Part shown: positions 1-37,174 of the stretch, in pieces | Layout: each line of letters starts with the position of its first letter | Position numbering within the stretch: the first letter of the stretch is position 1 | Virus record (IMG/VR): IMGVR_UViG_2671181127_000013 | Coordinates: 1 to 37,174 of that record | Source: a virus | Taxonomy: Duplodnaviria > Heunggongvirae > Uroviricota > Caudoviricetes | Length of the DNA: 37,174 bases | Reading direction: 5' to 3' (one strand) | Notes under the pieces: generated by a model | Told to the model about the DNA's origin: nothing | The model's database searches: none | The model's input: the letters and a program-made list of their open reading frames with translations, nothing else | Translations under genes and position numbers: made by a program

Positions 1-141
1 TTACTGCTTACACTGTAAGAACGCCGCAAACTCCGCTCCCCAGATGTTCATCCGTATTTCACACAGCGAACCATGTAACATCCAGATGATGAGGATTGCC
101 GTCACGCAGAACGTGATGGCCATAAGCGATTTTTGCGACAT
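1..141 (-). CDS. Hok/Gef-family type I toxin, 46 aa (copy A)
   Basis: My translation of the reverse complement: MSQKSLMAITFCVTAILIIWMLHGSLCEIRMNIWGAEFAAFLQCKQ; N-terminal TM helix plus SLCEIR...AAF motif as in plasmid R1 Hok (KSLCEIR...EVAAF); AAGGAG SD upstream; below the 60-aa ORF-track cutoff. Confidence 0.6.
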   Translation of the reverse strand: MSQKSLMAITFCVTAILIIWMLHGSLCEIRMNIWGAEFAAFLQCKQ

Positions 142-294
142 AGCGCTTGCTCCTTTGTTGGAGAGGCGCTAACCTGTCACTTGCTAAGGTTAGATGGTTA
201 GGGCCTCGGGTTAACGTTTAAGTTGACTCGGGGCCTTTCCACATCCGGCCTTCAGGTAATCCTTCCAGCCGTCAGCCGAAAGGCACCCACGTGT

Positions 295-323
295 AATCTA
301 CTGATTTCCCTTTGTGCGCGCAA
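295..323 (-). promoter_or_regulatory. Putative sigma70 promoter of hok-like copy A (TTGCGC-17 bp-TAGATT on minus strand)
   Basis: -35/-10 hexamers with 17-bp spacer upstream of the conserved leader; the same architecture recurs upstream of copy B. Confidence 0.4.
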
Positions 324-358
324 TGCTCAGTGTTGAAACTGTTTAGGGGGAGGGCGGC

Positions 359-381
359 AAAAAAGCCCGCATATTGCGGGC
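359..381 (-). terminator. Rho-independent terminator downstream of hok-like copy B
   Basis: Minus-strand hairpin GCCCGC-AATAT-GCGGGC followed by TTTTTT. Confidence 0.5.
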
Positions 382-472
382 AAATACGTCTGTAATCCAA
401 TGGAGAAAGGGGTGCCATATCGACTGAACCCGACAACCGGATAGCGGGGGCTTTCACCCCCGCTGCGGTTTC

Positions 473-613
473 TTACTGTTTACACTGCAAGAACGCCGCA
501 AATTCTGACCACATGATGTTAAGTCTGAACTCACACGGCGAACGGTGTATCATCCAGATGGCCAACAACATGGTTAAGCATAAAATGCTCACGATGATCG
601 TTTTTTGCGGCAT
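473..613 (-). CDS. Hok/Gef-family type I toxin, 46 aa (copy B)
   Basis: My translation: MPQKTIIVSILCLTMLLAIWMIHRSPCEFRLNIMWSEFAAFLQCKQ; about 60 percent identical to copy A, same C-terminal EFAAFLQCKQ. Confidence 0.55.
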   Translation of the reverse strand: MPQKTIIVSILCLTMLLAIWMIHRSPCEFRLNIMWSEFAAFLQCKQ

Positions 614-747
614 AGCGCTTGACTCCTTTTACAGGGAGGCGCTAACCTTCCACTTGTCTAGGGTAGGAATGGTTAGGGCCTCGGGTTAAACAATATGTTT
701 GACTCGGGGCCTTTCCACATCCGGCCTTCAGGTTTTCCTTCCAGCCG

Positions 748-1050
748 TCAGCCGAAAGGCACCCGCGCGTAATGTACTGGTTTTAAAGCCATACCGCAAT
801 CCTCCAGTTGTAGCGTTAACTGACTGCGTCCCTGATGGGATTTGCGCATTGTCTCCCGTGGAATATCTTTATCGTGGAAGATCAACTGAGGCTGGCCAAT
901 AATTCTGTGCACACTTTCCATTGTTGAAAATGTGGCGCTGCACTCAAGGTTATTGCACTGATAGTATTTGTAGCGGATGGTGCCGGTATCATTGGCGGCT
1001 TTACTGGTACGGATCCGGGCAGATGCGCCGCAGAATGGACAATGAAACAT
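748..1050 (-). CDS. ogr: Ogr/Delta-type zinc-finger late-gene transcriptional activator (100 aa)
   Basis: MFHCPFCGASARIRTSK...YYQCNNLECSATFSTMESV matches the P2 Ogr Cys4 zinc finger; start moved to the internal ATG at 1050 (upstream GGGGG SD); the ORF-track N-terminal extension was rejected. Confidence 0.85.
   Translation of the reverse strand: MFHCPFCGASARIRTSKAANDTGTIRYKYYQCNNLECSATFSTMESVHRIIGQPQLIFHDKDIPRETMRKSHQGRSQLTLQLEDCGMALKPVHYARVPFG
771..799 (-). promoter_or_regulatory. Putative sigma70 promoter of hok-like copy B (TTGCGG-17 bp-TACATT), lying inside the 3' end of the ogr ORF
   Basis: Same -35/-10 spacing as the copy A promoter; sits just upstream of the conserved ~160-bp leader. 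Confidence 0.4.
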
Positions 1051-1094
1051 TGATATACCCCCCTGGCTGAACTGGGGTTGAACTCGTCGCCATT

Positions 1095-2219
1095 CTAACC
1101 ATTGCTTTCCTTTTCGGCTATCCACTCGGGTATTCTTGCCTCCAGTTCAAGCCTTGTGGTGAAGCCGCTTCCGTCGATATTGTGTTCCACTTTTGCAATG
1201 AGCCAGTCCTGATTGTCTATCTCGGTTTTAAAGCCGGTTACCGTGCCATGCATTTCAGGGTAAAGCTCCGCTCTGCCCCGGGCCAGCGTGATGGAGAATT
1301 CAGCCGCACCGCGCTGTAATTGCTGCCACCTGGCGGCAGCTGCGCGCTGTGCAGCAATTTCGTTTGGGTAGGTTTTTCTCAGAACGAACACGTTACCTTC
1401 TGCCCCCTCCATGTAGCTGCCTTCCCGGCTGCTGCTCTTTTCAGCGTGAGTTTTTCGTTTTTTTATGTTGACGGCTTTCTTTTTGCCATGATTCAAATCC
1501 AGCCAGTACGCCTTCACCCCTGTGTATGCCTGGCGATCGGCTATTCTGAACTGGTGACTGTCTCCGTCACTGCGTGCCAGTGCAAATGAGGGGAGTGGGC
1601 GCCCGTCAGCTGTCACGCCGCCACCCGGCAGAATGAACAGCAGACAGCCATTTTTGACGGTAGTGATGGCTCCCAGCATATCAGCCATGCGGGTAAGGAA
1701 TGATATGTCGCTTTCTTCCGTCTGGTCGGCATGATCGATTTCAATATCCATAAGCATATCGCTTATCTGGGCTTTCAGTCCGTAACGGTGGGCAATAGCG
1801 GAAACCACGCGTTCAACAGTCACGTCGTGCCAGGATACTTCCCGTTTGACGTTAAATTCCTCCCTGAAGTCTGCGCTGTTTGCACTCAGTGTCAGCCGAT
1901 CCGGAGGTCCTTCATGAGCGACCTCATCAACAATGTAGGTGCCTTTATCAACCAGAGGCTCTCCCTTCCATCCCAGCATGACTCTGATGTGTGTTCCCCG
2001 CCCGGGGAGAGCCAGTTGCCCGTCGGCATCATCCAGCACAAGAGTGACCCTGTCTGCTTCAAACCCCCGGTTGTCTGTCATGGAAAGCGATATCACCCGG
2101 TTATTCAGTTCCTGAAGTGTGTTTTTATCCTGCTCCCTGTCCAGTGAAACGCTGAAATCAGGCATTTTCACCAGTTCTTTCAGGGGGGAATAAACCGTGT
2201 TACCGTTCAGCAATACCAT
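1095..2219 (-). CDS. D: Tail protein D (late control gene D family)
   Basis: LSMTDNRGFEADRVTLVLDDADG motif typical of Phage_GPD; start set at ATG 2219 with GGAGG SD; the longer ORF-track N-terminus overlaps FI and is not credible. Confidence 0.9.
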   Translation of the reverse strand: MVLLNGNTVYSPLKELVKMPDFSVSLDREQDKNTLQELNNRVISLSMTDNRGFEADRVTLVLDDADGQLALPGRGTHIRVMLGWKGEPLVDKGTYIVDEVAHEGPPDRLTLSANSADFREEFNVKREVSWHDVTVERVVSAIAHRYGLKAQISDMLMDIEIDHADQTEESDISFLTRMADMLGAITTVKNGCLLFILPGGGVTADGRPLPSFALARSDGDSHQFRIADRQAYTGVKAYWLDLNHGKKKAVNIKKRKTHAEKSSSREGSYMEGAEGNVFVLRKTYPNEIAAQRAAAARWQQLQRGAAEFSITLARGRAELYPEMHGTVTGFKTEIDNQDWLIAKVEHNIDGSGFTTRLELEARIPEWIAEKESNG

Positions 2220-2373
2220 AATTCCTCCGTTTTTCCCGCCACAGTTGCATACCAGAAACACCACCGGAATGAGTTTGGGTTGTATGTGTATTGCGAGAAA
2301 CCGCAGTTCGTGAAAAAGCTCCCCGTGTTCGTAAAGATCTCTGCTGAACTCACACGAATGCAGGGTGAATAAT

Positions 2374-3561
2374 ATGGCTGAAACCCGTTTCCATGGCGTG
2401 CGGGTCCGGGAGAATGCGGATCTGGTCACGGCCATTAATGATATTGACTCCAGTGTGATTGGTATCGTGGCTGTTGCTGATGATGCTGATGCAAAAACAT
2501 TTCCGCTGGATAAGCCGGTGCTCCTGACGCGCGTTATGGATGTGCTGGGTAAGGCCGGGAAAACCGGCACGCTGTACAAAAGTCTGAAAGCTATTGCCGA
2601 TCAGGTCAGCACCAGAGTTGTTGTGGTGCGGGTTGCTGCTGCGAAGGAGGGGGATGGTCAGCCGACACAAACGCAGCTTGTTATTGGTGAGGTCAAAAAT
2701 GACGGAACCTATACAGGCATGCAGGCGCTCCTGGTGGCTGAACAGAATGAGGCTGTTGGTGTTCGTCCCAGGATCCTGGCTGTGCCATCGCTTGACACCA
2801 AAGAGGTGGTGGCGGCACTGGTAACCGTCGCGAAAAAGCTGCGTGCCTTTGTGTATGCGGGCTGTCCCGGCTGTAATACCGTGCAGGAGGCTGTCACCTG
2901 GCGCGCCGATCTTGCTCACCGTGAAGTTATGCTGATCTGGCCTGATTTTATCGCGTACAACCCTAACAGTGGCCAGAATGAGGCTTTTCCTGCATCTGCG
3001 TATGCGTGCGGGTTGCGTGCGAAGATTGACCACGAGCAGGGCTGGCATAAATCCCTGTCCAATGTGGCAGTGAATAATGTCCTGGGTATTTCTGTGCCGG
3101 TGTTCTGGTCGCTCCAGGCAGAGGACAGTGACGCGGAAACCCTCAATGACAAGGAGATCACCACACTCATTAAACGTAACGGCTTCCGTTTCTGGGGTAA
3201 CCGGACTCTCGACACCACTACCTACACCTTTGAGACCTACACGCGTACGGCGCAGTCGCTGGCGGATACCATCGCCGAATCGCAGTTTGAAACCGTGGAC
3301 AAGCCGCTGACGCCGTCGAACGTGAAGGATGTGTTAAGCGATATCCGGGCAAAACTGAGTGCCCTTGTGACAGCGGGTAAACTTATCGGGGCAGAGTGCT
3401 GGTATGACGTGGTGGATAACGGCACAACGGATCTGCGTCAGGGGATTGTGCGGATCCGCTACAGATATACGCCGGTACCACCGCTTGAAGATCTGGAGCT
3501 TCACCAGACGTTTACTGATGAGTTCTTTGACGGTGCATTTGCATCACTGGGAGGTGAGTAA
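2374..3561 (+). CDS. FI: Tail sheath protein FI
   Basis: Close similarity along its length to P2 gpFI (FPLDKPVLLT, RPRILAVPSLDTKEV, MLIWPDF, GFRFWGNRT, YTRTAQ, PVPPLE). Confidence 0.9.
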   Translation: MAETRFHGVRVRENADLVTAINDIDSSVIGIVAVADDADAKTFPLDKPVLLTRVMDVLGKAGKTGTLYKSLKAIADQVSTRVVVVRVAAAKEGDGQPTQTQLVIGEVKNDGTYTGMQALLVAEQNEAVGVRPRILAVPSLDTKEVVAALVTVAKKLRAFVYAGCPGCNTVQEAVTWRADLAHREVMLIWPDFIAYNPNSGQNEAFPASAYACGLRAKIDHEQGWHKSLSNVAVNNVLGISVPVFWSLQAEDSDAETLNDKEITTLIKRNGFRFWGNRTLDTTTYTFETYTRTAQSLADTIAESQFETVDKPLTPSNVKDVLSDIRAKLSALVTAGKLIGAECWYDVVDNGTTDLRQGIVRIRYRYTPVPPLEDLELHQTFTDEFFDGAFASLGGE

Positions 3562-4070
3562 TGGCGGTACCAAACAAACTTCGCGTTTTCACGGTGTACA
3601 TCGATGGCGAAAACAAGCTGGGGCGGGTGACGTCCTTCACGCCGCCTAAACTGACCCGAAAAACGGAGTCCTTCCGTGGTGCCGGGATGCCCGGCAGTGT
3701 TTCCGTCGACTTTGGTCTTGATGATGGTGCACTGGATCTCTCTTTTGCGGTAGGCGGCGCAGATGCCCACCTTTTCTCCCGTTATGCCGGGTCACTTGAT
3801 GAAGTCCGTCTTCGCTTTTCCGGTGAGTACTATTCGGATGCGGATATCAGATATGTGGATATTGAGGTCCGCGGGCGCATCACTGAAATCGATATGGGGG
3901 AGGCGAAGCAGGGTGAAGACACTGAGCACAGTTATTCGATGAAAAACACCTGGTACAGACTGAGTGTGGACGATCGGGAAAAAATCGAATTTGATGTGCT
4001 GAATTTTATCTGGCGCATTGACGGTAAGGATGTGCTGCCGGATCGCACCCGCTCGATGCTGGGCTTCTGA
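3561..4070 (+). CDS. FII: Tail tube protein FII
   Basis: 169 aa directly after FI with ATG overlapping the FI stop and GGAGGTGA SD; position and size match P2 gpFII. Confidence 0.85.
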   Translation: MAVPNKLRVFTVYIDGENKLGRVTSFTPPKLTRKTESFRGAGMPGSVSVDFGLDDGALDLSFAVGGADAHLFSRYAGSLDEVRLRFSGEYYSDADIRYVDIEVRGRITEIDMGEAKQGEDTEHSYSMKNTWYRLSVDDREKIEFDVLNFIWRIDGKDVLPDRTRSMLGF

Positions 4071-4117
4071 TTATTGTTTAACAGAGAACGGCGGGGATCC
4101 CGCCGTGGAGACTGAAA

Positions 4118-4507
4118 ATGGATAAAGAAACGGAAATGGCCACTGACACTGCCGTCAGTAACGGGGAGGCTTCCGCGGTGGCAGTTGCCGCTACGGCTGC
4201 ACCTAAGAACGTGGTGAAGCTGACGGTGCCTGTTGTGCGCGGAGATGTGTCGTACAGTGAAATTAAAATCGGACCGCTGGCGAATCAGGCCGGATCGCTG
4301 CGTGGGCTGTCTTTGCTTGCGCTTTACAACATGAACTGTGATGCCATGGTCACCTGGCTTGCGCGTGTGACAGAGCCAAAACTTAAGGAGGCCGAAATGT
4401 ATGCCATGAATACGGCGGATTTTACGGCGCTGAGCTCGGCGGCGGTTAATTTTTTCGCACCCTCGGGGTCGAATGCACCGGCACCGGAGAACACGGCAGA
4501 GCCGTAA
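4118..4507 (+). CDS. E: Tail assembly chaperone E (E/E' frameshift pair)
   Basis: Position between FII and T; slippery TTTTTTC near its 3' end with an open -1 frame running to the T start. Confidence 0.7.
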   Translation: MDKETEMATDTAVSNGEASAVAVAATAAPKNVVKLTVPVVRGDVSYSEIKIGPLANQAGSLRGLSLLALYNMNCDAMVTWLARVTEPKLKEAEMYAMNTADFTALSSAAVNFFAPSGSNAPAPENTAEP

Positions 4508-4654
4508 CCTGTCTTTGCTTTGACTGCATTGAAGATCCCGTTGCGGATATTGCTGTTATTTTTAACTGGCCGCCCGCAGAGATATTTGCAATGACGCCTG
4601 CAGAGGTGGTCGCCTGGCGTGAGCGGGCGGCTGCCAGAAGCGGAAGTCACAATC

Positions 4655-7447
4655 ATGATGAATAATCTGCATATCAGGGTTGCTCTGGCGGCGGCAGACA
4701 CCCTGACACAACCTCTCAGGCGCGCCCGCGAAACCGTGGGCGCGCTTTCTGATTCCCTCCGTGAAACTCAGGACTCCATCCGCTCGCTTGAACGGCAGAG
4801 TGAAGCCTTTGCTGCGGCACAGACTAAATTTGACGAAGCCACCCGGAAAATTGCCGCTGTTCAGCAGCAACTGAACCGTCTGCAGCAGGCGGAGCGTGAG
4901 GGTACCGTGCTCAGTGAACGGCAGCGTGAAATGATGGCTTCGCTGACCACCCGGCTTGAACGTCTGAACCGGGTGAGGGATGTACATCAGCGACGCCTGG
5001 AGGATTCACGCCGGGAGCTGGAGAGACACGGTATTGCCGCAGAGGGCAGCAGTCAGACCATACAGGCAGCCATTCGCCGGACGGCAGAGTATAACGAAGA
5101 GCTGGCGCGACAGCGGCAGGCACTCGCACAGGTGACCCGTGCACAGCAACGCTATGAACAGGCGCAGGAGCGACTCGGGCGGATACGTAATGCCGGTGCG
5201 GCGGCACTGGCTGCCGGTGCAGCAGGACTTTACGCTGGCGGGCGTGCTGTTGCGCCGGTGATGGATCTCCAGCGTCATGGTGCCGTCATTGCGGCTCAGG
5301 CAGGAGAGGGCGCGTCAGATGCCGTGGGGTATACCGGGGTTATAAACCACATGGTTCATACCGGTATCACACCGGATGCACAACTGGCGGCTGAAGCTGT
5401 GGGTGCTGTCCGCTCCACTCTGGGTGGGCTGGGGGCGGTTAGTGAGAATGAACTGACCCGAATCACCCGAAAAATGCTGGATATGCAGGCCGTGATGGGG
5501 GGCGATATCCCGCAGCACATTCAGGCGGCTGCCATCATGATCAAAAACGGTCTTGCACGCAGCAGTGACGAGGCGGTTGATCTGATGGTGGCGGGCATGC
5601 AGCGCATGGGGCCGGTTATGCGCGATGAGCTGCCTGAGATCCTTCACGAGTATTCGACCCATTTTCGTAACATGGGGCTGACAGGGTCGGAAACCATGAC
5701 GCTCCTTGCGGATATGGCGCAGCAGGGGAAGTTTGCGCTGGATAAAACCGGCGATGCCATCAAGGAGTTCAGTATTCGCGGCTCCGATATGTCAAAGGCG
5801 AGTGCTGAAGCGTATGCGCTTATCGGGCTGGATGCAGCCAGGATGTCATCGGCTGTAGCCAGTGGTGGAACGGCTGCACGGGCTGCGCTGCAGAAAACAG
5901 CCTCGGGTCTGTTGCAGATCGTCGATCCGGCTGAGCGGGCCAATGCGGCCATCGCACTTTTTGGTACACCGGTTGAAGATCTGTCTGTCGATCAAATCCC
6001 TGCCTTTCTTGGCGCGCTGGCGCGGGTGTCTGACCGTATGGCTGACGTGTCTGGTGTGGCGGACCGGATGGGGCAAACCCTGCGTGACAATCTGAGTGGT
6101 GATGTGGCGCGGCTTACCGGGACGTTCAGCGCGCTGAGAAGTGGGATTATCGGGGAGATTACGGACGATCTGCGTGGGCTTGTCCGGATGGCCACAGCGT
6201 GGGGTGAGCGTCTGCAGGCGTGGGTGAATGCGCATCCGGAACTGGTGCGAATGATTGCGCTGACGACGGGAGCGGTGCTGGCGTTAACCACAGCGATGGG
6301 GGCGTTGTCCGTTGCGGCCTGGATGGTTGTCGCACCGTTACTGAAACTGCGTCTGGGGCTTGCCCTGCTTCGCGCGATCCCGGCCGGACTCTCTGTTGCC
6401 GGTACGCTGTTTGGCGGACTGACGGGTGTGATTTCAGCCGTGGGGGCTGCGCTGGGGGCGCTGACCTGGCCGGTTGTGGTGGCGGTGGGAGCCCTGGTCG
6501 GTGGTGCTCTGCTGATCTGGCGCTACTGGGATCGGGTCAGGGCGTTTGTGAGCGGATTTATTGAAGGGGTACAGTCAGCACTGGCGCCCTTCATGGCGAC
6601 AGCCTCCCGTTTTGCGCCGCTGCTGGATCTGGTTTCAGGGGCACTGTCCCGTATTCTGGGATGGTTTAAATCCCTGTTAACGCCGGTCTCCTCCACGCGT
6701 GATTTGCTTGAGCAGTGCACCTCTGCCGGGCAGACGTTCGGGAGCACTCTGGCCGGTGCGTTAGCCACGGTTTTTTCGCCCCTGAAAGCTCTGATTGACG
6801 GTCTGGCGTGGGTGCTGGAAAAACTCGGTGTTCTGCCCGGTGAAGCTGAGCGGGTTAAGCGAAAACTGGATGAGGCCCGTAAAACGCCGGTGGCATGGGA
6901 GTGGGATCCGGAACAGAAAAAAATGGTTCAGAAGGCGTGGCACTGGTCGCCTCCTGGTGGGGCCAGTGTGCCTTCCGGCGCCTCCGGTACACAGCCTCCG
7001 CCGGTGGCGCTCCCTGCGGGGATAGCGCCGGACGGTAACCGTAACGTTCTCCGTCACCTGAAAGGCATTGAGGGGAATACCGGTGGTCTGCTGGCTGAAA
7101 ACCGTAAACGTATCGGACCCGGAGATATTGTGTTTAAACATCTTCCACGGGCGCTGGCGGTCCGGGGGCAGTGGCATGAACCTGTCGTTGCGCCGTCTTC
7201 CGGCGGAATGCGCGCGCTGCCACAGGAGGAGATTCAGGTGCAGCAATGGCCGACGGCACGCCCGGCGCCACGAATGCACCAGCAGGAAACCTTCGCCAGC
7301 GCCTTTCAGGGGGAGATACATGTGCATCTTCACGGGGTGAGTTCGTATAATCCCCGGGAACTGGCGCGCATGGTTGGTGACGCTGTCAGGGCGGAAATGA
7401 ACAGAATGGCACGTGCCGGAACCGGCAGCTTCCGCGATCGCGACTGA
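4655..7447 (+). CDS. T: Tail tape measure protein T
   Basis: About 930 aa, coiled-coil N-terminal region, central Ala/Gly-rich hydrophobic segments; start chosen at ATGATG 4655 rather than the GTG at 4619. Confidence 0.85.
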   Translation: MMNNLHIRVALAAADTLTQPLRRARETVGALSDSLRETQDSIRSLERQSEAFAAAQTKFDEATRKIAAVQQQLNRLQQAEREGTVLSERQREMMASLTTRLERLNRVRDVHQRRLEDSRRELERHGIAAEGSSQTIQAAIRRTAEYNEELARQRQALAQVTRAQQRYEQAQERLGRIRNAGAAALAAGAAGLYAGGRAVAPVMDLQRHGAVIAAQAGEGASDAVGYTGVINHMVHTGITPDAQLAAEAVGAVRSTLGGLGAVSENELTRITRKMLDMQAVMGGDIPQHIQAAAIMIKNGLARSSDEAVDLMVAGMQRMGPVMRDELPEILHEYSTHFRNMGLTGSETMTLLADMAQQGKFALDKTGDAIKEFSIRGSDMSKASAEAYALIGLDAARMSSAVASGGTAARAALQKTASGLLQIVDPAERANAAIALFGTPVEDLSVDQIPAFLGALARVSDRMADVSGVADRMGQTLRDNLSGDVARLTGTFSALRSGIIGEITDDLRGLVRMATAWGERLQAWVNAHPELVRMIALTTGAVLALTTAMGALSVAAWMVVAPLLKLRLGLALLRAIPAGLSVAGTLFGGLTGVISAVGAALGALTWPVVVAVGALVGGALLIWRYWDRVRAFVSGFIEGVQSALAPFMATASRFAPLLDLVSGALSRILGWFKSLLTPVSSTRDLLEQCTSAGQTFGSTLAGALATVFSPLKALIDGLAWVLEKLGVLPGEAERVKRKLDEARKTPVAWEWDPEQKKMVQKAWHWSPPGGASVPSGASGTQPPPVALPAGIAPDGNRNVLRHLKGIEGNTGGLLAENRKRIGPGDIVFKHLPRALAVRGQWHEPVVAPSSGGMRALPQEEIQVQQWPTARPAPRMHQQETFASAFQGEIHVHLHGVSSYNPRELARMVGDAVRAEMNRMARAGTGSFRDRD

Positions 7448-7457
7448 GGTGAAAAAG

Positions 7458-7949
7458 ATGATGATGATTTATGGGATGTTTGTGTTTCAGTTAAGTACCC
7501 TGCCGCATCAGCAGGTGGAACAGAGTAAACGCTGGCGACACGTCAGTAATGAACGGGTTAACCGTTCATCCTCCTGGCAGTATATTGGCTCTGGTGAAGA
7601 TCACATCACGATGTCCGGTGTGCTCTGTCCGGAAATCACCGGCGGGGAGGTGTCACTGACTGCCCTGAACACCCTGGCCTACACAGGATTACCCTGGCCA
7701 CTGATTGATGGTGTCGGACAGATTTACGGGATGTATGTCATTACGGAAATCAGGACCACCCGTCAGGAGCTGGATCGCTATGGCATGGCCCGCAAAATTG
7801 AGTTCACTGTCAGCTTTCAGCGATGCAATGAAGATCTGCGTGAGCGTCTTCAGTCGGGCTCGGTGGGTGATCTGATGGCAGGATTAAAAAACAGCGCGTC
7901 GTCGGCCCTGTCGTCGGCGTCCTCTGCGCTGTCTGGTCTCATGTTGTGA
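7458..7949 (+). CDS. U: Tail protein U
   Basis: MMMIYGMFVFQLSTLPHQ...PLIDGVGQIYGMYVITEI...IEFTVSFQR resembles P2 gpU; start at 7458 with GAGGTG SD. Confidence 0.85.
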   Translation: MMMIYGMFVFQLSTLPHQQVEQSKRWRHVSNERVNRSSSWQYIGSGEDHITMSGVLCPEITGGEVSLTALNTLAYTGLPWPLIDGVGQIYGMYVITEIRTTRQELDRYGMARKIEFTVSFQRCNEDLRERLQSGSVGDLMAGLKNSASSALSSASSALSGLML

Positions 7950-7959
7950 AGGTCACTGT

Positions 7960-8547
7960 TCAGGCTTCGGCTTCTTTTCCCCAGCCAACCTTATAGTCCA
8001 GAATCGCCGCCGTATCGTTCAGGGCGGCGATCTCTTTTTTCATGTTACGCTGGCGAATGTGAATTTCCATCCCTTTGGCAAACAGGGCTTTTGCGGCTGC
8101 ATCGCTGAGGGCAATCAGCTCATCAGCAGAAACAGGAACATCGTTGTTCTGTGCATCAGTCCAGAAAAAATCCAGCGGCAGGATCCCCGCTTTTGCGGCA
8201 GCAACGGAAGGCTCAAGGCGGGCCTGCGTTGACTTCCCGTAGTCCCATTTCCTGCCGTTATGTTCAAAGGTGTAACTCGCCGCTTCCATCGCATTACGCC
8301 AGGCGTTGATTTCGTCGTTTTTCAGGCGTCTGGCGTTTTCCCTGTCAGTGTCGTTTTCCTGGTATTCAGATACAGAGCCGTGATTTCCTGCTTTCAGTTC
8401 GCCCCAGAGTTTTTTGCCGTGTGGCGAGTTGTCATATTCGGTTGCCGTATAGGGCAGCCAGCTCTCCTCCCCTTCAAACTGGATCTCACAGTCGATAGTG
8501 CCGTCACGGTTATAAGCGGCATTTCTTGCTGATTTGATTGTGTGCAT
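7960..8547 (-). CDS. G: Tail fiber assembly protein (gpG/Tfa-like)
   Basis: 195 aa immediately downstream of tail fiber gene H; GGAGAG SD. Confidence 0.75.
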   Translation of the reverse strand: MHTIKSARNAAYNRDGTIDCEIQFEGEESWLPYTATEYDNSPHGKKLWGELKAGNHGSVSEYQENDTDRENARRLKNDEINAWRNAMEAASYTFEHNGRKWDYGKSTQARLEPSVAAAKAGILPLDFFWTDAQNNDVPVSADELIALSDAAAKALFAKGMEIHIRQRNMKKEIAALNDTAAILDYKVGWGKEAEA

Positions 8548-8558
8548 GAGTCTCTCCG

Positions 8559-17979: not shown

Positions 17980-18702
17980 TCAGTTTGTTTTGCGCGCGGC
18001 TTTTTTCTGGCTGGCAGCGCTTTTCTTTTTTGCGCTGCTCTTTTTCCCGCCGGTGGTGGTTTTCCTGCCCGTTGTGGATGCAGGCACCACCTGATTTCCG
18101 TCTGCCAGTTTCCTGACCGCGCGCTCCAGCGTGGCAATTTCACGCTTCACTCCCGAAGCCGGATTGATCCGCATGGCTTCACGTAACAGGTTCAGCGACA
18201 GATGCAGATCATCGGGAGAGGAGGAGGCGCGGCGGGAAAATGCGCGTGCCTTGTGCAGTTTTGACCTGACCTGGTCCGGCATATCCTGCTCACTGACCTG
18301 GTGGTTCAGCTCATCAAGCATGGCGGTGTACACAGACAAATCCGCCTCGCTGTCCGTTGTGGCCTGCGTCAGAACGGCGTCAGTAATCTCTTCAGCCAGT
18401 ACCGTGGCGGCGTCACGGCAGTCAATGGCCCACACCATCATGGTGGTGATGACCTCATCCTGGCGTCCGCTGTCTCCTGCCAGGGTGCCTTCAATCCACC
18501 CTTCAAAGTCAGGCAACAGATGTTTTTTAAGCTCTGCCCTGGCGACGTTTGACTGAATACCCTTCAGCTGCATCTGTGCCAGCCTTAACTGGTGAAGGAC
18601 CTGTTCATGTGCGGTTCTTTCCCGTTGTGTTTCCCGGGCGTTCATGGTCACCCGGTTGCGGGCCACCGCCTGTTGCACATAGCGTTGTGCCGGTGTCAGC
18701 AT
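17980..18702 (-). CDS. M: Terminase small (endonuclease) subunit M
   Basis: 240 aa between N and L, basic C-terminus; gpM-like. Confidence 0.8.
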   Translation of the reverse strand: MLTPAQRYVQQAVARNRVTMNARETQRERTAHEQVLHQLRLAQMQLKGIQSNVARAELKKHLLPDFEGWIEGTLAGDSGRQDEVITTMMVWAIDCRDAATVLAEEITDAVLTQATTDSEADLSVYTAMLDELNHQVSEQDMPDQVRSKLHKARAFSRRASSSPDDLHLSLNLLREAMRINPASGVKREIATLERAVRKLADGNQVVPASTTGRKTTTGGKKSSAKKKSAASQKKAARKTN

Positions 18703-18742
18703 TTCTCAGCTCCTGTTAACGGGCGCGGCGCGCCCGTCCGGG

Positions 18743-19843
18743 TTATGCTTCGGGTTGCGGCTGTCCGCTTTCGGCGTTGTTGTCCGGATCTTCACCTGCG
18801 AAGGTGATCCCCTCAATCAGCGCGCATTTTCCGTAGTCTTCCACCACGTAGCAGTCATTCATGGACTGGTAAGTCGCGATACGGTTGTATTCCGGCTCCT
18901 CGCGAATGAAACGGCGCAGTGAGCCTTTCTGGAAGTAGATCGACAGGTTTTTCAGCGACGTGATGAGCATGGCGTCTTTCGGGAAGTACGGCGCAAGATA
19001 CGTCTGAAGACCACCGACGGTACGGGACGCCACAATCAGCTGCCCGGCAACAAGCTCAGTGTTCGGGTTGGTGGTGCTGATGGCGTTAATCATGGGAAGA
19101 CGCAGTGTATTGAACAGATCCCGCCCCATCAGTACGACCAGATCCGGTGCGTCCTTATGCCATTCATCCAGCACGGATGAGCGGATGTCGTGCACCATGG
19201 CATCCGGGTTACCATAGTCACCTTTTGCCACCAGTTTGTTTTCATCATCGCGACGGGTCAGGGTCATCCCTTTCACCACGCGGGTGGCTGCCTTGTCGCG
19301 GATGTGTTTCAGCCAGCCCGGGTTGACGTCCTGCAGGAGAGGGTTGGTGGCACGATCGGAAATCAGCGCGTGTGACTCCCCGTTGAAACCAATCATGATT
19401 CGATCCAGGGCTATCTGGCGGGTGATTTGCGCGCTCAGCAGTTGCTGAAAGTTTTTCTGGCTGCTCCATGCGTCAATCTGTGCGTAGCTGATGAAGGTAT
19501 CGTAGTTCACCTGCTCGCAGCGGTAACGGCGTGCATCCAGATCAGCAACTGATGCAGGGTTGCGGCGTTTCACTCCGTCGCTCGTTGCGTTCGTGCTGGC
19601 AATGGTGCCGCTGGTGTCAATCAGGACTTTTTCACCTTCCTGGTCATCCACACCGATAAAATTGATTTCCTGTAACAGTCCGGCGCTTTCCTTGATGGCG
19701 TTCTCCATCTTCTGCTGAATGGATGGATCCACGTTGAAGGTTTTACCCAGGCGCTCTGTTGTGATACCAGCCAGCGATGCCTGCTGAATCATATAGCGTT
19801 CCAGACTGTCACGTCCTTCACGGGAAAGGGATAAACGGGCCAT
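18743..19843 (-). CDS. N: Major capsid protein N
   Basis: Similarity to P2 gpN along its length (PDLVV, DAMLITSLKNLSIY, YVVEDY). Confidence 0.9.
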   Translation of the reverse strand: MARLSLSREGRDSLERYMIQQASLAGITTERLGKTFNVDPSIQQKMENAIKESAGLLQEINFIGVDDQEGEKVLIDTSGTIASTNATSDGVKRRNPASVADLDARRYRCEQVNYDTFISYAQIDAWSSQKNFQQLLSAQITRQIALDRIMIGFNGESHALISDRATNPLLQDVNPGWLKHIRDKAATRVVKGMTLTRRDDENKLVAKGDYGNPDAMVHDIRSSVLDEWHKDAPDLVVLMGRDLFNTLRLPMINAISTTNPNTELVAGQLIVASRTVGGLQTYLAPYFPKDAMLITSLKNLSIYFQKGSLRRFIREEPEYNRIATYQSMNDCYVVEDYGKCALIEGITFAGEDPDNNAESGQPQPEA

Positions 19844-19860
19844 AAATTACTCTTCTCCTG

Positions 19861-20697
19861 TCAGAATTCAGCCAGTGTCTGGTCAGTGCCGCCAGCGGAA
19901 GTAAAACGCTGCTGTGGATCGGCATCCTGGTTTCTCAGTTGCGCTTTCAGTGCTGCAAGCTCGTGACTGAGCTCATCCAGCGCCGTTTTGTCGAGGGCAT
20001 GTTTCTGCTCCAGAGTGCTGAAACGGTCGATAAGATCTGCATGATCGGATGCGATGTTTTCCACAACGTCGCGCAGCTGGCTGAACTGCTCGCCATCCGC
20101 TGTGCGTGTTTTGCTGATGAGTGCCATGACGCGGCTGAACCACTGACGGCTCTCTTCCGTTCGCTGTTCTGTGGTGGTAAGCATCTCTGCTTCCATGGCG
20201 ACGGTGAACATGGGGGGTTCTGTTGTGCACTTACTGAACTGCATGATGCTGGCGCGTTGCTGTGCGGCAAACTCCAGGCGTTCAGTGCCCAGACTTGCTG
20301 GCGTGTCGGTCATTGCCAGACCCACAATGTAAGGCCCCTTGACGGCGTCCAGCTCAGGCAACATCTCAATGCTCGAATACACTTTTTTCCCGTCAGCAAT
20401 CATGTTTTTCATGCGGTCGGTGGGTTCAATTTCGGCATATAACGCTGTACGCCCTGCCAGTTTCCCTTCGGTGATTTCATCAGTTGACAGAGCGATCAGA
20501 TCACCCACTGCGCAGAGTTCACTGGATGGCCATATCGAAAGGACGTGCTCAATGTTCACCCGGGAGGCGTAAACGGACGGGTCATAGTTTTCTGCGGCCT
20601 GACGCAGCATTTCACCAGAAATTTCACGTCCGTCGATGGTTGAACCGGAAACGGCAACGCGAAATTTTTTGCGCTCTGGCGTGTTTTTGCTTCCCAT
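19861..20697 (-). CDS. O: Capsid scaffolding protein O
   Basis: KKFRVAVSGSTIDGREISGEML...YDPSVYASRVNIEH resembles the gpO N-terminus; start at ATG 20697 with GGAGA SD. Confidence 0.85.
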   Translation of the reverse strand: MGSKNTPERKKFRVAVSGSTIDGREISGEMLRQAAENYDPSVYASRVNIEHVLSIWPSSELCAVGDLIALSTDEITEGKLAGRTALYAEIEPTDRMKNMIADGKKVYSSIEMLPELDAVKGPYIVGLAMTDTPASLGTERLEFAAQQRASIMQFSKCTTEPPMFTVAMEAEMLTTTEQRTEESRQWFSRVMALISKTRTADGEQFSQLRDVVENIASDHADLIDRFSTLEQKHALDKTALDELSHELAALKAQLRNQDADPQQRFTSAGGTDQTLAEF

Positions 20698-20852
20698 GGA
20701 AATTCTCCATAACCTGGTCGTTTTTCCCATGATGGCGGCAGATAACGGTGTGTCTCAAGGTGCTTAAGTTGTATGGCGACGGGGACAACGCGGGCTGGTA
20801 TCAGGCGGTATTGCTGAGGCTTAATCTTGCCCTGTTAATGTCAGGGGGTGCA

Positions 20853-22586
20853 ATGATCCAGGATGTCTTTATTCGTATGCGGGCGAAACAGCTTTACTGG
20901 CAGGGGTATACCCCGGCGGATATCGCTCAGCTGATGGGAATAAACCAGAACACGATTTATTCGTGGAAAAAACGCGATGAGTGGGATGCCACTCCCCCGA
21001 TCCAGCGGGTCACCCAGTCCATTGATGCACGCCTGATACAGCTCACCGCCAAACCGGATAAAAGCGGCGGTGACTTTAAGGAAATTGACCTGCTGACGCG
21101 CCAGCTGAAAAAACTGAATGACGGTCAGGGAGAACAGGCTGTTTCCGGTAAGAAGCCCCGCAGGCGCAAACTGAAAAATCACTTCACCGAAGAGCAGATT
21201 GTCGCACTCAGGGAAAAAATCCTGCCGTCACTGGCCTGGCATCAGCGCGAATGGTACGACAACCGCCATCACCGCAACCGCATGATCCTGAAGTCGCGTC
21301 AGATTGGTGCGACCTGGTATTTTGCGCGCGAAGCACTCCTTGATGCACTGCGTGATGATGTCTCCGCCGGGTACCAGCGCAACCAGATATTTTTGTCCGC
21401 ATCCCGTCGCCAGGCGTATCAGTTCAAACACTTTATTCAGCAGGCGGCGCTGGAAGTTGATGTCGAACTGAAAGGGGGTGACAAGATTGTTTTGTCTAAC
21501 GGTGCAGAGCTTCACTTCCTTGGCACATCGGCAGCAACCGCTCAGTCGTATACCGGACACCTTAAATTTGATGAATTTTTCTGGGTCAGTAATTTTGTGC
21601 AGTTGCGAAAGGTGGCTGGCGCAATGGCGACCCTGAAAGGGCTTACCCGTACCTACTTTTCAACGCCATCGGGTGAAACGCATGAAGCTTATCAGTTCTG
21701 GACGGGGGATCGCTGGAACAGTGAGCGTCCCCGCTCAAAACGCACTGAATTCGATGTGTCTCATTCGAACCTGAAAGGGGGCGTGCTCTTCCCGGATAAA
21801 ACATGGCGGCAGATTGTCACCATTGAGGATGCAGTCGCGAACGGGTGGGAATATACGAGCATTGACGATATCCGGGATGAAAACACCGAAAGCGAATTTC
21901 GTAACCTGTACATGTGCGAGTTCGTGCGTGATGGTGAGGCGGCGTTCAGTCTGAATGCGCTGATCGGCTGTGGTGTGGATGGATACGACGAATGGCCTGA
22001 CTGGAAACCTTTTGCTGCGCGTCCGATGGGCGTGCGGGAAGTCTGGCTCGGGTACGACGCCAACGGCAGCAGCGGGAAGGGGGACTGCGGGGCGCTGTCG
22101 GTCTGCGTACCTCCACGGGTTACAGGCGGTCGTTTTCGTACCGTGGAGACGGTCAGGGTGCAGGGTATGGAGTTTGAACAGCAGGCGGCCCTGATTGAGG
22201 AATACACCCAAAAATATAACGTGAAACATATCGGCATTGATGTGACCGGCGGGAACGGGGAGGGGGTTTATCAGATTGTGAAAAAGTTTTTCCCGATGGC
22301 CGTACCGTACAACTTCAATATCGCCTCCAAGCGGGCACTGGTCATGAAAATGCTTCAGGTGGTGCGTGCCGGACGCTGGGAGTATGACCGCAGTGAACGT
22401 GACCTGATCCAGGCATTCGCATCGGTGCGAAAAATACAGACACCCGGCGGCTATATCACCTACGACACCGACCGCTCCCGTGGCGTCAGCCATGGTGACC
22501 TCGCCTGGGCAACCATGCTTGCTGTTATCAATGAGCCAATTGGTGCGGAGCGTGAGGATAATCGCGGCTTTGCAATGGAGTTCTGA
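20853..22586 (+). CDS. P: Terminase large (ATPase) subunit P
   Basis: About 577 aa, divergent from O as in P2; start at ATG 20853 with AGGGGG SD. Confidence 0.85.
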   Translation: MIQDVFIRMRAKQLYWQGYTPADIAQLMGINQNTIYSWKKRDEWDATPPIQRVTQSIDARLIQLTAKPDKSGGDFKEIDLLTRQLKKLNDGQGEQAVSGKKPRRRKLKNHFTEEQIVALREKILPSLAWHQREWYDNRHHRNRMILKSRQIGATWYFAREALLDALRDDVSAGYQRNQIFLSASRRQAYQFKHFIQQAALEVDVELKGGDKIVLSNGAELHFLGTSAATAQSYTGHLKFDEFFWVSNFVQLRKVAGAMATLKGLTRTYFSTPSGETHEAYQFWTGDRWNSERPRSKRTEFDVSHSNLKGGVLFPDKTWRQIVTIEDAVANGWEYTSIDDIRDENTESEFRNLYMCEFVRDGEAAFSLNALIGCGVDGYDEWPDWKPFAARPMGVREVWLGYDANGSSGKGDCGALSVCVPPRVTGGRFRTVETVRVQGMEFEQQAALIEEYTQKYNVKHIGIDVTGGNGEGVYQIVKKFFPMAVPYNFNIASKRALVMKMLQVVRAGRWEYDRSERDLIQAFASVRKIQTPGGYITYDTDRSRGVSHGDLAWATMLAVINEPIGAEREDNRGFAMEF

Positions 22587-22591
22587 ACACA

Positions 22592-23635
22592 ATGAGTAAA
22601 CGCAAAAAATACACCGGAAAGCGGGGGCAGGATTCGCTACACGATGCACTGAAATCAACGCCTGCACTCAGCGCATTCACCTTTGATGGGCCCTATGAAG
22701 TCAGCCGCATGGATCTCCTGGATAACATGTCATGTGCAGATAACGGGCGCTACTTTGATACCCCCATGGACTGGAACGCTATCGCCCGTGCATCCCGTCG
22801 TGCGTCCTGGCATCAGTCGGCTTTGTACTTCAAGCGCAACGCCCTGAACGGGTGCTTTGTTCCTCACCCTCTGCTGTCCCGCCAGGCGTTTTCAGCGTTT
22901 GCGCTCGACTGGTTTGTGTTTGGTAATGCCTATCTTGAAGTGCGGCGTAACAGGCTGGGGGAACCACTCCTGCTTCGCCCGGCACTGGCAAAATATACAC
23001 GCAGGGGAAGTGACCTGGATACCTACTGGTATCTCAACGACGACGGTACGGAGTTCAGTTTCAGGAAAGGGACTGTGTGCCACGTGCTTAATCCTGATAT
23101 TAATCAGGAGATCTACGGGATGCCGGAATATATCGGCGGGTTGCTGTCTGTCAGCCTGTCAAACTCAGCGGATACATTCCGCAAACTCTACTACGATAAC
23201 GGCTCGCATGCCGGGTGTATTATCTATGTAGGCACATCTCAGGCGAATGCGGAAAGTGTCGAGGCCATTAAAAAAACGCTTACGGATTCCCGTGGTCGCG
23301 GGGCGTTTAAAAACCTGTTTCTACATGCACCGGGTGGTGGCAAGGATGGTGTGCAAATACTGCCGTTCCAGCAGATAACCGCAAAGGATGAATTCCTGAA
23401 CATCAAGGGGAGCGCCCGCGACGATATCCTTGCTGCCCATCGTGTACCACCTCAACTGATGGGGGCAATGCCTGACGGGAATGCGGCGTTTGGTGACGTT
23501 GAAAAAGCGGCGAGAGTGTTTTTCATCAACGAGTTGCAACCTGTCATGGAGGCCATGAAGCATGTCAATGAATGGCTTGGCGTTGAGGTGATGCGCTTTA
23601 ACCCCTATGCCCTGCTTCTGGATAACGCCAGCTGA
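22592..23635 (+). CDS. Q: Portal (capsid vertex) protein Q
   Basis: 347 aa following P; gpQ-like size and position next to cos. Confidence 0.85.
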   Translation: MSKRKKYTGKRGQDSLHDALKSTPALSAFTFDGPYEVSRMDLLDNMSCADNGRYFDTPMDWNAIARASRRASWHQSALYFKRNALNGCFVPHPLLSRQAFSAFALDWFVFGNAYLEVRRNRLGEPLLLRPALAKYTRRGSDLDTYWYLNDDGTEFSFRKGTVCHVLNPDINQEIYGMPEYIGGLLSVSLSNSADTFRKLYYDNGSHAGCIIYVGTSQANAESVEAIKKTLTDSRGRGAFKNLFLHAPGGGKDGVQILPFQQITAKDEFLNIKGSARDDILAAHRVPPQLMGAMPDGNAAFGDVEKAARVFFINELQPVMEAMKHVNEWLGVEVMRFNPYALLLDNAS

Positions 23636-23663
23636 CGCGCTTCGCTTGTCTGCTGCTTCGCCG

Positions 23664-23685
23664 GGGCATAAAAAATTTATGCCCC
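23664..23685. terminator. Palindromic hairpin between convergent Q and the 167-aa gene, in the expected cos region
   Basis: GGGGCAT-AAAAATTT-ATGCCCC inverted repeat; no clean U-run, so terminator function is uncertain. Confidence 0.35.
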
Positions 23686-23700
23686 GACTCTCCAGCTCTC

Positions 23701-24204
23701 TTAACGGAATGCGGATGGCGTTCTTCTTTGCAGCTTGCTGATAATATGCATCTTCATACTGTTTACTATCGGCAGCCATTCCCTGTCACCGTCTCCGTTG
23801 ATGACCACGCGAATGGAGGTATCATCTTCCACGCGAACCCGAAGAGATACACCGTCTTTTCCGACGGAATGTAACTCCATTGCCAGGACTATGTTTACCG
23901 ACTCTCCTTCATCGTGTGAGTCAACCCATGTTCTTACAGCCATCCGGAATATGTTATCTGTGTCGGTTGCAATCATATTTACCGGAAATGGCCTGAAGTC
24001 CCGATCGTTTCTGCACGGAAACCCCGTATCAACGTAACGATGATGCTCGCCGTCTTTGTCTTCCCATGTCTCTGAAGGCAATTCCAGCCACTGCTCATAA
24101 AAAGCAACCAGCTTTTCAGCCTGATTGCGCAGAATCCCTGTAACCTCCCGCCTCGCGTCCCGGCTCTTTTTGTTTGCCAGGTACAAATCGCGAAAATGGC
24201 TCAT
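23701..24204 (-). CDS. Hypothetical protein (167 aa), cos-proximal accessory gene
   Basis: Clean ORF with no family I recognise; sits where P2 carries old. Confidence 0.5.
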   Translation of the reverse strand: MSHFRDLYLANKKSRDARREVTGILRNQAEKLVAFYEQWLELPSETWEDKDGEHHRYVDTGFPCRNDRDFRPFPVNMIATDTDNIFRMAVRTWVDSHDEGESVNIVLAMELHSVGKDGVSLRVRVEDDTSIRVVINGDGDREWLPIVNSMKMHIISKLQRRTPSAFR

Positions 24205-24704
24205 GTCGCTCTCCTTTGGTCTGTTTATGCCAGCCTGTATTCTGCGCTCACCTCATATTGTGCGCAAGTTTTCACCCGTGAATGACTGATACTTTAAATT
24301 CTATTAACTTTATGATTTCAGTGATTTTTGTCTCTCTTTTTTATCCCGTTCGTCACGTCCGTTTCCCTCCCGATCTCCGACCTCGCCAGACGCAATCAGA
24401 CGCATTCTGACGGCCTGTTTCCCTGACCATGTTTTGATGTGGTTTTTCAAAACTGACTTTACTGCGTGCGTATCACGCGCCATACGACCCCAAATAAAGC
24501 AACCCGCCTTCCATCCCTCAATTCGGGCGCCCTTCCCTCGTCGCCTGCGCGCAGCGATCGCCTCGTTTTTCGTGCACCGTGCAAAGTGGCTTCAGCCAGC
24601 GCCGTTACTGGGCTGAAAGGGTAAAAAACACATAAGAAAAATTGTGCAATTTCGTGCACTTTTGTGCGGTTTTCCAGGTGGTGTTTATGCGGGAATCGCA
24701 GGCT

Positions 24705-24734
24705 AAAAAAAGCATGAGCGGGGATTGCCCCCGC
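24705..24734 (-). terminator. Rho-independent terminator of the two-gene module
   Basis: Minus-strand GCGGGG-loop-CCCCGC hairpin just after the stop at 24740, followed by a T7 run. Confidence 0.5.
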
Positions 24735-24739
24735 GATAT

Positions 24740-25117
24740 TCATGCCGCCCGATGAGCTTCACCTACTGACGGGTCTATTATGATTTCAAAATCCGTGAAC
24801 AACGCTTTCGGCTGTACGCAGTTACCTTGTTTTTCCAGGCTGACAAAGCCGTATCGACTCAGCATTTTTAACGTTGCTGACAAATTACTTAACTGCCTTC
24901 CTGAAAGACTGGCAAGTTCTGTCATTGTCTGCGGTTTTTCCGCATCCATGATACGCAGAAGCGCGATATTTTCGTTGCTCAGCGCCTGACCCAGAGCGTT
25001 CAGAGATGAAAACCAGACTCGCGGTTCGTCAGGTTCTGGTTTTAGTTTCCCTTTGGCTATATCCAGCATTCTCTGGCGAAGGACTTTCTCCGGGATAATG
25101 CCGATACGGGCTTTCAT
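24740..25117 (-). CDS. Winged-HTH DNA-binding protein (125 aa), second gene of two-gene module
   Basis: TMTELASLSGRQLSNLSATLKMLSRYGFVSL is a typical wHTH recognition segment; start overlaps upstream stop (ATGA). Confidence 0.6.
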   Translation of the reverse strand: MKARIGIIPEKVLRQRMLDIAKGKLKPEPDEPRVWFSSLNALGQALSNENIALLRIMDAEKPQTMTELASLSGRQLSNLSATLKMLSRYGFVSLEKQGNCVQPKALFTDFEIIIDPSVGEAHRAA

Positions 25118-25488
25118 TTCTTCCCCCTTTGCTGTTCAGCAATCACTCTGTCTACATGGTTAAAGAAATCCAGTAAAAGCTGTTCCGCAGAAGTGAATTC
25201 ATATGGATAGCCTTTATCGGACGATGTTCTGTGAATATGGTCATAAACGGTAATGCGCCCGGTAAATTTCCCTTTCTTTGGTGGCTTTATTCCGTGAGCG
25301 TTATCCATTCCAAAAACCCGGGAGTTATAAGGATCGTGCAATGTCAGGTTGTAGCGTATTCCATGTGGTCTGAACTGGCTTGGGCTAACCCTGTATGCTT
25401 CAATCTTCCACCAGTAACCATTATCCATGTGGTGCTGGTATCCATGCATATCCAGAAGGGTGTTCAGCCCATGATCATTGTTTTTCAT
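25114..25488 (-). CDS. Hypothetical His/Tyr/Trp-rich protein (124 aa), first gene of two-gene module
   Basis: Clean ORF translationally coupled to the wHTH gene; preceded by an AT-rich intergenic region; family not recognised. Confidence 0.55.
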   Translation of the reverse strand: MKNNDHGLNTLLDMHGYQHHMDNGYWWKIEAYRVSPSQFRPHGIRYNLTLHDPYNSRVFGMDNAHGIKPPKKGKFTGRITVYDHIHRTSSDKGYPYEFTSAEQLLLDFFNHVDRVIAEQQRGKK

Positions 25489-25671
25489 AACTGATTCGTA
25501 TCACCTTACTTATGACCAAATCATAACATCGTTTTTTTCTTTATCAAGGTGGGTTATTGTGCTGTTCTTGTGGTTATCGACGTTAACTTATGTACATATT
25601 TGAATTCGTAGTGGTTAATATGAAAAAAGTGTCTGACGAATTTGACGGCTTCTGAATACGTAAAACTGTGT

Positions 25672-25703
25672 CAGGCGGAGTATGTTTCTCCGCCTTTTTG
25701 TTT
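25672..25703. terminator. Hairpin plus T-run between the SSB-like gene and the two-gene module
   Basis: GGCGGAG-TATGTTT-CTCCGCC followed by TTTTTGTTT on the plus strand; orientation ambiguous. Confidence 0.4.
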
Positions 25704-25742
25704 GTGCCAGCCCGGCGTCTCACATCATTACTCACATATTGA

Positions 25743-26060
25743 TCATATTGCGGTTCTTGAGCTGATAATGCTTTGTGCCAGCAACTGCCAGCCTTCTTTC
25801 ATCTGTCCGTATTTGTCCTGATATCTGTTTACCTGCAAGTTCCCGTGCACCTGTACCAGGTCGCCTTTTTTGTGTTTTGCCAGTTCTTCGTGCTGCTTCC
25901 CGAATGCGATAAGGTAAAGCCACATTGTGGTTGACTGTTCTGCGCCATGGCCGGGCAGTGATATCGCCAGTCGTGCAGCTGTTACATCGGTGCCTCTGGA
26001 TGATTTTCTTGTCGTCGGGTCTTCCGCCAGTCGTCCCCGTGTTGCAATCTGCGTTGTCAT
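25743..26060 (-). CDS. SSB-like OB-fold protein (105 aa)
   Basis: Pattern L..DP..R......V...RLA.S.........W....AFGK.AE....KKGD.V.V.G.L....Y.DK.G parallels E. coli SSB OB-fold core; start at ATG 26060 with GGAGA SD. Confidence 0.5.
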   Translation of the reverse strand: MTTQIATRGRLAEDPTTRKSSRGTDVTAARLAISLPGHGAEQSTTMWLYLIAFGKQHEELAKHKKGDLVQVHGNLQVNRYQDKYGQMKEGWQLLAQSIISSRTAI

Positions 26061-26083
26061 ATTTGTCTCCGTTGGTGGTTTAG

Positions 26084-26431
26084 TTATTGGACTGATATGA
26101 CTGGCAGATCTCCGCCAGCGCCGTAGATAAACAGAATTCGCTTCATGACTTCGCTGCGCTTGCAGACTTCGATGACTGATTTTTCCTGTTGCCATTCAGC
26201 CCGTTGCGCCAGCTCCAGTCGTTCCTCTTCCGTTGGCTTCCGGTAATGCGTTATCTTGTCCGTGTACCCGTCCACAACCAGCAGGCCTTCCCGTACCATT
26301 TTTCCGGCGGCCTGATTGATGACGGTTCTTTTCACGCCCAGTTTTTCTACCAGTTCCGGTGCGCTGAAGCGTGCGTGCGTTTCCAGGTAGCGTAAAATGA
26401 TTTCCTTTCCGGTCATTCCTGGGGTCTTCAT
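26084..26431 (-). CDS. Putative winged-helix DNA-binding protein (115 aa)
   Basis: Start at ATG 26431 with AAGGAG SD; EIILRYLETHARFSAPELVEKLGVKRTVINQAAGKMVREGLL resembles a wHTH. Confidence 0.45.
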   Translation of the reverse strand: MKTPGMTGKEIILRYLETHARFSAPELVEKLGVKRTVINQAAGKMVREGLLVVDGYTDKITHYRKPTEEERLELAQRAEWQQEKSVIEVCKRSEVMKRILFIYGAGGDLPVISVQ

Positions 26432-26679
26432 TTGGTGGCTCCTTCGTTGTTCCGGCGCTCCCGGAGTTCGGTCAGTGCTGCCAGTAAATTTTCCCACCAT
26501 GTTTCTTCCACGACCGGATTTTGGCGTGAAAGCAGCTGTTGCGCCGACTCAATCATGCTGTTCAGGTCCCTGTCGCTGATCGCCCTGGTGCTGTTAATGG
26601 TGTGTTGCTGTCTGGTGCTCATGATGTCTGTGGTTCTCCTGTTACTTGCGGTGCTGCTTTCTGGCGGCTGAATGTACAT
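26428..26679 (-). CDS. Hypothetical protein (start uncertain; alternative ATG at 26622)
   Basis: ORF with ATGA overlap to the downstream gene. Confidence 0.35.
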   Translation of the reverse strand: MYIQPPESSTASNRRTTDIMSTRQQHTINSTRAISDRDLNSMIESAQQLLSRQNPVVEETWWENLLAALTELRERRNNEGATK

Positions 26680-27043
26680 AACTTGCTATGGCCGCCTTGC
26701 GGTTAATGCGCTTCATCGCCCTGGCTAAATCTTCGTTGTGTTTCCTGATATCCTTTTCGTGATATGCCTTCATGATCCTCCCGGCTGGCGTCAGTGGTTC
26801 TGGTGCTCCCGTGTTCCTCAGTCTCAGGGCTGCGATAAAGTCGCCGCTGTCTCCCCATGGTCTGGCGTTCAGGATGTCGGCAGTCATACTTTCGGTACTC
26901 CTGTCTGGACGGGCTATGGTGATTTCCAGCTGGTCACCTGGCTGCGGTCTTCTTATCAGTCCTCTCAGCGTCAGCGCCGGTAATCTCTTGGTCATGACGA
27001 CGCTGAACTCTCGTTGCTGAAGCGTGCAGTTGAATCGCGTCAT
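26642..27043 (-). CDS. Hypothetical protein (133 aa) downstream of A
   Basis: ORF overlapping the end of gene A by 4 nt. Confidence 0.4.
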   Translation of the reverse strand: MTRFNCTLQQREFSVVMTKRLPALTLRGLIRRPQPGDQLEITIARPDRSTESMTADILNARPWGDSGDFIAALRLRNTGAPEPLTPAGRIMKAYHEKDIRKHNEDLARAMKRINRKAAIASYVHSAARKQHRK

Positions 27044-29562
27044 TCATCCCCCTTCAGCTGTGCTACTTCCTTCAGGCTTCCGGTGCTTTCATCCCAGTGA
27101 ACAATCCGCCCGTCAGGCAGGCGAACGCGCGCCCCGCGATACACGGAAAGCGCCGCACTACTGTGTAACTCCTCGCCCGTTGTACTCAGAGTACTGGCGA
27201 TCAACCTGGTGGTCATATCCGGTTTTGCGAGTGCCGCACCGGCATATACCACGCCTTCAGGTGCGGGGAACCCGCCGCTGTTTGCGGTTTTTGTGGATTT
27301 CTGGTCATTTTTCAGCTGTTGGGTGAGCTGTTTTCTCTGTACTGGAGTCAGTGACCTTAACCACTCACCCGGATCACCTTCCGGTACGATTAGTTTTTGT
27401 TCTTTCCTCCCTTCCGGTGGTGGTGTTTTGTCCGTTTCGTTGTTTGTTTTTTCATCATGGCGACAGTTATTGCCACGAGTCCAAGGTGCGGCGAAGCCGC
27501 CCCCAACGTCAAAATCCTCGTCCGTGCTGTTGTCGGCTTTCGCTTCTTTTCTGACCAGTTTCCACTCGTCCGGATGGGTGCAGATGGTGTAGCGCTCGCC
27601 GAGCGACGGGGCACAAATTCCGTAGATGCGCTGCGGGAATTCGCCGTAGTCGTTGGCCTCATCTGCGGTTTCGTATGCGGTGCGGATCAGGTACAGGTTG
27701 CGTGGAATGAGCACGCCGCCCTGACGGTTGATGTAGGTGGCAAAACACCCCACGTCAGCGGCGGCCAGAATGGCGTCAATGTCGTCATGGTCCAGGCGCT
27801 TCGGTGATGCGGGGTTACGCTCCATTTGTCCGGCAAGGCGGCGGAGTTCACGCCATACCTGGCGGGGCGGGATACCGAAGAACTGGAACTGCCGGATGCG
27901 GTGGAGACTCGCCCAGGCAATGGCGTTTTCCACGGTTTCCGCCATGGTTTTTCCCGATTCTTTATCGGCGTAAGGTTTGCCGGTTTTCGGGTCATTGTCG
28001 TGAAAGGTGCTGGCGTCCAGGTTCTTGCCAATATAGGTTGCGATGTAGCTTGCCGGTGTGCCTTTTGCCGGGTCGATTTTTTCGCACTTGAAGCGCGGAG
28101 AAATATCATTCCCCAGTTCTGCGCGATCTGATTTGATTGCTGCGTCACGCATGATTTCAATGATGCGTTCTTCATTGTCCGGGGCGGTGAATACCAGCAT
28201 GTGCCAGTGCGGTGTGCCGTCATGGTGTGGCTCAACGGTGCGCACCCCGTACCAGCTCAGGCCTTCTTTGTTGAGTTTTTTTCTTGCAGCTGCAAAGACG
28301 TCGTAAACCAGATAATCACTGGCATCGCGCACGGTGGCACCGTTGTATTTCGGGTTCAGGCTGCCGTCCTCGTTTACGCTGTGAAAGCGGGAAGGGCAGG
28401 TCACTGTCACGAAGAACGCGGAGTCACCACGCGATTCGGCGACCTGTTCCATCCCTCTGACGCAGGCCATCATCTCGTTGCGGCGGTTGCGCGGATTCCC
28501 CAGCCCTGACCAGTACACGTCCTCCAGGCTCAGGCGTTCACCGTCTTCGTTTTCAATGTCCCAGCTTTTGAGAAAATCACGGGTGCGCTGGCGTTTCTCC
28601 CGGAATTCCTGGAGTGACTCATGGCTGATGTAGGGGGATGCCTTGCGCGATACTCTTCCGGCGGCACGCAGTAATTCCTCCCGCCAGAGATCAGCGAGGT
28701 GGCGCAGCTGGTTGTTCCACCAGGTGGCGCAGGTGATACGCATTACCGCGCCCGGTACCAGTTCAGGGTCTGGTGCCGTGCGGCGGTCACGTCTGATCTC
28801 GAGTGACGGCCAGTATGGTGGGTTCACGCCCAGTTTTATTGCCATGCGCGCCAGCTGCTGGTAAGTCAGCAACCAGGTAAACAGGTTATCGTCGCCTTTT
28901 CCTGTCCGCTCAGTAACTTCATCACATATGCGTTCCAGTTCGGTGGAAAATGCCGCCGCCGTTAGTGTGGCAAGGCGCTGAATTTGATCACGGTTGAGTT
29001 GTGGCAGCATGAGTAATTCATCAAGGCGATGACGCGCTGCGGTGGCTTTGAATGCCGTCGTGGCGAAGCATTCATTCACCTGTTCGATGCGTTTCAGGCG
29101 TGTGCGCAGTCCACGGCGAACGAAGTTATCGGCCACGTGAGTGTTGTTGTTTTTCACGCCTTCATTGCGGGCGCTTTGTTGTTTGCGGTTTAAACGCGCC
29201 AGATCACGAATGAGCACGTTGCCAAGAAACGAGGGCAGGGTGCGAAGTTCTGCCATGGCTTCCGATACCAGCGTTGGCGGATTTTCTCGTTTGTGTCTCG
29301 CCAGTTTTTCCAGTCTGATCCGGCGCTCTTCGTCGTGGTGAAGATGCGAATTAATTCGCTTGCCTTCGTCTGTGTTTGTCAGGAAGGAGACGGTTTCTTC
29401 ATCCAGTCTGGCATCAATGCGAATGTCTTCGTTGATGTAGCTCTGAATGGCCTGGCGTAATGCGGTTGGTTGCGCTCTGCCGAACGTTTCAGGATCGATA
29501 ACCGGTAGCGGGGCGTTCCACGGGTACGCCAGTTGTGCGTTATGGTCGCTCATGCGTCGCAC
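27040..29562 (-). CDS. A: Replication initiation protein A (rolling-circle nickase)
   Basis: 840 aa with GTPHWHMLVF (HxH metal-binding motif of gpA-type initiators). Confidence 0.9.
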   Translation of the reverse strand: MRRMSDHNAQLAYPWNAPLPVIDPETFGRAQPTALRQAIQSYINEDIRIDARLDEETVSFLTNTDEGKRINSHLHHDEERRIRLEKLARHKRENPPTLVSEAMAELRTLPSFLGNVLIRDLARLNRKQQSARNEGVKNNNTHVADNFVRRGLRTRLKRIEQVNECFATTAFKATAARHRLDELLMLPQLNRDQIQRLATLTAAAFSTELERICDEVTERTGKGDDNLFTWLLTYQQLARMAIKLGVNPPYWPSLEIRRDRRTAPDPELVPGAVMRITCATWWNNQLRHLADLWREELLRAAGRVSRKASPYISHESLQEFREKRQRTRDFLKSWDIENEDGERLSLEDVYWSGLGNPRNRRNEMMACVRGMEQVAESRGDSAFFVTVTCPSRFHSVNEDGSLNPKYNGATVRDASDYLVYDVFAAARKKLNKEGLSWYGVRTVEPHHDGTPHWHMLVFTAPDNEERIIEIMRDAAIKSDRAELGNDISPRFKCEKIDPAKGTPASYIATYIGKNLDASTFHDNDPKTGKPYADKESGKTMAETVENAIAWASLHRIRQFQFFGIPPRQVWRELRRLAGQMERNPASPKRLDHDDIDAILAAADVGCFATYINRQGGVLIPRNLYLIRTAYETADEANDYGEFPQRIYGICAPSLGERYTICTHPDEWKLVRKEAKADNSTDEDFDVGGGFAAPWTRGNNCRHDEKTNNETDKTPPPEGRKEQKLIVPEGDPGEWLRSLTPVQRKQLTQQLKNDQKSTKTANSGGFPAPEGVVYAGAALAKPDMTTRLIASTLSTTGEELHSSAALSVYRGARVRLPDGRIVHWDESTGSLKEVAQLKGDE

Positions 29563-29966
29563 TCCCCGGCAGTTGCCACCTGAAACGCCGCGCGGTACAG
29601 CACGAGAAGGCGCTGATATTCACCGATAAAGTCTTCTGCGGTGTATATGCCTTTCACGGCCACGCTGTGGGTTGTCATTTCCAGAACCAGCGCCATCTCT
29701 GATGACGACCAGCTGATGGTGGTGCTGTCGGTGCCGTTGATGTGAAATAAACCCAGTCCATCACCATCACCTTTCACGTCCACGCGGTAACGACCGTCAA
29801 CGGTGAAGGAGAAATCCCCGGATGTGGTGATGCTGCGGGCAGCCTGTTTACAGGCGCGGCGGTAATAGTCGTGCCAGTCGTTCAGGCGGGAAGCCAGCCG
29901 GGGATCCACTGCCCACATCCAGTTAAAAAAATCCTGAATATCTGAAAGTCCCTTAACGCTCTTCAT
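29550..29966 (-). CDS. Hypothetical protein (138 aa) upstream of A
   Basis: ORF overlapping the A start. Confidence 0.45.
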   Translation of the reverse strand: MKSVKGLSDIQDFFNWMWAVDPRLASRLNDWHDYYRRACKQAARSITTSGDFSFTVDGRYRVDVKGDGDGLGLFHINGTDSTTISWSSSEMALVLEMTTHSVAVKGIYTAEDFIGEYQRLLVLYRAAFQVATAGECDA

Positions 29967-30034
29967 GAGAACCTCCGGTAACAGATGTGCGGAAGCCTCC
30001 CGCGTACGGGTGCGGGATGGCTTCAGGATGTTGT

Positions 30035-30262
30035 TTAGTGGTGGTGTTGCTGGTTGATAAGGTCCTGCAGCTCCGCGAGATCATCCGCCAGGTAGCTGAA
30101 AACAGCGGCACAGTAACGGTTTGACAGAGCGTGAGTGCGCTCATGCAGCATATTGATGTGCATGATTTGCGCGACGCGTGAGGCGCGGAAAAGTCTGCGG
30201 TTGATTTCAGTGCGGATGTGAAGACGCTCAGCGCGGGCGCGCTGTTGCTTGCGGTTTGCCAT
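30035..30262 (-). CDS. Hypothetical basic protein (75 aa)
   Basis: ORF; Arg-rich N-terminus, His-rich C-terminus. Confidence 0.35.
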   Translation of the reverse strand: MANRKQQRARAERLHIRTEINRRLFRASRVAQIMHINMLHERTHALSNRYCAAVFSYLADDLAELQDLINQQHHH

Positions 30263-30441
30263 GGTGTGGCCTCTTTGCTAGTAAGTTCTGAAAACTCACC
30301 ATCCAGAGCTGCGAAACTGTGGGTGGCGAGACGTACGAGGTTCGCAGTACCGGCTAGCAAAGAACCCGGCCCGACCGAAGTCGGCCCCGTACGCCCCGCC
30401 ATTATTCTGACGCGAAAAAGACGTGGCGATACAGTACGCAC

Positions 30442-30462
30442 AAAAAAACCGCTGGCGCGGTT
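30442..30462 (-). terminator. Putative rho-independent terminator separating early-left genes from the replication module
   Basis: Minus-strand ACCGC-GCCA-GCGGT hairpin followed by T7. Confidence 0.4.
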
Positions 30463-30645
30463 GTGCGCTTTGCTAGTCGGCGGGCTGCGAAACCCGGCAC
30501 CCGTTTTATGAGATGCGGGAAAACTGTAACCCGACCAGACGAGCGCTGGCAAGCGGTTTTTGTGTTGCGTGCTGATGTGGTTAGAATGTGGCGAATTAAT
30601 ATCACCTGGCAACTGGTGATTGTCTGCATACGCGGGGTGTTTCTG

Positions 30646-31110
30646 ATGAGTGATAAGCTCCCTTCTGATTACGACATTCTTTTTGACCTGTGGTACAGCT
30701 ACTGGCTTGAACGTATTACATGTGTGTTTCACCGACGCGTTTCTGCTGCTCTGCGAATCAGCGCCTTTCTGGTTGGTGTTGCGGCGTTTGTCCTGTGTGA
30801 TTTTGTTGTGTTGGTACTCTTCAGTGTGGTTCTGTTTCTGCTCTGGCAGTGCATGGCTGCCAGTTTTGAACGCAGGGCTGAAAAGGCTGAATGGCAGACA
30901 GTCAGTTACCAGCGCCTTATCAGTCAGCGCCATGTGATTAGTAAGGAATGCATGATTGCGCGCCTCTCCTTTGTTGAGGAAAGTGACAGTCCCATCATGG
31001 AGTGCATGATTAATCTTGCCTGGAATAAAGCCTGTGAGGCGGTTGGCAGCTCTTCGCGCAATCATGTTTCGATCTCCGGTCGGTTACTCAGTCGCCTGTG
31101 CGGCTTTTGA
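30646..31110 (+). CDS. Putative membrane protein (about 154 aa) encoded opposite to the early operon
   Basis: ATG at 30646; 30-residue hydrophobic stretch ISAFLVGVAAFVLCDFVVLVLFSVVLFLLW; possible TTGTGT-16 bp-TAGAAT promoter upstream. Confidence 0.35.
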   Translation: MSDKLPSDYDILFDLWYSYWLERITCVFHRRVSAALRISAFLVGVAAFVLCDFVVLVLFSVVLFLLWQCMAASFERRAEKAEWQTVSYQRLISQRHVISKECMIARLSFVEESDSPIMECMINLAWNKACEAVGSSSRNHVSISGRLLSRLCGF

Positions 31111-31434
31111 TTTGCCAAACAGCTGTGCGACAGTTTCGCCGGCCGCCCGATTTTCCGGGAATGACACCGGCATGTTCAGCTTGAGTGCCATTGCGTACTC
31201 AGCCCGTGCGCCAGCGGACTCTTCCCATCCATCCAGTAAGTAAATGGCATCGGCACACATGAGCATCGGAATACAAATGCTCATGTACTGCTGCTGGCTT
31301 AATCCGTCAGGCAGCACGGCAGGATTAAGAACGATGTTTCCGGCGCACCGAAGTTTCAGGTCCTCCACGCAAAATGCCGTCCTGTTGTGGTCTTTGCATC
31401 CGGTCATGGGACCGGCGATATAAATCACTGCCAT
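31084..31434 (-). CDS. DUF4406-family protein (nucleoside 2-deoxyribosyltransferase-like fold)
   Basis: N-terminal VIYIAGPMTG motif typical of DUF4406. Confidence 0.5.
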   Translation of the reverse strand: MAVIYIAGPMTGCKDHNRTAFCVEDLKLRCAGNIVLNPAVLPDGLSQQQYMSICIPMLMCADAIYLLDGWEESAGARAEYAMALKLNMPVSFPENRAAGETVAQLFGKSKAAQATE

Positions 31435-31643
31435 GCTTTACCTCCCGTATTGCGTGTTGCTGTCAGCACGCGTACTTCTTCCACGTTTGTGGCGCAGAAG
31501 TGCGAACCGTTGATAAGGCGGATGTGATGCATCTCTGGATTGCGTGAGCCCTGGCGTGTCATGCCGGGGTCAATCAGGCTTTCGTCTACCTCGTACTGAC
31601 GGCCGTTGGCTGTGAATCTGATAACGGTTGACTCCTGGATCAT
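31425..31643 (-). CDS. Hypothetical protein (72 aa)
   Basis: ORF with overlapping start/stop in the early operon. Confidence 0.4.
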   Translation of the reverse strand: MIQESTVIRFTANGRQYEVDESLIDPGMTRQGSRNPEMHHIRLINGSHFCATNVEEVRVLTATRNTGGKAWQ

Positions 31644-31876
31644 TGCTGACCCCTTTGTCCGGCAGATTTCTCGTTGAGCTGCTTTTTAAGGGCGGCGATT
31701 TCACTTTCCTGATCCTGAATCACCCGGATTGCTTCCATGGTGATCCTCAGTAAGATTGCTGAAGTGATAACGAGCTCTGGTCTTCCAGCAGCTGCGACAA
31801 CTTTTGCTGTTTCCTCGTGTGCACGGGCGATGAGACGCAATTCCCGCAAAAGCTCTTTGTTGTTTTCGCTATTCAT
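31640..31876 (-). CDS. Hypothetical coiled-coil protein (78 aa)
   Basis: ORF in the early operon. Confidence 0.4.
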   Translation of the reverse strand: MNSENNKELLRELRLIARAHEETAKVVAAAGRPELVITSAILLRITMEAIRVIQDQESEIAALKKQLNEKSAGQRGQQ

Positions 31877-31911
31877 TTTCTGACTCCGGTGTTACTGATT
31901 CATCTGTTTAT

Positions 31912-32892
31912 TCACGTACTGGCAGGGGTAAACATCACGCTGTAAGTTGCATCTCCCGTCACAGGTCCGCAGTCCGGGCAGTAGCCACCGCCATAGTGAC
32001 CGCAGGCGTTGCACTGTCTCAGGGTGGCGATAACTTCCGGTGCTGGTTCGCGGGTTCTTGCTCCAACGCTTCGTGGTGCCTGTATGCAGTTCATCCGGTA
32101 ACCCCGATAAATGCGTCTGGTTTCCGGTGTGTCGGAATTGGAGATGGTGATTCTGGTCATGCCGCCCGTTTCCTGCGAAAGGCGGTCAAGTGCTGCCCTC
32201 AGGCGAACGTGCTCGTGTTCATCGAATGGTTTTCCGTAGGCGGTGAAATTGCCCTCGCCACTGAACCGCAGGTAAGGGGGATCGCAGTACACGCAAAGCG
32301 TGTTGCCCATGCCGAACAGGTGACTGGCAGAGCTCAGCGTATCCTTAAAATCTGCGTGGATAAGCAGCGTTTGGGTGCTGTTTGCCTTGTCTGCAAATGC
32401 GCGGATTTCCCGCTCAGGGAAGTAGGGTTTTCGGTAGCCGCCGAAAGGCACGTTAAAATCACCTTTTCCGTTCACCCGGTACAGGCCATTAAAACAGTGC
32501 CGGTTGAGGTACAAAAACATGGCGGCCAGTCGCAGTTCACGGCGGTCGCTTATTCCCGTTCTGCTACTCAGGAAGGCATGATTCTCTGCGTTAAAGGTTT
32601 CGCGAATGATGAGATAGTCACCCCTGTTGTTGTGGTTCAGGAACAGGGTTTTCGCCTCGTCGATCAGACTGTCGGTGTTGTCCCGTGCTGCCCGCCAGAA
32701 ATTAATCAGCGCACCATTGGAATCACCCAGGATGTAACGCTTGTAACTGGTGTTCATGAATACCGATGCGCCACCCACGAACGGTTCAACCAGGCAGTCA
32801 GCTTCTGGCAGATGCGCCTTCAGTGTGTTCATGATGCGGCTTTTGCCACCCACCCATTTCAGCGGTGTGCCGGATAACAGTTCTTTGCTCAT
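31912..32892 (-). CDS. DNA adenine N6-methyltransferase (Dam/D12 class) with C-terminal Cys-rich extension
   Basis: LKWVGGK N-terminal motif and DPPY catalytic motif; C-terminal CNACGHYGGGYCPDCG. Confidence 0.85.
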   Translation of the reverse strand: MSKELLSGTPLKWVGGKSRIMNTLKAHLPEADCLVEPFVGGASVFMNTSYKRYILGDSNGALINFWRAARDNTDSLIDEAKTLFLNHNNRGDYLIIRETFNAENHAFLSSRTGISDRRELRLAAMFLYLNRHCFNGLYRVNGKGDFNVPFGGYRKPYFPEREIRAFADKANSTQTLLIHADFKDTLSSASHLFGMGNTLCVYCDPPYLRFSGEGNFTAYGKPFDEHEHVRLRAALDRLSQETGGMTRITISNSDTPETRRIYRGYRMNCIQAPRSVGARTREPAPEVIATLRQCNACGHYGGGYCPDCGPVTGDATYSVMFTPAST

Positions 32893-33116
32893 AACGCGGC
32901 CTCTTTGTTATAGGTTTCGTGCGTTAATAAATCCCATGACTTCCCGTTGTTTTTGCTCAGTAATCGCCAGCGAAAACCGATTCTTATTACCAGGTAGTCG
33001 TGGGGTTTTATACGTGAAAAATTCCGCACGCCGTCGCGGAATAAACGCAGCGATGCGCGGGCTTTTCTTTCCACGTTCAGGGGGGGGCAGCAACACACAT
33101 TCAGGATGGCGGCCAT
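32889..33116 (-). CDS. Hypothetical protein (75 aa)
   Basis: ORF coupled to the downstream methyltransferase. Confidence 0.35.
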   Translation of the reverse strand: MAAILNVCCCPPLNVERKARASLRLFRDGVRNFSRIKPHDYLVIRIGFRWRLLSKNNGKSWDLLTHETYNKEAAL

Positions 33117-33125
33117 GGCTTCACC

Positions 33126-33716
33126 TCATATGTTCAGGAATGGTGTTGTGAAGCGCTGCCAGATTTCTGACACGACCTTTGCCTGGTAAACGGCGTCGCC
33201 CAGCGCGGTGTGAGCAATGGTCTCTTTGCCTGATCGGCCTGGCATTCTCCAGCCGGTTGATTCAGCCATGGCGATAAGCGGACGCATACAGCGCTCGTCC
33301 CAGTAGCACCAGGGGATGCTTTTTTCTCCGGCTGTGCGTGTTATGGCGGATTTCAGGATTGGGAAATCGAAGGATGCGCCTTTGCACCATATGGTCAGTG
33401 AATTGCCCGGGCTTTCGTCATGCATATTGCGTGAAATGAACGCCAGAAATTCGGTCACTGCTGCCAGCTCTGTTCCATCTGCGTTGCGCAGGCAGGCTCT
33501 GGCTTCCACGGATTGTCCGGCCCACCATACAGCGGTGGCTGCATTGACGGTTCCGCCGTTGCGTTCTGAATCCACCGGGTCGATGAATTTCTCAAACTGC
33601 TTGCCCAGCTTTCCGGTGAACGGGTCGAAAAACACCGCCCCAATCGCGAATATGGCTGCGTCCGGTCCGTTACCCAGTGTTTCGGTGTCAATCATGAGAT
33701 GGTTCATTATGCGCAC
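33126..33716 (-). CDS. DEDDh-family 3'-5' exonuclease (DnaQ-like)
   Basis: Exo I motif MIDTETLG and Exo III motif HTALGDAVYQ. Confidence 0.75.
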   Translation of the reverse strand: MRIMNHLMIDTETLGNGPDAAIFAIGAVFFDPFTGKLGKQFEKFIDPVDSERNGGTVNAATAVWWAGQSVEARACLRNADGTELAAVTEFLAFISRNMHDESPGNSLTIWCKGASFDFPILKSAITRTAGEKSIPWCYWDERCMRPLIAMAESTGWRMPGRSGKETIAHTALGDAVYQAKVVSEIWQRFTTPFLNI

Positions 33717-33979
33717 CCCTTCAGTTCGTCTGGGTTGGCGAGTATTGCAATCAGTCGTTCAATGGCTGCGCAGGTTTCCTGTGGACAGGTGTGTGTCTCT
33801 TTCGCTGTCTCAGTCAGCTCGCGCAGTAATTCGCAGATATGTGCACGCTCGGCTTTTCTTGCGGCCATGCTGATATGCGCATGATGGTTAGCTGGTCTGG
33901 CGGTTATTTCTCTGCCGGGTGATTCGGCTGTTCTCATTTGTTGACTCCTGAAAAAAAGACAAAGGGAACCCGAAGGCAT
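33707..33979 (-). CDS. Hypothetical protein
   Basis: ORF in the early operon. Confidence 0.35.
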   Translation of the reverse strand: MPSGSLCLFFRSQQMRTAESPGREITARPANHHAHISMAARKAERAHICELLRELTETAKETHTCPQETCAAIERLIAILANPDELKGCA

Positions 33980-34273
33980 GAATGCCTTAATTAATTGCTC
34001 GTGTGTTTTCTGGTGTTATTCCGCGCCTGCTTTCGGCTTCAGGTTATTCCCAGATCTTCAGGGCTAACCAGATAAGCGCACTCACCTGAAATATCACCCA
34101 TACAGTGGCGATGGTGTGTATTGCTTTTACATTCTTCATAAGGTTTTCGCTTTATTTACGGCGTTTATCGCCGGTAAAGAATAATTCGATATCCTTCAGT
34201 GTGTAGATAATTCGCATAATGCCGATTGCCATAAGCACGGAGATAATCAGAATTACCCATGAAAGAAATATGC

Positions 34274-34516
34274 TCATGCGGCTACCCCTGTGAAGTAAGG
34301 CTCAACAATTTCACCTTCAAACAGTTCTGTCATAATCGACTTTAATTCTTCCAGCGCTTCACGGTCATCGCTGCCCAGTGCGCAGTTGTATAGCCCCATA
34401 ATTGCGCCGCGCAGTGAGTTACGAAGGCTTTCATCCTTAGTTACGCCCCGGTTTGCGAGTTCAAAGTGATAACGTTGCAACGCGTTATTGATAAGTATTT
34501 TGTAGGCTTCGATCAT
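34274..34516 (-). CDS. Hypothetical protein (80 aa)
   Basis: ORF in the early operon. Confidence 0.4.
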   Translation of the reverse strand: MIEAYKILINNALQRYHFELANRGVTKDESLRNSLRGAIMGLYNCALGSDDREALEELKSIMTELFEGEIVEPYFTGVAA

Positions 34517-34534
34517 GGCTGAATCCTTTATTTA

Positions 34535-34870
34535 TCAGTGCTTGCTTCCCGGATATTGAAAACGCAGGCCGCTGATTAATCTGTCTGCCGTTCTTAAGGC
34601 TTCAAAAAATGTGAAGTCCTGTCCGAAGTAATCATCCCCGCGAGTCAGGGTGAAATTAAATCTGCCAGTAACAGGGCTGCGAAAACTTTTGTGAATAACG
34701 ATGCCAGTGTCGCCAATCGTCCAGGTGTGCTTGCCGGTTTGTTTTACCGGGTGACCGTCTGGTGTGGTATGGATTTCAGTGGTTGCGGTCGCACTATTTT
34801 TACGGAAGTGCTGGCGTGCAACGTGGCGTTCGGTGTTGTTATTGATGCGTGCATTTCGTTGTTGCTTCAT
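34535..34870 (-). CDS. Hypothetical protein (111 aa)
   Basis: ORF in the early operon. Confidence 0.4.
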   Translation of the reverse strand: MKQQRNARINNNTERHVARQHFRKNSATATTEIHTTPDGHPVKQTGKHTWTIGDTGIVIHKSFRSPVTGRFNFTLTRGDDYFGQDFTFFEALRTADRLISGLRFQYPGSKH

Positions 34871-34895
34871 TCTTCACTCGGTCCTTATGCGATGA

Positions 34896-35090
34896 TTACA
34901 GTGATTCGTCTCTTGTCAGCCTAAAAATCACTTCAGCCATGACTTCGCTAATTACATCGATCCCCTGATCGGTAAGGGCTTCTTTCCAGGCCTTGCTTGC
35001 ACGTGTTGGATCCATCCTGCCTGATTGCTGTTGTATGATGATGAAGCGTAAATCGCTGTATAAGTCTTTTGTTTGAGTGGAGTCAGTCAT
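34896..35090 (-). CDS. Hypothetical protein (64 aa)
   Basis: ORF in the early operon. Confidence 0.4.
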   Translation of the reverse strand: MTDSTQTKDLYSDLRFIIIQQQSGRMDPTRASKAWKEALTDQGIDVISEVMAEVIFRLTRDESL

Positions 35091-35141
35091 GTCAACACCT
35101 TCAAATCCCGATGCTCTTAATGATCCCGGTTTGTTTTGATG

Positions 35142-35666
35142 TCACTGGTTGCCTCCACTGTATTGGTGTTGCTCCAGTTTTGACTTTCTTCCTGTGTAAA
35201 CCCGCTTTCCATTGATGGTCTGGCAGTCTTCTTTGTTTGCCGGGGAAAACTTTCTTTTCTGTCGGTCGTATGTCCAGTAGCTTTTCCAGTTGTGCCATTC
35301 TGGCGGCTCGCATTCTGGTAGTTCGTCAGCCAGCTTGTCCCACTCTCTGGCGTTAAACCACCACACGCCATCCGAATTTTCATCTTCAGGGTTTGAACGG
35401 GTCTTGTGTCCAGGCATCTGATTTCGCTGAAGCGCCACGCGCAATGCAGCTTTTGTCAACCCGATATAGGCTGCCCCTTTTTCAAGTGAGCAAAGTCCGG
35501 CTACCGGGCCATCCAGTCGCAAGGTTGCCCCTTTTTTGTAGGTGCGTTTTTTCTTTTCCTCTTGGTGTTCATCGTCGTTTGTCGCGCCAACGGATTCGGT
35601 GATGCTGTCGTTTTCCTGAAGGGCTTGTGTGTCAGATAACTCTTTATCGGCAATTGACTTCCGCAT
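35142..35666 (-). CDS. Cox-like excisionase/regulator with extended acidic N-terminus (174 aa)
   Basis: First gene of the early operon, divergent from C; AAYIGLTKAALRVALQRNQMPG...VWWFNAREW resembles the Cox HTH region. Confidence 0.5.
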   Translation of the reverse strand: MRKSIADKELSDTQALQENDSITESVGATNDDEHQEEKKKRTYKKGATLRLDGPVAGLCSLEKGAAYIGLTKAALRVALQRNQMPGHKTRSNPEDENSDGVWWFNAREWDKLADELPECEPPEWHNWKSYWTYDRQKRKFSPANKEDCQTINGKRVYTGRKSKLEQHQYSGGNQ

Positions 35667-35725
35667 TTGCTATCCTCTTGCGTTGGTGCGCTTGTCGCGC
35701 CTCATGAAGGTTTGTTTAGGTTTAT

Positions 35726-35749
35726 AAAAGATACTCGCACGAGTATCTT
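35726..35749. promoter_or_regulatory. Perfect palindrome in the C/Cox switch region, candidate operator
   Basis: AAAGATACTCG-CA-CGAGTATCTTT (11-bp arms) between the divergent Cox-like and C genes, next to TATAAA. Confidence 0.5.
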
Positions 35750-35770
35750 TCGCGAGAGGTTAATACTCAA

Positions 35771-36112
35771 ATGGTTATCTTGTCAATAGACTATGCAAAA
35801 AAGCTACGTCAAATACGCAAGGCTGAAGGGCTAACGCAAAAGGAATTTGCGGATATTACGGGGTTGTCTTTAGCTGCCATAAGGAACTATGAATCAGGGC
35901 AAAAAAGCGCCAGAGCCAAAATTGTTGAGATGGTTCTCCAAGTTGATCGGTTTGAAAAATACATGATGTGGCTAATAAAAGATAAGACAATGCCTGCTGC
36001 CGGTCAGATAGCCCCGGCTCTCTCTCTTGATGGCTCCATTCAGTCGGAGGGCGATCAGGTTTCAATCGGCATTACCCAAAAATCACCCCAATCTCGTCGC
36101 AATGCTGGCTAA
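35771..36112 (+). CDS. C: Immunity repressor C (HTH)
   Basis: LTQKEFADITGLSLAAIRNYESG HTH and the GQIAPAL segment shared with the P2 C repressor. Confidence 0.8.
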   Translation: MVILSIDYAKKLRQIRKAEGLTQKEFADITGLSLAAIRNYESGQKSARAKIVEMVLQVDRFEKYMMWLIKDKTMPAAGQIAPALSLDGSIQSEGDQVSIGITQKSPQSRRNAG

Positions 36113-36181
36113 CGCTGTACATCGAGCGGGTTTCATCCCGTAGAGAGTGTACGGCTGATTCATCCGTTGGAGGGGCTAATC

Positions 36182-37174
36182 ATGTCGATTAAGCAACTCA
36201 AAGACGGGCGTTATAAGGTTGATGTAAGACCGCAAGGGACGGAAGGAAAGCGGATCCGTAAGATTTTTACCCTGAAGTCAAAGGCACAGGAGTTTGAAAG
36301 GTATGTTTTGCAGAATTTCCACGATAAACCGTGGCAGGCCAAGCCAGCTGATCAGCGTCGGTTATCCGAACTGATAGATGCCTGGTGGGTGCTTGATGGC
36401 CGGAATCAGCCTTACGGGGATACTTACAGGGTCAGGCTGGAAAAAATAAACCGTGAGATGAGGGACCCCCGCGCCAGTGAGATGACGCGAAAGTTTATGC
36501 TCGGGTATCGTTCAGATAAATTACAGGCCGGATTAATGCCCTCCAGTGTTAATCGTGATTTGTGTGCCTTGTCTGCAATGTTTACCTCGCTGATTGATGC
36601 GGATGTTTTCCATAACGAAAACCCGGTGCGTGGAATACGTAAGCTCAAGGTCAGGAATACAGAAATGGCCTTTCTTTCAGATGATGAGATTGATCGGCTG
36701 CTTGAACGACTCGAGGGGGATGCGCGTCGCGTTGCTGTTCTGTGTCTTTCCACTGGCGCAAGGTGGGGGGAAGCAGCTGGCTTACGTGGTGAGCATATCG
36801 TTGGTAACCGCGTAATGTTCTTTAACACAAAGAATGGAAAATCCCGCGCGGTTCCTGTTTCTGATACGGTGCTTTCGTTGATAAAAACCCGAAAAACCGG
36901 GCTATTGTACCAGGCTGATTACATCCGTTTTCGGGATATCCTTCAGGAGGTGAAACCGGATTTACCCAAAGGTCAGGCGACTCACGTTATGCGTCACACG
37001 TTCGCCACGCATTTCATGATGAACGGCGGAAATATCGTTACGTTACAGCGAATCCTTGGGCACGCCACGATTCAACAAACGATGACGTATGCGCATTTTT
37101 CACCGGACTTTTTACAGGATGCGATTAGCTTTAATCCGCTGGCTGATAGTGTCCATAAACTGTCCATTGACTAG
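36182..37174 (+). CDS. int: Tyrosine integrase (P2 Int family)
   Basis: 330 aa with R...HxxR...Y catalytic-domain features (LSTGARWGEAAGLRGEHI, HVMRHTFATHF, TMTYAH); ATG 36182 with GGAGGGG SD; stop is the last codon of the window. Confidence 0.9.
   Translation: MSIKQLKDGRYKVDVRPQGTEGKRIRKIFTLKSKAQEFERYVLQNFHDKPWQAKPADQRRLSELIDAWWVLDGRNQPYGDTYRVRLEKINREMRDPRASEMTRKFMLGYRSDKLQAGLMPSSVNRDLCALSAMFTSLIDADVFHNENPVRGIRKLKVRNTEMAFLSDDEIDRLLERLEGDARRVAVLCLSTGARWGEAAGLRGEHIVGNRVMFFNTKNGKSRAVPVSDTVLSLIKTRKTGLLYQADYIRFRDILQEVKPDLPKGQATHVMRHTFATHFMMNGGNIVTLQRILGHATIQQTMTYAHFSPDFLQDAISFNPLADSVHKLSID

Follow-up and report, generated by a model that had tools for sequence, protein, structure and literature searches.

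The hok/mok/sok system of plasmid R1 joins a small membrane peptide of the Hok/Gef family, a long structured mRNA leader, 5′–3′ fold-back of the mRNA and a sequestered Shine–Dalgarno (SD) sequence to a cis-encoded antisense RNA of ~60 nt, which has its promoter near the hok SD and its hairpin over the leader. Each of these parts is predicted for the locus described here, which differs from R1 in being phage-borne rather than plasmid-borne and in encoding 46-aa peptides that end in ...FAAFLQCKQ. Among prophages, E. coli Sakai prophage 5 carries the hok/sok pair hokW–sokW, a type I system shown by experiment to be toxic, to be neutralized by its Sok, to depend on RNase III and Hfq and, once the phage is induced, to hasten its release (Takada et al. 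2021, PMC8621323). According to a published survey, hok genes are fourfold enriched in prophages, two hok genes are found in 3.5% of hok-bearing phages, and ‘islets’ of 2–6 hok genes within 2 kb account for 10% of all Hok and for 13.5% of chromosomal hok in Escherichia; in 98% of islets all peptides fall into one 60%-identity cluster (Escalera-Maurer et al., bioRxiv 10.1101/2025.08.07.668861). The 46-aa ‘MokW-like host killing’ Hok (PHROG 251) of P88, other Xuanwuvirus members and Stx-converting phages belongs to the same subfamily as the peptides considered below. Identity of our locus with hokW–sokW was considered and rejected, as the published primers give HokW as a distinct 51-aa paralogue (MKQQKAM...; PMC8621323) and ‘MokW-like’ is only the PHROG label applied by phage annotation pipelines.

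The stretch that we analysed (the window; 37,174 nt) is an E. coli P88-like (Xuanwuvirus, P2-type) prophage. In the genome from which it derives, STEC2018-607, this prophage very probably carries two complete type I toxin–antitoxin cassettes of the hok/sok type, placed in direct tandem in the moron slot that separates ogr from attR, with the prophage integrated at the E. coli serS terminator. The first-pass annotation had reported two 46-aa open reading frames on the minus strand, and these are present: copy A at 1–141 (MSQKSLMAITFCVTAILIIWMLHGSLCEIRMNIWGAEFAAFLQCKQ; WP_000078909.1) and copy B at 473–613 (MPQKTIIVSILCLTMLLAIWMIHRSPCEFRLNIMWSEFAAFLQCKQ; WP_001135719.1), both named ‘Hok/Gef family protein’ in RefSeq and repeated in the same orientation with a register of 472 bp. 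Their assignment to the Hok/Gef family had been staked beforehand on a match to Hok HMMs. Both copies are members of the family by this measure, with Pfam HOK_GEF (PF01848) scores of 30.3 bits (A) and 26.6 bits (B) above the gathering score of 22 and strong matches to PHROG 251 (81 and 67 bits, respectively). They share that Pfam family with hokA–E of K-12 but are not HokA orthologues, because the best NCBIfam model for both, the HokA equivalog NF007290, scored only 34.1 and 36.6 bits against a cut-off of 89; the Hok subfamily model NF007279 was likewise below its cut-off of 73, at 22.2 and 27.0 bits.

Seven residues are conserved in >80% of 1264 Hok peptides (M1, C16, T18, L30, C31, E32 and E41; 10.1101/2025.08.07.668861). 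Compared by eye, copy A has all seven (M1, C12, T14, L26, C27, E28 and E37) and copy B six, P26 replacing the leucine, and both have a cysteine at the ‘position 48’ site (C44). Both peptides fit the Hok pattern of ~50 aa, a hydrophobic helix at the N terminus and conservation at these sites. Since 42 of 45 tested Hok homologues proved toxic, whatever their location (10.1101/2025.08.07.668861), both peptides would by analogy be membrane toxins. The two share 26 of 46 residues (56.5%), which places the pair at or just past the 60% limit of an islet cluster. Their coding sequences differ with a dN/dS of 0.26 and a dS of about 1.15, a divergence suggesting that the two cassettes are old paralogues.

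An AAGGAG SD lies 8–9 nt upstream of each hok ATG (150–155 in A and 623–628 in B), and the matching promoters of the form TTGCG-17-TA.ATT that had been proposed are likewise in place, at 323–295 and 799–771. The putative hok A promoter (295–323, minus strand) pairs a −35 TTGCGC (323–318) with a −10 TAGATT (300–295) across a 17-nt spacer; that of hok B (771–799, minus strand), which lies within the ogr frame, pairs TTGCGG (799–794) with TACATT (776–771) across the same distance. A TTG...-TA.ATT pair occupies the same position in 40 of 44 related loci. By consensus both promoters appear weak, and a generic consensus promoter scan flagged none of the four promoters proposed here (two for hok and two for Sok). 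From the predicted +1 positions, 288 for A (GGGUGCC...) and 764 for B, the mRNA leaders extend over 142–288 and 614–764 on the minus strand. At 147 and 151 nt they are shorter than the ~160 bp first reported, but the accompanying claim that they are better conserved than the coding sequence stands: the copies are 87.1% identical in the leader as opposed to 69.5% in the coding sequence, 60% in the 3′ untranslated region (UTR) and 61% in the promoter region. With a synonymous divergence of about 1.15 between A and B, the leader is conserved far beyond neutral sites. Both leaders matched the Rfam family RF01794 over its full length (model 1–157) and on the hok strand, A at 131–288 (42.0 bits, E 9e-8) and B at 602–764 (43.9 bits, E 3e-8), with scores below the gathering score of 59, another point at which the locus differs from R1.

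A further departure from R1 concerns mok. In neither copy does a frame opened by ATG, GTG or TTG run from the leader into hok. The conserved AUG at mRNA +45 instead opens short frames of 8 codons in A (218–244, minus strand; MWKGPEST, then stop) and 15 codons in B (673–720, minus strand; MWKGPESNILFNPRP, then stop), which we regard as truncated counterparts of the mok-like frame. The loci therefore depart from the R1 hok/mok/sok paradigm, and the translational coupling of R1 cannot operate as described. Among 44 non-redundant relatives, collected with a leader search motif, the same AUG opens a frame of 61–78 codons overlapping hok in 6 and a truncated frame in 38.

Structure prediction for the fold-back elements of hok mRNA, suggested in the first-pass annotation, returned them for both copies. 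The full-length mRNAs folded at −174 (A) and −168 (B) kcal/mol (z −7.7 and −6.5 against shuffles), and in both the minimum free energy and the centroid structures nt 1–15 paired with 3′-UTR nt ~338–355. In copy B the partner is an fbi-like element at 410–435 (minus strand), where GGGUGCC of the mRNA 5′ end meets GGCACCC and CGGCUGAC meets GUCGGGUUCAGUCG. Of the 44 relatives, 43 have a GCACCC-type partner equally far from the stop codon, and the remaining one has a GCAUCC variant. When the 3′ end was truncated in silico, the mRNA 5′ end refolded onto nt 50–59. The GGAG of the SD paired with an upstream CUCC with a probability of 0.94–1.00 in both copies and is thus predicted to be sequestered. 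An RNAalifold consensus of 44 representative mRNAs returned a local 5′ hairpin and not the long-range 5′–3′ pairing, which rests on single-sequence folds and duplex calculations. Taken as predictions, these folds support a hok-type 5′–3′ fold-back and a sequestered SD in both mRNAs. Downstream of the hok B stop codon, a G+C-rich stem-loop (442–465, minus strand) is kept in copy A, P88 and the Stx-phage homologue, and the strong terminator attributed to copy B was recovered on the minus strand by a terminator scan (359–381; GCCCGCAATATGCGGGC followed by TTTTTT). Rfam matches to rseX, isrK and anti-hemB at 357–451 were set aside as terminator resemblance only (E 0.3–5). The window begins at the copy A stop codon and so does not include the copy A 3′ UTR, whose fold-back element and terminator are found in the source genome (L001, 5879–6000); the description of the tandem as two complete hok-like loci accordingly holds for that genome, whereas in the window copy A is cut at its stop codon.

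A plus-strand promoter for a Sok-like RNA had been expected within 180–300 and 650–780. It was not there; the putative sites overlap the hok SD and start instead, at 147–175 for A (−35 TTGCTC 147–152, 17-nt spacer, −10 TAACCT 170–175) and at 619–648 for B (−35 TTGACT 619–624, 18-nt spacer, −10 TAACCT 643–648). The sequence GAGGCGCTAACCT is invariant in all 44 relatives, with TTG(C/A/T).. 17–18 nt upstream, an invariance that could equally come from the hok-strand hairpin in which the SD is sequestered. The −10 hexamer TAACCT matches the consensus at three of six positions. Transcription from these plus-strand sites would yield RNAs of about 60 nt: for A (182–240), a single-stranded 5′ tail, a hairpin at 200–237 and then UUUCC, and for B (655–716), a hairpin at 675–713. 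With only UUU following it, the hairpin would be a weak intrinsic terminator.

The hairpins are markedly strand-asymmetric, with a predicted stability of −36.2 kcal/mol (z −5.7) on the plus strand versus −19.7 (z −1.5) on the minus strand in A, and of −39.2 (z −6.9) versus −22.2 in B. The antisense-strand hairpin is the more stable of the two in all 44 relatives (mean −28.7 versus −17.3), retains its stability despite differing upper-stem sequences, and contains invariant G.U pairs whose hok-strand counterparts would be C.A mismatches. This asymmetry agrees with a Sok-like antisense transcript of ~60 nt. A covariation analysis on the alignment counted no compensatory pairs in the antisense hairpin, the lower stem being invariant and the upper stems differing in register, a count subject to biased ascertainment because the 3′ arm of the lower stem belonged to the search motif. 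Duplexes of the predicted Sok 5′ tails were calculated at −47 kcal/mol with the cognate leader and at about −29 with the non-cognate one.

We propose a mechanism by analogy with R1 hok/sok, derived from sequence and folding. The weak promoter would drive a stable hok transcript some 400 nt long, kept translationally closed by pairing of its 5′ end with the 3′-UTR element and by burial of the SD in a local hairpin; removal of the 3′ end would let the 5′ end refold onto nt 50–59. An antisense RNA of ~60 nt, made from the promoter overlapping the hok SD and perfectly complementary to leader nt ~45–106, including the start of the short leader ORF, would then block expression or trigger cleavage. 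Were this RNA lost, the 46-aa membrane peptide would be made and would damage the inner membrane. The biological role may lie in retaining the prophage, in excluding phages or in aiding lysis.

The conservation of the leader has been read above as the mark of RNA structure, as the first-pass annotation also read it. It might instead stem from recent recombination or gene conversion among neighbouring or co-resident cassettes, an explanation that we consider rather unlikely to suffice by itself, although several observations point to such exchange. Copy A is a mosaic, with a coding sequence 94% identical to that of phage P88 hok and a leader only 79% identical to it, the latter being closer to the leader of B (87%), and in N51 two adjacent hok copies encode identical peptides. 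The prophages of STEC2018-607 and SCU-106 are 100% identical from window position 262 onward and only 64–76% identical across the serS-proximal cassette; as identity drops before position 262, the crossover is placed inside the leader, and the attR-proximal (serS-proximal) cassette thus appears to have been exchanged between otherwise identical prophages through recombination in the conserved leader. Exchange between neighbours does not readily explain why, across 73 distinct related units, blocks at the leader 5′ end are 92–99% conserved and their flanks 45–70% (a range partly forced by the search motif), why the conserved blocks coincide with paired elements, or why the antisense hairpin remains stable with different upper-stem sequences. 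Selection on RNA structure is therefore retained as the main explanation, supported by conservation beyond neutral sites and by the match between blocks and paired elements, but it is no longer the sole one: the leaders are probably kept alike by constraints on the RNA and in part by cassettes recombining with each other, so that the two accounts complement each other.

It is very unlikely that the cassettes are decaying, non-expressed relics, hitch-hiking with the prophage because a truncated mok equivalent bars Hok translation. Most chromosomal hok loci of K-12 are indeed inactivated, as Pedersen and Gerdes are said to have found in 1999, and the +45 frame stops here after 8 (A) or 15 (B) codons, an overlapping frame being present in 6 of 44 relatives. 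Moreover, translation of hok in R1 depends on mok (PMC8621323). Yet most relatives (38 of 44) have the truncated frame, and it coexists with an intact hok ORF of 46–48 aa, a strong AAGGAG SD and a terminator in 44 of 44 relatives, with the promoter in 40 and with the fold-back partner in 43 plus the GCAUCC variant. The A–B dN/dS of 0.26 and the toxicity of nearly all Hok homologues tested in the published survey also speak against decay.

Comparison with an empty site, which had been proposed for locating attR, settled whether the copies are host or phage DNA. SCU-106 has this prophage too, complete with the tandem, between 16-bp repeats from the serS terminator (CCTGCGGGCG(C/G)TTTTT), and homology to K-12 ends and restarts exactly at these repeats. 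Because K-12 sequence restarts at the 16-bp repeat right after int, both hok copies are inside the inserted element; they are phage cargo within the att repeats. The serS–dmsA interval of K-12 is free of hok, and A and B are not separated by any copy of the att core. The prophage of STEC2018-607 is flanked on its int side by a truncated DUF2138 gene and not by dmsA, and att was delimited in SCU-106. A 19-bp imperfect repeat (GTGTCCATATAATGCCCAT near serS and GTGTCCATAAACTGTCCAT at the int 3′ end) had been a candidate att core and was dropped given the exact SCU-106/K-12 junctions at the 16-bp repeat; it may represent an arm- or core-type site for Int. That the copies, or at least A near serS, are host-resident or left over from earlier integrations that the prophage merely abuts is scarcely credible, for although the copy A peptide adjoins serS in Bongo and N51, followed there by more hok copies and a different, degraded prophage, and although the int-side flank of STEC2018-607 differs from dmsA, homology to K-12 stops within the serS terminator, the repeats of SCU-106 enclose both copies with no core between them, the K-12 site is free of hok, and an A-type hok occupies the same slot in P88 and P88_4B11.

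On the other side of the tandem, ogr (748–1050, minus strand) encodes a 100-aa zinc-finger late activator of the ogr/Delta type (Pfam Ogr_Delta, 58 bits, in agreement with RefSeq), and its 3′ end crosses the hok B promoter and reaches 17 nt into the hok B leader before stopping. Packaged or complete Xuanwuvirus genomes have one such hok adjoining ogr; P88 and P88_4B11 carry their single, A-type copy in this same slot between ogr and the att/int end, in contrast to the two diverged tandem copies here, of which B resembles the hok adjoining lom in Stx phages. A search of 5426 complete E. coli genomes with the tandem plus ogr found matches to at least 80% of the query in just 12, and among the 80 IMG/VR loci listed of 119, one had two motif matches. 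Each exact peptide, by comparison, occurs on about 1000 contigs. The tandem is genuine, and complete in the source genome, but it is of an ordinary kind; with its peptides already named in RefSeq, each on ~1000 contigs, and both prophage enrichment and islets published, it matters little beyond correct annotation. What the present analysis adds are coordinates for RNA parts that RefSeq leaves unannotated (the leader, the fold-back element and the putative Sok RNA with its promoter) and the status of both copies as phage cargo, bounded by att repeats from the serS terminator.

Two small questions open to experiment follow. The hok subfamily found here is usually without an overlapping mok, which raises the question of how hok translation is controlled in its absence, and the swap of the serS-proximal cassette between near-identical prophages raises that of how specific co-resident Sok RNAs are. 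A more speculative reading, which we think unlikely, is that the 46-aa Hok proteins form a subfamily free of mok coupling, in which the short leader ORF under the Sok target acts as a stand-in, and that the two diverged cassettes are kept as modules that do not cross-react, in keeping with the weaker non-cognate duplexes calculated above. If this were true, prophages could shuffle addiction or exclusion specificities.

The two minus-strand hok copies at the ogr end of the window, A (1–141) and B (473–613), are 46-codon ORFs preceded by AAGGAG, as the first-pass annotation had described; the AAGGAG lies 8–9 nt from the ATG, and the two peptides share 26 of 46 residues. Both peptides exceeded the Pfam HOK_GEF gathering score of 22 (A 30.3 bits, B 26.6 bits), so the match to Hok-family HMMs on which that annotation depended was found, and both matched PHROG 251, 'MokW-like host killing' (81 and 67 bits). 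Both scored far under the cut-offs of the NCBIfam HokA equivalog and Hok subfamily models; judged by sequence, they are Hok-family peptides without orthology to any named K-12 Hok. Measured against seven residues that are each kept in >80% of 1264 Hok peptides (10.1101/2025.08.07.668861), A retains all seven and B six, with SPCE where SLCE is expected. The dN/dS ratio between A and B was 0.26, with dS around 1.15, and the copies are old paralogues with purifying selection on the peptides.

The mRNAs are predicted to start at GGGUGCC (minus strand; A 288, B 764), 147 nt (A) and 151 nt (B) before the ATG. As first proposed, the leader is better conserved between copies (87.1% identity) than the coding sequence (69.5%); identity was about 60% in the 3′ untranslated region (UTR) and 61% upstream of +1, and the leader conservation looks striking set against a synonymous divergence above 1. 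Both leaders aligned end to end with Rfam RF01794 ('sok'), at scores below its gathering score of 59 (A, 131–288, 42.0 bits, E 9e-8; B, 602–764, 43.9 bits, E 3e-8). Because the matches fall on the strand that encodes hok and the consensus of the model terminates in AUG, RF01794 in effect describes the sok-overlapping hok leader. As the window opens at the A stop codon, the 3′ UTR of A was taken from the source genome, E. coli STEC2018-607 (locus L001, coordinate = window + 6000). Full-length mRNAs folded at −173.8 kcal/mol (A, z −7.7 versus shuffled controls) and −168 kcal/mol (B, z −6.5). In both predicted folds, nucleotides 1–15 pair with a 3′-UTR element about 35–65 nt beyond the stop codon (A, L001 5935–5967; B, window 410–435, minus strand), and the GGAG of the Shine–Dalgarno sequence (SD) is held in a pairing with a CUCC upstream of it (probability 0.94–1.00). 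When the 3′ end was removed in silico, the 5′ end refolded onto nucleotides 50–59; as modelled, both mRNAs show the hok two-state design of fold-back inhibition and refolding upon 3′ processing. Among 44 non-redundant related hok loci collected with a leader search motif, 43 carry a GCACCC-type partner at a constant distance from the stop and one a GCAUCC variant, with 5′ end–3′-UTR duplexes of −23 to −31 kcal/mol. The reported terminator of B (359–381, minus strand) was confirmed; that of A lies outside the window (L001 5880–5909). The ogr frame (100 amino acids, compared with 86 in P88_4B11) traverses the putative hok B promoter (window 748–830) and its TGA falls 17 nt within the hok B leader, so that the C-terminal ~25 residues of Ogr are encoded by sequence of this promoter and leader; ogr read-through would yield 5′-extended hok B transcripts.

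On the plus strand, an uninterrupted 16–18-bp antisense hairpin is predicted in each copy (A 200–237, B 675–713). This strand folded at −36.2 kcal/mol in A (73 nt, z −5.7) and −39.2 kcal/mol in B (77 nt, z −6.9), versus −19.7 and −22.2 kcal/mol for the complementary hok-strand segments, an asymmetry that arises because G·U pairs turn into C·A mismatches on the opposite strand. The plus-strand hairpin was the more stable in all 44 relatives (mean −28.7 versus −17.3), despite differing upper stems. Candidate promoters for the antisense antitoxin RNA, Sok, lie not in the intervals first suggested (180–300 and 650–780) but at 147–175 (TTGCTC-17-TAACCT) and 619–648 (TTGACT-18-TAACCT), each on the plus strand and overlapping the SD of its hok. 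GAGGCGCTAACCT of this putative promoter is invariant in 44/44 relatives, an invariance that could alternatively serve the hok-strand SD hairpin; a promoter scan left the weak −10 unflagged in both copies, and the U tract after the hairpin is only UUU. No compensatory pairs were found in the antisense-hairpin alignment, in part because the 3′ arm had belonged to the search motif. On the Sok reading, RNAs of ~60 nt are predicted at ~182–240 and ~655–716, with single-stranded 5′ tails that vary; the predicted tail duplex is more stable with the cognate leader (−47 kcal/mol) than with the non-cognate leader (about −29 kcal/mol).

No canonical-start ORF runs from the leader into hok in A or B, so mok–hok coupling of the type seen in plasmid R1, where the leader frame mok overlaps hok, does not apply. 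An AUG at mRNA +45 is conserved (window 244–242 and 720–718), preceded by GAAGG, and opens a frame of 8 codons in A and 15 in B. This frame spans 61–78 codons and overlaps hok in 6 of the 44 relatives and is shortened in the other 38, with hok itself intact in every case; across these sequences, a truncated frame appears to be the norm for the 46-amino-acid Hok subfamily.

Window bases 1–1100 are 100% identical to the chromosomes of STEC2018-607 and JNEC-KY203, in which PGAP annotates two 'Hok/Gef family protein' genes, followed by ogr and gpD, directly downstream of serS. The prophage is P88-like (Xuanwuvirus, Peduoviridae), and P88 and P88_4B11 carry a single hok of the A/B type in the equivalent ogr-side slot, whereas it has two. 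In K-12 the interval from serS to dmsA is empty, and homology stops within the serS terminator. The SCU-106 prophage, with an identical integrase protein, identity across 262–1100 and 94% overall across 1–1100, sits between these genes; K-12 sequence restarts directly past int at the 16 bp CCTGCGGGCG(C/G)TTTTT, which also terminates the serS side. No att copy separates hok A from hok B. These junctions place both copies inside the att repeats and identify them as phage cargo, settling a host-or-phage question that had been left undecided. Beyond the right end of the window, the int-side flank of STEC2018-607 has no dmsA and no 16-bp repeat, which suggests that attL of this genome was inverted or recombined at a secondary site; the flank holds a truncated DUF2138 gene (yfaA-like), yfaT, an alpha-2-macroglobulin gene and yfaQ (L003 5300–5900 = NZ_CP075697.1 855300–855900). 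An imperfect 19-bp repeat, with GTGTCCATATAATGCCCAT close to serS (L001 5849–5867) and GTGTCCATAAACTGTCCAT at the 3′ end of int (~37145–37163, in the last ~30 bases of the window), is possibly an Int-binding site but was rejected as the crossover core; P88 holds an analogous pair. Elsewhere in the window, Rfam matches to C4 antisense RNA (30319–30406, minus strand, 82 bits, gathering score 45) and adjoining isrK (30442–30516, minus strand, 64.5 bits, gathering score 50) apparently give this P2-type phage a C4/IsrK pair of regulatory RNAs of the P1/P7 type. A ParE family toxin-like protein is encoded at ~32000–32300 (NZ_CP075697.1 860156–860383) beside a Dam-type methylase and a 3′–5′ exonuclease, with no annotated antitoxin gene adjoining it.

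The 472-bp register and complete units of the tandem argue for duplication or recombination rather than serial integration. The A coding sequence is 94% identical to P88 hok, whereas its leader is nearer to that of B. The STEC2018-607 and SCU-106 prophages are 100% identical from window 262 on, but only 64–76% identical in the serS-proximal cassette, which is A-type in the former and B-like in the latter, indicating that this cassette was swapped by a crossover in the leader. The swap spans window ~−90 to 260 (L001 5910–6260) versus 4976–5326 of the SCU-106 locus (L006), with crossovers in the conserved leader and 3′ flank. The E. coli strains Bongo (L004 5001–6339) and N51 (L005 5001–6089) have three hok copies downstream of serS, the serS-proximal peptide identical to A, and beyond them lies a different prophage, degraded and carrying genes for baseplate and tail fibres; prophages thus share the serS terminator as an integration hotspot, at which hok arrays vary. 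Two of the three N51 copies encode identical peptides. Recombination thus adds to leader similarity alongside RNA constraints.

Genes of this family occur in nearly 80% of Enterobacteriaceae genomes and are fourfold enriched in prophages, with two copies in 3.5% of hok-bearing phages; 'islets' hold 13.5% of Escherichia chromosomal hok genes, 60% clusters hold 98% of islets, and 42 of 45 tested homologues were toxic (10.1101/2025.08.07.668861). Compared with these 60% clusters, the 56.5% identity of A and B makes their divergence only a slightly unusual trait. Among prophage systems, hokW–sokW of Sp5 is experimentally proven (PMC8621323); HokW is a 51-amino-acid paralogue, different from the 46-amino-acid A and B, whose exact peptides each occur in ~1000 contigs. 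Overall, the hok-like tandem is confirmed and its hok/sok-type interpretation supported, with corrections to its cargo status, the Sok promoter position and the absence of mok, and elements of this kind are known, the pair itself already having been annotated.

What the first reader, a model, noticed from the sequence alone, without database searches (positions are those of the whole stretch)
699..1050. Ogr reading frame is about 28 codons longer than P2 Ogr and its 3' end runs into the hok-B promoter/leader repeat
Seen: the ogr ORF continues past the zinc-finger domain to a stop at 748, ending ...KPVHYARVPFG. The unrelated minus-strand ORF at 272-457 ends ...VDYTWVPFG because both read through the same repeated hok-leader sequence (about 220-300 and 699-780). 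Inference: the ogr 3' end has been fused to or replaced by hok-locus sequence, which would happen if the phage attachment core lies in this repeat, or if the Ogr tail is simply non-functional read-through. This also places the hok-B promoter inside the ogr coding region.
Basis: partly seen in the sequence, partly recalled or inferred. Interest (0 to 1): 0.5.

Follow-up and report, generated by a model that had tools for sequence, protein, structure and literature searches.

The report
Ogr gene reads into hok cassette
In this P2-like E. coli prophage the late-gene activator gene ogr has lost its stop codon and runs 18 extra codons into the promoter and leader of an adjacent phage-borne hok toxin cassette; this is most likely a harmless by-product of cassette insertion, not an integration-site fusion.

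Summary
The spurious ORF 457..272 ends VPFG because both read the same frame of an 85-nt repeat (223-307 / 699-783, 93% identical). That repeat is the leader of two tandem hok/sok-type cassettes.

Homology to other Ogr proteins stops at residue 82, not at the end of the zinc finger. Relatives are 79-86 aa, so only 18 codons are extra. These codons are the hok-B -35 hexamer, spacer, -10 hexamer and the first 14 nt of the transcript. The ogr stop lies at +15..+17 of the hok-B mRNA.

The attachment core is not in the repeat. It lies at the serS terminator, about 195 bp beyond hok-A, so the hok cassettes are phage cargo. Relatives without hok, and P2, have a terminator directly after ogr; here a hok cassette replaces it.

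All 29 100-aa alleles examined abut hok. Codons 92-100 show 0 of 27 nucleotide changes between alleles whose cores differ by 41-43%, while the spacer codons change only non-synonymously. The constraint therefore acts on hok DNA/RNA, not on the protein.

Verdict: an ordinary junction read-through of low interest.

The parts
748..1050 (-). ogr ORF: 100 codons plus the TGA stop at 750..748
   Evidence: Pfam Ogr_Delta PF04606 scores 58.3 bits against a cutoff of 26.3, over residues 3-51.
805..1050 (-). Codons 1-82, the part of Ogr that is homologous to relatives. The zinc ribbon is residues 3-51, and the conserved C-terminal motif is SH(R/Q)G..QL.L.L.
   Evidence: All 40 listed tblastn rows in the phage collection cover query residues 1-82 and nothing beyond. 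See also the alignments.
751..804 (-). Codons 83-100 (EDCGMALKPVHYARVPFG): the read-through tail, encoded by the junction plus the hok-B promoter and leader
794..799 (-). Inferred hok-B -35 hexamer TTGCGG (codons D84-C85-G86)
   Evidence: TTGC is invariant in 9 cassettes, including ones unrelated to ogr. The position is inferred, not mapped.
771..776 (-). Inferred hok-B -10 hexamer TACATT (codons V92-H93-Y94), 17-nt spacer from the -35
   Evidence: and the sequence.
602..764 (-). hok-B mRNA leader. The inferred +1 is G764, and the ogr stop is at +15..+17.
   Evidence: Rfam RF01794 model positions 1-157 match at E = 3e-8, 43.9 bits, which is below the gathering score of 59. The 5' GGGUGCC pairs with GGCACCC in the 3' region in the predicted fold.
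473..613 (-). hok-B ORF, 46 aa
   Evidence: Pfam HOK_GEF 26.6 bits against a cutoff of 22. PHROG 251, E = 1.7e-18.
410..416 (-). 3' fold-back element (fbi-like GGCACCC) that pairs with the 5' end of the hok-B mRNA
   Evidence: Minimum-free-energy fold of 764..355: -168.4 kcal/mol, z = -7.4.
359..381 (-). Intrinsic terminator of the hok-B cassette (GCCCGCAATATGCGGGC followed by a T-run). It is also the only terminator downstream of ogr.
619..715 (+). Putative Sok-B antisense unit: -35 TTGACT at 619-624, -10 near 643-648, RNA from about 655 to 715 with a hairpin at 675-712 followed by UUU
   Evidence: Conserved sequence in the alignment; fold -30.5 kcal/mol, z = -4.7. Inferred only.
1..323 (-). 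hok-A cassette: ORF 1-141, leader 131-288 (+1 at 288), -10 TAGATT at 295-300, -35 TTGCGC at 318-323. Its 3' end and terminator lie outside the window.
   Evidence: the L001 sequence.
272..457 (-). Spurious 61-aa ORF that runs from the hok-B 3' region through the terminator and hok-A promoter into the hok-A leader
   Evidence: No family match.
699..783 (.). Direct-repeat copy 2, the partner of 223-307 (85 nt, 93% identical)

Best explanation
The left end of the window is the D-ogr end of a P88-related (Peduoviridae) prophage. It carries two hok/sok-type type I toxin-antitoxin cassettes as cargo between ogr and the attachment site. In P2 and in relatives without hok, the ogr stop codon is followed within about 5-10 nt by an intrinsic terminator and then attP. 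In this phage group a hok cassette, whose 5' edge is its own -35 hexamer, sits where that terminator would be. In the lineage of the window the junction holds no stop codon in the ogr frame. Translation therefore continues for 18 codons through the hok-B -35, spacer, -10 and first 14 nt of the transcript, and ends at a UGA at +15..+17 of the hok-B mRNA, inside the 5' element that pairs with the mRNA's 3' end. The tail is a tolerated by-product, and its apparent conservation is imposed by hok cis-elements.

Shown directly: the ORF, the repeat, where homology ends, where the att core lies, and the pattern of substitutions. Inferred: the exact transcription start and promoter, the Sok RNA, ogr-hok co-transcription, and that the tail is functionally neutral.
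For: (1) Homology ends at residue 82. All 40 listed phage rows cover residues 1-82 and nothing beyond. Relatives without hok are 79-83 aa and end ...QLNLAI or ...QLTLSL, followed by a terminator. P88-type Ogr is 86 aa, and P0003 is 83 aa with a TGA stop 3 nt before the -35.

(2) The tail codons coincide with TTGC(-35)...TA.ATT(-10)...GGGTGCCTTTCGGCTGA. This sequence is invariant in hok cassettes that have nothing to do with ogr, namely hok-A and the lom-adjacent cassettes of Stx phages.

(3) The substitution pattern points to DNA/RNA constraint. Between alleles whose cores differ by 41-43% of nucleotides, codons 92-100 show 0 of 27 changes. In the four comparisons between distinct allele types, the spacer codons 87-91 differ at 40-60% of nucleotides with 0 synonymous and 3-4 non-synonymous changes out of 5 codons. 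Core codons show purifying selection (21-24 synonymous against 7-8 non-synonymous changes).

(4) All 29 of 29 100-aa alleles have the hok +1 exactly 17 nt before the end of the stop codon.

(5) The att core is at the serS terminator, and hok travels with the phage to other integration sites. The P2 record annotates the order ogr, terminator, attP.

(6) AlphaFold gives pLDDT below 50 for residues 72-100 and 80-88 for the zinc ribbon, from a shallow alignment.

(7) From my own knowledge, not retrievable here: Gebhardt et al. 1993, J Bacteriol 175:7724, reported that truncating the C-terminus of P2 Ogr does not abolish activity.
Against: The read-through form is shared by two Ogr allele groups that are only about 60% identical, so it has persisted or spread, and a weak function cannot be excluded. 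No transcription start, protein or activity data are available. The hok promoter hexamers match the consensus at only 7 of 12 positions and were not called by the generic scan. The Rfam match is below the gathering score.
Confidence: 0.8

Rival explanations
1. Integration-site fusion. The phage attachment core lies in the repeated hok leader, so integration replaced the ogr 3' end with sequence from a host hok locus.
For: In P2, attP lies just after ogr, and the repeat is the kind of feature an att duplication could produce.
Against: Host (K-12) homology ends at the serS terminator. The core CCTGCGGGCGCTTTTT is duplicated at both ends of the intact SCU-172 prophage, and hok lies inside these bounds. 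K-12 has no hok between serS and dmsA. The same ogr-hok junction occurs at several different chromosomal sites and inside phage genomes and IMG/VR contigs. The two repeat copies are parts of two complete cassettes, not att halves.
Confidence: 0.02
2. Functional coupling. Because there is no terminator after ogr, late D-ogr transcripts run into hok-B. Ribosomes finishing the ogr tail at +15..+17 would occupy the 5' fold-back element and change hok mRNA folding or promoter use. This would tie Hok production to the lytic cycle, as an accessory lysis or release factor.
For: There is no terminator between ogr and the hok-B terminator at 359-381. The stop codon lies inside the 5' stem that pairs with the 3' end. 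A different prophage hok locus, hokW-sokW of Sp5, promotes lysis and phage release after induction (PMC8621323). The read-through form persists in divergent alleles.
Against: Most relatives (74 with 86 aa and 9 with 83 aa in the samples) stop 38-44 nt before +1, so any coupling is not general. Nothing in the sequence requires it. No expression data exist.
Confidence: 0.1
3. The tail is a selected functional C-terminal peptide of Ogr, for example one that modulates stability or contact with RNA polymerase.
For: VHYARVPFG is identical in all four distinct 100-aa proteins.
Against: The identity holds at every nucleotide, including third codon positions, and in cassettes that are not translated in this frame as part of ogr. 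The intervening residues are free to vary. The tail is predicted to be disordered. Close relatives lack it.
Confidence: 0.05
4. Sequencing or assembly frameshift artefact.
For: None.
Against: The identical ORF is present in many independent assemblies: it is listed in 2609 index blocks, all 10 places shown carry it, and 11 complete E. coli genomes hold it.
Confidence: 0.01

Closest known systems
Phage P2 ogr - terminator - attP arrangement (NC_001895)
   Same: ogr follows tail gene D and is the last gene before the attachment site. The zinc-ribbon part is 52% identical over residues 1-54.
   Different: P2 Ogr is 72 aa and is followed 10 nt later by a rho-independent terminator and attP. Here two hok cassettes are interposed and the ogr ORF runs into the first one. 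D-ogr is also divergent from the sheath operon here.
P88-like phages (Xuanwuvirus: P88, P88_4B11, Shae_phiSM, Chuche)
   Same: A hok cassette directly abuts ogr with no terminator between them. The hok-A cassette is 89-90% identical to theirs.
   Different: Their Ogr is 86 aa, with a TAA stop about 10 nt before the hok -35. It is only about 50% identical to the window's Ogr. Their structural genes are about 72% identical in nucleotides. They carry one cassette rather than two.
hok/sok of plasmid R1 and chromosomal hok loci (type I toxin-antitoxin)
   Same: A small Hok/Gef toxin (Pfam match above cutoff), a long structured leader, 5'-3' fold-back pairing, and a putative short antisense RNA with a 5' tail and a terminator hairpin.
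   Different: No mok-like overlapping ORF of 20 codons or more. The Rfam score is below the gathering threshold. The locus is carried as a phage moron.
hokW-sokW of Stx prophage Sp5 (PMC8621323)
   Same: [quoted passage not shown]
   Different: It is a different Hok subfamily (51 aa, MKQQKAM...; primers; no match in the fetched loci). The Sp5 sequence that does match the window is an unannotated 46-aa hok directly after the lom terminator.

Membership tests
Ogr/Delta zinc-finger late activators (PF04606) | Profile match above the curated cutoff, with a four-cysteine zinc ribbon | tested here: met
   58.3 bits against a cutoff of 26.3, residues 3-51; cysteines C4, C7, C32 and C37.
Ogr/Delta zinc-finger late activators (PF04606) | Position downstream of tail gene D at the att-proximal end of a P2-like genome | tested here: met
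Ogr/Delta zinc-finger late activators (PF04606) | Activates late promoters through the RNA polymerase alpha subunit | not testable with these tools
   A search for the P2-type TGT-N12-ACA dyad gave 8 hits against 9 expected, and none lies upstream of D.
Hok/Gef type I toxin (PF01848) | Profile match above the curated cutoff for the toxin ORF | tested here: met
   hok-B scores 26.6 bits and hok-A 30.3 bits against a cutoff of 22. PHROG 251 matches at E = 1.7e-18 and 8.6e-23.
hok/sok locus (Rfam RF01794 leader/antisense region) | Covariance-model match at the gathering score | tested here: inconclusive
   43.9 and 42.0 bits against a gathering score of 59, but E = 3e-8 and 1e-7 with the full model length aligned.
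hok/sok locus | Pairing of the mRNA 5' end with its 3' region (tac-fbi type fold-back) | tested here: met
   The minimum-free-energy fold pairs nt 1-7 and 10-17 with the 3' region; z = -7.4. This is a prediction only.
hok/sok locus | A mok reading frame that overlaps the hok start | tested here: not met
   No minus-strand ORF of 20 codons or more starts in either leader and overlaps the hok ATG.
hok/sok locus | Toxicity of Hok and neutralisation by the antisense RNA | not testable with these tools
   Not tested.
   The core CCTGCGGGCGCTTTTT lies at the serS terminator, outside the window, and is absent from the window.

The most novel reading that the evidence does not exclude
The loss of the ogr stop codon is not neutral. 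D-ogr late transcripts continue into hok-B, and ribosomes terminating at +15..+17 hold open the 5' fold-back element of the hok mRNA. Hok translation would then be licensed only when the late activator gene is being expressed. This would wire a toxin-antitoxin cassette into the lytic programme as an accessory lysis or release factor.
Probability: 0.08. Interest if true: 0.45.

Novelty: new member of a known kind. Interest (0 to 1): 0.15.

Why it matters
Its main value is as a cautionary example for annotation. The conserved-looking C-terminal peptide of Ogr is conserved only because it overlaps cis-regulatory and RNA-structural elements of a neighbouring gene. The result also documents three things about these hok cassettes. 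They are discrete modules running from the -35 hexamer to the terminator. In P88-like phages they replace the ogr terminator. In lambdoid phages they sit just after the lom terminator. If the coupling hypothesis were true, it would give a simple mechanism linking a type I toxin to the phage late programme, but nothing here requires it.

Tried and rejected
1. The att core is not in the repeat. I searched for the core in the window and found 0 hits, and I mapped it at the serS terminator instead.

2. The generic sigma-70 scan did not call the hok promoters, which match the consensus at 7 of 12 positions. Its one plus-strand hit, at 559-586, is not conserved in hok-A and is probably chance.

3. 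P2-type Ogr dyads (TGT-N12-ACA) gave 8 hits against 9 expected, and none lies upstream of D or ogr.

4. I tested whether the sequence upstream of the hok-A -35 is a remnant of an ogr 3' end, which would suggest cassette insertion by unequal exchange. The best p-values were 0.014 and 0.04, uncorrected for several comparisons. I treat this as inconclusive.

5. An exact search for the window-type junction in IMG/VR gave 0 hits. The protein-based scan then found four 100-aa alleles of the other type.

6. The paper on Ogr C-terminal truncation (Gebhardt et al. 1993) could not be retrieved and is cited from memory only.

7. hokW-sokW first looked like the ortholog, but the primer sequences show that it is a different hok locus.

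8. A PDB sequence search found only weak NrdR zinc-ribbon hits (E = 0.04).

Full report
**Observation.** The window begins at the stop codon of a hok gene and ends at the stop codon of an integrase gene. On the minus strand, ogr runs from the ATG at 1050 to the TGA at 750..748. It encodes 100 aa ending ...LEDCGMALKPVHYARVPFG. RefSeq annotates exactly this CDS in a 99.9% identical E. coli genome.

The minus-strand ORF 457..272 ends ...VDYTWVPFG and matches no protein family. It is the best-conserved part of two tandem cassettes that are 75% identical overall.

**What the repeat is.** Both copies match the full length of the Rfam hok/sok leader model. The matches are at 764..602 and 288..131 on the minus strand, with E = 3e-8 and 1e-7, although the scores are below the gathering threshold. 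Each copy precedes a 46-aa ORF that passes the Pfam HOK_GEF cutoff.

Taking +1 as G764, the hok-B RNA folds so that its 5' GGGUGCC and nt 10-17 pair with the region just past the hok stop (-168.4 kcal/mol, z = -7.4). This is the classical fold-back architecture of hok mRNAs. An intrinsic terminator follows at 381..359.

Upstream of +1 lie a -10 hexamer TACATT (776..771) and, after a 17-nt spacer, a -35 hexamer TTGCG (799..794). The same elements, TAGATT and TTGCGC, precede hok-A at 295-300 and 318-323. A plus-strand RNA at about 655-715, with a single-stranded 5' tail and a strong hairpin followed by UUU, is a plausible Sok. The promoter, start site and Sok RNA are all inferred, not mapped.

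**Where Ogr homology stops.** In a tblastn search of 50,697 phage records, all 40 listed rows cover query residues 1-82 and nothing beyond.
- P88-type Ogr proteins are 86 aa.
- A closer relative, P0003 (about 70% identical), is 83 aa.
- Relatives without hok, from Citrobacter, Edwardsiella, Rouxiella and Erwinia, are 79-83 aa and end ...QLNLAI or ...QLTLSL. These endings align with the window's ...QLTLQL (residues 77-82).
- Against P2 Ogr (72 aa) only residues 1-54 align.

The real extension is therefore 18 codons, E83 to G100.

**What the 18 codons are.** Alignments of nine junctions show the following.
- In P88-type phages, ogr ends with TAA about 10 nt before the hok -35.
- In the P0003 type, ogr ends with TGA 3 nt before the -35.
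- In the window type there is no stop at this junction. The frame reads GAT-TGC-GGT (the -35), then five spacer codons, then GTA-CAT-TAC (the -10), and runs into GGGTGCCTTTCGGC-TGA.
- The bases TTGC...AAA.C..TA.ATTA..CG.GGGTGCCTTTCGGCTGA are invariant even in cassettes with no ogr upstream. These are hok-A and the cassette that follows the lom terminator in Stx phages.

**Test for protein-level selection.** I compared the four distinct 100-aa proteins codon by codon.
- Core codons behave like a protein under purifying selection: 21-24 synonymous against 7-8 non-synonymous changed codons at 13-14% nucleotide divergence.
- The spacer codons 87-91 differ at 40-60% of nucleotides in comparisons between distinct allele types. 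Every change is non-synonymous.
- Codons 92-100 show 0 of 27 nucleotide differences, even between alleles whose cores differ by 41-43%.

Invariance at third codon positions, together with free variation of the neighbouring residues, is the signature of a DNA/RNA constraint. It is not the signature of a selected peptide. AlphaFold, with a shallow alignment, gives pLDDT of 80-88 for the zinc ribbon and below 50 for residues 72-100.

**Where the attachment site is.** The prophage lies between serS and dmsA.
- Homology to K-12 stops at the serS terminator.
- In strain SCU-172 the same 16-bp core, CCTGCGGGCGCTTTTT, is present at both ends of an intact prophage, with hok and ogr inside.
- The core is about 195 bp beyond hok-A and is absent from the window.
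- The ogr-hok unit is found at other chromosomal sites, with neighbours carrying PEP_mutase/ICL, Flk_N, LysR-type and TamB/GGACT domains. It is also found inside phage genomes and IMG/VR contigs.

**How the arrangement arose.** The P2 record annotates a rho-independent terminator "for ogr transcript and F operon" 10 nt after ogr, followed by attP. Relatives of this Ogr subfamily without hok likewise have a terminator within 5-6 nt of the stop. In the hok-bearing phages a cassette, bounded by its -35 on one side and its own terminator on the other, takes the place of the ogr terminator. The first terminator after ogr is then the hok-B terminator, so ogr-hok co-transcription is expected. This step is inferred.

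**Distribution.** The counts below combine 50 loci tallied (which included the window and related loci) with 80 IMG/VR loci.

| Ogr form | Relation to hok | Count |
|---|---|---|
| 100 aa | hok +1 lies 17 nt before the end of the stop codon | 29 of 29 |
| 86 aa | hok +1 lies 44 nt after the stop | 74 |
| 83 aa | hok +1 lies 38 nt after the stop | 9 |
| 79-83 aa | no hok | 9 |
| 94 aa (Symbiopectobacterium, an unrelated acidic tail) | no hok | 2 |

The window's exact protein is listed in 2609 index blocks of the large assembly collection. Its DNA is in only 11 of 5426 complete E. coli genomes. No isolated phage in the phage collection carries the tail.

**Mechanism and rivals.**
- The best explanation (confidence about 0.8) is incidental read-through at a moron junction. 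It is tolerated because the Ogr C-terminus is variable and probably disordered.
- The most interesting alternative (about 0.1) is that ribosomes ending at +15..+17 on read-through transcripts disturb the 5' fold-back element and link Hok expression to late transcription. The role of hokW-sokW in phage release (PMC8621323) makes this worth a simple stop-codon knock-in test. However, most relatives stop well before +1.
- A selected C-terminal peptide and a sequencing artefact are both unlikely.

**Comparison with known systems.** Ogr is a clear member of PF04606. The two toxins are clear Hok/Gef members of the 46-aa type, resembling HokA from my memory of the K-12 Hok sequences. No mok frame was found, and the Rfam score is sub-threshold.

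A recent survey reports that hok is enriched in prophages and that 3.5% of hok-carrying phages have two copies (bioRxiv 10.1101/2025.08.07.668861). The cassettes themselves are therefore not new. I found no description of the ogr-hok overlap, but it is a minor structural variant.

**Verdict.** The finding is ordinary and of low interest.

Noticed in passing
window 30319-30516 (-): A C4 antisense RNA (RF01695, 82 bits) and an isrK RNA (RF01394, 64.5 bits) lie side by side, both above their gathering scores. This is a P1/P7-type antisense immunity-like element in the early region of a P2-like prophage.
   Followed up: no
NZ_CP075697.1 (L001, L003, L049, L050), related genome: Strain STEC2018-607 carries two near-identical copies of this prophage with the same integrase protein. 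One is flanked by serS and the C-terminal part of yfaA (DUF2138). The other is flanked by the N-terminal part of yfaA (next to gyrA) and dmsA. This pattern fits a large chromosomal inversion by recombination between a prophage at serS-dmsA and one at a secondary site inside yfaA. The core-like sequence there is CCAGAAGGTGTTTT.
   Followed up: partly
L047 600-740 (VT2-Sakai) and L048: Stx phages carry an unannotated 46-aa hok cassette, 85-86% identical to the window's, whose -35 hexamer directly abuts the lom terminator. It is distinct from the published hokW locus.
   Followed up: partly
window 1-335 versus 473-811: The two cassettes are only 75% identical, so this is not a recent duplication. 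hok-A is 89-90% identical to the cassette of P88 and Shae_phiSM, and hok-B is 86% identical to that of Stx2 phage 86. Some genomes have one cassette and some have three. The near-identical leaders could mediate gain and loss of cassettes.
   Followed up: partly
L006 (P88, NC_026014) and L008 (Shae_phiSM): There are annotation problems in public records. The P88 RefSeq record has no CDS for its 86-aa ogr. In Shae_phiSM the D tail gene is labelled ogr and the sheath gene is labelled 'late control gene D protein'.
   Followed up: no
L017 (Vagococcus sp. WN89Y) and L022 (Planococcaceae MAG): P88-type ogr-hok sequence appears in assemblies labelled as Firmicutes. This is probably contamination or mis-binning.
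   Followed up: no
window 1095-3561: D-ogr, on the minus strand, is divergent from the sheath-tube-tape measure operon on the plus strand. In P2, by contrast, D and ogr follow the tail genes on one strand.
   Followed up: no
L019 and L020 (Symbiopectobacterium): The Ogr relatives here are 94 aa and carry a different, acidic C-terminal extension (…VLVDDSDESQV) with no hok nearby. This shows that the C-terminus of the family tolerates extensions.
   Followed up: no

Follow-up and report, generated by a model that had tools for sequence, protein, structure and literature searches.

The reversed FI-U tail block of an Escherichia coli P2-like prophage is the standard gene order of the P88-like phages

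The window, the whole stretch of 37,174 nucleotides that was analysed (IMG/VR record IMGVR_UViG_2671181127_000013), is an E. coli prophage adjoining serS. Gene calls were made from a listing of open reading frames together with PHROG and Pfam scans. A P2-like contractile tail module is recognisable, with FI, FII, T, gpU and gpD identified at E values of 1e-15 to 1e-151, and an Ogr/Delta activator gene sits downstream of D, as expected of such a module. The gene identities are supported by homology at levels where chance is not at issue (Table 1). As the first-pass annotation had claimed, ogr and D are on the minus strand, FI, FII, E/E', T and U are on the plus strand, and G, H, I, J, W and V are on the minus strand. 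The ATG codons of D (2219) and FI (2374) diverge across a gap of 154 bp, and the stop codons of U (7947-7949) and G (7960-7962) converge, 10 bp apart.

Table 1. Features of the tail region of the prophage, with the O/P spacer site used for comparison.
Feature	Position	Strand	Evidence or remark
ogr, Ogr/Delta-type zinc-finger late activator	748-1050	-	Pfam Ogr_Delta, E 1.2e-15, 57.5 bits against a cut-off of 26.3
gpD, tail/baseplate hub protein, outside the flipped block	1095-2219	-	PHROG 52, E 7e-151; Pfam Phage_GPD
D/FI divergent spacer, 154 bp	2220-2373		Sequence; alignment of 25 unique spacers from relatives
Putative activator-binding site TTGTATGTGTATTGCGAGA, TGT-N12-AGA	2280-2298		Centre 2289.5; followed by AAC at 2299-2301
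gpFI, tail sheath	2374-3561	+	PHROG 23, E 9e-119; Pfam sheath domains
gpFII, tail tube	3561-4070	+	Pfam Phage_tube, E 8e-49
gpE-like tail assembly chaperone	4118-4507	+	PHROG 103, E 1e-28
E' extension, -1 frame (putative)	4450-4665	+	Slippery TTTTTTC at 4450-4456; frame open to 4665
gpT, tape measure protein	4655-7447	+	PHROG 28, E 9e-105; PGAP start
gpU, tail protein, final gene of the flipped block	7458-7949	+	Pfam Phage_P2_GpU, E 1e-38
U/G convergent junction, 10 bp	7950-7959		Sequence
G-equivalent, tail-fibre assembly-like protein	7960-8547	-	PHROG 1141; Pfam DUF4376
gpH, tail fibre	8559-9899	-	Pfam Phage_tail_fib, Phage_fiber_2
Baseplate genes I, J, W, V	9899-12341	-	Pfam Tail_P2_I; tblastn correspondence with Shae_phiSM and P2; PGAP
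I	9899-10522	-	
J	10515-11411	-	
W	11398-11763	-	
V	11760-12341	-	
Comparison site in the O/P divergent spacer, TTGTATGGCGACGGGGACAAC	20769-20789		Shares GTTGTATG with the D/FI site

The gene coordinates given earlier stand, except at three start codons. The ogr reading frame could start as far upstream as a GTG at 1125, but the start is probably at 1050, which RefSeq/PGAP uses in near-identical E. coli prophages; T begins at 4655 and U at 7458. E and E' form a putative pair joined by programmed -1 frameshifting, as in P2 E/E+E', with the -1 frame running past the T start. PGAP calls a 'GpE family' ORF in the stretch that corresponds to 4528-4665. The G-like gene has approximately 75-80% DNA identity to the tail-fibre assembly genes of lambdoid phages.

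According to the P2 (Peduovirus) record, the order V-W-J-I-H-G-(fun/Z)-FI-FII-E-T-U-D-ogr is collinear, as the first-pass annotation had stated. FI-FII-E-T-U-D is there a single operon in which U abuts D, and fun(Z) separates G from FI. The window shares with P2 its gene set, an Ogr-type activator, a pF-like site upstream of FI and, by prediction, the E/E' frameshift. It differs in that FI-U is reversed and D is parted from U, with proteins 32-55% identical. Compared with P2, it is exactly the FI-U block that is flipped in place.

The phage in the window is a member of the P88-like clade within the Peduoviridae. No deposited phage genome is a close DNA match to it, the megablast coverage being 18% or less at about 72-84% identity. 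With blastn, 38.9-40.7% of the window aligns to P88 and P88-4B11 at approximately 70% identity. The ICTV genus criterion is nucleotide similarity of about 70% over the genome; membership of the genus Xuanwuvirus was rejected, as the aligned share falls far short of that level.

The flipped order is present in all relatives with a sheath protein at least 58% identical to that of the window. These relatives fall in five ICTV genera, Xuanwuvirus (P88, P88-4B11 and PhiSM), Novemvirus, Reginaelenavirus, Reipivirus and Senquatrovirus, to which Serratia phage KSP20 can be added. FI and D are on opposite strands and about 200 bp apart in all phage records above this sheath identity, including P88, P88-4B11, Shae_phiSM, PhiR44_2, Chuche, 500465-2, 520873, phiT5282H, Klebsiella 3LV2017, ST16-OXA48phi5.4, the Kp48xx series, Serratia KSP20 and Salmonella SEN4 and SEN5. 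Prophage loci were also drawn from species-representative genomes. All 25 of the related loci, from Enterobacterales, have ogr and D on the minus strand and FI to U on the plus strand, with H, I, J, W and V on the minus strand wherever the locus extends there, except in one (L021). The 55 more distant loci, with FI 47-51% identical, are without exception collinear. Since they include Pseudomonas, Acidovorax and Oligella, collinearity is taken to be the ancestral state. Identities to the surveyed inverted loci are 68-77% for FI, 66-78% for D and 62-76% for U, against 51% or less for collinear phages; Senquatrovirus SEN4/5 are lower, at 58% for FI and 60% for D. The proteins of the inverted relatives are only 60-78% identical to those of the window, which places the flipped order before much of the divergence.

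Among the closest known systems are P88 and the other Xuanwuvirus phages (P88-4B11 and Citrobacter phage Shae_phiSM/PhiSM). These share with the window the layout hok-ogr(-) D(-) / FI FII E E' T U (+) / fibre, I J W V (-) and a D/FI spacer of about 155 bp with the same TTGT-N12-AGA site, and their proteins are 40-78% identical. Unlike them, the window has a nanS-p-like esterase gene and is without parM/parR. Flipped FI-U beside a divergent D is likewise present in Novemvirus phiT5282H, Reginaelenavirus 3LV2017, Reipivirus ST16-OXA48phi5.4, Senquatrovirus SEN4/SEN5 and Serratia KSP20 (FI 58-73% and D 60-71% identical to the window), which differ from it in host (Enterobacter, Klebsiella, Salmonella and Serratia) and in the content of the fibre/U junction.

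In relatives, the equivalent of the U/G junction is usually 30-155 bp long or is occupied by cargo. Xuanwuvirus phages carry a DNA invertase and an invertible segment of alternative fibre genes between U and G, and Reipivirus carries a DUF262 gene pair. The 10 bp of the window (7950-7959) hold no recognisable terminator and no cargo. The proposal that the inversion removed the Z/fun cargo slot is consequently borne out for the window, where it is empty, but not for the relatives, in which the equivalent junction does carry cargo.

The position of the Xuanwuvirus serine invertase, exactly at the U/fibre junction, raises the possibility that FI-U is an actively invertible segment of the Gin/Cin/Hin type, and such an enzyme could conceivably have brought about the inversion in the ancestor. 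A present-day switch is very unlikely, however. Just one orientation occurs in 12 complete genomes carrying this prophage and in all relatives, and flipping structural genes that are all required brings no obvious benefit. No homologue of the P88-4B11 invertase was detected in the window by tblastn (best E 3.3), and of 153 inverted-repeat pairs, none of the 25 longest links 2220-2373 with 7940-7965. The same 12 genomes, all independently closed E. coli chromosomes, contain the 11.8-kb region from 600 to 12400 as a collinear match at 95.8-99.8% identity, in nine as a single piece and in three as two pieces because of tandem hok copies. A mis-joined contig, for which nothing speaks beyond the odd orientation relative to P2, has a negligible probability, because the same junctions are in these chromosomes and also in phages that have been isolated and sequenced, among them P88 and PhiSM, which are both viable and plaque-forming (PMC5285337, PMC6456863). 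Neither the assembly artefact nor the invertible segment that the first-pass annotation had asked about is therefore upheld.

The divergent D/FI pair has a collinear match in 1187 of 5426 complete E. coli genomes (about 22%). A recent, novel rearrangement private to this prophage might be suspected from the orientation relative to P2 and the lack of a close DNA match among deposited phages. It is highly improbable given the identical order in five genera, all 25 related loci and this number of E. coli genomes; furthermore, breakpoints at other positions were not seen in the relatives and the D/FI spacer is alignable throughout. The possible novelty of the arrangement thus falls away, it being the norm of a well-described P2-like subgroup, which the first-pass annotation had itself named as the contrary case. 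It is an already known and ordinary feature, the invariant layout of a large group of sequenced phages. No paper was found that explicitly describes the inversion, and 'known' here refers to annotated public genomes and ICTV genera. The discovery value is small for what is a standard layout, but it is a reminder for annotation and synteny tools that the P2 gene order is not to be presumed for all Peduoviridae.

The reading best supported, with a probability of about 0.88, is a single, ancient inversion in place, fixed since the base of the P88-like clade, with the D/FI spacer as a presumed bidirectional late promoter. The FI-FII-E/E'-T-U operon would have been inverted once in the common ancestor and its orientation kept since. 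This would have divided the P2 'F operon' (FI...U-D), with FI-U retaining the late promoter pF and D, followed by ogr, becoming a separate leftward unit. The inverted and collinear groups are discrete whether the protein is encoded within the block (FI, U) or beyond it (D, J), with a minimum identity of 62-68% within the inverted group and a maximum of 54-60% between groups. A single event is suggested by this clustering of identities, rather than by a rooted, bootstrapped phylogeny.

The block could instead have been acquired from another phage lineage and inserted in the opposite orientation. Around their tail-fibre genes P2-like phages are mosaics, lambdoid phages share the G-like gene of the window, and gpI clusters poorly. 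This replacement is nonetheless improbable. Identity to P2 is 48% for FI, 45% for FII and 46% for U inside the block, and 47% for D, 52% for J and 44% for V outside it, which favours inversion in place over the import of a foreign block. FI, FII and U diverge from P2 and the collinear group as much as D, J, V and W do, so that the tail module as a whole has a single history. In addition, a pF-type site lies at the usual distance from FI, its centre being 84.5 nt from the ATG in the window compared with 81.5 nt in P2 pF.

The proposal of a divergent late-promoter-like region between D and FI is supported by the conservation of the spacer. It is alignable over about 155 bp across the clade, with conserved blocks and the TTGT-N12-AGA site. 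In 25 unique spacers the TTGT is invariant, and TGT-N12-A[GC]A is at the aligned position in 23. Late promoters of the P2 pP/pO/pV/pF type have a TGT-N12-ACA-like element with its centre some 55 nt ahead of the start, and they depend on Ogr and on the alpha subunit of RNA polymerase. A search of 2220-2373 for Ogr-type elements gave this variant site, the exact TGT-N12-ACA being absent from the interval. Hexamers resembling a -10 element are located about 46 nt to each side of the site. The D-side candidate in the window (AACTGT or TATGCA) is weak, and the CGCGCGCG block on the D side of most relatives' spacers is missing from it.

The motif is duplicated, the same type being present in the O/P spacer of each phage examined. 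In P88-4B11 it reads TTGTAAGAAAACAGCCAGAAC in O/P and TTGTCGCCGTGGCGGGAGAAC in D/FI, and in the window GTTGTATG...ACAAC and GTTGTATG...AGAAAC, respectively. The P2 record gives a single, partially symmetric activator site for the divergent late units of pO and pP, whose starts lie 55-56 nt to either side. The geometry of the D/FI spacer is similar, but its second half-site is AGA rather than the ACA of P2 pP/pO. Taken together, these comparisons suggest that the D/FI spacer acts as an Ogr-dependent late promoter in both directions. The two would be served by a single, partially symmetric site, with a putative pF start near 2345 on the plus strand, directed rightward, and a putative start of a new, leftward pD near 2233 on the minus strand.

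The balance tips slightly towards a wider consequence, that the inversion rewired P2 late transcription in the P88-like clade by giving D/FI a second bidirectional Ogr promoter and placing D-ogr under auto-activation. In this prophage in particular, the FI-U and V-G operons would also transcribe into each other across 10 bp without a terminator. The conserved spacer is a natural case for asking if a symmetric Ogr site can gain a second, divergent promoter after rearrangement. Counting against the promoter model, the octamer GTTGTATG that the D/FI and O/P sites have in common occurs three times in the window, where about one copy is expected, and three copies are reached in 7 of 100 shuffles.

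The FI-FII-E/E'-T-U tail genes of this prophage are inverted relative to P2, and the inversion is real, ancient and typical of its lineage; as a finding it is ordinary. The strand layout claimed in a first-pass annotation, with ogr and D on the minus strand, FI to U on the plus strand and G to V on the minus strand, is borne out by the ORF list and by PHROG and Pfam scans. The collinear order with which it was compared matches the P2 record (V-W-J-I-H-G-fun(Z)-FI-FII-E-T-U-D-ogr). The divergence of D and FI and the tight convergence of U and G are likewise present, with 154 bp between the start codons of the first pair and 10 bp between the stop codons of the second. A -1 frameshift signal for E/E' is found at 4450 (TTTTTTC), the -1 frame being open to 4665 and overlapping the T start, and the FI-U block looks intact.

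Genes and RNAs of the window
Feature	Position	Strand	Basis or remark
ogr	748-1125	minus	ORF list and PHROG/Pfam scans; PGAP start 1050
D	1095-2219	minus	ORF list and PHROG/Pfam scans
FI	2374-3561	plus	ORF list and PHROG/Pfam scans
FII	3561-4070	plus	ORF list and PHROG/Pfam scans
E	4118-4507	plus	ORF list and PHROG/Pfam scans
T	to 7447	plus	ORF list and PHROG/Pfam scans
U	to 7949	plus	ORF list and PHROG/Pfam scans
G-equivalent, DUF4376 / tail-fibre-assembly-like	7960-8547	minus	ORF list and PHROG/Pfam scans
H tail fibre, 446 aa	8559-9899	minus	ORF intact in window
I, J, W, V	to about 12341	minus	ORF list and PHROG/Pfam scans
nanS-p-like esterase, 688 aa	13769-15835	minus	DUF1737-SASA-DUF6645
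SSB	25743-26195	minus	early-region accessory gene
C4 antisense RNA	30319-30406	minus	Rfam, 82 bits, above gathering score
isrK Hfq-binding RNA	30442-30516	minus	Rfam, 64.5 bits, above gathering score
D12-class Dam methyltransferase	31912-32892	minus	early-region accessory gene
Rv2179c-like 3'-5' exoribonuclease	33126-33716	minus	early-region accessory gene

The window is an E. coli prophage adjoining serS. Its region 600-12400 is collinear in 12 of 5426 complete E. coli genomes, at 95.8-99.8% identity and with agreeing PGAP annotation, which rules out an assembly artefact. Nine of these matches are in one piece and three in two pieces, accounted for by tandem hok copies. When a more sensitive search was made with D, the spacer and FI (1095-3561), counting matches with at least 80% query coverage, a collinear match was found in 1187 of the 5426 genomes (22%). 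An active switch, also suggested at first, is rejected as well: no invertase was found in the window by tblastn with that of P88-4B11 (best E 3.3), no inverted repeats join the two ends of the block among the 25 longest of 153 pairs, and only one orientation occurs throughout the genomes and relatives compared. The P2-like phages P88 and PhiSM are inducible and plaque-forming (PMC5285337, PMC6456863), so a functional virus with the flipped layout is possible.

The same order is present in related phage records. Members of Xuanwuvirus, which are weak DNA matches to the region in a megablast search of deposited phages, are annotated with ogr and D on the minus strand, FI, FII, E, E', T and U on the plus strand, and then an invertase and fibre genes followed by I on the minus strand. 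The FI and D proteins of the window were compared by tblastn with 50,697 phage records. In every record with an FI at least 58% identical, D and FI are on opposite strands, approximately 200 bp apart. Among them are P88, P88-4B11, Shae_phiSM, PhiR44_2, Chuche, 500465-2 and 520873, Enterobacter phiT5282H, Klebsiella 3LV2017, ST16-OXA48phi5.4 and about 25 Kp48xx records, Serratia KSP20, and Salmonella SEN4 and SEN5. By their taxonomy lines they represent five ICTV Peduoviridae genera (Xuanwuvirus, Novemvirus, Reginaelenavirus, Reipivirus and Senquatrovirus).

A scan for the FI protein in one genome per bacterial species identified 80 loci, in each of which 13 tail genes were placed by tblastn. 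The loci form two groups. Where FI is 68-77% identical, all 25 loci share the D, FI-U arrangement of the window; the hosts include Salmonella, Citrobacter, Edwardsiella, Enterobacter, Kosakonia, Symbiopectobacterium, Erwinia, Pantoea, Trabulsiella, Izhakiella, Mixta, Klebsiella and Kluyvera. With five genera and all of these loci sharing the order, the hint of novelty in the first reading falls away: the block is flipped relative to P2 and the relatives are flipped too. Where FI is 47-51% identical, all 55 loci are collinear, as is P2. The collinear group spans Pseudomonas, Marinobacter, Oligella and Acidovorax, therefore the collinear order is taken as ancestral and the flipped block as derived. 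In pairwise-identity clustering the groups are discrete for proteins within the block (FI, U) and beyond it (D, J), the minimum inside the inverted group being 62-68% and the maximum between groups 54-60%. An imported foreign block was weighed against inversion in place. Divergence from P2 is equal inside the block (FI 48%, FII 45% and U 46% identity) and outside it (D 47%, J 52%, V 44% and W 41%), which favours a single in-place inversion in the ancestor of the clade.

Two loci in the survey are unusual. In Trabulsiella odontotermitis, the sole inverted-type locus with such a layout beyond U, homologues of I and H follow U on the plus strand (~15600-17600) rather than converging on it, through either a further rearrangement or a neighbouring second element. 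In an assembly labelled Vagococcus sp. WN89Y, a Firmicute, a 226-kb contig carries a P88-like prophage with a full enterobacterial tail module and an FI 75% identical to that of the window, probably through contamination or mislabelling.

The element is a member of the P88-like group within the P2-like phages and works like them. Xuanwuvirus aligns with about 40% of the window, at about 70% identity, so by nucleotide similarity the element falls outside that genus; megablast coverage of the window by any deposited phage genome is at most 18%. The prophage itself is already annotated in RefSeq E. coli chromosomes. No explicit account of the inversion was found in the literature searched, including papers on P88, PhiSM, Burkholderia P2-like phages and P2 regulatory phylogeny. 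The arrangement is nonetheless evident in public annotations of these phages, including the KSP20 fragment, where a gpD-like gene on the minus strand adjoins a gpFI-like gene on the plus strand.

In P2, D closes the F operon, directly next to U. The P2 late promoters are Ogr-dependent, with a partially symmetric Ogr element centred ~55 nt upstream of the start. In the P2 record the divergent promoters pP and pO have a single activator site between them, from which their starts are 56 and 55 nt away. When the D-FI spacers of 25 non-identical clade members were aligned, TTGT was invariant, and 23 of the 25 had AGA (or ACA) 12 nt after it. The window site is TTGTATGTGTATTGCGAGA, at 2280-2298 (centre 2289.5). 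The aligned spacers also have -10-like hexamers ~46 nt to each side of the site, a GAACTCA block conserved where the rightward promoter pF is predicted to start (near 2345), and conserved Shine-Dalgarno regions on both sides. The O-P spacer of each phage examined holds the same site type as its D-FI spacer: TTGTAAGAAAACAGCCAGAAC and TTGTCGCCGTGGCGGGAGAAC, respectively, in P88-4B11, TTGTCGGAGGAAGGCCAGACC and TTGTCGCCGTCCGGCCAGACC in phiT5282H, and GTTGTATGGCGACGGGGACAAC and GTTGTATGTGTATTGCGAGAAAC in the window.

The site centre lies 84.5 nt from the FI ATG, a spacing similar to that of pF in P2 (81.5 nt), thus pF appears to have moved with the block. After the inversion, D is out of reach of pF. 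The symmetric site may also drive a leftward promoter, pD, with a predicted start near 2233, and D-ogr would thereby be an Ogr-activated unit of its own. A second bidirectional late promoter in the D-FI spacer is proposed as probable, and is the one modestly interesting residue. The spacer resembles the divergent late-promoter region expected by the first-pass annotation in that a variant Ogr-type site is conserved; the exact TGT-N12-ACA is absent from it, and only the AGA variant occurs. The exact motif has 8 matches in the whole window, the chance expectation. The shared octamer GTTGTATG is mildly enriched (3 copies, about 1 expected). A sigma-70 consensus scan of 2220-2373 gave no match, as expected of activator-dependent promoters, and the D-side -10 candidate is weak in the window.

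An alternating CGCGCGCG block occurs in most clade members, on the D side of D-FI and on the P side of O-P, where it separates the activator site from the -10-like hexamer; the window lacks it at both positions. In the aligned spacers (loci L003, L005, L006 and L008-L030) its occurrence in one divergent late region of a phage thus goes with its occurrence in the other. Within O-P (20731-20851), the mechanical gpO ATG at 20730 is only 48.5 nt from the activator-site centre. It is inside CATGATGGC, which is conserved in relatives and resembles a pO -10 region, and gpO probably begins at a more downstream codon.

The U-G junction (7950-7959) is 10 bp without cargo, the most compact of the loci surveyed; most other relatives have 30-155 bp from U to the next convergent gene. 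At this junction Xuanwuvirus carries a DNA invertase together with an invertible segment of alternative fibre genes, and Reipivirus two genes, one of them DUF262. The supposed removal of the cargo slot thus describes the window, where it is empty, but not the lineage. Neither strand has a terminator or stable hairpin here (fold z-scores +0.7 and +0.9), and read-through and antisense overlap of the convergent FI-U and V-G operons seem likely. The tail-fibre gene H is annotated as fragmented pseudogenes in strains STEC17-183 (NZ_CP075652) and SCU-106 (RefSeq; 99.2-99.8% identical over the region) and as an intact 'tail-collar fiber' gene in others.

Tandem Hok/Gef genes (2-142 and 473-613, both minus; coordinates transferred from PGAP annotation of near-identical prophages) lie between host serS and ogr, where P88-4B11 has just one. 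Comparison with STEC17-183 places the left end of the window at the first of the two, ruling out that the two-piece SCU-106 match reflects an insertion with the window start within serS. This stretch shares 89-91% identity with the 'MokW-like host killing' region of Stx phages. A low-GC stretch at ~24500-26000 (GC 0.45-0.49) contains small winged-helix ORFs without a defence-system match, and PADLOC gave no significant match to defence cargo among the unannotated ORFs. The C4/isrK pair, overlapped by a mechanical ORF (29953-31065) with no Pfam match, lies in the early region of this P2-like prophage and is reminiscent of an antisense immunity element of the P1/P7 type. The nanS-p-like gene, whose SASA is a sialate O-acetylesterase-type domain, separates the tail-completion gene from the lysis genes, which in P88 are only a short distance apart. 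Its domain layout is shared with NanS-p esterases from Stx prophages, and the gene probably accounts for 113 'Stx2a-converting phage' matches.

What the first reader, a model, noticed from the sequence alone, without database searches (positions are those of the whole stretch)
4448..4660. Programmed -1 frameshift site for the tail chaperone E/E' pair
Seen: slippery heptamer T-TTT-TTC (about 4450-4456) near the 3' end of E; the -1 frame is then open for ~66 codons (RTLGVECTGTGEHGRAV...WRERAAARSGSHNHDE) and ends at a TAA overlapping the ATGATG start of T. Established: P2 E/E' and lambda G/GT chaperones are made by a conserved -1 frameshift at this position in long-tailed phages.
Basis: partly seen in the sequence, partly recalled or inferred. 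Interest (0 to 1): 0.35.

Follow-up and report, generated by a model that had tools for sequence, protein, structure and literature searches.

The report
P2-type tail chaperone frameshift site
This is the ordinary, well-known -1 ribosomal frameshift site that lets a P2-like E. coli prophage make two tail-assembly proteins (E and E+E') from one start codon. It is real and conserved, but it is not a new kind of thing.

Summary
T TTT TTC lies at 4450-4456, in the frame of gene E (4118-4507), between the tail tube gene (3561-4070) and the tape-measure gene T (4655-7447). The -1 frame is closed by TAA at 4447-4449, immediately before the heptamer. It then stays open for 69 codons to TAA 4663-4665, overlapping T by 11 nt.

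The heptamer and the open frame are not significant on their own. The decisive evidence is this:
- The -1 product matches Pfam Phage_P2_GpE (E=4e-14) and phrog_1756 (E=7e-26).
- The 182-aa fusion aligns end to end with P2 gpE+E' (38% identity, E=1e-32), with the junction in the same alignment column.
- The only canonical start in that frame (ATG 4591) would cut the domain in half.
- All 80 distinct E genes analysed, from diverse bacteria and phages, keep an in-frame X XXY YYZ heptamer at this position. The preceding codon always ends in T, whichever of eight codons it is.
- Relatives that break the T-run carry A AAT TTT or C CCT TTC instead. This favours tandem tRNA slippage over transcriptional slippage.

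No downstream RNA structure is conserved, as reported for P2. Public annotation misses the fusion: it calls E "hypothetical" and starts E' at ATT. Verdict: a new member of a known kind, of low interest.

The parts
4118..4507 (+). Gene E. It encodes the zero-frame tail assembly protein (129 aa). An RBS (GGAG, 4108-4111) precedes the ATG at 4118.
   Evidence: ORF. phrog_103 E=1e-28. 37% identity to P2 gpE, E=6e-18. Pfam Phage_TAC_7 scores 17.8 bits, below its cut-off of 25. RefSeq calls it 'hypothetical protein'.
4447..4449 (+). TAA stop in the -1 frame, immediately 5' of the heptamer. It sets the upstream limit of the shift window.
   Evidence: Translation of the -1 frame. Eprime_open = 4450.
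4450..4456 (+). Slippery heptamer T TTT TTC. The zero-frame codons are TTT and TTC, both Phe.
   Evidence: The homologous position carries TTTTTTG, TTTTTTA, TTTTTTC, A AAT TTT or C CCT TTC in all 80 distinct E genes. The H_HH.U_UU.Y class is among the most efficient in E. coli (PMC4066793).
4456..4665 (+). E' coding segment in the -1 frame: 69 codons plus TAA at 4663-4665. Its first 52 nt overlap the end of E and its last 11 nt overlap the start of T.
   Evidence: PF06528 Phage_P2_GpE E=6e-14 on this segment alone. phrog_1756 E=7e-26. 47% identity to P2 E'. The only canonical start in this frame is ATG 4591, giving 24 aa.
4655..7447 (+). Gene T, the tail tape measure protein. By analogy with lambda it is the presumed binding partner of E and E+E'.
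   Evidence: PF10145 E=1e-15. RefSeq 'phage tail tape measure protein'.
3561..4070 (+). Gene FII, the major tail tube protein, the upstream neighbour that defines the canonical position.
   Evidence: PF04985 E=8e-49.

Best explanation
This is the E/E+E' recoding site of a P2-like (Peduoviridae-type) prophage of E. coli.

**Proposed mechanism.** Most ribosomes translate E from ATG 4118 to TAA 4505-4507 and make the 129-aa protein E. A minority slip back one base. This happens when the two tRNA-Phe occupy TTT (P site, 4451-53) and TTC (A site, 4454-56). They re-pair on TTT-TTT (4450-55), and translation continues in the -1 frame from CGC 4456 to TAA 4663-65. The result is a 182-aa E+E' protein. 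It has the same N-terminal 113 residues as E and a C-terminal GpE (E') domain.

**Inferred function.** By homology with P2, where both E and E+E' are essential tail proteins, and by analogy with lambda G/GT, the shared E part binds the tape measure protein. The E' part recruits tail tube subunits. The fixed ratio set by the frameshift rate is needed for correct tail assembly.

**Shown here:** the anatomy, the homology in both frames, the lack of an independent start, and the nucleotide-level conservation of a slippery heptamer.

**Inferred, not shown:** that slippage occurs in vivo, its efficiency, and the chaperone role.
For: 1. **Position.** The site lies between the tube gene and the tape measure gene.
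2. **-1 frame product.** It matches PF06528 at 52 bits against a cut-off of 23, E=4e-14, and phrog_1756 at E=7e-26. In the fusion, that alignment reaches back to residue 111, which is the slip site.
3. **Fusion protein.** It aligns end to end with the annotated P2 E+E' join at 38% identity, E=1e-32. The junction falls in the same column, at invariant F112.
4. **No independent start.** There is no ATG, GTG or TTG in the -1 frame between 4450 and the start of the domain. The first canonical start is ATG 4591, inside the domain. PGAP had to use ATT 4528.
5. **Heptamer conservation.** In all 80 distinct E genes analysed, drawn from 7 phage records, 76 of the 80 bacterial genome loci (4 decayed ones excluded) and the window, the codon before the conserved Phe ends in T. 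It does so across eight different codons, against 19% T at other third positions. The Phe codon is TTT in 78 of 80, against 59% elsewhere.
6. **Replacement heptamers.** Relatives that break the T6 run keep another efficient heptamer: A AAT TTT in P88_4B11 and Shae_phiSM, and C CCT TTC in Klebsiella L036 and L038. All belong to the H_HH.U_UU.Y class, which was found highly frameshift-prone in E. coli (PMC4066793).
7. **Precedent.** P2 makes E (91 aa) and E+E' (142 aa) by a -1 shift at TTTTTTG with no downstream structure (PMC3091744).
Against: - There is no direct evidence of frameshifting in this prophage, and its efficiency is unknown.
- No stimulatory element was found. Downstream folds are no better than shuffles (z = -0.05 to -1.6). 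RNAalifold on 13 homologues predicts 0 pairs. Rfam gives nothing relevant. The same is reported for P2, so this is not a discrepancy.
- E falls below the Pfam Phage_TAC_7 gathering score (17.8-20.6 against 25), and no NCBIfam model matches.
- The heptamer and the open frame are individually unremarkable.
- The prophage may not be fully functional. RefSeq flags tail-fibre fragments as partial in a near-identical strain.
Confidence: 0.93

Rival explanations
1. Transcriptional slippage. RNA polymerase stutters on the T6 run and adds one U to a fraction of transcripts. Standard translation of those mRNAs then gives the same E+E' protein (...NFFR...).
For: The site is a homopolymer run of six T. 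A 1-nt insertion yields the same product as a -1 ribosomal shift (inference from the sequence). Sharma et al. note that runs of A or U can produce indels in mRNA (PMC4066793).
Against: - Six T is short for efficient slippage. Known functional cases, from my own knowledge, use about 8-9 or more.
- Homologues at the same column have T-runs broken to AAATTTTATG or CCCTTTCTTG and yet keep a perfect X XXY YYZ heptamer. That is what tandem tRNA slippage requires and polymerase slippage does not.
- Conservation covers the reading-frame phase of the heptamer, not just run length.
Confidence: 0.04
2. Independent gene. E' is a separate small protein initiated inside the -1 frame, as in the RefSeq model (45 aa from ATT 4528) or from ATG 4591, with no frameshift.
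For: RefSeq/PGAP annotates a stand-alone 45-aa 'GpE family phage tail protein' here and in many E. coli genomes. Several phage records likewise annotate two separate CDSs.
Against: - ATT is a very rare initiator, and no Shine-Dalgarno motif precedes 4528 (sequence CTTTGCTTTGACTGC).
- ATG 4591 would remove half of the PF06528 domain, which starts at residue 29 of E', nt 4540.
- Amino-acid similarity in the -1 frame extends upstream of 4528, to the slip site (phrog_1756 alignment from residue 111; alignment A1).
- 29 of 88 sources listed have no canonical start at all between the frame opening and the conserved motif.
- In P2 the fusion has been reported experimentally (cited in PMC3091744).
Confidence: 0.02
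3. Chance or decayed feature. The heptamer and open -1 frame are relics in a defective prophage, and no E+E' is made or needed.
For: Heptamers and open frames of this length are common in the window. Tail-fibre genes are flagged partial in a near-identical strain. Decayed versions do exist in Symbiopectobacterium.
Against: - Both frames are intact and under evident constraint. In 97%-identical E. coli relatives there are 0 substitutions in 4414-4665, against 16-18 in 4139-4413.
- The E' protein is identical across those relatives (WP_032158288.1), and the same 45-aa sequence was seen on about 1000 contigs.
- All neighbouring tail genes are full length.
Confidence: 0.01

Closest known systems
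Bacteriophage P2 E / E+E' (FETUD tail operon; Christie et al. 2002, cited in PMC3091744 and PMC5009743)
   Same: - Homologous proteins in both frames: 38% identity over the whole fusion, E=1e-32.
- Same position between FII and T.
- -1 shift at a T-rich heptamer on the same invariant Phe.
- The E' end overlaps the start of T (8 nt in P2, 11 nt here).
- No downstream RNA structure (PMC3091744).
   Different: - The heptamer is T TTT TTC (Phe-Phe) rather than T TTT TTG (Phe-Leu).
- E is 129 aa with a 29-residue Ala-rich N-terminal extension, against 91 aa in P2.
- The linker between slip site and E' domain is 11 residues longer.
- The E/E' overlap is 52 nt, against 22 nt in P2.
- The FI-U block is inverted relative to D and ogr compared with P2.
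Xuanwuvirus / P88-like and Novemvirus Peduoviridae (P88_4B11, Shae_phiSM, PhiR44_2, phiT5282H)
   Same: - These are the closest phage relatives: 45-48% identity of the fusion.
- They share the long E with an N-terminal extension and the long linker, and the same junction column.
   Different: They use A AAT TTT or T TTT TTG. No phage record matches at the DNA level (megablast, no hit).
Yersinia phage vB_YenM_42.18 (Firavirus) and Yersinia thracica prophage L074
   Same: They use the same T TTT TTC heptamer variant at the same column.
   Different: They have the short P2-type linker and are only 36% identical to the window's fusion.
Phage lambda G / GT tail assembly chaperones (Levin et al. 1993; Xu et al. 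2004, 2013, 2014, cited in PMC5009743)
   Same: - Same genomic logic: two overlapping ORFs between the major tail gene and the tape measure gene.
[quoted passage not shown]
- The products share an N-terminus and are made at a fixed ratio.
   Different: - No sequence similarity was detected or tested here.
- Lambda is a siphovirus and uses G GGA AAG.
- The functional analogy (binding the tape measure and recruiting the tube protein) is inferred for P2-type phages.

Membership tests
P2-type gpE / gpE+E' frameshifted tail assembly protein pair | Located between the tail tube gene (FII) and the tape measure gene (T) | tested here: met
   FII PF04985 at 3561-4070. T PF10145 at 4655-7447. E at 4118-4507.
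P2-type gpE / gpE+E' frameshifted tail assembly protein pair | Zero-frame protein homologous to gpE | tested here: met
   BLASTP against P2 gpE: 37% identity, E=6e-18. phrog_103 E=1e-28. Caveat: Pfam PF10109 scores only 17.8-20.6 bits, below its cut-off of 25.
P2-type gpE / gpE+E' frameshifted tail assembly protein pair | -1 frame extension homologous to E' (Pfam PF06528 Phage_P2_GpE) | tested here: met
   52 bits against a cut-off of 23, E=4e-14. 47% identity to P2 E', E=4e-18.
P2-type gpE / gpE+E' frameshifted tail assembly protein pair | E' frame lacks its own initiation codon upstream of the conserved domain | tested here: met
   No ATG, GTG or TTG between 4450 and 4543. The first canonical start is ATG 4591.
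P2-type gpE / gpE+E' frameshifted tail assembly protein pair | In-frame X XXY YYZ slippery heptamer in the E/E' overlap, at the position homologous to the P2 site | tested here: met
   T TTT TTC at 4450-4456, in the same alignment column as the site annotated in P2. The heptamer is conserved in all 80 distinct homologues.
P2-type gpE / gpE+E' frameshifted tail assembly protein pair | Both E and E+E' are produced in vivo, and both are required for tail assembly | not testable with these tools
   This needs a reporter assay, Western blot, mass spectrometry or genetics. It is known for P2 only from the literature (PMC3091744).
Frameshift sites with an RNA stimulator (downstream hairpin or pseudoknot, or upstream SD-like element) | Conserved downstream secondary structure | tested here: not met
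   Fold z-scores are -0.05 to -1.6. RNAalifold predicts 0 pairs in 13 homologues. There is no Rfam match.
Transcriptional-slippage recoding sites | A long homopolymer run (about 8-9 or more) conserved as a run rather than as a phased heptamer | tested here: not met
   The run is only T6. Homologues interrupt it (AAATTTTATG, CCCTTTCTTG) while keeping a phased heptamer.

The most novel reading that the evidence does not exclude
The T TTT TTC variant is used by only 4 of the 80 distinct homologues, with Phe-Phe decoding and fully cognate re-pairing. It may set a markedly different, probably higher, E:E+E' ratio than P2's T TTT TTG. If so, P2-like phages would tune chaperone stoichiometry by choice of heptamer alone, without any RNA stimulator. 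The longer linker and tape measure in this lineage (930 aa against 815 aa) might co-vary with that ratio.
Probability: 0.2. Interest if true: 0.25.

Novelty: new member of a known kind. Interest (0 to 1): 0.12.

Why it matters
The practical value is mainly for annotation.
- The 182-aa E+E' fusion of this widespread E. coli prophage lineage is absent from a collection of about 15 billion proteins.
- RefSeq models it as a "hypothetical protein" plus a 45-aa CDS with an ATT start.
- Recognising the frameshift gives the correct proteome for this prophage.

The comparative data add a clean illustration of selection on a phased slippery heptamer. The preceding codon ends in T in 80 of 80 genes, across eight different codons, and where the T-run is broken a replacement heptamer takes its place. 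None of this changes what is understood about tail assembly or recoding.

Tried and rejected
- **Megablast against phage records.** The FII-E-T region gave no match.
- **Downstream stimulatory RNA.** Single-sequence folds, a consensus fold of 13 homologues and Rfam all found nothing.
- **NCBIfam.** No match to E or to the fusion.
- **Original P2 paper.** Christie et al. 2002 is not held in the library. Its content is cited second-hand from PMC3091744.
- **Other candidate frameshift sites in the window.** A heptamer with a longer -1 ORF occurs at several other places. The one I examined, at 30447, has as its "-1 frame" simply the frame of the real 370-aa ORF 29953-31065, so it is an artefact of scanning alternative frames. 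The others were not examined individually.
- **G_GGG tetramer at 4465-4468.** It was considered as an alternative slip site inside the overlap. It is not conserved in homologues, so it was rejected as the main site.
- **My first script.** It reported 5 loci with no heptamer. Inspection showed that L047 does have GAT TTT TTG. The other four (Symbiopectobacterium) are fused or decayed copies that still keep the T6 run.
Full report
**Observation**

The window at 4440-4470 reads CGGCGGTTAATTTTTTCGCACCCTCGGGGTC. The ORF at 4118-4507 encodes 129 aa and starts at an ATG preceded by GGAG. In its frame the codons are AAT (4448-50), TTT (4451-53), TTC (4454-56) and GCA. T TTT TTC at 4450-4456 is therefore a correctly phased X XXY YYZ heptamer.

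The -1 frame carries TAA at 4447-4449, immediately before the heptamer. It is then open for 69 codons, from CGC 4456 to TAA 4663-4665, and reads RTLGVECTGTGEHGRAVTCLCFDCIEDPVADIAVIFNWPPAEIFAMTPAEVVAWRERAAARSGSHNHDE. The tape-measure ORF starts at ATG 4655, so E' overlaps it by 11 nt.

The extension is 69 codons, not about 66. The end is 4665, not 4660.

The motif alone is not evidence. The window contains 35 TTTTTTY sites, against 14 expected, and 241 X XXY YYZ heptamers. About 21% of random frames stay open for at least 69 codons.

**Context**

The window is a P2-like prophage of E. coli. The E-E' segment is 100% identical to the chromosomes of strains STEC17-183 and JNEC-KY179. It is present at 96.7% identity or more, over its full length, in 12 of 5426 complete genomes. 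In STEC17-183 the prophage lies next to serS and two hok/gef genes.

Pfam identifies these neighbours:
- tail sheath, 2365-3561
- tail tube FII, 3561-4070, E=8e-49
- tape measure, 4655-7447
- gpU, 7413-7949

E therefore sits in the canonical chaperone position between the tube and tape-measure genes.

**Homology in both frames**

- E matches phrog_103 at E=1e-28 and P2 gpE at 37% identity, E=6e-18.
- E scores below the Pfam Phage_TAC_7 cut-off, at 17.8 bits against 25. No NCBIfam model matches it.
- The -1 product matches Pfam PF06528 (Phage_P2_GpE) at 52 bits against a cut-off of 23, E=4e-14.
- It also matches phrog_1756 at E=7e-26 and P2 E' at 47% identity, E=4e-18.
- The conceptual 182-aa fusion aligns end to end with the curated P2 E+E' join (NP_046780, frameshift annotated in NC_001895) at 38% identity, E=1e-32.
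- In a seven-sequence alignment the junction falls in the same column, on an invariant Phe, F112.
- In the fusion, the phrog_1756 alignment starts at residue 111. Similarity in the -1 frame therefore begins at the slip site, not at the RefSeq start.

**No independent start**

The only canonical initiation codon in the -1 frame is ATG 4591, which gives 24 aa. It lies inside the PF06528 domain, which begins at nt 4540. RefSeq/PGAP nevertheless annotates a 45-aa "GpE family phage tail protein" from ATT 4528 and calls E a "hypothetical protein". The 15 nt upstream of 4528 contain no Shine-Dalgarno-like motif. The fused sequence is absent from a collection of about 15 billion proteins, whereas E and the 45-aa fragment are both present.

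**Comparative test of the slippery site**

I gathered 7 phage loci and 80 loci from different bacterial species. These were mostly Enterobacterales, with some Sphingobium, Novosphingobium, Collimonas and Pseudomonas. After excluding four decayed Symbiopectobacterium copies, there were 80 distinct E genes. The heptamer at the conserved Phe was distributed as follows:

| Heptamer | Count |
|---|---|
| TTTTTTG | 57 |
| TTTTTTA | 15 |
| TTTTTTC | 4 |
| A AAT TTT | 2 |
| C CCT TTC | 2 |

- The codon before the Phe ends in T in 80 of 80 genes, although it is any of eight codons (CCT, GGT, GAT, AAT, CTT, ACT, AGT, ATT). T occupies 19% of other third positions in these genes.
- The Phe codon is TTT in 78 of 80, against 59% for other Phe codons. 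The two exceptions are exactly the ones that form C CCT TTC.
- This is selection on a phased nucleotide pattern, not on the protein.
- The replacement heptamers break the T-run (AAATTTTATG, CCCTTTCTTG), which argues against transcriptional slippage and for tandem tRNA slippage.
- All the variants, including the window's U_UU.U_UU.C, fall in the H_HH.U_UU.Y class. Sharma et al. measured this class as among the most efficient -1 motifs in E. coli. The A-site tetramers U_UU.C and U_UU.U rank second only to A_AA.G, whereas U_UU.G is weak (PMC4066793).

**Stimulators**

Downstream folds of the window, P2 and two relatives are no better than shuffled controls (z = -0.05 to -1.6). RNAalifold on 13 diverse homologues predicts no pairs. 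Rfam finds nothing relevant. This agrees with the reported absence of structure in P2 and in Burkholderia P2-like phages (PMC3091744).

**Close relatives**

In two E. coli prophages about 97% identical over this segment, all 16-18 substitutions lie in 4139-4413 and none in 4414-4665. This is consistent with stronger constraint on the dual-coding and E' part. A recombination boundary would give the same picture.

**Mechanism and function**

*Shown:* the anatomy, the homology and the conserved heptamer.

*Inferred from P2 and lambda* (PMC3091744; PMC5009743):
- A minority of ribosomes slip -1 on T TTT TTC.
- The products are E (129 aa) and E+E' (182 aa), which share 113 N-terminal residues.
- Both act as tail assembly chaperones around the tape measure protein, at a ratio fixed by the slip frequency.

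**Rivals**

| Rival | Estimated probability | Main reason against |
|---|---|---|
| Transcriptional slippage | about 0.04 | Phased replacement heptamers in relatives |
| Independent initiation of E' | about 0.02 | No start codon or RBS, and homology extends upstream |
| Non-functional relic | about 0.01 | Both frames are intact and strongly conserved |

**Verdict**

The feature is a new, unannotated member of a long-known kind: the P2 E/E+E' instance of the conserved tail-chaperone frameshift. Interest is low. Its practical value is the annotation correction.

Noticed in passing
window 748-7949 (ogr 748-1050 -, D 1095-2219 -, FI-FII-E-T-U 2365-7949 +): In P2 the order V W J I H G FI FII E T U D ogr is all on one strand. 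Here the FI-U block is inverted relative to both flanks. D and ogr lie upstream of FI and diverge from it. After U come a DUF4376 gene, tail-fibre genes and baseplate genes on the opposite strand.
   Followed up: partly
window 4118-4665: RefSeq/PGAP annotates E as 'hypothetical protein' and E' as a stand-alone 45-aa CDS starting at ATT 4528. The 182-aa frameshift fusion is absent from a collection of about 15 billion proteins. This is an annotation gap that recurs in every RefSeq E. coli record I inspected for this lineage.
   Followed up: yes
L009 1483-1962; L011 1486-1905; L010 and L014: In Symbiopectobacterium (insect symbiont) genomes, E and E' are joined in one continuous frame in L009 and L011. 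In L009 this is due to an indel downstream of the still-present T6 run. L010 and L014 are broken by further frameshifts. These look like hard-wired fusions or decaying prophages.
   Followed up: partly
window 4139-4665 compared with L090 and L091: In the 97%-identical E. coli relatives all 16-18 substitutions fall in 4139-4413 and none in the 252 nt from 4414 to 4665. This could be constraint on the recoding and E' segment, or a recombination boundary.
   Followed up: no
window 13769-15835 (-): A 688-aa ORF, annotated DUF6645 in the near-identical strain, sits between the lysis genes and the tail genes (R/S-like). P2 has no gene in this position, so it may be cargo (a moron).
   Followed up: no
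window 1-141 and 473-613 (-): Two tandem Hok/Gef-family toxin genes lie just outside the ogr end of the prophage. In strain STEC17-183 serS is the next gene beyond them.
   Followed up: no
window 8559-9899 (-): This region holds an intact 446-aa ORF in the window. In STEC17-183 RefSeq flags the corresponding tail-fibre region as two partial pseudogene fragments. It may be a mosaic tail fibre misjudged by homology, or the prophage may have a damaged fibre.
   Followed up: no
window 25751-34833: The early and replication half of the prophage is only about 92% identical to STEC17-183, whereas the late-gene half is about 99.4% identical. The window therefore comes from a different, mosaic relative of that prophage.
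   Followed up: no

Follow-up and report, generated by a model that had tools for sequence, protein, structure and literature searches.

What is a two-gene operon doing beside cos in a P2-like prophage, and does the prophage gain phage defence, its own stabilization or something else from carrying it? The locus lies in a stretch of 37,174 nucleotides, referred to here as the window, which is a P2-like E. coli prophage. Strain LZSFT34 has the prophage inserted next to dmsA, and the window matches this strain at 100% identity over the 1.2 kb that was tested. From the sequence of the window, the original prediction took the locus for an accessory module under its own control, plausibly a toxin-antitoxin-like or abortive-infection pair in which a winged-helix protein, as autoregulator or antitoxin, accompanies a 124-aa protein not recognised as a characterised family. 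Family, fold and the toxin-antitoxin concept turn out to be published already, and RefSeq has entries with family names for these very proteins.

The anatomy of the locus is that of a compact operon (Table 1). The two minus-strand ORFs, tumE and tumA, are joined by an ATGA start/stop overlap of 4 nt (...GAAATGAAA...), and both the coordinates and the overlap given originally were reproduced. Purifying selection acts on both genes: compared with five other copies they give dN/dS values of 0.05-0.22, and tumE differs from the copy in strain 2013C-3033 by 2 synonymous and 0 non-synonymous changes. The region 5' of tumE had been singled out as AT-rich and unlike its flanks. Indeed, the GC content of its 254 nt (25489-25742) is 0.382 versus 0.539 in the whole window; 0.3% of the window's 254-nt windows are as low, and the minimum of the window (0.362) falls within this region. 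It holds a sigma-70-like promoter, with the ATG of tumE 32 nt 3' of it. Many homologous loci have a TTGAC-like -35 element at the matching distance; in 33 of 65, 4 or more of its 6 positions agree. At the other end of the operon, the predicted hairpin and T7 terminator has an inner GC stem (24734-24718) that extends to a 34-nt hairpin, with a free energy of -19.3 kcal/mol (z = -3.6; 1 of 200 shuffles folds as well). With its own promoter, operator-like palindrome and terminator, the module is indeed equipped for independent regulation.

Table 1. Features of the locus and its surroundings, in coordinates of the window
Feature	Position	Strand	Description
tumE	25114..25488 (25488→25114)	-	124 aa, DUF6516/PF20126 TumE-family putative toxin, RefSeq WP_042109431.1
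tumA-like partner	24740..25117 (25117→24740)	-	125 aa, HVO_A0114-family winged helix-turn-helix, WP_042109432.1, putative antitoxin and autorepressor
-35 element TTGATA	25542..25547	-	promoter scan
-10 element TATGAT	25520..25525	-	inside the left arm of the operator
sigma-70-like promoter	25547-25520	-	TTGATA, 16-nt spacer, TG extended -10, TATGAT; 10/12 matches
operator-like palindrome TTATGAT-TTG-GTCATAA (TTATGATTTGGTCATAA)	25510..25526	-	predicted binding site of the winged-helix protein
Shine-Dalgarno-like AAGGTGA for tumE	25501..25507	-	long 12-nt spacing to ATG; sequence reading
Shine-Dalgarno GGGGGAAG for tumA	25120..25127	-	within the 3' end of tumE, 2-4 nt 5' of ATG; sequence reading
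intrinsic terminator	24705..24745	-	34-nt hairpin 24745-24712 including the tumA stop codon, then U7 24711-24705
GC-rich hairpin between the ssb stop and the tumE promoter	25673..25695		-16.2 kcal/mol on +, -14.8 on -
variable cargo block with the whole module	24674..25750	-	blastn versus sister prophage L082 (strain SCU-172)
conserved non-coding block bounding the cargo slot	24377..24673		88.6% identity to L082; cos inferred by position

Several smaller elements complete this picture. The ribosome-binding sites are asymmetric, with a long spacing for tumE and a close one for tumA, which would favour an excess of the partner over the toxin. Between the ssb stop and the tumE promoter lies a GC-rich hairpin, outside the minimal shared module described below. 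Because its T-run is on the plus strand, it would be a canonical plus-strand terminator; its activity on the minus strand should be at most weak. A search for a third conserved RNA or gene at the locus gave no Rfam match and no credible ORF between the promoter and tumE. A more distal palindrome, TATGTACATA at about 25589-25598, was spotted by eye. It lies outside the region common to other TumE-carrying prophages, in which similarity ends near 25580, and it is therefore not claimed as an operator.

The 124-aa protein is not an orphan, as had been thought. It is a DUF6516/PF20126 TumE protein of a published family, and RefSeq (PGAP) names WP_042109431.1 "toxin-antitoxin system TumE family protein", with "DUF6516 family protein" in older records. 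Direct scans of the protein against Pfam, NCBIfam, PADLOC and PHROGs gave no significant family, because the local Pfam model, PF20126.4, misses the enterobacterial subfamily. With hmmscan, a threshold as loose as E = 1 gives no match of the query to this model; a Salmonella relative, 83% identical to the query, has none at E ≤ 0.01 and is marked only '(weak)'. Membership of the query is thus established by transitive homology, since the query itself has no direct PF20126.4 match. PF20126.5 is precomputed on all but three truncated entries among the 120 homologues listed (48-85% identity). On the local model, whose cut-off is 23.4 bits, a Legionella protein 58% identical to the query (P0037) scores 33.9 bits, and the TumE of an IncR plasmid (L121), 40% identical to the query at a BLASTP E value of 1e-24, scores 35.6 bits. 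Judged by these sequence comparisons, the enterobacterial TumE subfamily lies at the edge of the older Pfam model, yet is clearly homologous.

Searched with a profile at E ≤ 1e-3, 1.84 billion representatives yielded 1012 members of the family. Across 120 family members with 32-54% identity to the query, residues P41, H42, G43, Y46, T49, H51, R57, G60, D62, N63, A64, H65, D83, H84, H86 and Y96 are at least 80% conserved, and N63 is 100% conserved. The protein had been described as His/Tyr/Trp-rich, and this conserved core of the family explains that composition in part. The fold is alpha+beta, with two helices packed on an antiparallel sheet, and it has no confident match in the PDB. The invariant His/Asp/Asn/Arg cluster (H42, H51, R57, D62, N63, H65, D83, H84 and H86) hints at a hydrolase that depends on metal and may be an RNase.

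The definition of TumE-TumA comes from Durairaj et al. (Nature 2023; PMC10584680), who described DUF6516 as a small alpha+beta fold without a PDB relative, encoded in bicistronic pairs. In that work, six TumE toxins of subcluster 1a stopped the growth of E. coli and the cognate TumA rescued it. The Allochromatium tepidum TumE inhibited 35S-Met incorporation, that is, translation; an RNase activity was proposed, not proven. The validated 1a pairs come from Thioploca, Thiothrix, Crenothrix, Methylotuvimicrobium, an Ectothiorhodospiraceae bacterium and Allochromatium (PMC10584680). Their partners are short remote RelB homologues, and in the cluster DUF6516 is mostly downstream of the partner (PMC10584680). 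The synthetic TumA fragments in this paper are 289-388 bp, implying that the validated TumA proteins are shorter than the 125-aa partner found here. Our pair shares with TumE-TumA the conserved motifs PHG..Y.LTLH, R..G.DNAH and DH.H, the small alpha+beta toxin fold without PDB relatives, and the bicistronic arrangement with a DNA-binding partner. It differs in its gene order, toxin before partner, and in the partner itself, a 125-aa HVO_A0114 winged helix rather than a RelB-like antitoxin encoded upstream. It differs also in belonging to an enterobacterial subfamily that scores below the older Pfam model, and in its prophage-hotspot context, which is not described for TumE-TumA. The 124-aa protein is homologous to the TumE toxins of this validated superfamily, and so the reading of the pair as toxin-antitoxin-like gains ground.

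For the partner, the direct assignment is straightforward. RefSeq names WP_042109432.1 "HVO_A0114 family putative DNA-binding protein", and it scores 61.6 bits against PF25212 (HVO_A0114; cut-off 27.6). In its AF2 model (pLDDT 86), residues 48-105 form a winged helix-turn-helix core in which residues 76-89 are the predicted recognition helix, and the best PDB matches of the partner are the SmtB, ArsR, CzrA and MarR repressors. Beyond the core, the model has an N-terminal strand-helix-strand and a C-terminal strand, and these extra strands could provide a toxin-binding surface.

In the loci collected here, the two genes always stand together. From a scan of one genome per species, we collected 80 genome loci in Gamma- and Betaproteobacteria, and in 80 of 80 a winged-helix gene lies immediately 3' of tumE on the same strand. 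All 35 IMG/VR contigs that encode a TumE relative have the same toxin-first pair. In 38 of the 80 genome loci the two genes overlap by 4 nt, and in most others their junction is -1 to +11 nt. Pairwise protein distances of TumE and its partner are correlated (r = 0.85), and none of 1000 permutations gave a correlation as high. No recurrent third neighbour was found: of the 410 neighbour clusters, 351 have a single member, and those that recur do so through synteny inside Photorhabdus or Colwellia. The pairing holds down to about 40% identity on plasmid and transposon elements. One distant plasmid variant has an extra 105-aa gene 5' of tumE and a serine recombinase 3', and in some lineages the winged-helix protein might be the regulator alone, with another protein as the antitoxin. 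The toxin-first TumE/winged-helix pair is thus strictly kept and co-evolving.

A palindrome with the consensus TTATSAT-N3-ATSATAA accompanies the pair, 18-40 nt 5' of tumE in nearly every locus. Of its 14 consensus positions, 11 or more match in 65 of the 80 genome loci versus 4% of shuffled upstream regions; the 35 viral loci score 10-14 of 14, with at least 11 in 31 of them. Within the 37-kb window, the palindrome upstream of tumE is the sole match, and its left arm contains the -10 hexamer. Two types can be distinguished. Enterobacterales, Vibrio and Alteromonas have the G-type, TTATGAT...ATCATAA, and Legionella, Xanthomonadales and Betaproteobacteria have the C-type, TTATCATCnGATGATAA. Residue 81, in the predicted recognition helix of the partner, is Arg in 43 of 45 C-type loci and Val, Asn or Ala in G-type loci, a pattern that phylogeny confounds. 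The palindrome and the residue-81 pattern fit a dimeric repressor that would occlude the -10 element.

How the module sits in the prophage was determined by comparison with the sister prophage of strain SCU-172. The two are conserved at 22001-23710 (terminase, portal), at 24377-24673 and from 25751 onward (ssb, a MarR-like gene and gpA). Between the latter two segments, which are 78-89% conserved, 24674-25750 is replaced in the sister prophage by 670 bp with an unrelated 178-aa gene. The variable slot between gpA and cos that had been expected from P2-like prophages is thus directly visible here. The P2 cos sequence GGCGAGGCGGGGAAAGCAC has no match with up to 3 mismatches allowed, so the position of cos is taken from the conserved block alone. 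Of 5426 complete E. coli genomes, 29 have this lineage's cos block, and the TumE pair is found in 6 of the 5426, all of them among the 29. Elsewhere the slot is taken by a DUF4760 protein, by a 235-aa hypothetical protein or by the 178-aa hypothetical protein, none of which is in PADLOC. Similarity to two other TumE-carrying prophages stops near 25580, and the minimal shared or mobile module is therefore about 24674-25580. Salmonella P2-like prophages, whose portal protein is about 30% identical, have an 83%-identical pair between gpA and the portal gene. The pair therefore recurs at the same slot in other genomes, both within this cos-block lineage and in a divergent one. Rather than being core genes in most P2-like phages, the two genes are found in a minority of this lineage, with other genes in the rest. 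The module is exchangeable cargo, not core.

Together, these findings lead us to consider it likely that the locus encodes a type II toxin-antitoxin module of the TumE-TumA superfamily that is self-contained and controls its own expression, and that occupies the cos-proximal hotspot with ssb/gpA on one side and the portal gene on the other. In the cycle that we propose, the single sigma-70 promoter would produce a bicistronic mRNA, tumE then tumA, that ends at the intrinsic terminator. TumE would be the toxin, arresting growth through a translation block as expected from its homology with the tested TumE proteins. The winged-helix protein would be translated through the ATGA coupling and from the stronger ribosome-binding site. 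Its dimer would bind the palindrome over the -10 element and repress the operon, and the same protein would also bind TumE and neutralise it. The toxin-antitoxin mechanism is well supported at the family level; for this pair in particular, we infer the toxicity of TumE, its neutralisation by the partner, operator binding and the enzymatic chemistry. The co-evolution of the two proteins (r = 0.85) lends the proposed direct neutralisation indirect support.

HigBA, MqsRA and HicAB are toxin-first type II systems with a DNA-binding antitoxin. Our pair resembles them in having the toxin gene upstream and a coupled downstream gene for a putative antitoxin with a DNA-binding domain, and in the repression at a promoter palindrome that is predicted here. 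However, TumE has no sequence or fold relationship to RelE/HigB, MqsR or HicA, and the partner is an ArsR/MarR-type winged helix, not an Xre-HTH or zinc protein. AbiE, which has an abortive-infection role, consists of the winged-helix antitoxin AbiEi and the nucleotidyltransferase toxin AbiEii. A winged-helix antitoxin and autorepressor paired with a toxin is common to both, though putative here; AbiE has the reverse gene order, TumE is unrelated to its toxin and lacks a nucleotidyltransferase domain, and there is no PADLOC match to AbiE. As for location, the cos-proximal defence hotspot of P2-like phages has been described by Rousset et al. 2022 (PMC9122126). The TumE pair occupies the same slot as the old/tin locus of P2, from replication gene A to portal gene Q beside cos, and like it is variable, horizontally exchanged cargo, but it has no homology to Old or Tin and no PADLOC match.

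As to what the prophage gains from the module, exclusion of competitor phages and addiction are about equally likely, and we would not call either probable. In the first case, which is compatible with the toxin-antitoxin mechanism, a competing phage would release TumE, translation would stop and the infection would be aborted; a shut-off of host transcription, for example, could lead to the loss of a labile winged-helix antitoxin. The argument for this role is only positional. The pair lies in the gpA-gpQ cos-proximal hotspot, where 15-32% of the unknown proteins are predicted to be antiviral in a 2026 preprint, the slot contents are swapped between sister prophages, and the pair has been captured at the same slot in the divergent Salmonella lineage. 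Against it, TumE matches none of the PADLOC models, and only about 5 of 139 immediate neighbours in the 80 other genomes match defence models. The hotspot papers (Rousset et al. 2022 and the 2026 preprint) do not mention TumE or DUF6516 as a system, neither protein accession was found in the supplementary tables of Rousset et al. 2022, and a search for a literature link of TumE to phage resistance found none. Among 50,697 GenBank phage genomes there was no DNA or protein match to the pair. Plasmids and transposon-like elements have the pair too, and for these the usual interpretation is addiction. A bolder version, which we find rather doubtful, is that the whole toxin-first TumE/winged-helix subclass is a prophage abortive-infection defence, its toxin a new-fold His/Asp metal-dependent RNase that is freed when a phage depletes the antitoxin.

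As an addiction or selfish module, the pair would stabilise its carrier by killing cells that lose it and would have no part in phage exclusion. This is also a tentative proposal, though one that suits the wider distribution of the pair. It is found on 31 plasmids, conjugative ones included, and serine recombinases and integrases adjoin it. In other genomes it is a two-gene islet scattered among many Gamma- and Betaproteobacteria, mostly among housekeeping genes, with a few integrases or resolvases and no conserved neighbours. However, P2-like prophages are stably integrated and rarely lost, which makes the benefit unclear, and addiction does not explain the placement in a defence hotspot of two divergent P2-like lineages. 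Alternatively, the winged-helix protein could be a repressor only, and TumE an enzyme that lacks toxicity or is active only under some conditions, and that is not neutralised through binding by the partner. The partner does have a full ArsR/MarR-like repressor fold with a conserved operator, the subclass is at the edge of the Pfam model, and the extra upstream small gene of the distant plasmid variant could be the true antitoxin there. We nevertheless think this quite unlikely, since the catalytic-looking residues do not differ across the TumE family and are shared by members above the cut-off of the Pfam TumE model, since the fusion-like gene coupling and the co-evolution of the pair are stronger than expected for a mere regulator, and since the partner's strands beyond its core could bind the toxin. 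Finally, the position next to cos and the replication genes might suggest core P2-like genes, such as a late regulator or a packaging accessory. This reading is extremely improbable and is refuted by the distribution: the pair is rare among E. coli genomes and in the cos-block lineage itself, unrelated genes substitute for it in sister prophages, and 78 of the 80 homologous genome loci have no P2-like neighbour.

Thus, an autoregulated TumE toxin-antitoxin module is the reading we prefer. As far as the searchable literature goes, three aspects of it are new: the toxin-first TumE/HVO_A0114 subclass as a strictly conserved unit, its candidate operator, and the residence of a TumE pair in the P2 cos-proximal hotspot of two divergent lineages. 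TumE is among the few toxin families found from "dark" AlphaFold clusters, and tests of it to date come from one subcluster, in non-model bacteria. If the locus holds no surprise in the respects listed next, it is an ordinary, already-annotated toxin-antitoxin module. It does, however, offer a native E. coli example of TumE with a mapped promoter, a candidate operator and candidate catalytic residues, in a slot of the prophage where anti-phage genes are known to be overrepresented. In a standard host it makes testable whether the partner is both repressor and antitoxin, what the target of TumE is, and whether TumE modules act in phage defence. Should the defence reading be true, it would be the first link of the TumE family to phage immunity.

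The TumE module also occurs on plasmids. In the Enterobacter IncR plasmid pCAV1668-85 and the Brevundimonas plasmid pBH3a it is part of a string of four genes, in the order of a 105-aa hypothetical protein, a Pfam-positive TumE, a winged-helix protein of the HVO_A0114 family and a large serine recombinase, with consecutive genes either overlapping by 4 nt or separated by a 2-nt gap. The layout is identical in the enterobacterial and the alphaproteobacterial plasmid. This suggests that the module lies inside a mobile element borne by the recombinase, and that it has a possible extra component. A further E. coli record (CP061233.1, 1.0 Mb) is classed as a plasmid in PLSDB and carries the TumE pair together with the same P2-like prophage region; this record is probably chromosomal, a fragment assigned to plasmids in error.

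The slot that holds tumEA in the window has other occupants in three sister prophages, in each case a single gene in the orientation opposite to tumEA. None of these three genes was matched in PADLOC, and we regard their products as candidate hotspot functions. The cos block is also flanked by a second, independent cargo slot on its other side, between the portal stop and cos. The insert found there in the window contains an ORF whose product, WP_000017881.1, is present in several sister prophages. The ORF has no match in Pfam or PADLOC, and the annotation of strain Bongo contains no counterpart of the gene.

Features within and around the cargo slots, in plasmids and elsewhere in the prophage
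Feature	Location	Strand	Remarks
Four-gene string	L121 2178-4883		Enterobacter IncR plasmid pCAV1668-85
Four-gene string	L122		Brevundimonas plasmid pBH3a
178-aa hypothetical	L082 5151-5687	+	Alternative slot occupant; sister prophage, strain SCU-172
DUF4760 protein	L124 4549-5046	+	Alternative slot occupant; sister prophage
235-aa hypothetical	L125 4203-4910	+	Alternative slot occupant; sister prophage
666-bp insert	window 23711-24376		Replaced by 105 bp in L082
167-aa ORF	window 23701-24204	minus	In the 666-bp insert
GC-rich hairpin	window 25673-25695		AT-rich spacer; T-run on + strand
DNA adenine methylase	window 31912-32892		Early region; RefSeq annotation
61-aa "ParE family toxin-like protein"	window about 32889-33074 (L001 28299-28484)		Early region; overlaps end of methylase gene; RefSeq annotation
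Moron, 688 aa	window 13769-15835	minus	Between lysis and tail genes

The hairpin in the AT-rich spacer has its T-run on the + strand, antisense to both the tumEA module and ssb, which makes it canonical as a terminator for + strand transcription alone. The segment common to other TumE-carrying prophages does not include it. The hairpin may be a remnant of an earlier + strand cargo gene, or it may act as a bidirectional insulator.

Elsewhere in the prophage, a gene similar to the early-region ParE-like gene is also present in a Salmonella P2-like prophage (L130). The large moron encodes DUF1737, a SASA carbohydrate (sialate O-acetyl) esterase domain and DUF6645, an architecture that resembles the NanS-p esterases of Stx prophages; it has no PADLOC match.

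The local Pfam TumE model PF20126.4 (81 positions) missed the enterobacterial subfamily entirely (the 124-aa query protein, P0001 and P0120), whereas the precomputed PF20126.5 does annotate it. The older model is of limited sensitivity at the enterobacterial edge of the family. In the supplementary HHpred table of the Rousset study (PMC9122126), gene 2 (DUF2290) of the "Helicase+DUF2290" hotspot system has a weak match to DUF6516, the TumE family (87.8% probability, E = 2.9). This match may connect TumE-like domains distantly with one of the hotspot systems.

Follow-up and report, generated by a model that had tools for sequence, protein, structure and literature searches.

Why should a terminator-like hairpin that points along the plus strand stand in a spacer (25489-25742) whose neighbouring genes all lie on the minus strand? 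The spacer belongs to a P2-like (Peduoviridae) prophage, IMG/VR record IMGVR_UViG_2671181127_000013, of which the whole stretch of 37,174 nucleotides was analysed (hereafter the window), and it separates a replication operon, composed of gene A, several small genes and an SSB-like gene last, from a two-gene TumE/HVO_A0114 cassette (Table 1). A preliminary description, made from the letters alone, had noted an AT-rich spacer, a plus-strand hairpin followed by a T tract at about 25672-25703, and neighbours on the minus strand. All three observations were borne out: the spacer has 38% GC against 54% for the window, the hairpin coordinates were right within a base or two, and every called neighbouring gene is on the minus strand. 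The same description offered two explanations, a bidirectional terminator that closes the replication operon or the 3' end of a short plus-strand RNA divergent from the promoter of the two-gene module.

Table 1. Features of the window around the spacer. Positions are those of the whole stretch, with those of minus-strand signals given in reading direction where listed so.
Feature	Position	Strand	Basis or remark
Terminase	20748-22586	+	
Portal	22592-23635	+	
TumE (DUF6516)/HVO_A0114 two-gene cassette, including a promoter and a terminator of its own	24673..25580	-	BLAST break points against L006 and L007
Terminator-like site of the cassette	24734..24718	-	Terminator scan
TumE/HVO_A0114 gene pair	24740-25488	-	Pfam HVO_A0114, 6e-17; RefSeq names from an identical E. 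coli locus
Cassette promoter region	25489..25580	-	-35 TTGATA 25547..25542, 16-nt spacer, TG-extended -10 TATGAT 25525..25520
Probable remnant of a DUF4760 leader cassette (40 nt of 5'UTR, micro-ORF, spacer, terminator)	25580..25699	+	Block of about 120 bp
Degraded ribosome-binding site GTAGTGG	25608..25614	+	Alignment; GGAGGGG, AGGGGG or AGGAGG in intact leaders
Micro-ORF, 11 codons, MKKVSDEFDGF-stop	25620..25655	+	Intact by translation; ends in the motif of the cassette
17-nt spacer	25656..25672	+	CCUC (anti-Shine-Dalgarno-like) lost; present in all DUF4760-linked copies of the clade
Terminator hairpin AGGCGGAG-TATGTTT-CTCCGCCT	25673..25695	+	8-bp stem with 6 GC pairs, 7-nt loop
T tract TTTTTGTTTGT	25695..25705	+	Directly after the stem; homology to relatives ends at 25699
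Junction sequence	25700..25749		50 bp without a homologue in related loci
SSB-like gene, last of the replication (gene A) operon	25743..26060	-	Pfam SSB, 2e-13; RefSeq annotation
Replication endonuclease gene A	27040-29562	-	Several small genes and the SSB-like gene also on the minus strand

On the plus strand the element combines a GC-rich stem-loop with a U-rich tract immediately 3' of it (TTTTGTTTGT follows the hairpin directly). It was the best terminator-like site in an 11-kb scan (20000-31000), and its RNA fold of -14.7 kcal/mol (z = -4.6) was matched by none of 200 dinucleotide shuffles. A strict scan of the whole 37 kb on both strands (perfect stem of 7 bp or more, of which 5 or more are GC pairs, loop of 3-8 nt, at least 6 T in 8) returned three sites (11963+, 25674+ and 381-) against 0.13 +/- 0.46 in 100 shuffles, and the hairpin was the only strong plus-strand terminator that it placed downstream of the terminase-portal operon. 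Lenient scans gave many terminator-like sites in the region (29 against 12.5 expected), a point in favour of a chance inverted repeat in AT-rich intergenic DNA with neither history nor function; however, the excess under strict settings, together with the homology of hairpin and flanks to a cassette conserved in many phages (described below), already refutes this explanation, to which we attach next to no probability. A cmscan of 23500-27200 against Rfam, with E values up to 10, matched nothing in the spacer. Judged on its sequence, the plus-strand hairpin is an intrinsic transcription terminator, with predicted termination activity.

If the hairpin acted on both strands, it would end the minus-strand gene A-SSB operon 47 nt after the SSB stop codon and shield the TumE cassette from read-through. 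The stem, which is symmetric, folds with equal stability as minus-strand RNA (-14.8 kcal/mol, z = -4.9), an A-rich run precedes it on that strand, and the scan called no other terminator-like site from the SSB stop to the TumE promoter, nor any canonical minus-strand terminator 3' of the SSB-like gene within 25489-25742. Against such a role, the minus strand after the stem reads UGACACAGUUUUACG (CCGCCU-GACACAGUUUUACG), with a single U in the first 8 nt, and the scan makes no minus-strand call there; the TTTTTT after the stem is conserved on the plus strand only across 24 homologues; and the C-to-T stem changes of one E. coli type (L004) keep G-U pairs in the plus-strand RNA, whereas they leave A-C mismatches in the minus-strand RNA. 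Moreover, a plus-strand DUF4760 gene with its own convergent terminator ancestrally stood between the hairpin and the minus-strand genes. Canonical bidirectional terminators likewise have a symmetric GC-rich stem that is flanked by an A-rich and, opposite to it, a T-rich run, but the neighbours of the element, SSB and TumE, are both on the minus strand and thus co-directional rather than convergent, and the first 7 nt beyond the stem on the minus strand hold no U tract. Since the minus strand lacks a U tract, the T tract is conserved in one orientation only and the origin of the element is unrelated to the SSB operon, the bidirectional reading is weak, and we consider it improbable; this part of the preliminary description was not supported. 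Transcription of the SSB operon probably continues past the hairpin or stops in another way, for example through Rho.

The history of the spacer became apparent when its 254 bp were compared by BLAST with phages and 5,426 E. coli genomes. The spacer consists of two independent pieces, 25489-25580 (query bases 1-92) and 25580-25699 (bases 92-211). The first accompanies the TumE cassette in L007 and in other E. coli genomes without the hairpin block, and the second recurs in P2-like prophages with quite different cargo (L001, L003-L006), always plus-oriented and in a constant position with respect to cos, portal and replication genes. This second block is 80% identical over 120 nt to the Citrobacter phage Shae_phiSM (L001, 4001-4119; E = 3e-25), and both homology and synteny tie it to the DUF4760 leader cassette of these relatives. 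Break points of the mosaic fall at 24672/24673, 25580, 25699/25700 and 25749/25750. Relative to the closest backbone, L006, homology extends up to 24672, returns at 25613-25699 (L006 4001-4086) and returns again from 25750 onward (L006 4660 onward). These gaps imply two replacements: the TumE cassette (24673-25580) stands in place of about 145 bp that hold the native promoter and 5'UTR of the DUF4760 leader, and the junction (25700-25749) stands in place of 573 bp that hold the plus-strand DUF4760 gene and the terminator after it. A direct repeat of 11 nt, TTTGTGCCAGC, at 25701 and 25772 is no more than chance would give in a region of such size. The spacer is 99.6-100% identical in two other E. 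coli genomes and matches one IMG/VR contig over the 266 nt examined, and this near-identity leaves too little divergence to show decay or selection. E. coli LZSFT34 and JNEC-KY177 carry the locus in exactly this form.

In the relatives (L001, L003, L006) the block lies directly upstream of a plus-strand gene for a DUF4760 membrane protein and contains an 11-codon ORF followed by a spacer of about 17-20 nt. Intact relatives include Shae_phiSM, E. coli no107 and JNEC-KY179. The order in the cassette is a ribosome-binding site, an ORF of 10-12 codons, a GC hairpin, a T tract and the DUF4760 start codon, whose ATG lies about 10-20 nt past the T tract, and 15-20 nt past it in L001, L003 and L006; the hairpin ends a plus-strand leader of about 150-190 nt that encodes a peptide of 10-12 residues with the ending x-DE[FY][DE]G[FL]-stop. 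To avoid bias, DUF4760 loci were fetched by protein similarity and not by the peptide. The micro-ORF was present in 30 of 31 distinct DUF4760 upstream regions (25 from IMG/VR and six fetched by protein id). In IMG/VR, 23 of the 25 showed M-x(2-3)-[F/Y]DEFDGF-stop, a GC hairpin, TTTTTT and the DUF4760 ATG; the remaining two were a distant relative with MWDENDGF-stop and a terminator, and a copy broken by an insertion in the hairpin loop. All six further homologues (46-56% identity), several of them outside P2-like prophages, had a micro-ORF (MKRIYRDEFEWV, MKFRDEFEGF, MRKFDEFEGF, MKKCDEFDGF, MSIHDEYEGF and MRYSDEYEGL); by eye, four of the six had an unrelated-sequence hairpin with a T-rich tract, one a hairpin without a T tract and one no hairpin. 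The residue before DEF in distant relatives was F, Y, W, R, C, H or S. A first DNA pattern, derived from five sequences, matched seven viral contigs and none of the genome contigs and was too strict; a search with a back-translated pattern added Klebsiella, Enterobacter, Yersinia, Xenorhabdus and other genera, among which one Yersinia type combines an identical peptide with an entirely different hairpin and a DUF4760 that is only 40% identical. The cassette thus precedes DUF4760 in some Enterobacterales settings other than P2-like prophages as well. The micro-ORF was annotated in none of the records inspected, and in the literature library searched DUF4760 and the string DEFDGF each occurred in a single, unrelated paper.

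Both the peptide and the hairpin bear marks of conservation. Within the heptapeptide motif, third codon positions vary in six of seven cases and first and second positions in one of 14, and ten distinct 21-mers encode only FDEFDGF or YDEFDGF, a signature of selection on the peptide. Thus, in relatives, a short ORF with a ribosome-binding site precedes the terminator and is conserved as coding sequence. Across the 24 homologues, 93.8% of the cells in the hairpin alignment were paired and eight contained compensatory changes, including G-C to A-U; none of 500 shuffles reached the observed value. Distant relatives have hairpins that are unrelated in sequence in the corresponding position. Either the terminator or its T tract is absent from two chromosomal relatives, and in L234, which has no terminator, only 28 nt separate the micro-ORF from the DUF4760 ATG. 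Intact leaders fold as a stem between the Shine-Dalgarno (SD) sequence and its anti-SD in the spacer, plus the terminator (z = -3.7 and -2.4), and the two structures are mutually compatible in both RNAalifold and MFE folds. RNAalifold revealed no antiterminator: the SD:anti-SD stem occurs in one clade only, shows no compensatory changes and does not compete with the terminator, and a small hairpin at the stop codon is inconsistent across sequences and likewise does not compete. The distance from the stop codon to the hairpin ranges from 16 to about 62 nt.

The anatomy of the cassette leaves DUF4760 no room for a promoter of its own, and the gene would therefore be expressible in relatives only by read-through of the terminator; the cassette would thus act as a leader that limits or gates DUF4760 expression. 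The relatives have a candidate native promoter, TTGAC[TA]-17-TAATTT, with an 8/12 consensus match that the scan missed, and its spacer carries the palindrome ATTACC-N6-GGTAAT, which is probably the operator of a repressor. The palindrome (L017:2290-2340) is absent from the window and turns up in the promoter regions of many further phage contigs of about 40 kb, at about 50 IMG/VR loci (L175-L227), at times paired around a TTGACA/ATAATT promoter and at times beside a LexA-box gene; a search with the promoter-palindrome pattern returned no new orphan leader copies, the palindrome being common in other phage promoters. The contigs L037 and L134 look like the two junctions of a mobile-element insertion within the leader-terminator loop, with GGGATTTGCTCCC at both junctions. 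The predicted structure of DUF4760 is that of a membrane-anchored protein resembling the EP domain found in EDS1, PAD4 and SAG101, which are plant immune proteins; PADLOC, PHROGs and PDB sequence searches assigned it no function.

The intact leaders resemble leader-peptide attenuators (trpL, pheL, hisL) and resistance leaders (ermCL, cat, cmlA) in that an intrinsic terminator comes after a short ORF that has its own ribosome-binding site, and the regulated gene, without a promoter of its own, lies immediately downstream. They differ from these systems in that no alternative antiterminator pairing was found, there is no run of regulatory codons, an acidic motif at the C-terminus is conserved as protein sequence, the spacing from stop codon to hairpin is variable, and the terminator or T tract is missing from the two chromosomal relatives; the window copy differs further in having neither downstream gene nor promoter. 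Since no antiterminator structure was found, gating in relatives could be simple constitutive attenuation. The same negative result, the loose stop-to-hairpin spacing and the lack of terminator or T tract in two relatives argue against a classical trp-type attenuator, and all three speak instead for coupling through the peptide or through translation. The conserved acidic-aromatic C-terminus by the stop codon suggests either that read-through would be controlled by the nascent peptide or by its translation, or that the peptide would be a partner of DUF4760. The arrest peptides TnaC, SecM and SpeFL are alike in that a peptide and not just an RNA is conserved in a short upstream ORF, with key residues beside the stop codon; however, the DUF4760 micro-peptide is much shorter (10-12 residues). 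The motif DE[FY][DE]G[FL] matches no arrest motif known to us. The micro-peptide presumably also resembles the C-terminal tail of SSB (DDDIPF) or the clamp-binding peptide of RB69 polymerase (KKASLFDMFDF).

In the window, only part of this cassette is left. Homology stops at 25699 and the SSB gene comes next, with no DUF4760. Only 40 nt remain before the ATG of the micro-ORF, and the candidate native promoter is therefore gone. In relatives the hairpin follows a micro-ORF and a candidate promoter, as the 3' end of a transcription unit would; upstream of the window hairpin there is no plus-strand promoter-like site or annotated gene, the scan calling none between 23825 and 28081. Candidates within 25489-25620, sought by scan and by hand, were rejected, the best having at most 4/6 matches in one hexamer and failing the other. 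The micro-ORF has a Ser at a position that is invariably Phe or Tyr in its own clade; the change need not be inactivating, since the corresponding residue is variable in distant relatives. The spacer motif that pairs with the ribosome-binding site in intact leaders has been lost, the SD:spacer stem is confined to intact leaders, and the window leader folds no better than its shuffles (z = -1.1), the terminator alone surviving. The claim that the hairpin ends a short plus-strand RNA therefore fits the origin of the element, as the leader of its relatives, but not the window, where the promoter is gone and any such RNA would not diverge from the promoter of the module.

The homology, the mosaic break points, the coding-type conservation of the micro-ORF in relatives, the conservation of the hairpin and the lack of a minus-strand U tract lead us to regard the element as most likely the orphaned terminator of a DUF4760 leader cassette, a recombination scar that would not be expressed in the window and would serve at most as a passive plus-strand insulator. 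In the history that we propose, the ancestral cassette would have carried the leader micro-ORF and the plus-strand terminator before DUF4760. The TumE/HVO_A0114 cassette would have replaced the leader promoter and most of the 5'UTR, and DUF4760 would have been deleted immediately past the T tract, both swaps taking place in the fast-swapping gpA-gpQ hotspot beside cos. What would be left is a promoter-less micro-ORF, a weakened ribosome-binding site and a structurally intact terminator. Decay is also apparent in other E. coli copies that have no DUF4760 (L004 and L005, described below). As judged from its position and sequence, the orphan terminator could plausibly act as a backstop against plus-strand (antisense) read-through into the SSB/gene A operon, for example from the terminase-portal operon; read-through transcription across the region stays within what computation allows. 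Two features do speak against a mere scar, namely the open micro-ORF and the intact hairpin and T tract.

These features would also be expected of an active stand-alone gene, from which a short plus-strand RNA (a regulatory sRNA) or the peptide MKKVSDEFDGF would act in trans, and such a peptide could partner, neutralise or decoy DUF4760-type proteins of other prophages. Such activity would agree with the intact ORF and terminator, and with the closer tie of DUF4760 to the micro-ORF than to the terminator (L234), where the look of a two-gene operon suits a peptide partner; intact copies without DUF4760 occur in several Xenorhabdus species and a few other contigs, and the heptapeptide with its stop also occurs in short ORFs with ribosome-binding sites in unrelated phages. 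However, no promoter-like site lies upstream in the window, where the native promoter has demonstrably been replaced; the ribosome-binding site is degraded and the spacer motif lost; and no Rfam match was found. The E. coli types without DUF4760, which were found by BLAST and hence free of peptide bias, had a broken ORF in two of three cases: L004 has its ATG changed to ATA and three C-to-T changes in the stem, and L005 has a frameshift and a broken T tract. The intact orphans, in turn, were found by the peptide pattern and are therefore biased towards intact copies, and a spacer-plus-hairpin pattern for peptide-independent orphans yielded only intact DUF4760-linked copies and 17 chance matches in GC-rich coding DNA. 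We consider an active orphan unlikely.

A broader version of this idea, to which we likewise assign a low probability, is that the window orphan is still active and belongs to a so far undescribed class of micro-genes of phages and bacteria, whose products of 8-12 residues with an acidic-aromatic DE[FY][DE]G[FL]-COOH tail act on DUF4760, and that similar ORFs of lambdoid and T4-like phages are counter-defence mimics. The peptide could then be a nascent-peptide switch of terminator read-through in cis, or a ligand, antidote or decoy in trans, and the orphan would supply peptide or RNA, for instance to neutralise DUF4760-type exclusion by competing prophages. The orphaned terminator of a leader cassette is the reading that we retain.

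The motif [F/Y]DEFDGF-stop was also observed outside DUF4760 loci, as ORFs of 8-21 codons with ribosome-binding sites in unrelated phages. In lambdoid phages (L087, L095, L109, L110, L124, L128, L140, L151), MYDEFDGF follows the Q antiterminator gene and a terminator-like hairpin, and its ORF overlaps the beginning of a conserved ORF of 52 aa in the +1 frame. T4-like phages (L094, L099, L100, L113, L156:979-1044) have, upstream of gp47, MFSLRKFDAEDVDFFDEFDGF, which the PG7 record lists as a hypothetical protein of 21 aa; a tblastn search with this 21-aa ORF, a short query of low complexity, returned no match. MLDEFEGFDEFDGF and MFDEFDGF occur in further loci, and the heptapeptide with its stop is also carried by L090, L093, L108 and L121. 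By a rough estimate (pattern probability multiplied by an assumed collection size), fewer than about one match of the heptapeptide with its stop would be expected by chance in the viral collection.

The incoming cassette brought its own signals. Its promoter was the best promoter-like match in the 11-kb scan (10/12, with TG). Direct reading of the sequence showed a palindrome, TTATGA-N5-TCATAA (25510-25526), that overlaps the -10 hexamer and is a candidate operator for autoregulation by the winged-helix HVO_A0114 protein.

The surroundings are those of a site of frequent exchange. The gpA-gpQ stretch next to cos is a known defence hotspot of P2-like phages (PMC9122126, Rousset et al. 2022), variable anti-phage cargo is found in the cos-adjacent stretch between gene A and portal (PMC9122126, PMC13586616), and small intergenic leftovers of recombination are common in the hotspot (PMC13586616, NAR 2026). 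The window element resembles the remnants reported there in its location between portal/cos and the replication gene, in cargo that differs between near-identical backbones and in being a small intergenic leftover after swaps. It differs in that these papers treat remnants of protein genes in general terms and neither mentions a conserved leader-terminator block, the word "terminator" being absent from both; PMC13586616 does not mention DUF4760.

Several further elements were observed in and around the hotspot. A 67-bp segment across the portal stop codon (23632-23698) is 97-100% identical in all related loci and holds a perfect palindrome with 11-bp arms, CGGGGCATAAA-AAA-TTTATGCCCCG (23662-23686), with no T tract on either side. 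The segment may be part of cos or of a packaging signal; the P2 cos overhang sequence, GGCGAGGCGGGGAAAGCAC, is absent from the window. Between this segment and the hotspot lies a gene of 167 aa (23701-24204, minus strand) that matches phrog_5091 (unknown function), had no Pfam or PADLOC match and was assigned no function by PHROGs or PDB sequence searches; L004 has a gene of similar size on the opposite side of the 67-bp segment. Three TTGTGCA direct repeats (AAAAATTGTGCAATTTCGTGCACTTTTGTGCGG; 24638-24670), 10-11 bp apart, are kept in the P2-like loci inspected whatever the cargo and lie in relatives about 20-30 bp upstream of the candidate leader promoter. The repeats look like a candidate protein-binding array of the backbone.

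The parent module, a DUF4760 gene behind its leader, is new and undescribed, and the window copy, as we read it, is an ordinary recombination scar. This reading would correct the annotation, since the hairpin would be neither the end of the replication operon nor an antisense RNA gene; it would instead mark a recombination junction and date two replacements of cargo in the gpA-gpQ hotspot of P2. Should the peptide gate or partner DUF4760, the intact relatives would offer a small and readily tested example of how a candidate defence gene is controlled at the peptide level, and a reason to seek micro-ORFs at the borders of defence cassettes.

Follow-up and report, generated by a model that had tools for sequence, protein, structure and literature searches.

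The segment described here occupies positions 25743 to 27043 of a 37,174-nucleotide stretch of the virus record IMGVR_UViG_2671181127_000013, which is referred to below as the window. It contains four genes located directly after the replication endonuclease gene gpA, and all four open reading frames named in the original prediction are present on the minus strand at the coordinates given below, together with neighbouring features.

27040-29562, minus strand: gpA replication endonuclease (Pfam Phage_GPA, 2.2e-108), the head of the gene string
26642-27043, minus strand: g133, 133 aa, with an ATG overlapping the gpA stop codon (ATGA, GATGAATGACG)
26428-26622, minus strand: g64, most likely 64 aa, called by PGAP as a 195-nt CDS (longest open reading frame 83 aa, 26428-26679)
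26084-26431, minus strand: g115, 115 aa, lambda Ren homologue by sequence, with an ATG overlapping the g64 stop codon (ATGA)
25743-26060, minus strand: g105, 105 aa, predicted tail-less SSB consisting of the OB fold only (Pfam SSB)
26025-26034 and 25965-25974, minus strand: 10-nt direct repeat ACGACTGGCG, present twice within the SSB gene (25965-26034)
25673-25695, no strand assigned: GC-rich hairpin 3' of the SSB stop codon (consensus scan; fold z-score -3.05)
25547-25520, minus strand: promoter-like site of the TumE/HVO_A0114 cassette (consensus scan)
25114-25488, minus strand: TumE/DUF6516, hotspot cargo outside the four-gene set
24740-25117, minus strand: HVO_A0114 winged helix-turn-helix protein, which pairs with TumE, hotspot cargo

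The suggestion that the gpA operon continues into these genes is supported by their spacing. In addition to the two overlaps, the g133-g64 and g115-g105 junctions have gaps of only 19 nt and 23 nt, each with a Shine-Dalgarno sequence, and the consensus scan found neither promoter-like nor terminator-like sites on the minus strand within 25743-27043. The AAGGAG sequence noted earlier for g115 is indeed located 7 nt ahead of its ATG, and g105 is preceded by GGAG, 7 nt upstream. Co-transcription with gpA would be expected from this layout, and the likely end of the operon is the hairpin at 25673-25695, whose canonical T-tract is found on the plus strand only in the consensus scan; in another lineage the SSB stop codon is followed by a hairpin that is not the same but equivalent. 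In comparisons between lineages, each of the four genes shows purifying selection (dN/dS 0.14-0.48), and all are therefore real coding sequences. The element is best read as a rare Escherichia prophage of the P2 family (Peduoviridae), and the segment as the distal part of its early (replication) operon. Its closest isolate is phage P88/Xuanwuvirus, with 51% amino acid identity between the gpA proteins. The genes that follow A in the closest isolated phages are unrelated to these four, the segment matched none of 50,697 phage records by megablast, tblastn of g133 and g64 against phage records returned nothing, and the lineage has no sequenced isolate. The P2 cos 19-mer is absent from the window when up to 3 mismatches are allowed. 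A Dam-type methylase is among the proteins encoded by this phage.

Although g133 is an orphan by sequence, it is the likely positional and structural counterpart of P2 Orf91. The predicted architecture comprises an N-terminal beta domain of the ASCH/PUA-like type (about residues 1-75), with a PUA-like beta-barrel fold, followed by a long C-terminal helix (86-132). P2 Orf91 belongs to DUF3850/ASCH in Pfam, and the likeness to it resides in the fold class of the beta domain of about 75 residues and in the position after A: gene A of P2 runs to 30319 and orf91 begins at 30316, giving a 4-nt overlap that matches the g133/gpA arrangement. A homologue of g133 (P0016) likewise overlaps GPA by 4 nt, and homologues are invariably found directly after gpA, even in a prophage that lacks the other three genes. 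Compared with P2 Orf91, g133 carries an extra C-terminal helix of 45 residues. Neither g133 nor its homologues matched Pfam, including ASCH (PF04266) and DUF3850 (PF12961), and hhalign of the g133 profile with P2 Orf91 was not significant (probability 0.1). As sequence similarity is undetectable and only position and fold agree, common descent of the two proteins is no more than a possibility. Their agreement in both respects nevertheless argues against the proposal that orf91 had been replaced in this phage. The distribution of g133 is narrow: a word-index protein search returned seven clusters, all from E. coli, an exhaustive HMMER search with the g133 profile gave three real clusters and spurious matches to large repetitive proteins, the scan of GTDB species representatives gave nothing, and IMG/VR contained one locus. 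The dN/dS test placed this gene under purifying selection as well.

The second gene had been described as an unknown of about 83 aa. It is an orphan, with no match in Pfam, NCBIfam, the PDB or, by tblastn, in isolated phages, and 83 aa is the length of the longest open reading frame. The product, however, is most likely a small protein of 64 aa encoded at 26428-26622, because the first 19 codons of the longer form overlap g133 and are unconserved, the 69-aa version in other lineages begins only downstream of the g133 stop codon, PGAP calls the shorter form, and the match to PHROG 14672 (6e-29) covers only residues 28-83, the C-terminal 56 aa. The dN/dS of g64 is 0.33-0.48.

By sequence, g115 is a homologue of lambda Ren, with a winged-helix-like N-terminus and a conserved C-terminal segment. 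BLASTP aligned it with all 96 aa of Ren at 44% identity (100 aligned positions, E 3e-26), and tblastn matched 170 phage records, with E 9e-15 to lambda-type phages. The best 40 of these 170 matches are all to lambda-like or Stx phages or their relatives, and in the annotated cases among these 40 the ren-type gene has P or the gene of a DnaC-like loader as its neighbour. g115 and Ren share PHROGs 142, 7054 and 1687 (PHROG 142 at 1.2e-28), and the dN/dS of g115 is 0.14-0.27. The earlier description as a winged helix-turn-helix protein is thus correct as to type, with sub-threshold Pfam matches (MarR_2, 25.6 bits against 27; HTH_24, 19.6 against 21.9), and becomes more specific, since the protein is a Ren homologue. 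NCBIfam gave only noise (E > 0.03), and the winged helix-turn-helix protein gp09 of P88 is unrelated. g115 is longer than Ren (115 aa against 96 aa): it has a 5-residue N-terminal extension, and both its internal segment and its C-terminus are longer.

Like lambda ren, which overlaps P, g115 lies at the distal end of a string of replication genes, as the third gene after gpA, and is translationally coupled to the preceding gene by its ATGA overlap. The replication module differs: lambda ren follows O and P (initiator and helicase loader), whereas g115 is coupled to g64 and follows a rolling-circle module with a Phage_GPA HUH endonuclease, and the prophage annotation contains no O, P or DnaC-like gene. 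The supplement of 10.1101/2021.04.19.439022 describes lambda ren as co-translated with O and P, and reports poor growth of ren mutants on Rex+ lysogens, for which suppressors lie in O and P; Ren has been described as a companion of the O/P-type module. The idea of an exclusion or anti-defence function, which had been attached to the SSB-like protein, therefore gains a concrete basis for g115 and not for the SSB.

The last gene, g105, is predicted to encode a true SSB OB fold that lacks the linker and acidic tip, in agreement with the earlier proposal of an SSB-like OB-fold protein. Pfam SSB (PF00436) scores 50 bits (3.4e-13; gathering score 26), PHROG 44 matches at 4e-21, and the best sequence match in the PDB is S. 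aureus SsbB (7.5e-7). The AF2 model (pLDDT 87.7, pTM 0.76) is a five-stranded OB barrel with a capping helix, which Foldseek relates to SsbA/SsbB/SSB structures at probability 1.00 and TM 0.76-0.80, with 0.80 to S. aureus SsbB (PDB 5yyu) and 0.67 to E. coli SSB (1eyg). The NCBIfam SSB models score below their cut-offs (TIGR00621, 43.8 against 53.95). An assignment to PriB was considered and rejected, PriB_gamma reaching only E 0.004 in NCBIfam. Three of the four ssDNA-stacking aromatic residues of E. coli SSB are kept (W54, F60 and W88, corresponding to W47, F53 and Y80), while the loop that carries W40 is shortened and has no aromatic residue. The protein ends in ...SIISSRTAI right at the boundary of the OB fold, and the tip-mediated partner interactions of E. 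coli SSB would accordingly be absent. E. coli SSB and the tail-less SsbB paralogues, of which Bacillus subtilis SsbB is a naturally tail-less example, share the OB fold with g105 but only 24-27% identity; the value for the host SSB is 24%.

The nearest relatives of g105 are SSBs of PICI/cf-PICI-like satellites of E. coli, with 46-52% amino acid identity over the OB domain, the same shortened L23 loop and the same conserved W/F/aromatic positions. These satellite proteins, of which WP_121832169 is an example, differ in having 136-149 aa, a Gly/Gln-rich linker and a ...DDxxGDxIPF tip: among 30 aligned satellite-type relatives the linker is present in every one, and an IPF/VPF/LPF tip ends all except one (29/30). 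In contrast to g105, which is carried by a P2-family phage, they reside in satellites with the layout int - HTH - Icd-like - DUF4222 - primase/RepA - ... - SSB - PerC. Their SSB gene follows the primase/RepA gene at a distance of one or two genes, which suggests that association with a replicon is the ancestral context of this SSB. The satellite genes that flank it show no similarity to g133, g64 or Ren, the SSB alone being common to both types of element. The 105-aa forms fall into three clusters, 79-97% identical to the protein in the window, that end in ...SSRTA(I/R) or ...SSRTxR. With the dN/dS of g105 at 0.21-0.34 (at dS about 0.3), this indicates that the truncated state is old and maintained, and both the OB fold and its conservation run counter to what would have spoken against the prediction. 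A recent nonsense truncation was also considered and rejected: the sequence after the stop codon is a hairpin with no coding trace of a linker or tip, and the protein ends at the same point in lineages of about 80% identity.

The SSB gene is nonetheless dispensable, being absent, interrupted or internally deleted in related prophages. The block was found in 38 of 5426 complete E. coli genomes; the SSB is intact in about 25 of them, carries a 60-nt deletion in 2 and is missing from 11 (strain LZSFT34, NZ_CP132728, is an example with an intact prophage), and in a single metagenomic copy (n=1) it is interrupted by an IS3-family insertion. Simulated recombination between the two copies of ACGACTGGCG yields a 60-nt in-frame deletion that matches the junction and length of the 85-aa variant (L018). 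The GC3 of the SSB gene is 0.53, compared with 0.60-0.66 for the operon and 0.47 for the cargo. The word-index protein search returned nine SSB clusters, all from E. coli, IMG/VR contained five loci, and in GTDB species representatives the clade was represented only by an E. albertii locus and a distant MAG. P2, 186 and P88 replicate in spite of having no phage SSB, so the gpA mechanism as such does not need one.

The four genes lie in the gpA-gpQ interval, as does the tin/old hotspot of P2, and the supplementary table on the gpA-gpQ hotspot lists arrangements with this SSB (WP_032330903) (Rousset et al. 2022, PMC9122126). The exchangeable cargo is located downstream of the SSB and consists of the TumE/HVO_A0114 pair, a 235-aa open reading frame, or nothing; the pair is replaced by other cargo in one related locus (L002) and missing from another (L016). 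It is this separate cassette that occupies the place of tin/old, contrary to the proposal that the four genes had replaced P2 tin. Unlike hotspot cargo, the four genes are co-oriented with A, the scan detected no separate promoter-like site for them, PADLOC and anti-defence family searches gave no meaningful match for any of them, and g133 and g64 are invariant within the lineage. Only the SSB and, in one variant, Ren are variably present. The alternative proposal of a variable hotspot therefore holds in that the region borders the gpA-gpQ hotspot and that the SSB, and to a lesser extent Ren, resemble cargo, but not for g133 and g64, which are fixed partners of gpA within the lineage. The comparison across related prophages that had been suggested gave a correspondingly divided result, with g133 and g64 conserved beside gpA, the SSB often lost and Ren missing from one variant.

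On balance we favour, with modest confidence, the interpretation that the segment is a mosaic of four replication and anti-exclusion accessory genes within the gpA early operon, which would be expressed together with gpA upon induction or infection. On this interpretation g133 would be the lineage's divergent ASCH/DUF3850-type protein, as Orf91 is in P2, translated by coupling to gpA and probably acting as a nucleic acid-binding protein at the gpA replication complex or close to it, and g64 would be a small partner protein coupled to Ren. By analogy with lambda ren, the most likely role of g115 is to shield the phage from abortive exclusion of the Rex type during replication, to assist replication, or both. 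g105 would descend from the SSBs of E. coli phage satellites and be reduced to the OB fold, and most likely coats the single strand displaced in gpA-initiated rolling-circle replication. As it has no acidic tip, it would not recruit the SSB-interacting enzymes of the host and may act as a passive shield, helpful but dispensable. The four genes are an unusual mix of known parts and not a new kind of system.

Since a tail-less SSB cannot support host-type protein recruitment, a plain role as a replication SSB is not the sole reading. Phage SSBs are reported to be sensed by several defence systems of E. coli (Retron-Eco8, AbpAB, Hna, DARNA and DRT10; a host-like FDDDIPF tip has been noted for the trigger of DRT10), and the SSB adjoins a homologue of the sole lambda gene known to counter Rex exclusion. 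It is conceivable, although unlikely, that the tail-less SSB serves in anti-defence or host takeover and not as a replication helper, forming an anti-exclusion pair with Ren (anti-Rex). A tip-less coat would keep host enzymes that depend on the SSB tip (ExoI, RecQ, RecJ, PriA and others) away from phage ssDNA, and likewise any immune system that reads phage SSB or ssDNA bound by SSB; the loss of tip and linker exactly at the OB-fold boundary, in a form under purifying selection, is consistent with this. However, a phage SSB may instead be a liability that triggers such systems, the frequent natural loss of the gene is equally consistent with a dispensable helper, and the searches described above found no PADLOC or anti-defence family match. 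The close relationship to satellite SSBs (46-52% identity) raises the further idea of a dominant-negative copy, which would co-assemble with the SSB of a PICI/cf-PICI-type satellite, or of the host, into mixed tetramers with too few tails and so poison its replication to the benefit of the phage. E. coli SSB tetramers with fewer tails are functionally impaired, and satellites are found together with P2-like prophages in E. coli (PMC10085698), but that same level of identity, and the 24% to the host SSB, make mixed tetramers uncertain, and P2-type helpers are not known for cf-PICIs; we regard this idea as very improbable. A broader version, in which a P2-family phage captured and trimmed a satellite SSB as a weapon (dominant-negative) or as a shield that would hide its ssDNA from tip-dependent nucleases and SSB-sensing immunity, with Ren as the other half of a two-gene counter-exclusion unit on a rolling-circle replicon, appears distinctly unlikely.

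It is also rather improbable that the SSB is a functionless, decaying remnant, a satellite fragment acquired by illegitimate recombination, and that the four genes are lineage-specific filler between gpA and gpQ. Independent losses of several kinds (whole-gene absence, IS insertion and the 60-nt deletion), a GC3 intermediate between operon and cargo, and the unrelated genes after A in the closest isolated phages would fit such decay. Decay is difficult to reconcile with the low dN/dS of g105 and the OB-fold-boundary end shared by the 105-aa clusters, with the good Shine-Dalgarno sequence and tight operon packing, with the confident and complete OB fold of the AF2 model, or with purifying selection on g133, g64 and Ren. 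As for g115, PGAP names the product as MarR family, and the sub-threshold MarR_2, GntR and HTH_24 matches might indicate an ordinary transcription factor of the MarR type, with the neighbouring cargo or the late genes under its control. We consider this highly improbable: every Pfam HTH match falls below its gathering score and spans only about 42 residues (residues 35-76 of a 138-aa open reading frame), whereas the full-length match is to lambda Ren, which itself has no Pfam family at E <= 0.05, and at 115 aa, with a Ren-specific C-terminal part, g115 lacks dimerisation helices of MarR length.

For the favoured interpretation, a mosaic of accessory genes in the gpA operon, the wider implications are modest, and none of them alone alters current understanding. 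Several immune systems of E. coli are now known to read the SSBs of phages and satellites, and the host-like C-terminal tips of these SSBs matter. A tail-less SSB maintained by selection, with full-length sisters in satellites of the same host, is a natural experiment on the use of the tip to mobile elements. That a clear homologue of Ren accompanies a rolling-circle module of the gpA type argues for a Ren function independent of O or P, and the gpA-linked gene offers a second, simpler system for studying Ren. Finally, an ASCH-like gene overlaps the gpA stop codon in P2 as well as in this distant lineage, which suggests that the replication protein has a conserved partner in the gene directly behind A and that this gene is not cargo, a distinction that is relevant when gpA-gpQ intervals are mined for defence systems.

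The window carries a Peduoviridae (P2-family) prophage of Escherichia coli with a P2-like gene order: int, C, an early operon with A last, a variable region, Q-P and the late genes. Prophages in two complete E. coli genomes, JNEC-KY177, where the integration site adjoins dmsA, and LZSFT34, match the segment at 99.8% identity. Sequenced phage isolates give no DNA match; judged by gpA, the nearest of them, P88-type phages (Xuanwuvirus), share 51% amino-acid identity. The lineage is rare, occurring in 0.7% of complete E. coli genomes. As originally predicted, four open reading frames follow gpA on the minus strand; a separate gene pair lies beyond them.

Features of the gpA-proximal region
27040-29562, minus strand, gpA (Phage_GPA match, 2e-108)
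26642-27043, minus strand, g133
26428-26622, minus strand, g64
26084-26431, minus strand, g115, Ren homologue
25743-26060, minus strand, g105, SSB
24740-25547, minus strand, paired TumE/DUF6516 (124 aa) and HVO_A0114 winged-helix (125 aa) genes, overlapping by 4 nt and served by a promoter-like site of their own

The ATG of g133 overlaps the stop codon of A (ATGA), as does that of g115, preceded by AAGGAG, with the stop codon of g64; the g133/g64 and g115/g105 junctions span 19 nt and 23 nt, with AGGAG and GGAG within them, respectively. A consensus scan detected no promoter-like or terminator-like minus-strand sites within the four-gene block. A stable hairpin (25673-25695) follows the SSB stop codon, the other lineage having a different hairpin at the equivalent place, and no promoter-like site appears until 25547-25520 (TTGATA-16-TATGAT plus a TG upstream of it), ahead of the next cassette. 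The frame of about 83 aa described after g133 exists as a maximal reading frame, but its product is most likely 64 aa, since conservation is lacking over its first 19 codons, which overlap g133. Values of dN/dS between lineages (g133, 0.15-0.19; g64, 0.33-0.48; g115, 0.14-0.27; g105, 0.21-0.34) demonstrate that all four are genuine, constrained genes.

Elsewhere in the prophage, a 138-aa ORF (29550-29966, minus strand) without a Pfam match overlaps the start of gpA and is kept upstream of A, annotated as hypothetical, in all related prophages; the annotation of the window prophage shows no helicase-loader gene of the P2 B type. Two Rfam matches at gathering level, to C4 antisense RNA (RF01695, 30319-30406, minus strand, 82 bits) and to the Hfq-binding RNA isrK (RF01394, 30442-30516, minus strand, 64.5 bits), lie directly 5′ of a 'derepression protein' gene (about 30034-30261, minus strand), which suggests a P1/P7-type C4-RNA-controlled antirepressor module within a P2-family early region. 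In the window the portal gene (22592-23635) forms an uninterrupted ORF of 347 aa, but it is flagged with an 'internal stop' in the near-identical JNEC-KY177 prophage (17113-18156 of that locus). A different source strain is therefore probable for the window, and some prophage copies are defective.

The SSB-like OB fold proposed for g105 is borne out by Pfam (50 bits, threshold 26), by solved SSB sequences in the PDB (best, S. aureus SsbB, 7.5e-7) and by structure prediction; the refuting outcome named for it, absence of an OB fold, did not occur. The AlphaFold2 model, built from 34 input sequences (pLDDT 87.7, pTM 0.76), shows an OB barrel plus the usual helix, and Foldseek aligns it with structures of SsbA, SsbB and SSB at TM 0.76-0.80 and a probability of 1.00. 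The equivalents of E. coli SSB W54, F60 and W88 are kept as W47, F53 and Y80; the W40 loop is shortened, likewise in satellite SSBs. In a profile search, only three clusters hold complete 105-aa forms, and E. coli proteins 136-149 aa long account for most of the close relatives. A linker is present in all 30 longer relatives aligned and an acidic ...DDxxGDxIPF-type end in 29, whereas g105 consists of the OB fold alone. The prophage SSBs stop at ...SIISSRTA(I/R), the exact OB-fold boundary. The DNA 3′ of the stop codon folds as the hairpin and retains no remnant of a coding sequence for the tail, and lineages about 80% identical share the same end point, so the truncation is old.

Three longer relatives were checked in their genome context. 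Their islands carry an integrase, an HTH regulator, Icd-like and DUF4222 genes, a primase or RepA helicase, the SSB one or two genes beyond it, and PerC, matching the PICI/cf-PICI satellite layout (as defined in PMC10085698); one of the three also has capsid, protease, portal, connector, HNH and terminase genes. In one satellite locus (L012, 7458-7925) a ProQ/FinO-family gene and regulators of the PerC family come after the tailed SSB, and in another (L010) PerC does. The genes around satellite SSBs vary as well.

For g115, a winged-helix protein had been proposed. Pfam HTH matches are all below threshold, so the PGAP name 'MarR family' is unsupported as membership, and sequence comparison instead identifies the protein as a homologue of phage lambda Ren, with 44% identity over all of lambda Ren (E 3e-26) and matches of both proteins to the same three PHROGs. 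A tblastn search matched 170 phage records, the matches listed being lambda-like phages, Stx phages and relatives. Lambda ren overlaps the end of P. In its statements on ren, the supplement of 10.1101/2021.04.19.439022 describes O, P and ren as co-translated, says that ren is carried by phages with initiator/helicase-loader modules, reports that ren mutants grow poorly on Rex+ lysogens and that suppressors of this lie in O and P, and gives the mechanism as unknown. Unlike lambda Ren, which lies beside O/P, the window homologue belongs to a gpA rolling-circle module and is coupled to the orphan gene g64.

No match to g133 was found in Pfam, NCBIfam, PDB sequences or isolated phages, and searching 1.8 billion representatives exhaustively with its profile returned three real clusters, none in GTDB species representatives. 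Its AlphaFold2 model (pLDDT 84, about 90 in the N-terminal domain) comprises a beta domain (residues ~1-75) and a long helix (86-132). In P2, the Orf91 gene (DUF3850/ASCH in Pfam) overlaps the end of A by 4 nt. Since sequence similarity between g133 and Orf91 is undetectable, the likeness is limited to place, coupling and fold class; common descent is plausible. Relative to another prophage lineage, g133 (26642-27043) is 60% identical with saturated dS (1.6-2.0), whereas the middle of gpA (27940-28839) retains 99% protein identity with dS of 0.01-0.03, a juxtaposition indicating replacement of the g133 allele by recombination and strong mosaicism.

Of 5426 complete E. coli genomes covered by a sensitive DNA search, 38 carry the g133-g64-g115 block, 25 of them with a full-length SSB gene and 2 with an SSB that has a 60-nt in-frame deletion.

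Arrangements and SSB variants among prophages
A-133-64-Ren-SSB-(TumE/HVO_A0114 pair), the window
A-134-69-Ren-SSB-(235-aa ORF)
A-133-64-Ren-(TumE pair), 34 bp replacing 516 bp with the SSB gene and hairpin
A-134-56-Ren-ogr-Q, without SSB or cargo
A-134-64-two small ORFs-ogr-Q, without Ren or SSB
SSB with an internal deletion between two ACGACTGGCG copies, residues 12-31 lost
SSB split by an IS3-family element

A P88-like prophage carries a 44% identical g133 homologue after gpA, with the same 4-nt overlap, and lacks the other three genes. Together with these arrangements, it shows that conservation declines with distance from A (g133 > g64 > Ren > SSB); GC3 drops in parallel, with values of 0.62-0.66, then 0.60 and 0.53, and finally 0.47 for the cargo. 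The whole gpA-gpQ interval has been defined as a hotspot of anti-phage systems, and arrangements with WP_032330903 (the SSB) appear, uncommented, in the supplementary table of that study (Rousset et al., PMC9122126). None of the four genes matches a PADLOC model. In the window lineage exchangeable cargo begins only after the SSB hairpin, and the TumE/HVO_A0114 pair, replaced in relatives by the 235-aa ORF or by nothing, is the actual cargo. Between cargo and portal gene, a 300-bp non-coding block (24377-24673) keeps 88-98% identity whatever the cargo and is a candidate for the cos region; the window lacks the P2 cos 19-mer. Adjoining the portal gene is a 167-aa protein (23701-24204, minus strand; PHROG 5091, unknown function), with an identical accession in all four annotated prophages carrying it.

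We propose that the four genes would be transcribed together with gpA upon prophage induction or phage infection. gpA would nick the origin and rolling-circle synthesis displace a single strand; nicking and strand displacement are established for P2, whose nick site is annotated within gene A. The tail-less SSB may coat this strand and, since a protein without the acidic tip would not recruit host SSB-interacting enzymes, would serve as a passive cover that helps without being essential. Ren would most likely shield replication from Rex-type abortive exclusion, or otherwise assist it, and g133 may be a nucleic-acid-binding partner produced in step with gpA. Alternatively, the SSB could have an anti-defence or host-takeover role, or act as a dominant negative on satellite or host SSB. 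That it is a captured fragment in decay is disfavoured by its dN/dS and conserved end, as is a plain MarR-type regulator for g115 by the Ren homology.

The original prediction was right in observation and partly right in interpretation. The parts are of known kinds, and what is unusual is how they are combined and the state they are in: an SSB of satellite ancestry without its tail, a homologue of Ren that lies outside a lambdoid replication module, and a cryptic gpA partner resembling Orf91.

Follow-up and report, generated by a model that had tools for sequence, protein, structure and literature searches.

In the immunity region of P4, the promoter PLE is followed by seqA, the CI RNA (seqB) and seqC, by the nested eta and kil genes and then by epsilon, orf151 and alpha. 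The immI region of P1 and P7 has the order P51, a1 b1, c4, a2 b2, icd and ant; for the details of P1 C4, Citron and Schuster 1990 is reportedly the source. At the Gifsy-1 locus isrK is followed by STnc1160, orf45 and anrP, and in lambdoid modules the isrK-C4 pair lies between cro-cII and rha/ant. IsrK and C4 are structural homologues of P4 seqA and CI (PMC3632133; PMC4825925). In P4, translation of eta is said to prevent termination, in a passage of PMC10111431 that cites Forti 1999.

The window analysed here, a stretch of 37,174 nucleotides, is a P88-like (Xuanwuvirus, P2-family) prophage of Escherichia coli. Integrase, C repressor (35771-36112) and cox genes lie at 35142-37174, and the minus strand is therefore the lytic direction. 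By the identity of its RNAs as read from the sequence, positions 30263-30552 on the minus strand are an antisense-RNA immunity cassette of the P4/P1 type. We are confident that the region as a whole is best explained by this RNA immunity module, an eta/Ash-like frame that bridges it and an unrelated, inverted moron. The RNA element is of a known type and the novelty lies in the stop-free bridging frame. In the literature we found no account of the RNA module in P88-like phages, nor of the bridging-frame idea.

Results

The module begins with a candidate sigma-70-type promoter on the minus strand (30523..30552; -35 TTGCCA, 18 nt, -10 TACAGT), which matches the consensus at 9 of 12 positions, predicts a transcription start at about 30516 and would be the counterpart of P4 PLE and P1 P51. 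The distance from its hexamers to the 5' end of isrK is constant in all P88-like and lambdoid modules, despite differing spacers. All promoter calls in this work are consensus matches only. The first RNA is an IsrK/seqA-like leader (30442..30516, minus; Rfam RF01394, 64.5 bits against a gathering threshold of 50, E = 9.6e-12) with an intrinsic terminator on the same strand, formed by a stem at 30462-30447 and seven U residues, which is the minus-strand terminator that an earlier, sequence-only reading of this DNA had placed at 30442-30462. Membership in the isrK family is indicated by the score above gathering together with the promoter-like site at the start and the intrinsic terminator at the end, both correctly placed. 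By itself, isrK does not fold more stably than shuffled sequence does (z = -0.6), and among nine modules little co-variation is seen in its helices.

The second RNA is a C4/CI-like antisense RNA (30319..30406, minus; Rfam RF01695, 82.1 bits against a gathering threshold of 45, E = 8.3e-15). The match covers positions 1-87 of the 87 in the model and shows the 17-bp closing stem, the two hairpins and the conserved 3' GCCACC motif. Its minimum free energy is -47.7 kcal/mol (z = -4.35). In the nine modules the C4 helices are paired throughout (100%), with changes on both sides in 10 pairs; for the whole structure of C4 and isrK together, such two-sided changes number 11, compared with 1-2 in slid controls, and the compensatory changes include G-U pairs. 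Folding and co-variation over homologous modules, the check that had been suggested with the sequence-only reading, thus bear out the structured regulatory RNA that it offered as one option, and the two above-gathering Rfam matches identify it as an IsrK/seqA and C4/CI immunity module of the minus strand. The description of the stretch as ORF-poor does not hold in any meaningful sense, because the stretch contains two minus-strand RNA genes.

Both Rfam families occur in equal order and on the same strand in P4, whose own scores are 74.9 bits for C4 and 60.8 bits for isrK. All six other P88-like loci contain the pair as well, as do four lambdoid phages and P4, the last at the positions of CI and seqA; module diversity was taken from BLAST matches in phage and E. 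coli collections. The RNA stretch is present in 1237 of 5426 complete E. coli genomes (~23%), related lambdoid modules being counted in. Gifsy-1 and the lambdoid modules likewise have a leader of this family with a terminator and a read-through isoform, then a C4-like processed RNA and an antirepressor gene.

The nested inverted repeats and the second motif pair noticed earlier were found where they had been reported or a few bases away. The outer inverted repeat consists of TCTTTGCTAG (30272-30281) and CTAGCAAAGA (30354-30363), the inner one of CTGCGAA (30309-30315) and TTCGCAG (30341-30347), and the second direct copies are CTTTGCTAGT (30468-30477) and GCTGCGAAAC (30484-30493). The motif CTTTGCTAG occurs three times in the 37-kb window, every time inside the RNA element (mean of 0.19 in shuffled sequences, none of 100 reaching three), and GCTGCGAAAC occurs twice against 0.12 expected; no additional copy of the b box was found elsewhere in the window. 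By their pairing and co-variation, these repeats are the antisense recognition boxes of the C4-like RNA and their two target copies. The C4 recognition segments, on the minus strand and given here in plus-strand coordinates, are b' CUUUGCUAG (30354-30362) in the loop of the second hairpin and a' CUGCGAA (30341-30347) in the 3' bulge. The first target copy lies in the leader (minus; a1 UUCGCAG, 30485-30491 in plus-strand coordinates; b1 CUAGCAAAG, 30468-30476) and the second, seqC-like copy at 30272..30315 (minus; a2 30309-30315, b2 30272-30281), where b2 overlaps the Shine-Dalgarno sequence AAGAGG (30270-30275) of the first regulated gene. To both targets, b' is complementary over 9-10 nt and a' over 7 nt, with predicted duplex energies of -21.3 kcal/mol for b'-b2, -15.4 for b'-b1 and -10.5 for a'-a2.

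Both recognition segments and both target copies co-vary in the nine modules, a three-way agreement in which nine different b' loops and five different a' bulges each fit both of their own targets. The mean length of the b match is 8.7-9.4 nt for cognate and 4.7 nt for non-cognate combinations. A MAFFT alignment of whole modules puts the b2 box of the lambdoid sequences in the wrong register, and for this reason the boxes were matched register-free, cognate against non-cognate. C4-family boxes in a loop and a bulge, complementary to duplicated targets upstream and downstream, are likewise found in P1/P7 immI, whose b2 also lies over a ribosome-binding site, that of a small first gene; the sequences of the boxes in the window differ from those of P4. 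Retron, iteron, operator and att identities of the repeats were rejected, since there is no reverse transcriptase-like gene and RNA-level co-variation explains the repeats.

Directly after the targets lies a gene for an epsilon-like 'derepression' protein of 75 aa, the first regulated gene (30035..30262, minus; Pfam PF25738, 30.5 bits against a gathering threshold of 27). The protein is 32% identical to P4 epsilon over 50 aa (pairwise BLASTP, E = 9e-8) and its gene has a dN/dS of 0.19-0.21. A tblastn search of phages with the 75-aa protein did not reach P4 epsilon, and the link to epsilon rests on Pfam and pairwise BLASTP; a search of genome contigs with the same protein yielded only two loci. 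The product is a putative antirepressor of a P2-type C repressor. An antirepressor-type product is also found in P1/P7 immI, from which the window differs in that its first gene is epsilon-like and not icd, in that no Ant homologue is present and in that the replication genes are under the same control in the setting of a P2-type genome. Downstream follow a 138-aa gene (29550-29966, minus; phrog_3237), which overlaps the start of the gpA gene, and the gene of the replication endonuclease gpA itself (27040-29562, minus; Pfam Phage_GPA, 2.2e-108). This order, with an epsilon homologue downstream and the replication genes last, parallels CI-epsilon-orf151-alpha of P4. The 138-aa gene was considered as an orf151 homologue and rejected for lack of any similarity; the two are unrelated. 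Whereas P4 is a satellite with the alpha primase for replication, the window is a complete P2-family phage that has a C/cox switch of its own and a replication gene for gpA, an HUH endonuclease.

An eta/Ash-like frame of 370 codons (29953..31065, minus) is open across the whole region. Its ATG at 31065 has GGAG 8 nt before it and lies 18 nt past the stop codon of the DUF4406 gene, and no stop codon occurs from 31083 to 29953. The frame passes, codon-in-register, antisense through a plus-strand ORF and then through the RNA-module promoter, isrK, C4 and the epsilon-like gene (in a different frame), and it stops just past the ATG of the 138-aa gene. Each of the 12 modules, P4 with its eta among them, has an equivalent frame that stays open for 208 codons or more; a Shine-Dalgarno-like motif and a start codon follow the stop of the upstream gene, and the frame ends at the start of the next early gene or within ~135 nt of it. 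The window thus shares with P4 an eta/Ash frame that is open across the RNAs and whose start is coupled to the preceding gene; unlike that of P4, the frame is lengthened through the inverted moron. The epsilon-like gene takes the position that kil has in P4 and, unlike kil, is read in a different frame from the eta-like one; in lambdoid phages, by contrast, the Rha/Ant antirepressor is encoded in register with the long frame. Because of this difference from kil, the P4 mechanism may not transfer in detail. The Pfam family Phage_ASH (PF10554) matches P4 eta with 82.4 bits, a lambdoid frame with 54.8 and the P88 frame with 27.1 against a threshold of 26; at E <= 0.01 it gave no match to the window frame or to that of locus L003.

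Where it crosses the moron the frame has a dN/dS of 1.07, and where it crosses the epsilon-like gene one of 2.4-2.8. Stop codons in the frame opposite the moron are absent from the six loci in which the moron lies inside a P2-family early operon, with 4-10 expected in the five embedded loci tested, whereas 6-18 are present in each of eight non-embedded moron copies. The depletion has P = 0.012 in the window and P <= 1e-4 in three other embedded loci, and the stop-free antisense frame over the inverted moron recurs in prophages of E. coli, Yersinia and Vibrio. Judged by these substitution ratios and stop counts, the amino-acid sequence of the 370-codon frame is unconstrained, yet the frame is actively held free of stops. 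The minus ORF had been set aside as low-complexity; it is not noise but a frame of the eta/Ash type that is kept open, as the 12 modules and the stop depletion indicate. Its amino-acid sequence is not conserved, and conservation hence does not make it the real gene of the region, the outcome named in advance as counting against the sequence-only reading.

The plus-strand ORF (30646..31110; phrog_6315, 6.5e-54) encodes, as had been noticed, a protein with a hydrophobic segment; it comprises 154 aa and is hydrophobic at about residues 30-73. The protein is predicted to form a two-transmembrane helical hairpin (AlphaFold2, pLDDT 83.7), with an N-terminal helix before it and C-terminal helices behind it. 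Compared with an allele of 81% identity, the ORF has a dN/dS of 0.22 and no indels, and 47 of 89 differences fall on codon position 3, a pattern that marks it as a genuine gene kept by purifying selection. A longer start annotated by PGAP (ATG 30586, 174 aa) was rejected, since the distant homologues and P0005 all begin at ATG 30646. With its last 9 codons the ORF runs over the 3' end of the DUF4406 gene. The family comprises 37 clusters, and at all 14 moron loci the gene stands by itself and inverted in a prophage. Among the 1237 E. coli genomes carrying the flanking RNA module, 25 have the ORF; in the window a discrete boundary of the ~500-bp insertion lies at 30582/30583. Its patchy spread, its insertion between conserved phage genes, its own orientation and its candidate signals mark it, in this genomic comparison, as an accessory gene, that is, a moron. 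Since the RNA stretch is found in 1237 and the ORF in 25 of the 5426 genomes, the two are independent, and treating them as one unit, as the sequence-only reading did, does not stand.

The plus-strand promoter-like sequence pointed out earlier is present (TTGTGT 30560-30565, 16 nt, TAGAAT 30582-30587), though no more than 3 of the 6 bases in its -35 hexamer agree with the consensus, and a promoter scan of the region did not list it. This candidate promoter stands back-to-back with that of the RNA module, and its -10 hexamer begins at the limit of homology to P88-like phages that lack the ORF. The 5' UTR region (30560..30645, plus) contains the palindrome ATCACC-N8-GGTGAT (30601-30620) and differs by one base between two alleles. 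A terminator-like hairpin at the end of the gene (31090..31105, plus; 6-bp stem followed by TTTGATTT) is weak evidence.

The 154-aa protein is possibly SLATT-like. Family members gave signals that are all below the curated cut-offs, namely SLATT_4 (NCBIfam; E = 0.0024, 17.7 bits against 55, on P0040), Pfam SLATT_fungal (E = 0.0062), DUF4231 (0.061) and SLATT_3 (0.64); the window's own protein was not matched by SLATT-type profiles. In a Foldseek search of BFVD, SLATT proteins were 7 of the best 30 matches, at E = 0.04 or worse and TM-scores of ~0.5. With SLATT effectors the AlphaFold2 model shares the N-terminal helix, the two-transmembrane hairpin and the C-terminal helices; with these and with membrane morons such as lambda RexB and P22 SieB, the gene shares a size of ~150 aa and the position of a lone inverted prophage gene. 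Unlike SLATT effectors, the moron has every SLATT signal below threshold and no sensor partner nearby: no partner sensor or nucleotide-signalling gene was found near it at the loci examined. The search found no relative with a solved structure, and PADLOC gave no match for the moron.

Discussion

We propose a model that is drawn by analogy with P4 and P1. A constitutive internal promoter would produce a short IsrK/seqA-like leader that is mostly terminated at its own terminator. Transcripts that read through would carry the C4/CI-like RNA, which might be excised, with RNase P acting at its 5' end as in the C4 family, be stable and work in trans. Its b' loop and a' bulge would pair with a1/b1 in the leader and with a2/b2 before the first gene, and the latter pairing would cover the ribosome-binding site of this gene. 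In the lysogen, translation of the epsilon-like antirepressor could thus be blocked and the untranslated RNA terminated, which would turn off the 138-aa gene and gene A. During lytic growth, transcripts would come from the cox-side early promoter and be continuously translated, and this translation is proposed to shield them from both the immunity RNA and Rho. Ribosomes leaving the DUF4406 gene would re-start on the 370-codon frame, pass the leader terminator, then C4 and the targets, and halt where the 138-aa gene begins, a gene that would be coupled to gene A. The moron would be an unrelated, inverted insertion in the 5' part of this frame. The idea of an operon boundary element put forward earlier stands in so far as an internal promoter and the leader terminator are present; against it, the early operon appears to be built for read-through.

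We propose that the frame acts as a ribosome bridge and as an anti-termination frame. For embedded morons, selection might bar the Leu and Ser codons TTA, CTA and TCA, so that the opposite frame stays free of stops and ribosomes can pass from the upstream to the downstream early gene, a general shield against Rho-dependent polarity that in the window would extend through the RNA cassette, as with P4 eta. In this general form we regard the proposal as evenly balanced between true and false. By analogy, the lysogen probably produces the 154-aa protein from the moron's own candidate promoter, and the protein probably works at the membrane against other phages. A lysogen-expressed moron had been suggested from the letters; that this is a real gene (dN/dS 0.22), standing alone and inverted in prophages, is consistent with the suggestion and does not prove it.

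Whether the leader contributes repression or activation is uncertain, because the short IsrK of Gifsy-1 activates translation and does not repress it. The short terminated RNA could act in trans, either as a C4 sponge via a1/b1 or by remodelling the long transcript, and turn on translation of the first gene, which would make the module an inducible antirepressor activator and not a lysogenic lock. The window leader is a full-length member of the isrK family with a1/b1 as exact decoys of a2/b2, and in Gifsy-1 the short IsrK makes the read-through mRNA translatable (PMC4825925); the same architecture, however, represses in P4 and P1, and the predicted b'-b2 pairing (-21.3 kcal/mol) outdoes b'-b1 (-15.4). 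We consider activation a serious but rather unlikely alternative. The activator reading from Gifsy-1 and the repressor reading from P4 and P1 are compatible with each other. A further explanation would take the 370-aa minus ORF, or an Ash-like core of ~205 aa, as an Eta/Ash regulator protein whose frame is open through ordinary coding and not as a bridge. Such a protein would fit a frame that is open in 12 of 12 modules and has a good Shine-Dalgarno sequence and ATG, the Phage_ASH matches of P4 eta, the lambdoid frame and the P88 frame, and the PGAP annotation as 'ash family protein'. It is nevertheless improbable, as the dN/dS values of 1.07 and 2.4-2.8 stand against 0.2 in the overlapping genes, the window frame fails the Pfam model and the 'Ash' similarity sits over conserved RNA genes, where a nucleotide-level explanation suffices.

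Still less probable is a partnership in which the membrane-protein gene and the RNA module, through shared promoter control or through an mRNA that is a target of C4, form one immunity or exclusion unit. The promoters are divergent with their -35 hexamers 7 bp apart, and the -10 hexamer of the moron lies exactly at the insertion boundary, as a partnership could explain. It is at odds with the presence of the RNA part in 1237 genomes and of the ORF in only 25, with family members located elsewhere in Yersinia, Vibrio, Serratia and Citrobacter prophages, with the lack of a C4 or isrK match by Rfam at the Yersinia phage locus (the one non-module locus scanned) and with a b box that has no further copy in the window. 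That the repeats are a DNA-level element, such as operators, iterons, an att site, a transposon end or a retron msr/msd, we regard as scarcely credible. Nested inverted and direct repeats look superficially alike in these elements, but two Rfam matches are above threshold, compensatory changes in the RNA helices include G-U pairs and the boxes co-vary as same-strand antisense partners in nine modules; the genes of the window include no reverse transcriptase and no transposase and give no replication-initiator binding context. The antisense-RNA immunity module, bridged by an open frame and interrupted by an unrelated moron, therefore remains our preferred explanation.

The identification removes a false lead, since the repeats are the textbook a/b boxes of C4/CI antisense-RNA immunity and can be detected by Rfam. 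The stop-free antisense frame over the inverted moron carries a warning for annotation, which at present either calls one strand or the other or places spurious ORFs over RNA genes. A P4-style cassette with seqA-CI-seqC, an eta-like frame and an epsilon-like antirepressor is here found in a P2-family phage of the helper type, one that E. coli carries very commonly; this bears on the exchange or mimicry of immunity and derepression functions between satellites and helpers. At least nine immunity specificities arise through re-assortment of two short boxes. If the antisense frame reflects translation, it would provide a simple, testable rule for the tolerance of operons towards inverted insertions. 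If the bridge reading is true, the synonymous sites of a gene would be shaped by the needs of the opposite strand.

Prophage context

The window is an E. coli prophage of the P2 family. Among sequenced phages, P88 and further members of Xuanwuvirus (Peduoviridae) come nearest to it, and the chromosome of E. coli JNEC-KY203 contains an identical stretch. In JNEC-KY203 (locus L002, 9647–11658) the prophage is interrupted by an IS1 adjoining ycaD and lacks the cox/C/integrase end, which the window retains. This right end carries a tyrosine integrase (36167–37174, +) and an HTH C-type repressor (35771–36112, +). The early operon runs leftwards from a Cox-like gene (35142–35666, −) through genes for DUF4761, a 3'-5' exonuclease, a ParE-like protein and a Dam methylase and two small genes to a DUF4406 gene (31084–31434, −), the last early gene before the region discussed here. 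To the left of this region lie a 75-aa gene (30035–30262, −), a 138-aa gene (29550–29966, −) overlapping the start of gpA, and the replication endonuclease gene gpA itself (27040–29562, −). The ParE-like toxin-domain gene beside the Dam methylase (32889–33116, −; Pfam PF24732, 3.7e-18) has no obvious antitoxin partner nearby.

An antisense-RNA immunity cassette

The repeat-rich element is an antisense-RNA immunity cassette of the already well-known IsrK/C4 kind, represented by seqA/CI in P4 and c4 in P1. In an Rfam scan, C4 antisense RNA (RF01695) matches at 30406–30319 (−) with 82.1 bits against a threshold of 45, and isrK (RF01394) at 30516–30442 (−) with 64.5 bits against a threshold of 50. 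These matches bear out the structured regulatory RNA that the sequence-only reading had considered as one option; the repeats, the minus-strand terminator, the plus-strand TTGTGT-16-TAGAAT site and the 154-aa plus-strand ORF were all found where it had placed them. The 9-mer CTTTGCTAG is present three times in 37 kb, every copy within the element, compared with a mean of 0.19 copies in shuffled sequence, where none of 100 shuffles gave three. P4 seqA and CI RNA are structural homologues of IsrK and C4, and related systems are active in P1, P7, N15 and lambdoid prophages (PMC3632133; PMC4825925; PMC10111431). When checked directly with the Rfam families, P4 matches isrK at the seqA leader and C4 at the CI RNA, and both families also match in six other P88-like loci and four lambdoid phages. 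A promoter-like site, TTGCCA-18 nt-TACAGT (30552–30523, −), lies directly upstream of the isrK 5' end; its hexamers hold the same position in all modules, with spacers that vary.

C4 alone folds into the Rfam structure with −47.7 kcal/mol (z = −4.35). The fold and covariation analysis proposed with the sequence-only reading came out in favour of C4, which is paired in all nine sequences with compensatory changes: 27 of 27 base pairs are retained throughout and ten are altered on both sides. For the C4 and isrK structures together, 11 pairs are altered on both sides versus one or two with slid partners. The isrK part is weaker than C4 in both folding (z = −0.6) and co-variation, and we identify it by Rfam score, terminator and position. 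A 17-nt inverted repeat (30440–30456 against 30549–30565, 88% complementary) would allow the segment directly upstream of the isrK promoter to base-pair with the isrK terminator over its 3' half and U-tract; AAAAACCGC is retained in all P88-like loci. Since the upstream segment would be present only in transcripts from further upstream, it might act as an antiterminator.

In the minus-strand C4, the loop of hairpin 2 holds CUUUGCUAG (box b') and the 3' bulge holds CUGCGAA (box a'). Their complements, UUCGCAG and CUAGCAAAG, are found once in the isrK-like leader (a1, b1) and again between C4 and the 75-aa gene (a2, b2), where b2 extends into the AAGAGG Shine-Dalgarno sequence nine bases upstream of the ATG. 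The nested inverted repeats described earlier are C4 against a2/b2, and the second direct copy is a1/b1. In nine non-identical modules, no two b' loops are the same and the a' bulges are of five kinds, and the matching complement is present in both target copies of each module; b matches average 8.7 and 9.4 nt for cognate pairs against 4.7 nt for non-cognate pairs. We regard this co-variation of boxes with targets, at the level of sequence, as the decisive test of the repeats' identity. The window and an Stx1 phage have the a' box CUGCGAA in common with different b' boxes, and three P88-like modules combine a common a' (GUGGAAA) with three different b' loops. The two boxes (30341–30362 in the window) re-assort between modules, which suggests modular immunity specificities.

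Public annotation of the C4/isrK DNA is inconsistent among the compared loci (L001, 3777–3965; L003, 2241–2429; L005, 2194–2811; L009, 948–2099). The labels include a plus-strand 62-aa "hypothetical protein", a "transcriptional regulator", a long "antirepressor" and an "ash family protein" displacing the derepression gene, and the RNA genes are without annotation. One record titled Vagococcus sp., a Gram-positive genus (NZ_JBQPOM010000071.1), contains P88-like enterobacterial prophage DNA with C4, isrK and a derepression protein 81% identical to that of the window, and is probably contaminated or mislabelled.

Genes under putative control

Pfam places the 75-aa protein in its "Derepression" family (30.5 bits, with the threshold at 27), and over 50 residues it is 32% identical (E 9e-8) to epsilon, with which P4 derepresses a P2 helper. 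Its gene is under purifying selection (dN/dS 0.19–0.21). The P4 order CI-epsilon-orf151-alpha is paralleled in the window by RNA module, epsilon-like gene, small gene and replication gene, although the 138-aa gene is unrelated to orf151 and the replication protein is gpA instead of alpha. In lambdoid phages, the same module lies between cII and the Rha/Ant antirepressor, upstream of the replication gene O. By analogy with P1 and P4, the C4-like RNA would block translation of the antirepressor-like gene, and the resulting untranslated RNA would keep the replication genes off in the lysogen. The cassette of a common P2-family prophage would in this way control an epsilon-like antirepressor together with the replication genes.

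An independent moron

The membrane-protein gene (30646–31110, +) is an uncharacterised moron that is independent of the RNA module. The sequence-only reading had joined element and ORF into one unit; the ORF stands as a real plus-strand gene, but its tie to the minus-strand RNA element does not, as the module is found in 1237 of 5426 complete E. coli genomes and the ORF in 25. Homology to ORF-less P88-like phages ends at 30582/30583. Compared with an 81%-identical allele from E. coli S19-651, the gene has 89 substitutions, 47 of them at third positions, and no indels (dN/dS 0.22). In all 14 loci compared it is a lone prophage gene opposing the direction of its neighbours, the signature of a moron, and is located inside P2-/186-like early operons, beside a lambdoid repressor, or between the Q antiterminator and the lysis genes. 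The PGAP start at ATG 30586 was rejected, because in distant members the start corresponds to ATG 30646.

The protein matches phrog_6315 (6.5e-54). It belongs to a small family, of which a set of 1.84 billion proteins contains 20 representatives at the 50% identity level; the family comprises 37 clusters, with members from E. coli, Yersinia, Citrobacter, Serratia and Vibrio. A confident AlphaFold2 model (30-sequence alignment, pLDDT 83.7, pTM 0.74) predicts a hydrophobic hairpin of two long helices followed by three short helices. Among predicted viral structures, SLATT 2TM effector proteins match best, at a weak E of 0.04, and a few family members have sub-threshold matches to SLATT_4, SLATT_fungal, DUF4231 and SLATT_3. 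No Pfam or NCBIfam model matched the family above its curated cut-off, PADLOC gave no match for the moron, and no relative was found in the PDB. That the protein acts at the membrane against phages is no more than a reasonable guess. The 5' UTR contains a perfect palindrome, ATCACC-N8-GGTGAT (30601–30620, +), that may serve as an operator or form an RNA hairpin; the UTR differs by one base from that of the 81%-identical allele, compared with about 30% in the coding middle.

A stop-free frame opposite the moron

On the opposite strand, a 370-codon frame (31065–29953, −) opens directly past the DUF4406 stop, with an ATG at 31065 and GGAG eight bases upstream, and ends shortly beyond the ATG of the 138-aa gene. 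It had been set aside as low-complexity, a dismissal that we reject: set relative to the isrK 5' end, the same frame stays open over 208 codons or more in 12 of 12 modules. Its dN/dS of 1.07 antisense to the plus ORF and 2.4–2.8 over the epsilon-like gene speaks against the opposite possibility, that this frame is the real gene. As its amino-acid sequence is unconstrained, it looks like a frame retained for translation itself, which has also been proposed for P4 eta. Eta starts upstream of the internal promoter, is coupled to the preceding gene and spans seqA, CI and seqC. By preventing termination, translation of eta lets transcripts from the upstream promoter escape immunity (PMC10111431, citing Forti et al. 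1999). The eta ORF is visible in the P4 sequence. Pfam Phage_ASH matches eta (3.8e-23), the lambdoid long frame (1.5e-14), which is in frame with Rha, and a 206-aa frame of P88 (6e-6), but not the 370-codon frame.

Because this frame is codon-in-register with the moron, a minus-strand stop requires TTA, CTA or TCA in the plus gene. Among its 37 leucine and serine codons, the window moron has one such codon, which is the DUF4406 stop; synonymous resampling with the prophage's own codon usage predicts about four stops (P(0) = 0.012). Yersinia and two Vibrio loci have none where 7–10 are expected (P ≤ 1e-4). Over the 14 loci, antisense stops are absent from six of six copies embedded in P2-family early operons; the other eight, which lie next to a repressor or follow a Q antiterminator, have 6–18 at similar G+C. 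Leaving aside the two E. coli alleles, the embedded proteins share just 20–52% identity with each other, so that openness has been maintained and not passively inherited. In all embedded loci, the start codon of the open frame either overlaps the stop of the upstream gene or follows it by 8–75 nt, usually with an SD-like motif in front, and the end of the frame lies somewhere from 14 nt within the next early gene to 135 nt short of it.

Two further observations concern this overlap. In Yersinia phage vB_YenM_42.18, the annotated gp08 (4309–4974, −) is the bridging frame, recorded in place of the real gene, a conserved family ORF (4495–4965, +) with 31% identity to the window moron protein. The last ~190 nt of the window moron (30916–31110) show 8 differences between alleles versus 80 over nt 61–300; the DUF4406 gene ends within this segment, which also contains the SD and start codon of the bridging frame. 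Dual constraint would be one possible cause, recent recombination another.

In the simplest reading, early-operon mRNA would need continued translation across the inverted insertion, avoiding Rho-dependent polarity, while late operons transcribed by Q-modified polymerase would not. The searchable literature yielded no description of a stop-free bridging frame across an inverted insertion. From these sequence comparisons, the 370-codon frame looks like an eta-like bridge, predicted to be translated, whose openness would constrain the moron's synonymous sites, and this constraint is the one feature that deserves follow-up.

Follow-up and report, generated by a model that had tools for sequence, protein, structure and literature searches.

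The locus studied here raises the question of why a P2-like phage should bring its own adenine methylase into E. coli, a host that methylates GATC with its own Dam, and what the short cysteine-rich tail of that methylase might be for. The window (the whole stretch of DNA that was analysed, 37,174 nucleotides) is a complete P2-like (Peduoviridae) prophage with P2-type late genes (Ogr, D, sheath, tube, portal, terminase and a P2-family capsid), and dam lies in its early operon. In agreement with the first-pass annotation, which had placed the gene there, dam is found at 31.9-32.9 kb between the repressor/integrase switch region (35.1-36.2 kb; integrase and HTH repressor at 35.8-37.2 kb) and the replication endonuclease gene A, all of them on the minus strand. 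The same 981-bp coding sequence is annotated as 'DNA adenine methylase' by PGAP in a 99.9% identical E. coli prophage, and dam adjoins dmsA in the PGAP annotation. The main genes of the locus are:

33126..33716, minus strand: Rv2179c-like DEDDh 3′-5′ exonuclease, upstream of dam (PF16473, E 2.4e-50)
32889..33116, minus strand: ParE_like 75-aa ORF, upstream of dam (PF24732, E 3.7e-18)
31912..32892, minus strand: dam, a 326-aa ORF (from the ORF list; ATG start, stop codon at 31912-31914)
27040-29562, minus strand: replication endonuclease gene A

The TGA stop codon of the ParE_like ORF overlaps the ATG of dam (as ATGA) and a GAGG lies 8-11 nt 5′ of the dam start, implying that the two are translationally coupled neighbours. 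A ParE_like homologue (59% identical) occupies the same position in Klebsiella phage ST16-OXA48phi5.4, where the order exonuclease, small ORF, dam, gene A is also found. This synteny, starting from cox, is conserved across Klebsiella and Enterobacter Peduoviridae, and in this Dam clade the Rv2179c-like exonuclease is a conserved neighbour of dam. According to a family scan of the six flanking ORFs, the remaining neighbours of dam are a DUF4406 ORF and two small ORFs without a family.

The methyltransferase itself is readily recognised, and both its initial description as a Dam-type adenine methyltransferase and the LKWVGGK and DPPY motifs on which that description was based hold up well. Its features are:

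32023..32868, minus strand: methyltransferase domain, residues 9-290 (PF02086, TIGR00571 and the alignment with E. coli Dam, 2g1p)
32842..32862, minus strand: LKWVGGK, residues 11-17 (K12 aligns with K9 of E. coli Dam)
32764..32787, minus strand: EPFVGGAS, residues 36-43, AdoMet-binding motif I (FxGxG), aligned to EPFVGAGS of E. coli Dam
32434..32493, minus strand: GATC-reading loop FNGLYRVNGKGDFNVPFGGY, residues 134-153 (from the E. coli Dam alignment)
32272..32283, minus strand: DPPY, catalytic motif IV, residues 204-207 (from the sequence; invariant in 47 homologues)

PF02086 matches residues 13-266 with an E-value of 7e-53 (180 bits against a cutoff of 22), the Dam model TIGR00571 gives 228 bits (cutoff 115), and residues 8-267 of E. 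coli Dam (EcoDam, PDB 2G1P) align with residues 11-290 of the phage protein at E 3e-51. The motif order is that of the D12 class, alpha-type, with the FxGxG motif followed by the target-recognition region and then by DPPY. Across the 47 homologues, E36, F38 and G40 of motif I are invariant, as are N135 and R139 of the recognition loop, and P37, V39 and P149 are nearly so. In EcoDam, GATC is read by seven residues: K9, whose contact is with the first base pair, Y119, N120, L122, R124, P134 and Y138 (PMC4417163). The last six align with F134, N135, L137, R139, P149 and Y153 of the phage enzyme, so that six of the seven are identical and the seventh, the Y119 to F134 replacement, is aromatic too. 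From this alignment we strongly infer that the target is the N6 of the GATC adenine. The score against the chromosomal Dam equivalog model NF008152 (217 bits) falls below its 441-bit cutoff, however, and by this measure the phage enzyme is a member of the Dam family rather than an orthologue of the housekeeping chromosomal Dam. Thus it resembles EcoDam in fold family, in motif order, in the FxGxG and DPPY motifs and in the residues that match K9, N120, L122, R124, P134 and Y138, whereas it differs in being phage-borne within an early operon, in the replacement of Y119 by F and of R137 by G, in a 13-residue insertion at ~103-120 and in a 36-residue C-terminal extension.

As the first-pass annotation had claimed, this methylase is an orphan: no restriction endonuclease adjoins dam among the six flanking ORFs, the PGAP annotation of the near-identical prophage includes no R-M type nuclease, and PADLOC found no defence partner, its best model for the methylase being 'orphan methyltransferase' (oMTase, 252 bits). 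The function first proposed for it, self-methylation for anti-restriction or for control of replication or packaging, is plausible by analogy with other phage Dams, but it is weakened by the host's own methylation of GATC and by the finding that GATC is neither avoided in the prophage (150 sites observed vs 187 expected, a ratio of 0.80) nor clustered at an obvious control site. In the early region just one pair of GATC sites is closely spaced, at 34959 and 34967 within a small ORF; given this and the ratio of 0.80 we dropped the GATC pattern as a regulatory or packaging clue. The methylase as such is nothing new: solitary Dams turn up frequently among P2-like phages and in many others, and the existing annotation already identifies this one.

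Only the tail takes this locus out of the ordinary, and what it suggests is recruitment or docking rather than a role in catalysis. The homology to Dam stops at residue ~290, and the last ~36 residues are therefore an extension, most of which is taken up by one small module:

31930..32013, minus strand: C-terminal mini-module CNACGHYGGGYCPDCGPVTGDATYSVMF, residues 294-321 (profile searches, alignments)

The module opens with two CxxCG knuckles (C294, C297, C305 and C308) contained in CNACGHYGGGYCPDCG (residues 294-309), which is indeed the 'C-terminal Cys-rich tail' of the original description, and continues into a VxGDATYxxMF peptide; its consensus is CxxCG-x6-CPDCG-[PA]VMGDATYxxMF. That description also held the tail to lie beyond a minimal Dam fold, and the end of the homology at ~290 agrees with this, but the tail is more than dispensable, being a conserved mobile module that is shared with RecE. 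It is present in 115 of the 120 best homologues (those with the tail come from prophages of Klebsiella, Enterobacter, Citrobacter and Raoultella), and its retention at an overall identity of only ~50% argues that it is under selection. The four cysteines are invariant in the 47 full-length Dam homologues, and, together with P306 and Y317, across 34 sequences that include Dam, RecE-like and small-protein carriers. Identity within the tail is 38-71%, at or above that of the whole protein. Klebsiella-type tails often end in YGAMA, with the final F changed to A, and the 'MF' ending is thus not universal. No second copy of the module was found anywhere in the window, and a literature search with the motif strings CPDCG, GDATY and VMGDATY found no description of it, only unrelated papers.

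Many phage Dams do without this module. Those that we compared (SopEPhi, SEN8, Cartapus, Klebsiella Kp4876-1, the C-terminal half of P1 Dmt and the Dams of jumbo Salmonella phages) are likewise solitary and are 35-47% identical to the present enzyme over residues ~1-290, and the P2-like ones also lie in the early region. Unlike the present enzyme, they end at ~290 and lack the Cys-rich module, and this includes the P2-like SopEPhi, SEN8, Cartapus and Kp4876-1. In some P2-like phages with a tail-less Dam (H89, H90), the neighbouring gene encodes a separate TraR/DksA-type zinc-finger protein.

Outside the Dam family, the module is found in a mixed set of proteins. Searching 1.84e9 representative proteins with a module profile yielded ~40 single-copy carriers. 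The module also occurs in RecE (exonuclease VIII) of the Rac prophage, which in K-12 carries the counterpart of CNACGHYGGGYCPDCGPVTGDATYSVMF at residues 517-544 and in Rac-SA53 at 541-568. Here the module is internal, with flexible acidic linkers on both sides; it belongs to the N-terminal region, which has no known function, and lies immediately ahead of the nuclease domain (564-866). Apart from the module, the phage Dam and RecE, a PDDEXK 5′-3′ exonuclease, have nothing in common. The similarity (55-68%) is at the protein level. The RecE model PRK09709 picks up the tail with an E-value of 1.6e-5, aligning residues 290-322 to positions 524-556 of its 877, and the RecE-type model phrog_20376 matches it at E 1.1e-8. 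The PRK09709 score is 23 bits vs a cutoff of 1269, and a Pfam scan of the phage Dam matched neither PF06630 nor PF12684. Judged by these scores, the phage Dam shares a module with RecE but is no member of the RecE family. Three proteins with a RecE-type N-terminus (P0137, P0139 and P0147) combine the module with an Rv2179c-like DEDDh exonuclease instead of the PDDEXK nuclease.

The module also forms the C-terminus of ~10 groups of small phage proteins, which for the most part have unrelated N-terminal parts; four of these carriers match PHROGs 6680, 10472, 21008 or 27803. The small-protein carriers are encoded in phage early regions, beside RdgC/Dam/RecT or an MT-A70 methylase. The module borders on linkers, either acidic or of low complexity, or on the C-terminus of the protein, and there are variant carriers with either four Cys or Cys plus His in which the spacing of the first pair differs. 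The strongest profile matches were giant proteins with 6-18 matched stretches, but these correspond only to the 'VTGDATYTAVF' half and were rejected as homologues, since each stretch is short and the proteins are of a different class; the ones tested are surface proteins, two of them with Listeria-Bacteroides/InlB-type repeats (PF09479, PF18998). We also rejected a source of the shared sequence at the DNA or RNA level: megablast with the 2.4-kb locus matched just 31 records, and no recE feature occurs among the 15 of these that were listed.

The cysteine pattern, together with sub-threshold matches to zinc ribbons, makes it likely that the module binds zinc. When the tail alone was scanned against Pfam, NCBIfam and PHROGs, no family of its own emerged, only the RecE-type models and sub-threshold zinc ribbons; in Pfam, where no family reaches threshold, the best zinc-ribbon scores were 12-17 bits vs cutoffs of 24-29. 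The module shares its two CxxCG knuckles with generic C4 ribbons (DZR PF12773, Zn_ribbon_3 PF13248, TFIIB PF08271 and rubredoxin; weak E-values of 0.01-0.1), and its second knuckle is of the CPxCG type seen in rubredoxin-like sites, but none of these families reaches its gathering score or contains the VMGDATYxxMF continuation, and the knuckles of the module, unlike those of the generic ribbons, are just 7 residues apart. A comparison of the module profile with all PDB sequences gave nothing significant; the best match, a 68-aa 'conserved protein' (9qtr_i, E 0.012), has the same knuckle spacing. By these comparisons the module belongs to no described family and is a C4 knuckle by pattern.

AlphaFold2 produced low-confidence models both for the full protein (47-sequence alignment, mean pLDDT 54.7) and for the module alone (34 sequences, mean pLDDT 56.7). 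A short helix predicted over ATYSVM(F), at residues 315-321 in the full model and 315-320 in the module model, amounts to no more than a hint, and the resulting picture of a knuckle plus a helix is correspondingly weak. The endings YQEMF and YSVMF were also considered as clamp-binding (QxxLF-like) motifs, a reading that was rejected because their spacing does not fit and the tails from Klebsiella finish with YGAMA.

The explanation that we favour, though by a slender preponderance, is that this protein is a solitary GATC-specific Dam equipped with a zinc-knuckle docking tag. The Dam domain would transfer the methyl group of AdoMet to the N6 of the GATC adenine, and, being expressed from the early operon together with the DEDDh exonuclease and the rolling-circle initiator gpA, it would likely maintain full methylation of the GATC sites in fast-replicating phage DNA when host Dam is in short supply. 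The ~28-residue module fused to the end of the Dam fold would play no part in catalysis or sequence recognition. Its two CxxCG knuckles, most likely binding one zinc ion, would instead present the invariant peptide CPDCG-[PA]V-x-GDATY-x-x-MF, weakly predicted to end in a short helix, and so serve as a portable docking tag that tethers its carrier to one common partner. That partner might be a protein of the enterobacterial and Aeromonas hosts or else a hub for DNA replication or repair. We infer this docking role with moderate confidence from the distribution of the module, which is inserted into RecE and appended to many unrelated small early phage proteins.

A different role for a zinc-binding tail, which we consider unlikely but which survives best among the alternatives, is that of a nucleic-acid-binding ribbon that would give the methylase, and RecE too, additional DNA affinity, either non-specific or structure-specific (for example for ssDNA, forks or ends), and so more processivity on replicating phage DNA. 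C4 zinc ribbons often do bind nucleic acids, the weak matches are to ribbons of the TFIIB, DZR and rubredoxin types, and every carrier with a recognisable enzyme domain (Dam, PDDEXK nuclease, DEDDh exonuclease) acts on DNA; there is also a basic residue before the first Cys in 29 of the 34 module sequences and an R past the first knuckle in the Dam tails. The core of the module, however, is acidic, with a mean net charge of -1.9, and in the stretch that links the second knuckle to MF conserved basic residues are absent. Its best-conserved half, CPDCG-VMGDATY-MF, has a pair of conserved Asp but lacks any conserved Lys or Arg, and in the RecE versions the core is entirely devoid of basic residues. 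Many carriers, moreover, are small proteins without known DNA function. In the case of RecE, the N-terminal part in question is without known function, and the nuclease domain without the module suffices for the basic reaction, the full-length protein differing only in linear-linear recombination (PMC11611040). The acidic core, the sufficiency of the module-less RecE nuclease domain and the placement of the module next to low-complexity or acidic linkers or at a C-terminus all lead us to prefer docking over DNA binding.

The tail could also be regulatory, either a zinc- or redox-sensitive switch or a degradation/turnover signal that limits the persistence of an early enzyme, although this strikes us as improbable. 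A cysteine-rich character would suit a switch, C-terminal peptides are common protease tags, the module is C-terminal in most carriers, and those carriers are early, transiently needed proteins; in RecE, however, it is internal, ~320 residues from the C-terminus, and thus ill suited to be a terminal degron. We give rather less credence to the idea that the enzyme is the methylase half of an R-M or defence system, with its nuclease located elsewhere or unrecognised and the tail serving assembly with that partner. The PADLOC type II MTase models score nearly as high as the orphan model (240 vs 252 bits), the ParE_like ORF upstream, which has a toxin fold, is translationally coupled to dam, and two downstream ORFs have no family. 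Nevertheless, the flanking genes encode no REase, PD-(D/E)xK or HNH nuclease, the DEDDh exonuclease being the sole nuclease family among them; the genes are arranged as in the early replication operon of P2, an order kept in several Peduoviridae; RecE and small proteins encoded in quite different surroundings carry the tail as well; and GATC is protected anyway by host Dam. Finally, phage genomes are mosaic, the module is found in otherwise unrelated genes and tail-less Dams work in many phages, but that the tail is a functionless leftover of recombination between a P2-like dam and a recE-type gene seems very improbable, given its retention by 115 of 120 homologues from several genera at ~50% overall identity, its invariant cysteines and tyrosine, a tail identity (38-71%) no lower than that of the whole protein, and the lack of megablast-level DNA similarity to recE among the 31 records matched by the 2.4-kb query, which implies that the conservation of the module is maintained at the protein level.

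The docking tag can be extended, quite tentatively, to a general phage 'address tag' that recruits diverse early proteins (Dam, RecE with either type of nuclease and ~10 unrelated groups of small proteins) to one host hub, such as a replisome or repair component, in Dam-clade gamma-proteobacteria. We consider this broader proposal possible rather than probable.

The tail is the potentially important part of this locus: it is tiny and strongly conserved, and it recurs in a methylase, in two kinds of recombination exonuclease and in orphan early proteins, a range of carriers that suggests that they interact with a shared target in the host cell. In RecE, a workhorse of recombineering, the first ~560 residues are without known function, and the module is a small, mutable element that makes this region experimentally approachable. 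If the address-tag reading is true, it would provide the first functional handle on the RecE N-terminal region, which is required for efficient linear-linear recombination, and it would single out a group of small phage proteins with a common site of action in the host. By analogy, a targeting tag on a phage Dam would parallel, in bacterial viruses, the replication-fork targeting of maintenance methylases.

The Cys-rich tail of the methylase (residues 294-321), judged by sequence, is a conserved and previously undescribed mini-module common to RecE and other early phage proteins. The core annotation of the enzyme that carries it, as an orphan Dam encoded in an early operon, is correct and ordinary. 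Every motif cited in the first-pass annotation was located in the translated ORF.

The dam gene and its motifs
31912-32892, minus strand: dam ORF, ATG start, 326 residues encoded
Residues 11-17, minus strand: LKWVGGK
Residues 204-207 (window 32272-32283), minus strand: DPPY
Residues 294-309, minus strand: CNACGHYGGGYCPDCG

The dam start codon and the stop codon of the preceding ORF share bases (ATGA), with GAGG 8-11 nt upstream of the start. An E. coli prophage with 99.9% identity has the same 981-bp CDS, which PGAP labels "DNA adenine methylase"; of 5426 complete E. coli genomes, 31 carry the locus. Residues 9-290 are assigned to the Dam-family, D12-class N6-adenine DNA methyltransferases, as the earlier "Dam-type" label had it, by concordant matches to Pfam PF02086 (E 7e-53), TIGR00571 (Dam family; 228 bits, cutoff 115) and the E. 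coli Dam (EcoDam) structure 2G1P (E 3e-51, residues 11-290). The chromosomal Dam equivalog model NF008152 stayed below threshold (217 bits, cutoff 441); by these models, the product belongs to the Dam family yet is distinct from the housekeeping orthologue. In EcoDam, K9 and Y138 are described as reading the first base pair of GATC and R124 the fourth-position guanine, with L122, P134, N120 and the intercalating Y119 also listed among the GATC readers (PMC4417163). These align with K12, Y153, R139, L137, P149, N135 and F134, respectively; with six identical and one conservatively changed (Y119 to F134), the alignment leads us to expect GATC as the target.

The prophage is complete, P2-like (Peduoviridae) and adjoins dmsA; dam lies on its early strand, with the repressor switch to one side and replication gene A to the other.

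Prophage landmarks and neighbours of dam
1-1050: two hok/gef genes and ogr, one end of the prophage
Between ogr and the early region: P2-type tail, lysis, capsid, terminase and portal genes
27040-29562, early strand: replication gene A
31084-31434: DUF4406, neighbour of dam
32889-33116, minus strand: 75-aa ParE_like ORF (PF24732, E 3.7e-18), directly upstream of dam
33126-33716, minus strand: Rv2179c-like DEDDh 3'-5' exonuclease, two genes upstream of dam
Also neighbouring dam: two small ORFs without family
36167-37174: integrase, after the early region, other end of the prophage

The genes run exonuclease, small ORF, dam, gene A in Klebsiella phage ST16-OXA48phi5.4 as well; in Enterobacter phage phiT5282H a small ORF and dam are followed by a 59-aa ORF and, in the place of gene A, by an unannotated ORF of 790 aa. 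A family scan of the neighbours found no restriction nuclease, and PADLOC found no defence partner, its best model being "orphan methyltransferase". Neighbour families, PADLOC and the recurring gene order thus bear out both "orphan", with no adjacent restriction endonuclease, and "early operon". Alignment to an annotated E. coli prophage that is nearly identical places the hok/gef toxin genes at 1-141 and 473-613 (minus strand, beside ogr) and a 2-kb DUF6645 gene at ~13769-15814 (minus strand, among late lysis and tail genes); they have the look of cargo, not of core P2 genes. The closest E. coli prophage gives no alignment over positions 24667-25751, and its identity is ~88-91% over 25751-30630, a stretch that includes gene A and the 29.9-31.1 kb region, versus 98-99% elsewhere; this suggests mosaic replacement in the early region. 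At 29.9-31.1 kb, long ORFs occupy both strands and the annotated genes are all small.

The tail does lie beyond a minimal Dam fold, as first proposed: Dam homology ends at residue ~290, where many phage Dams, including those of P2-like SopEPhi, SEN8, Cartapus and Kp4876-1, terminate. Of the 120 best database homologues, 115 (mostly from Klebsiella, Enterobacter, Citrobacter and Raoultella, only ~50% identical overall) keep the pattern CxxC-x7-CxxC followed by G-x-V-x-G-x-x-T-Y; across 47 full-length sequences the four cysteines (C294, C297, C305, C308) never vary, and Y317 hardly does.

The NCBIfam RecE model matches residues 290-322, a PHROG exonuclease family also matches the tail, and by tblastn the tail aligns within exodeoxyribonuclease VIII genes of Rac-like phages. 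The module spans residues 517-544 of E. coli K-12 RecE (DNA record L012), between Gln/Pro/Glu-rich linkers and directly N-terminal of the nuclease domain. According to a recent review, no function is known for the N-terminal domain of RecE, and the full-length protein can be replaced by its nuclease domain (564-866), while linear-linear recombination goes better with full-length RecE (PMC11611040). Because the module is immediately N-terminal of the nuclease domain, RecE truncated to that domain lacks it. The Rac gene ydaE, a neighbour of recE, encodes an annotated zinc-binding protein with a different Cys pattern.

A 34-position profile built from the Dam tails, searched against 1.84 billion representative proteins, gave 63 matches at E <= 1e-3, about 40 of them single-copy and full-length.

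Carriers of the module
Group 1: Dam proteins
Group 2: RecE N-terminal scaffold, then PDDEXK nuclease
Group 3: RecE N-terminal scaffold, then Rv2179c-like DEDDh exonuclease (proteins P0137, P0139, P0147)
Group 4: small proteins of 79-335 aa, about ten groups

The group 3 exonuclease belongs to the family of the 33126-33716 gene; the module lies between scaffold and exonuclease, as in Escherichia albertii WP_420703649.1. The small proteins usually end with the module, and their N-terminal parts are mostly unrelated between groups, four of which match PHROGs 6680, 10472, 21008 and 27803 (unknown function). A variant class, mostly from Aeromonas, has C-x6-C-x-G as first knuckle and retains CPDCG-[PA]VMGDATYxxMF. 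All three small-protein genes placed in genomes lie among phage-type genes: one adjoins RdgC, a PF05869 Dam and RecT, another overlaps the end of an MT-A70 methylase gene, and the neighbours of the third are all unannotated. In a lambdoid-type prophage (DNA record L005, 8537-9541, plus strand), the gene after small carrier P0128 codes for a protein of 334 aa that has CxxCxGxG/CPDCGG-type cysteine motifs of its own (CSRCKGHG ... CPDCGGRG) and a weak DnaJ_CXXCXGXG match, a zinc motif different from the module.

We rejected other high-scoring matches, giant proteins such as P0121-P0124, P0131 and P0148, as homologues: their repeated units match only the VTGDATYTAVF half, many times over (VTGDATYxAxF, often preceded by GW-x-P), and all that were tested proved to be surface proteins. 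Of four scanned, two carry Listeria-Bacteroides/InlB-type repeats (PF09479, PF18998) and dockerin domains; two do not. The resemblance of the repeats to G[YW]CPDCGPVTGDATY is striking and probably reflects chance or convergence. We found no Pfam family for the module, no solved structure matching it and, searching by motif strings, no description in the literature.

The two CxxCG knuckles, the second a rubredoxin-like CPxCG, and the four invariant cysteines argue that the module likely binds one structural zinc ion. Several observations favour a small, self-standing unit that makes contact with another protein over one that binds DNA or takes part in catalysis. The core is acidic (mean net charge -1.9); in the half with the highest conservation, two Asp positions are conserved and no basic one is; flexible linkers or the end of the chain separate the module from its surroundings; and its carriers include enzymes of different chemistries and many proteins without an enzyme domain. 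Both AlphaFold models place a short helix over ATYSVM(F), with low confidence. A DNA-binding ribbon is possible; all identifiable carriers act on DNA, although the module's charge speaks against such a ribbon; the tail may also serve as a stability or redox switch. The sole support for a hidden restriction-modification or toxin partnership is the ParE_like ORF coupled to dam. The stop of that ORF, whose product has a ParE-like toxin domain, overlaps the dam start; no obvious antitoxin gene adjoins it, and a 59% identical homologue holds the same position in ST16-OXA48phi5.4 and is absent there in phiT5282H. That the tail is a recombination leftover is contradicted by its conservation.

The best reading is that the module is a portable docking tag that would take its carrier to a common putative partner, while the methylase part would maintain full GATC methylation of phage DNA as it replicates. 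The anti-restriction, replication or packaging roles first suggested for dam are possible. The host already has a Dam, and the GATC sites of the prophage show no telling pattern, with 150 present versus 187 expected and no intergenic clusters in the early region. What is added to existing annotation is the Cys-rich tail, not the orphan Dam; the interest of the module is modest for now and would grow if a common partner is found.
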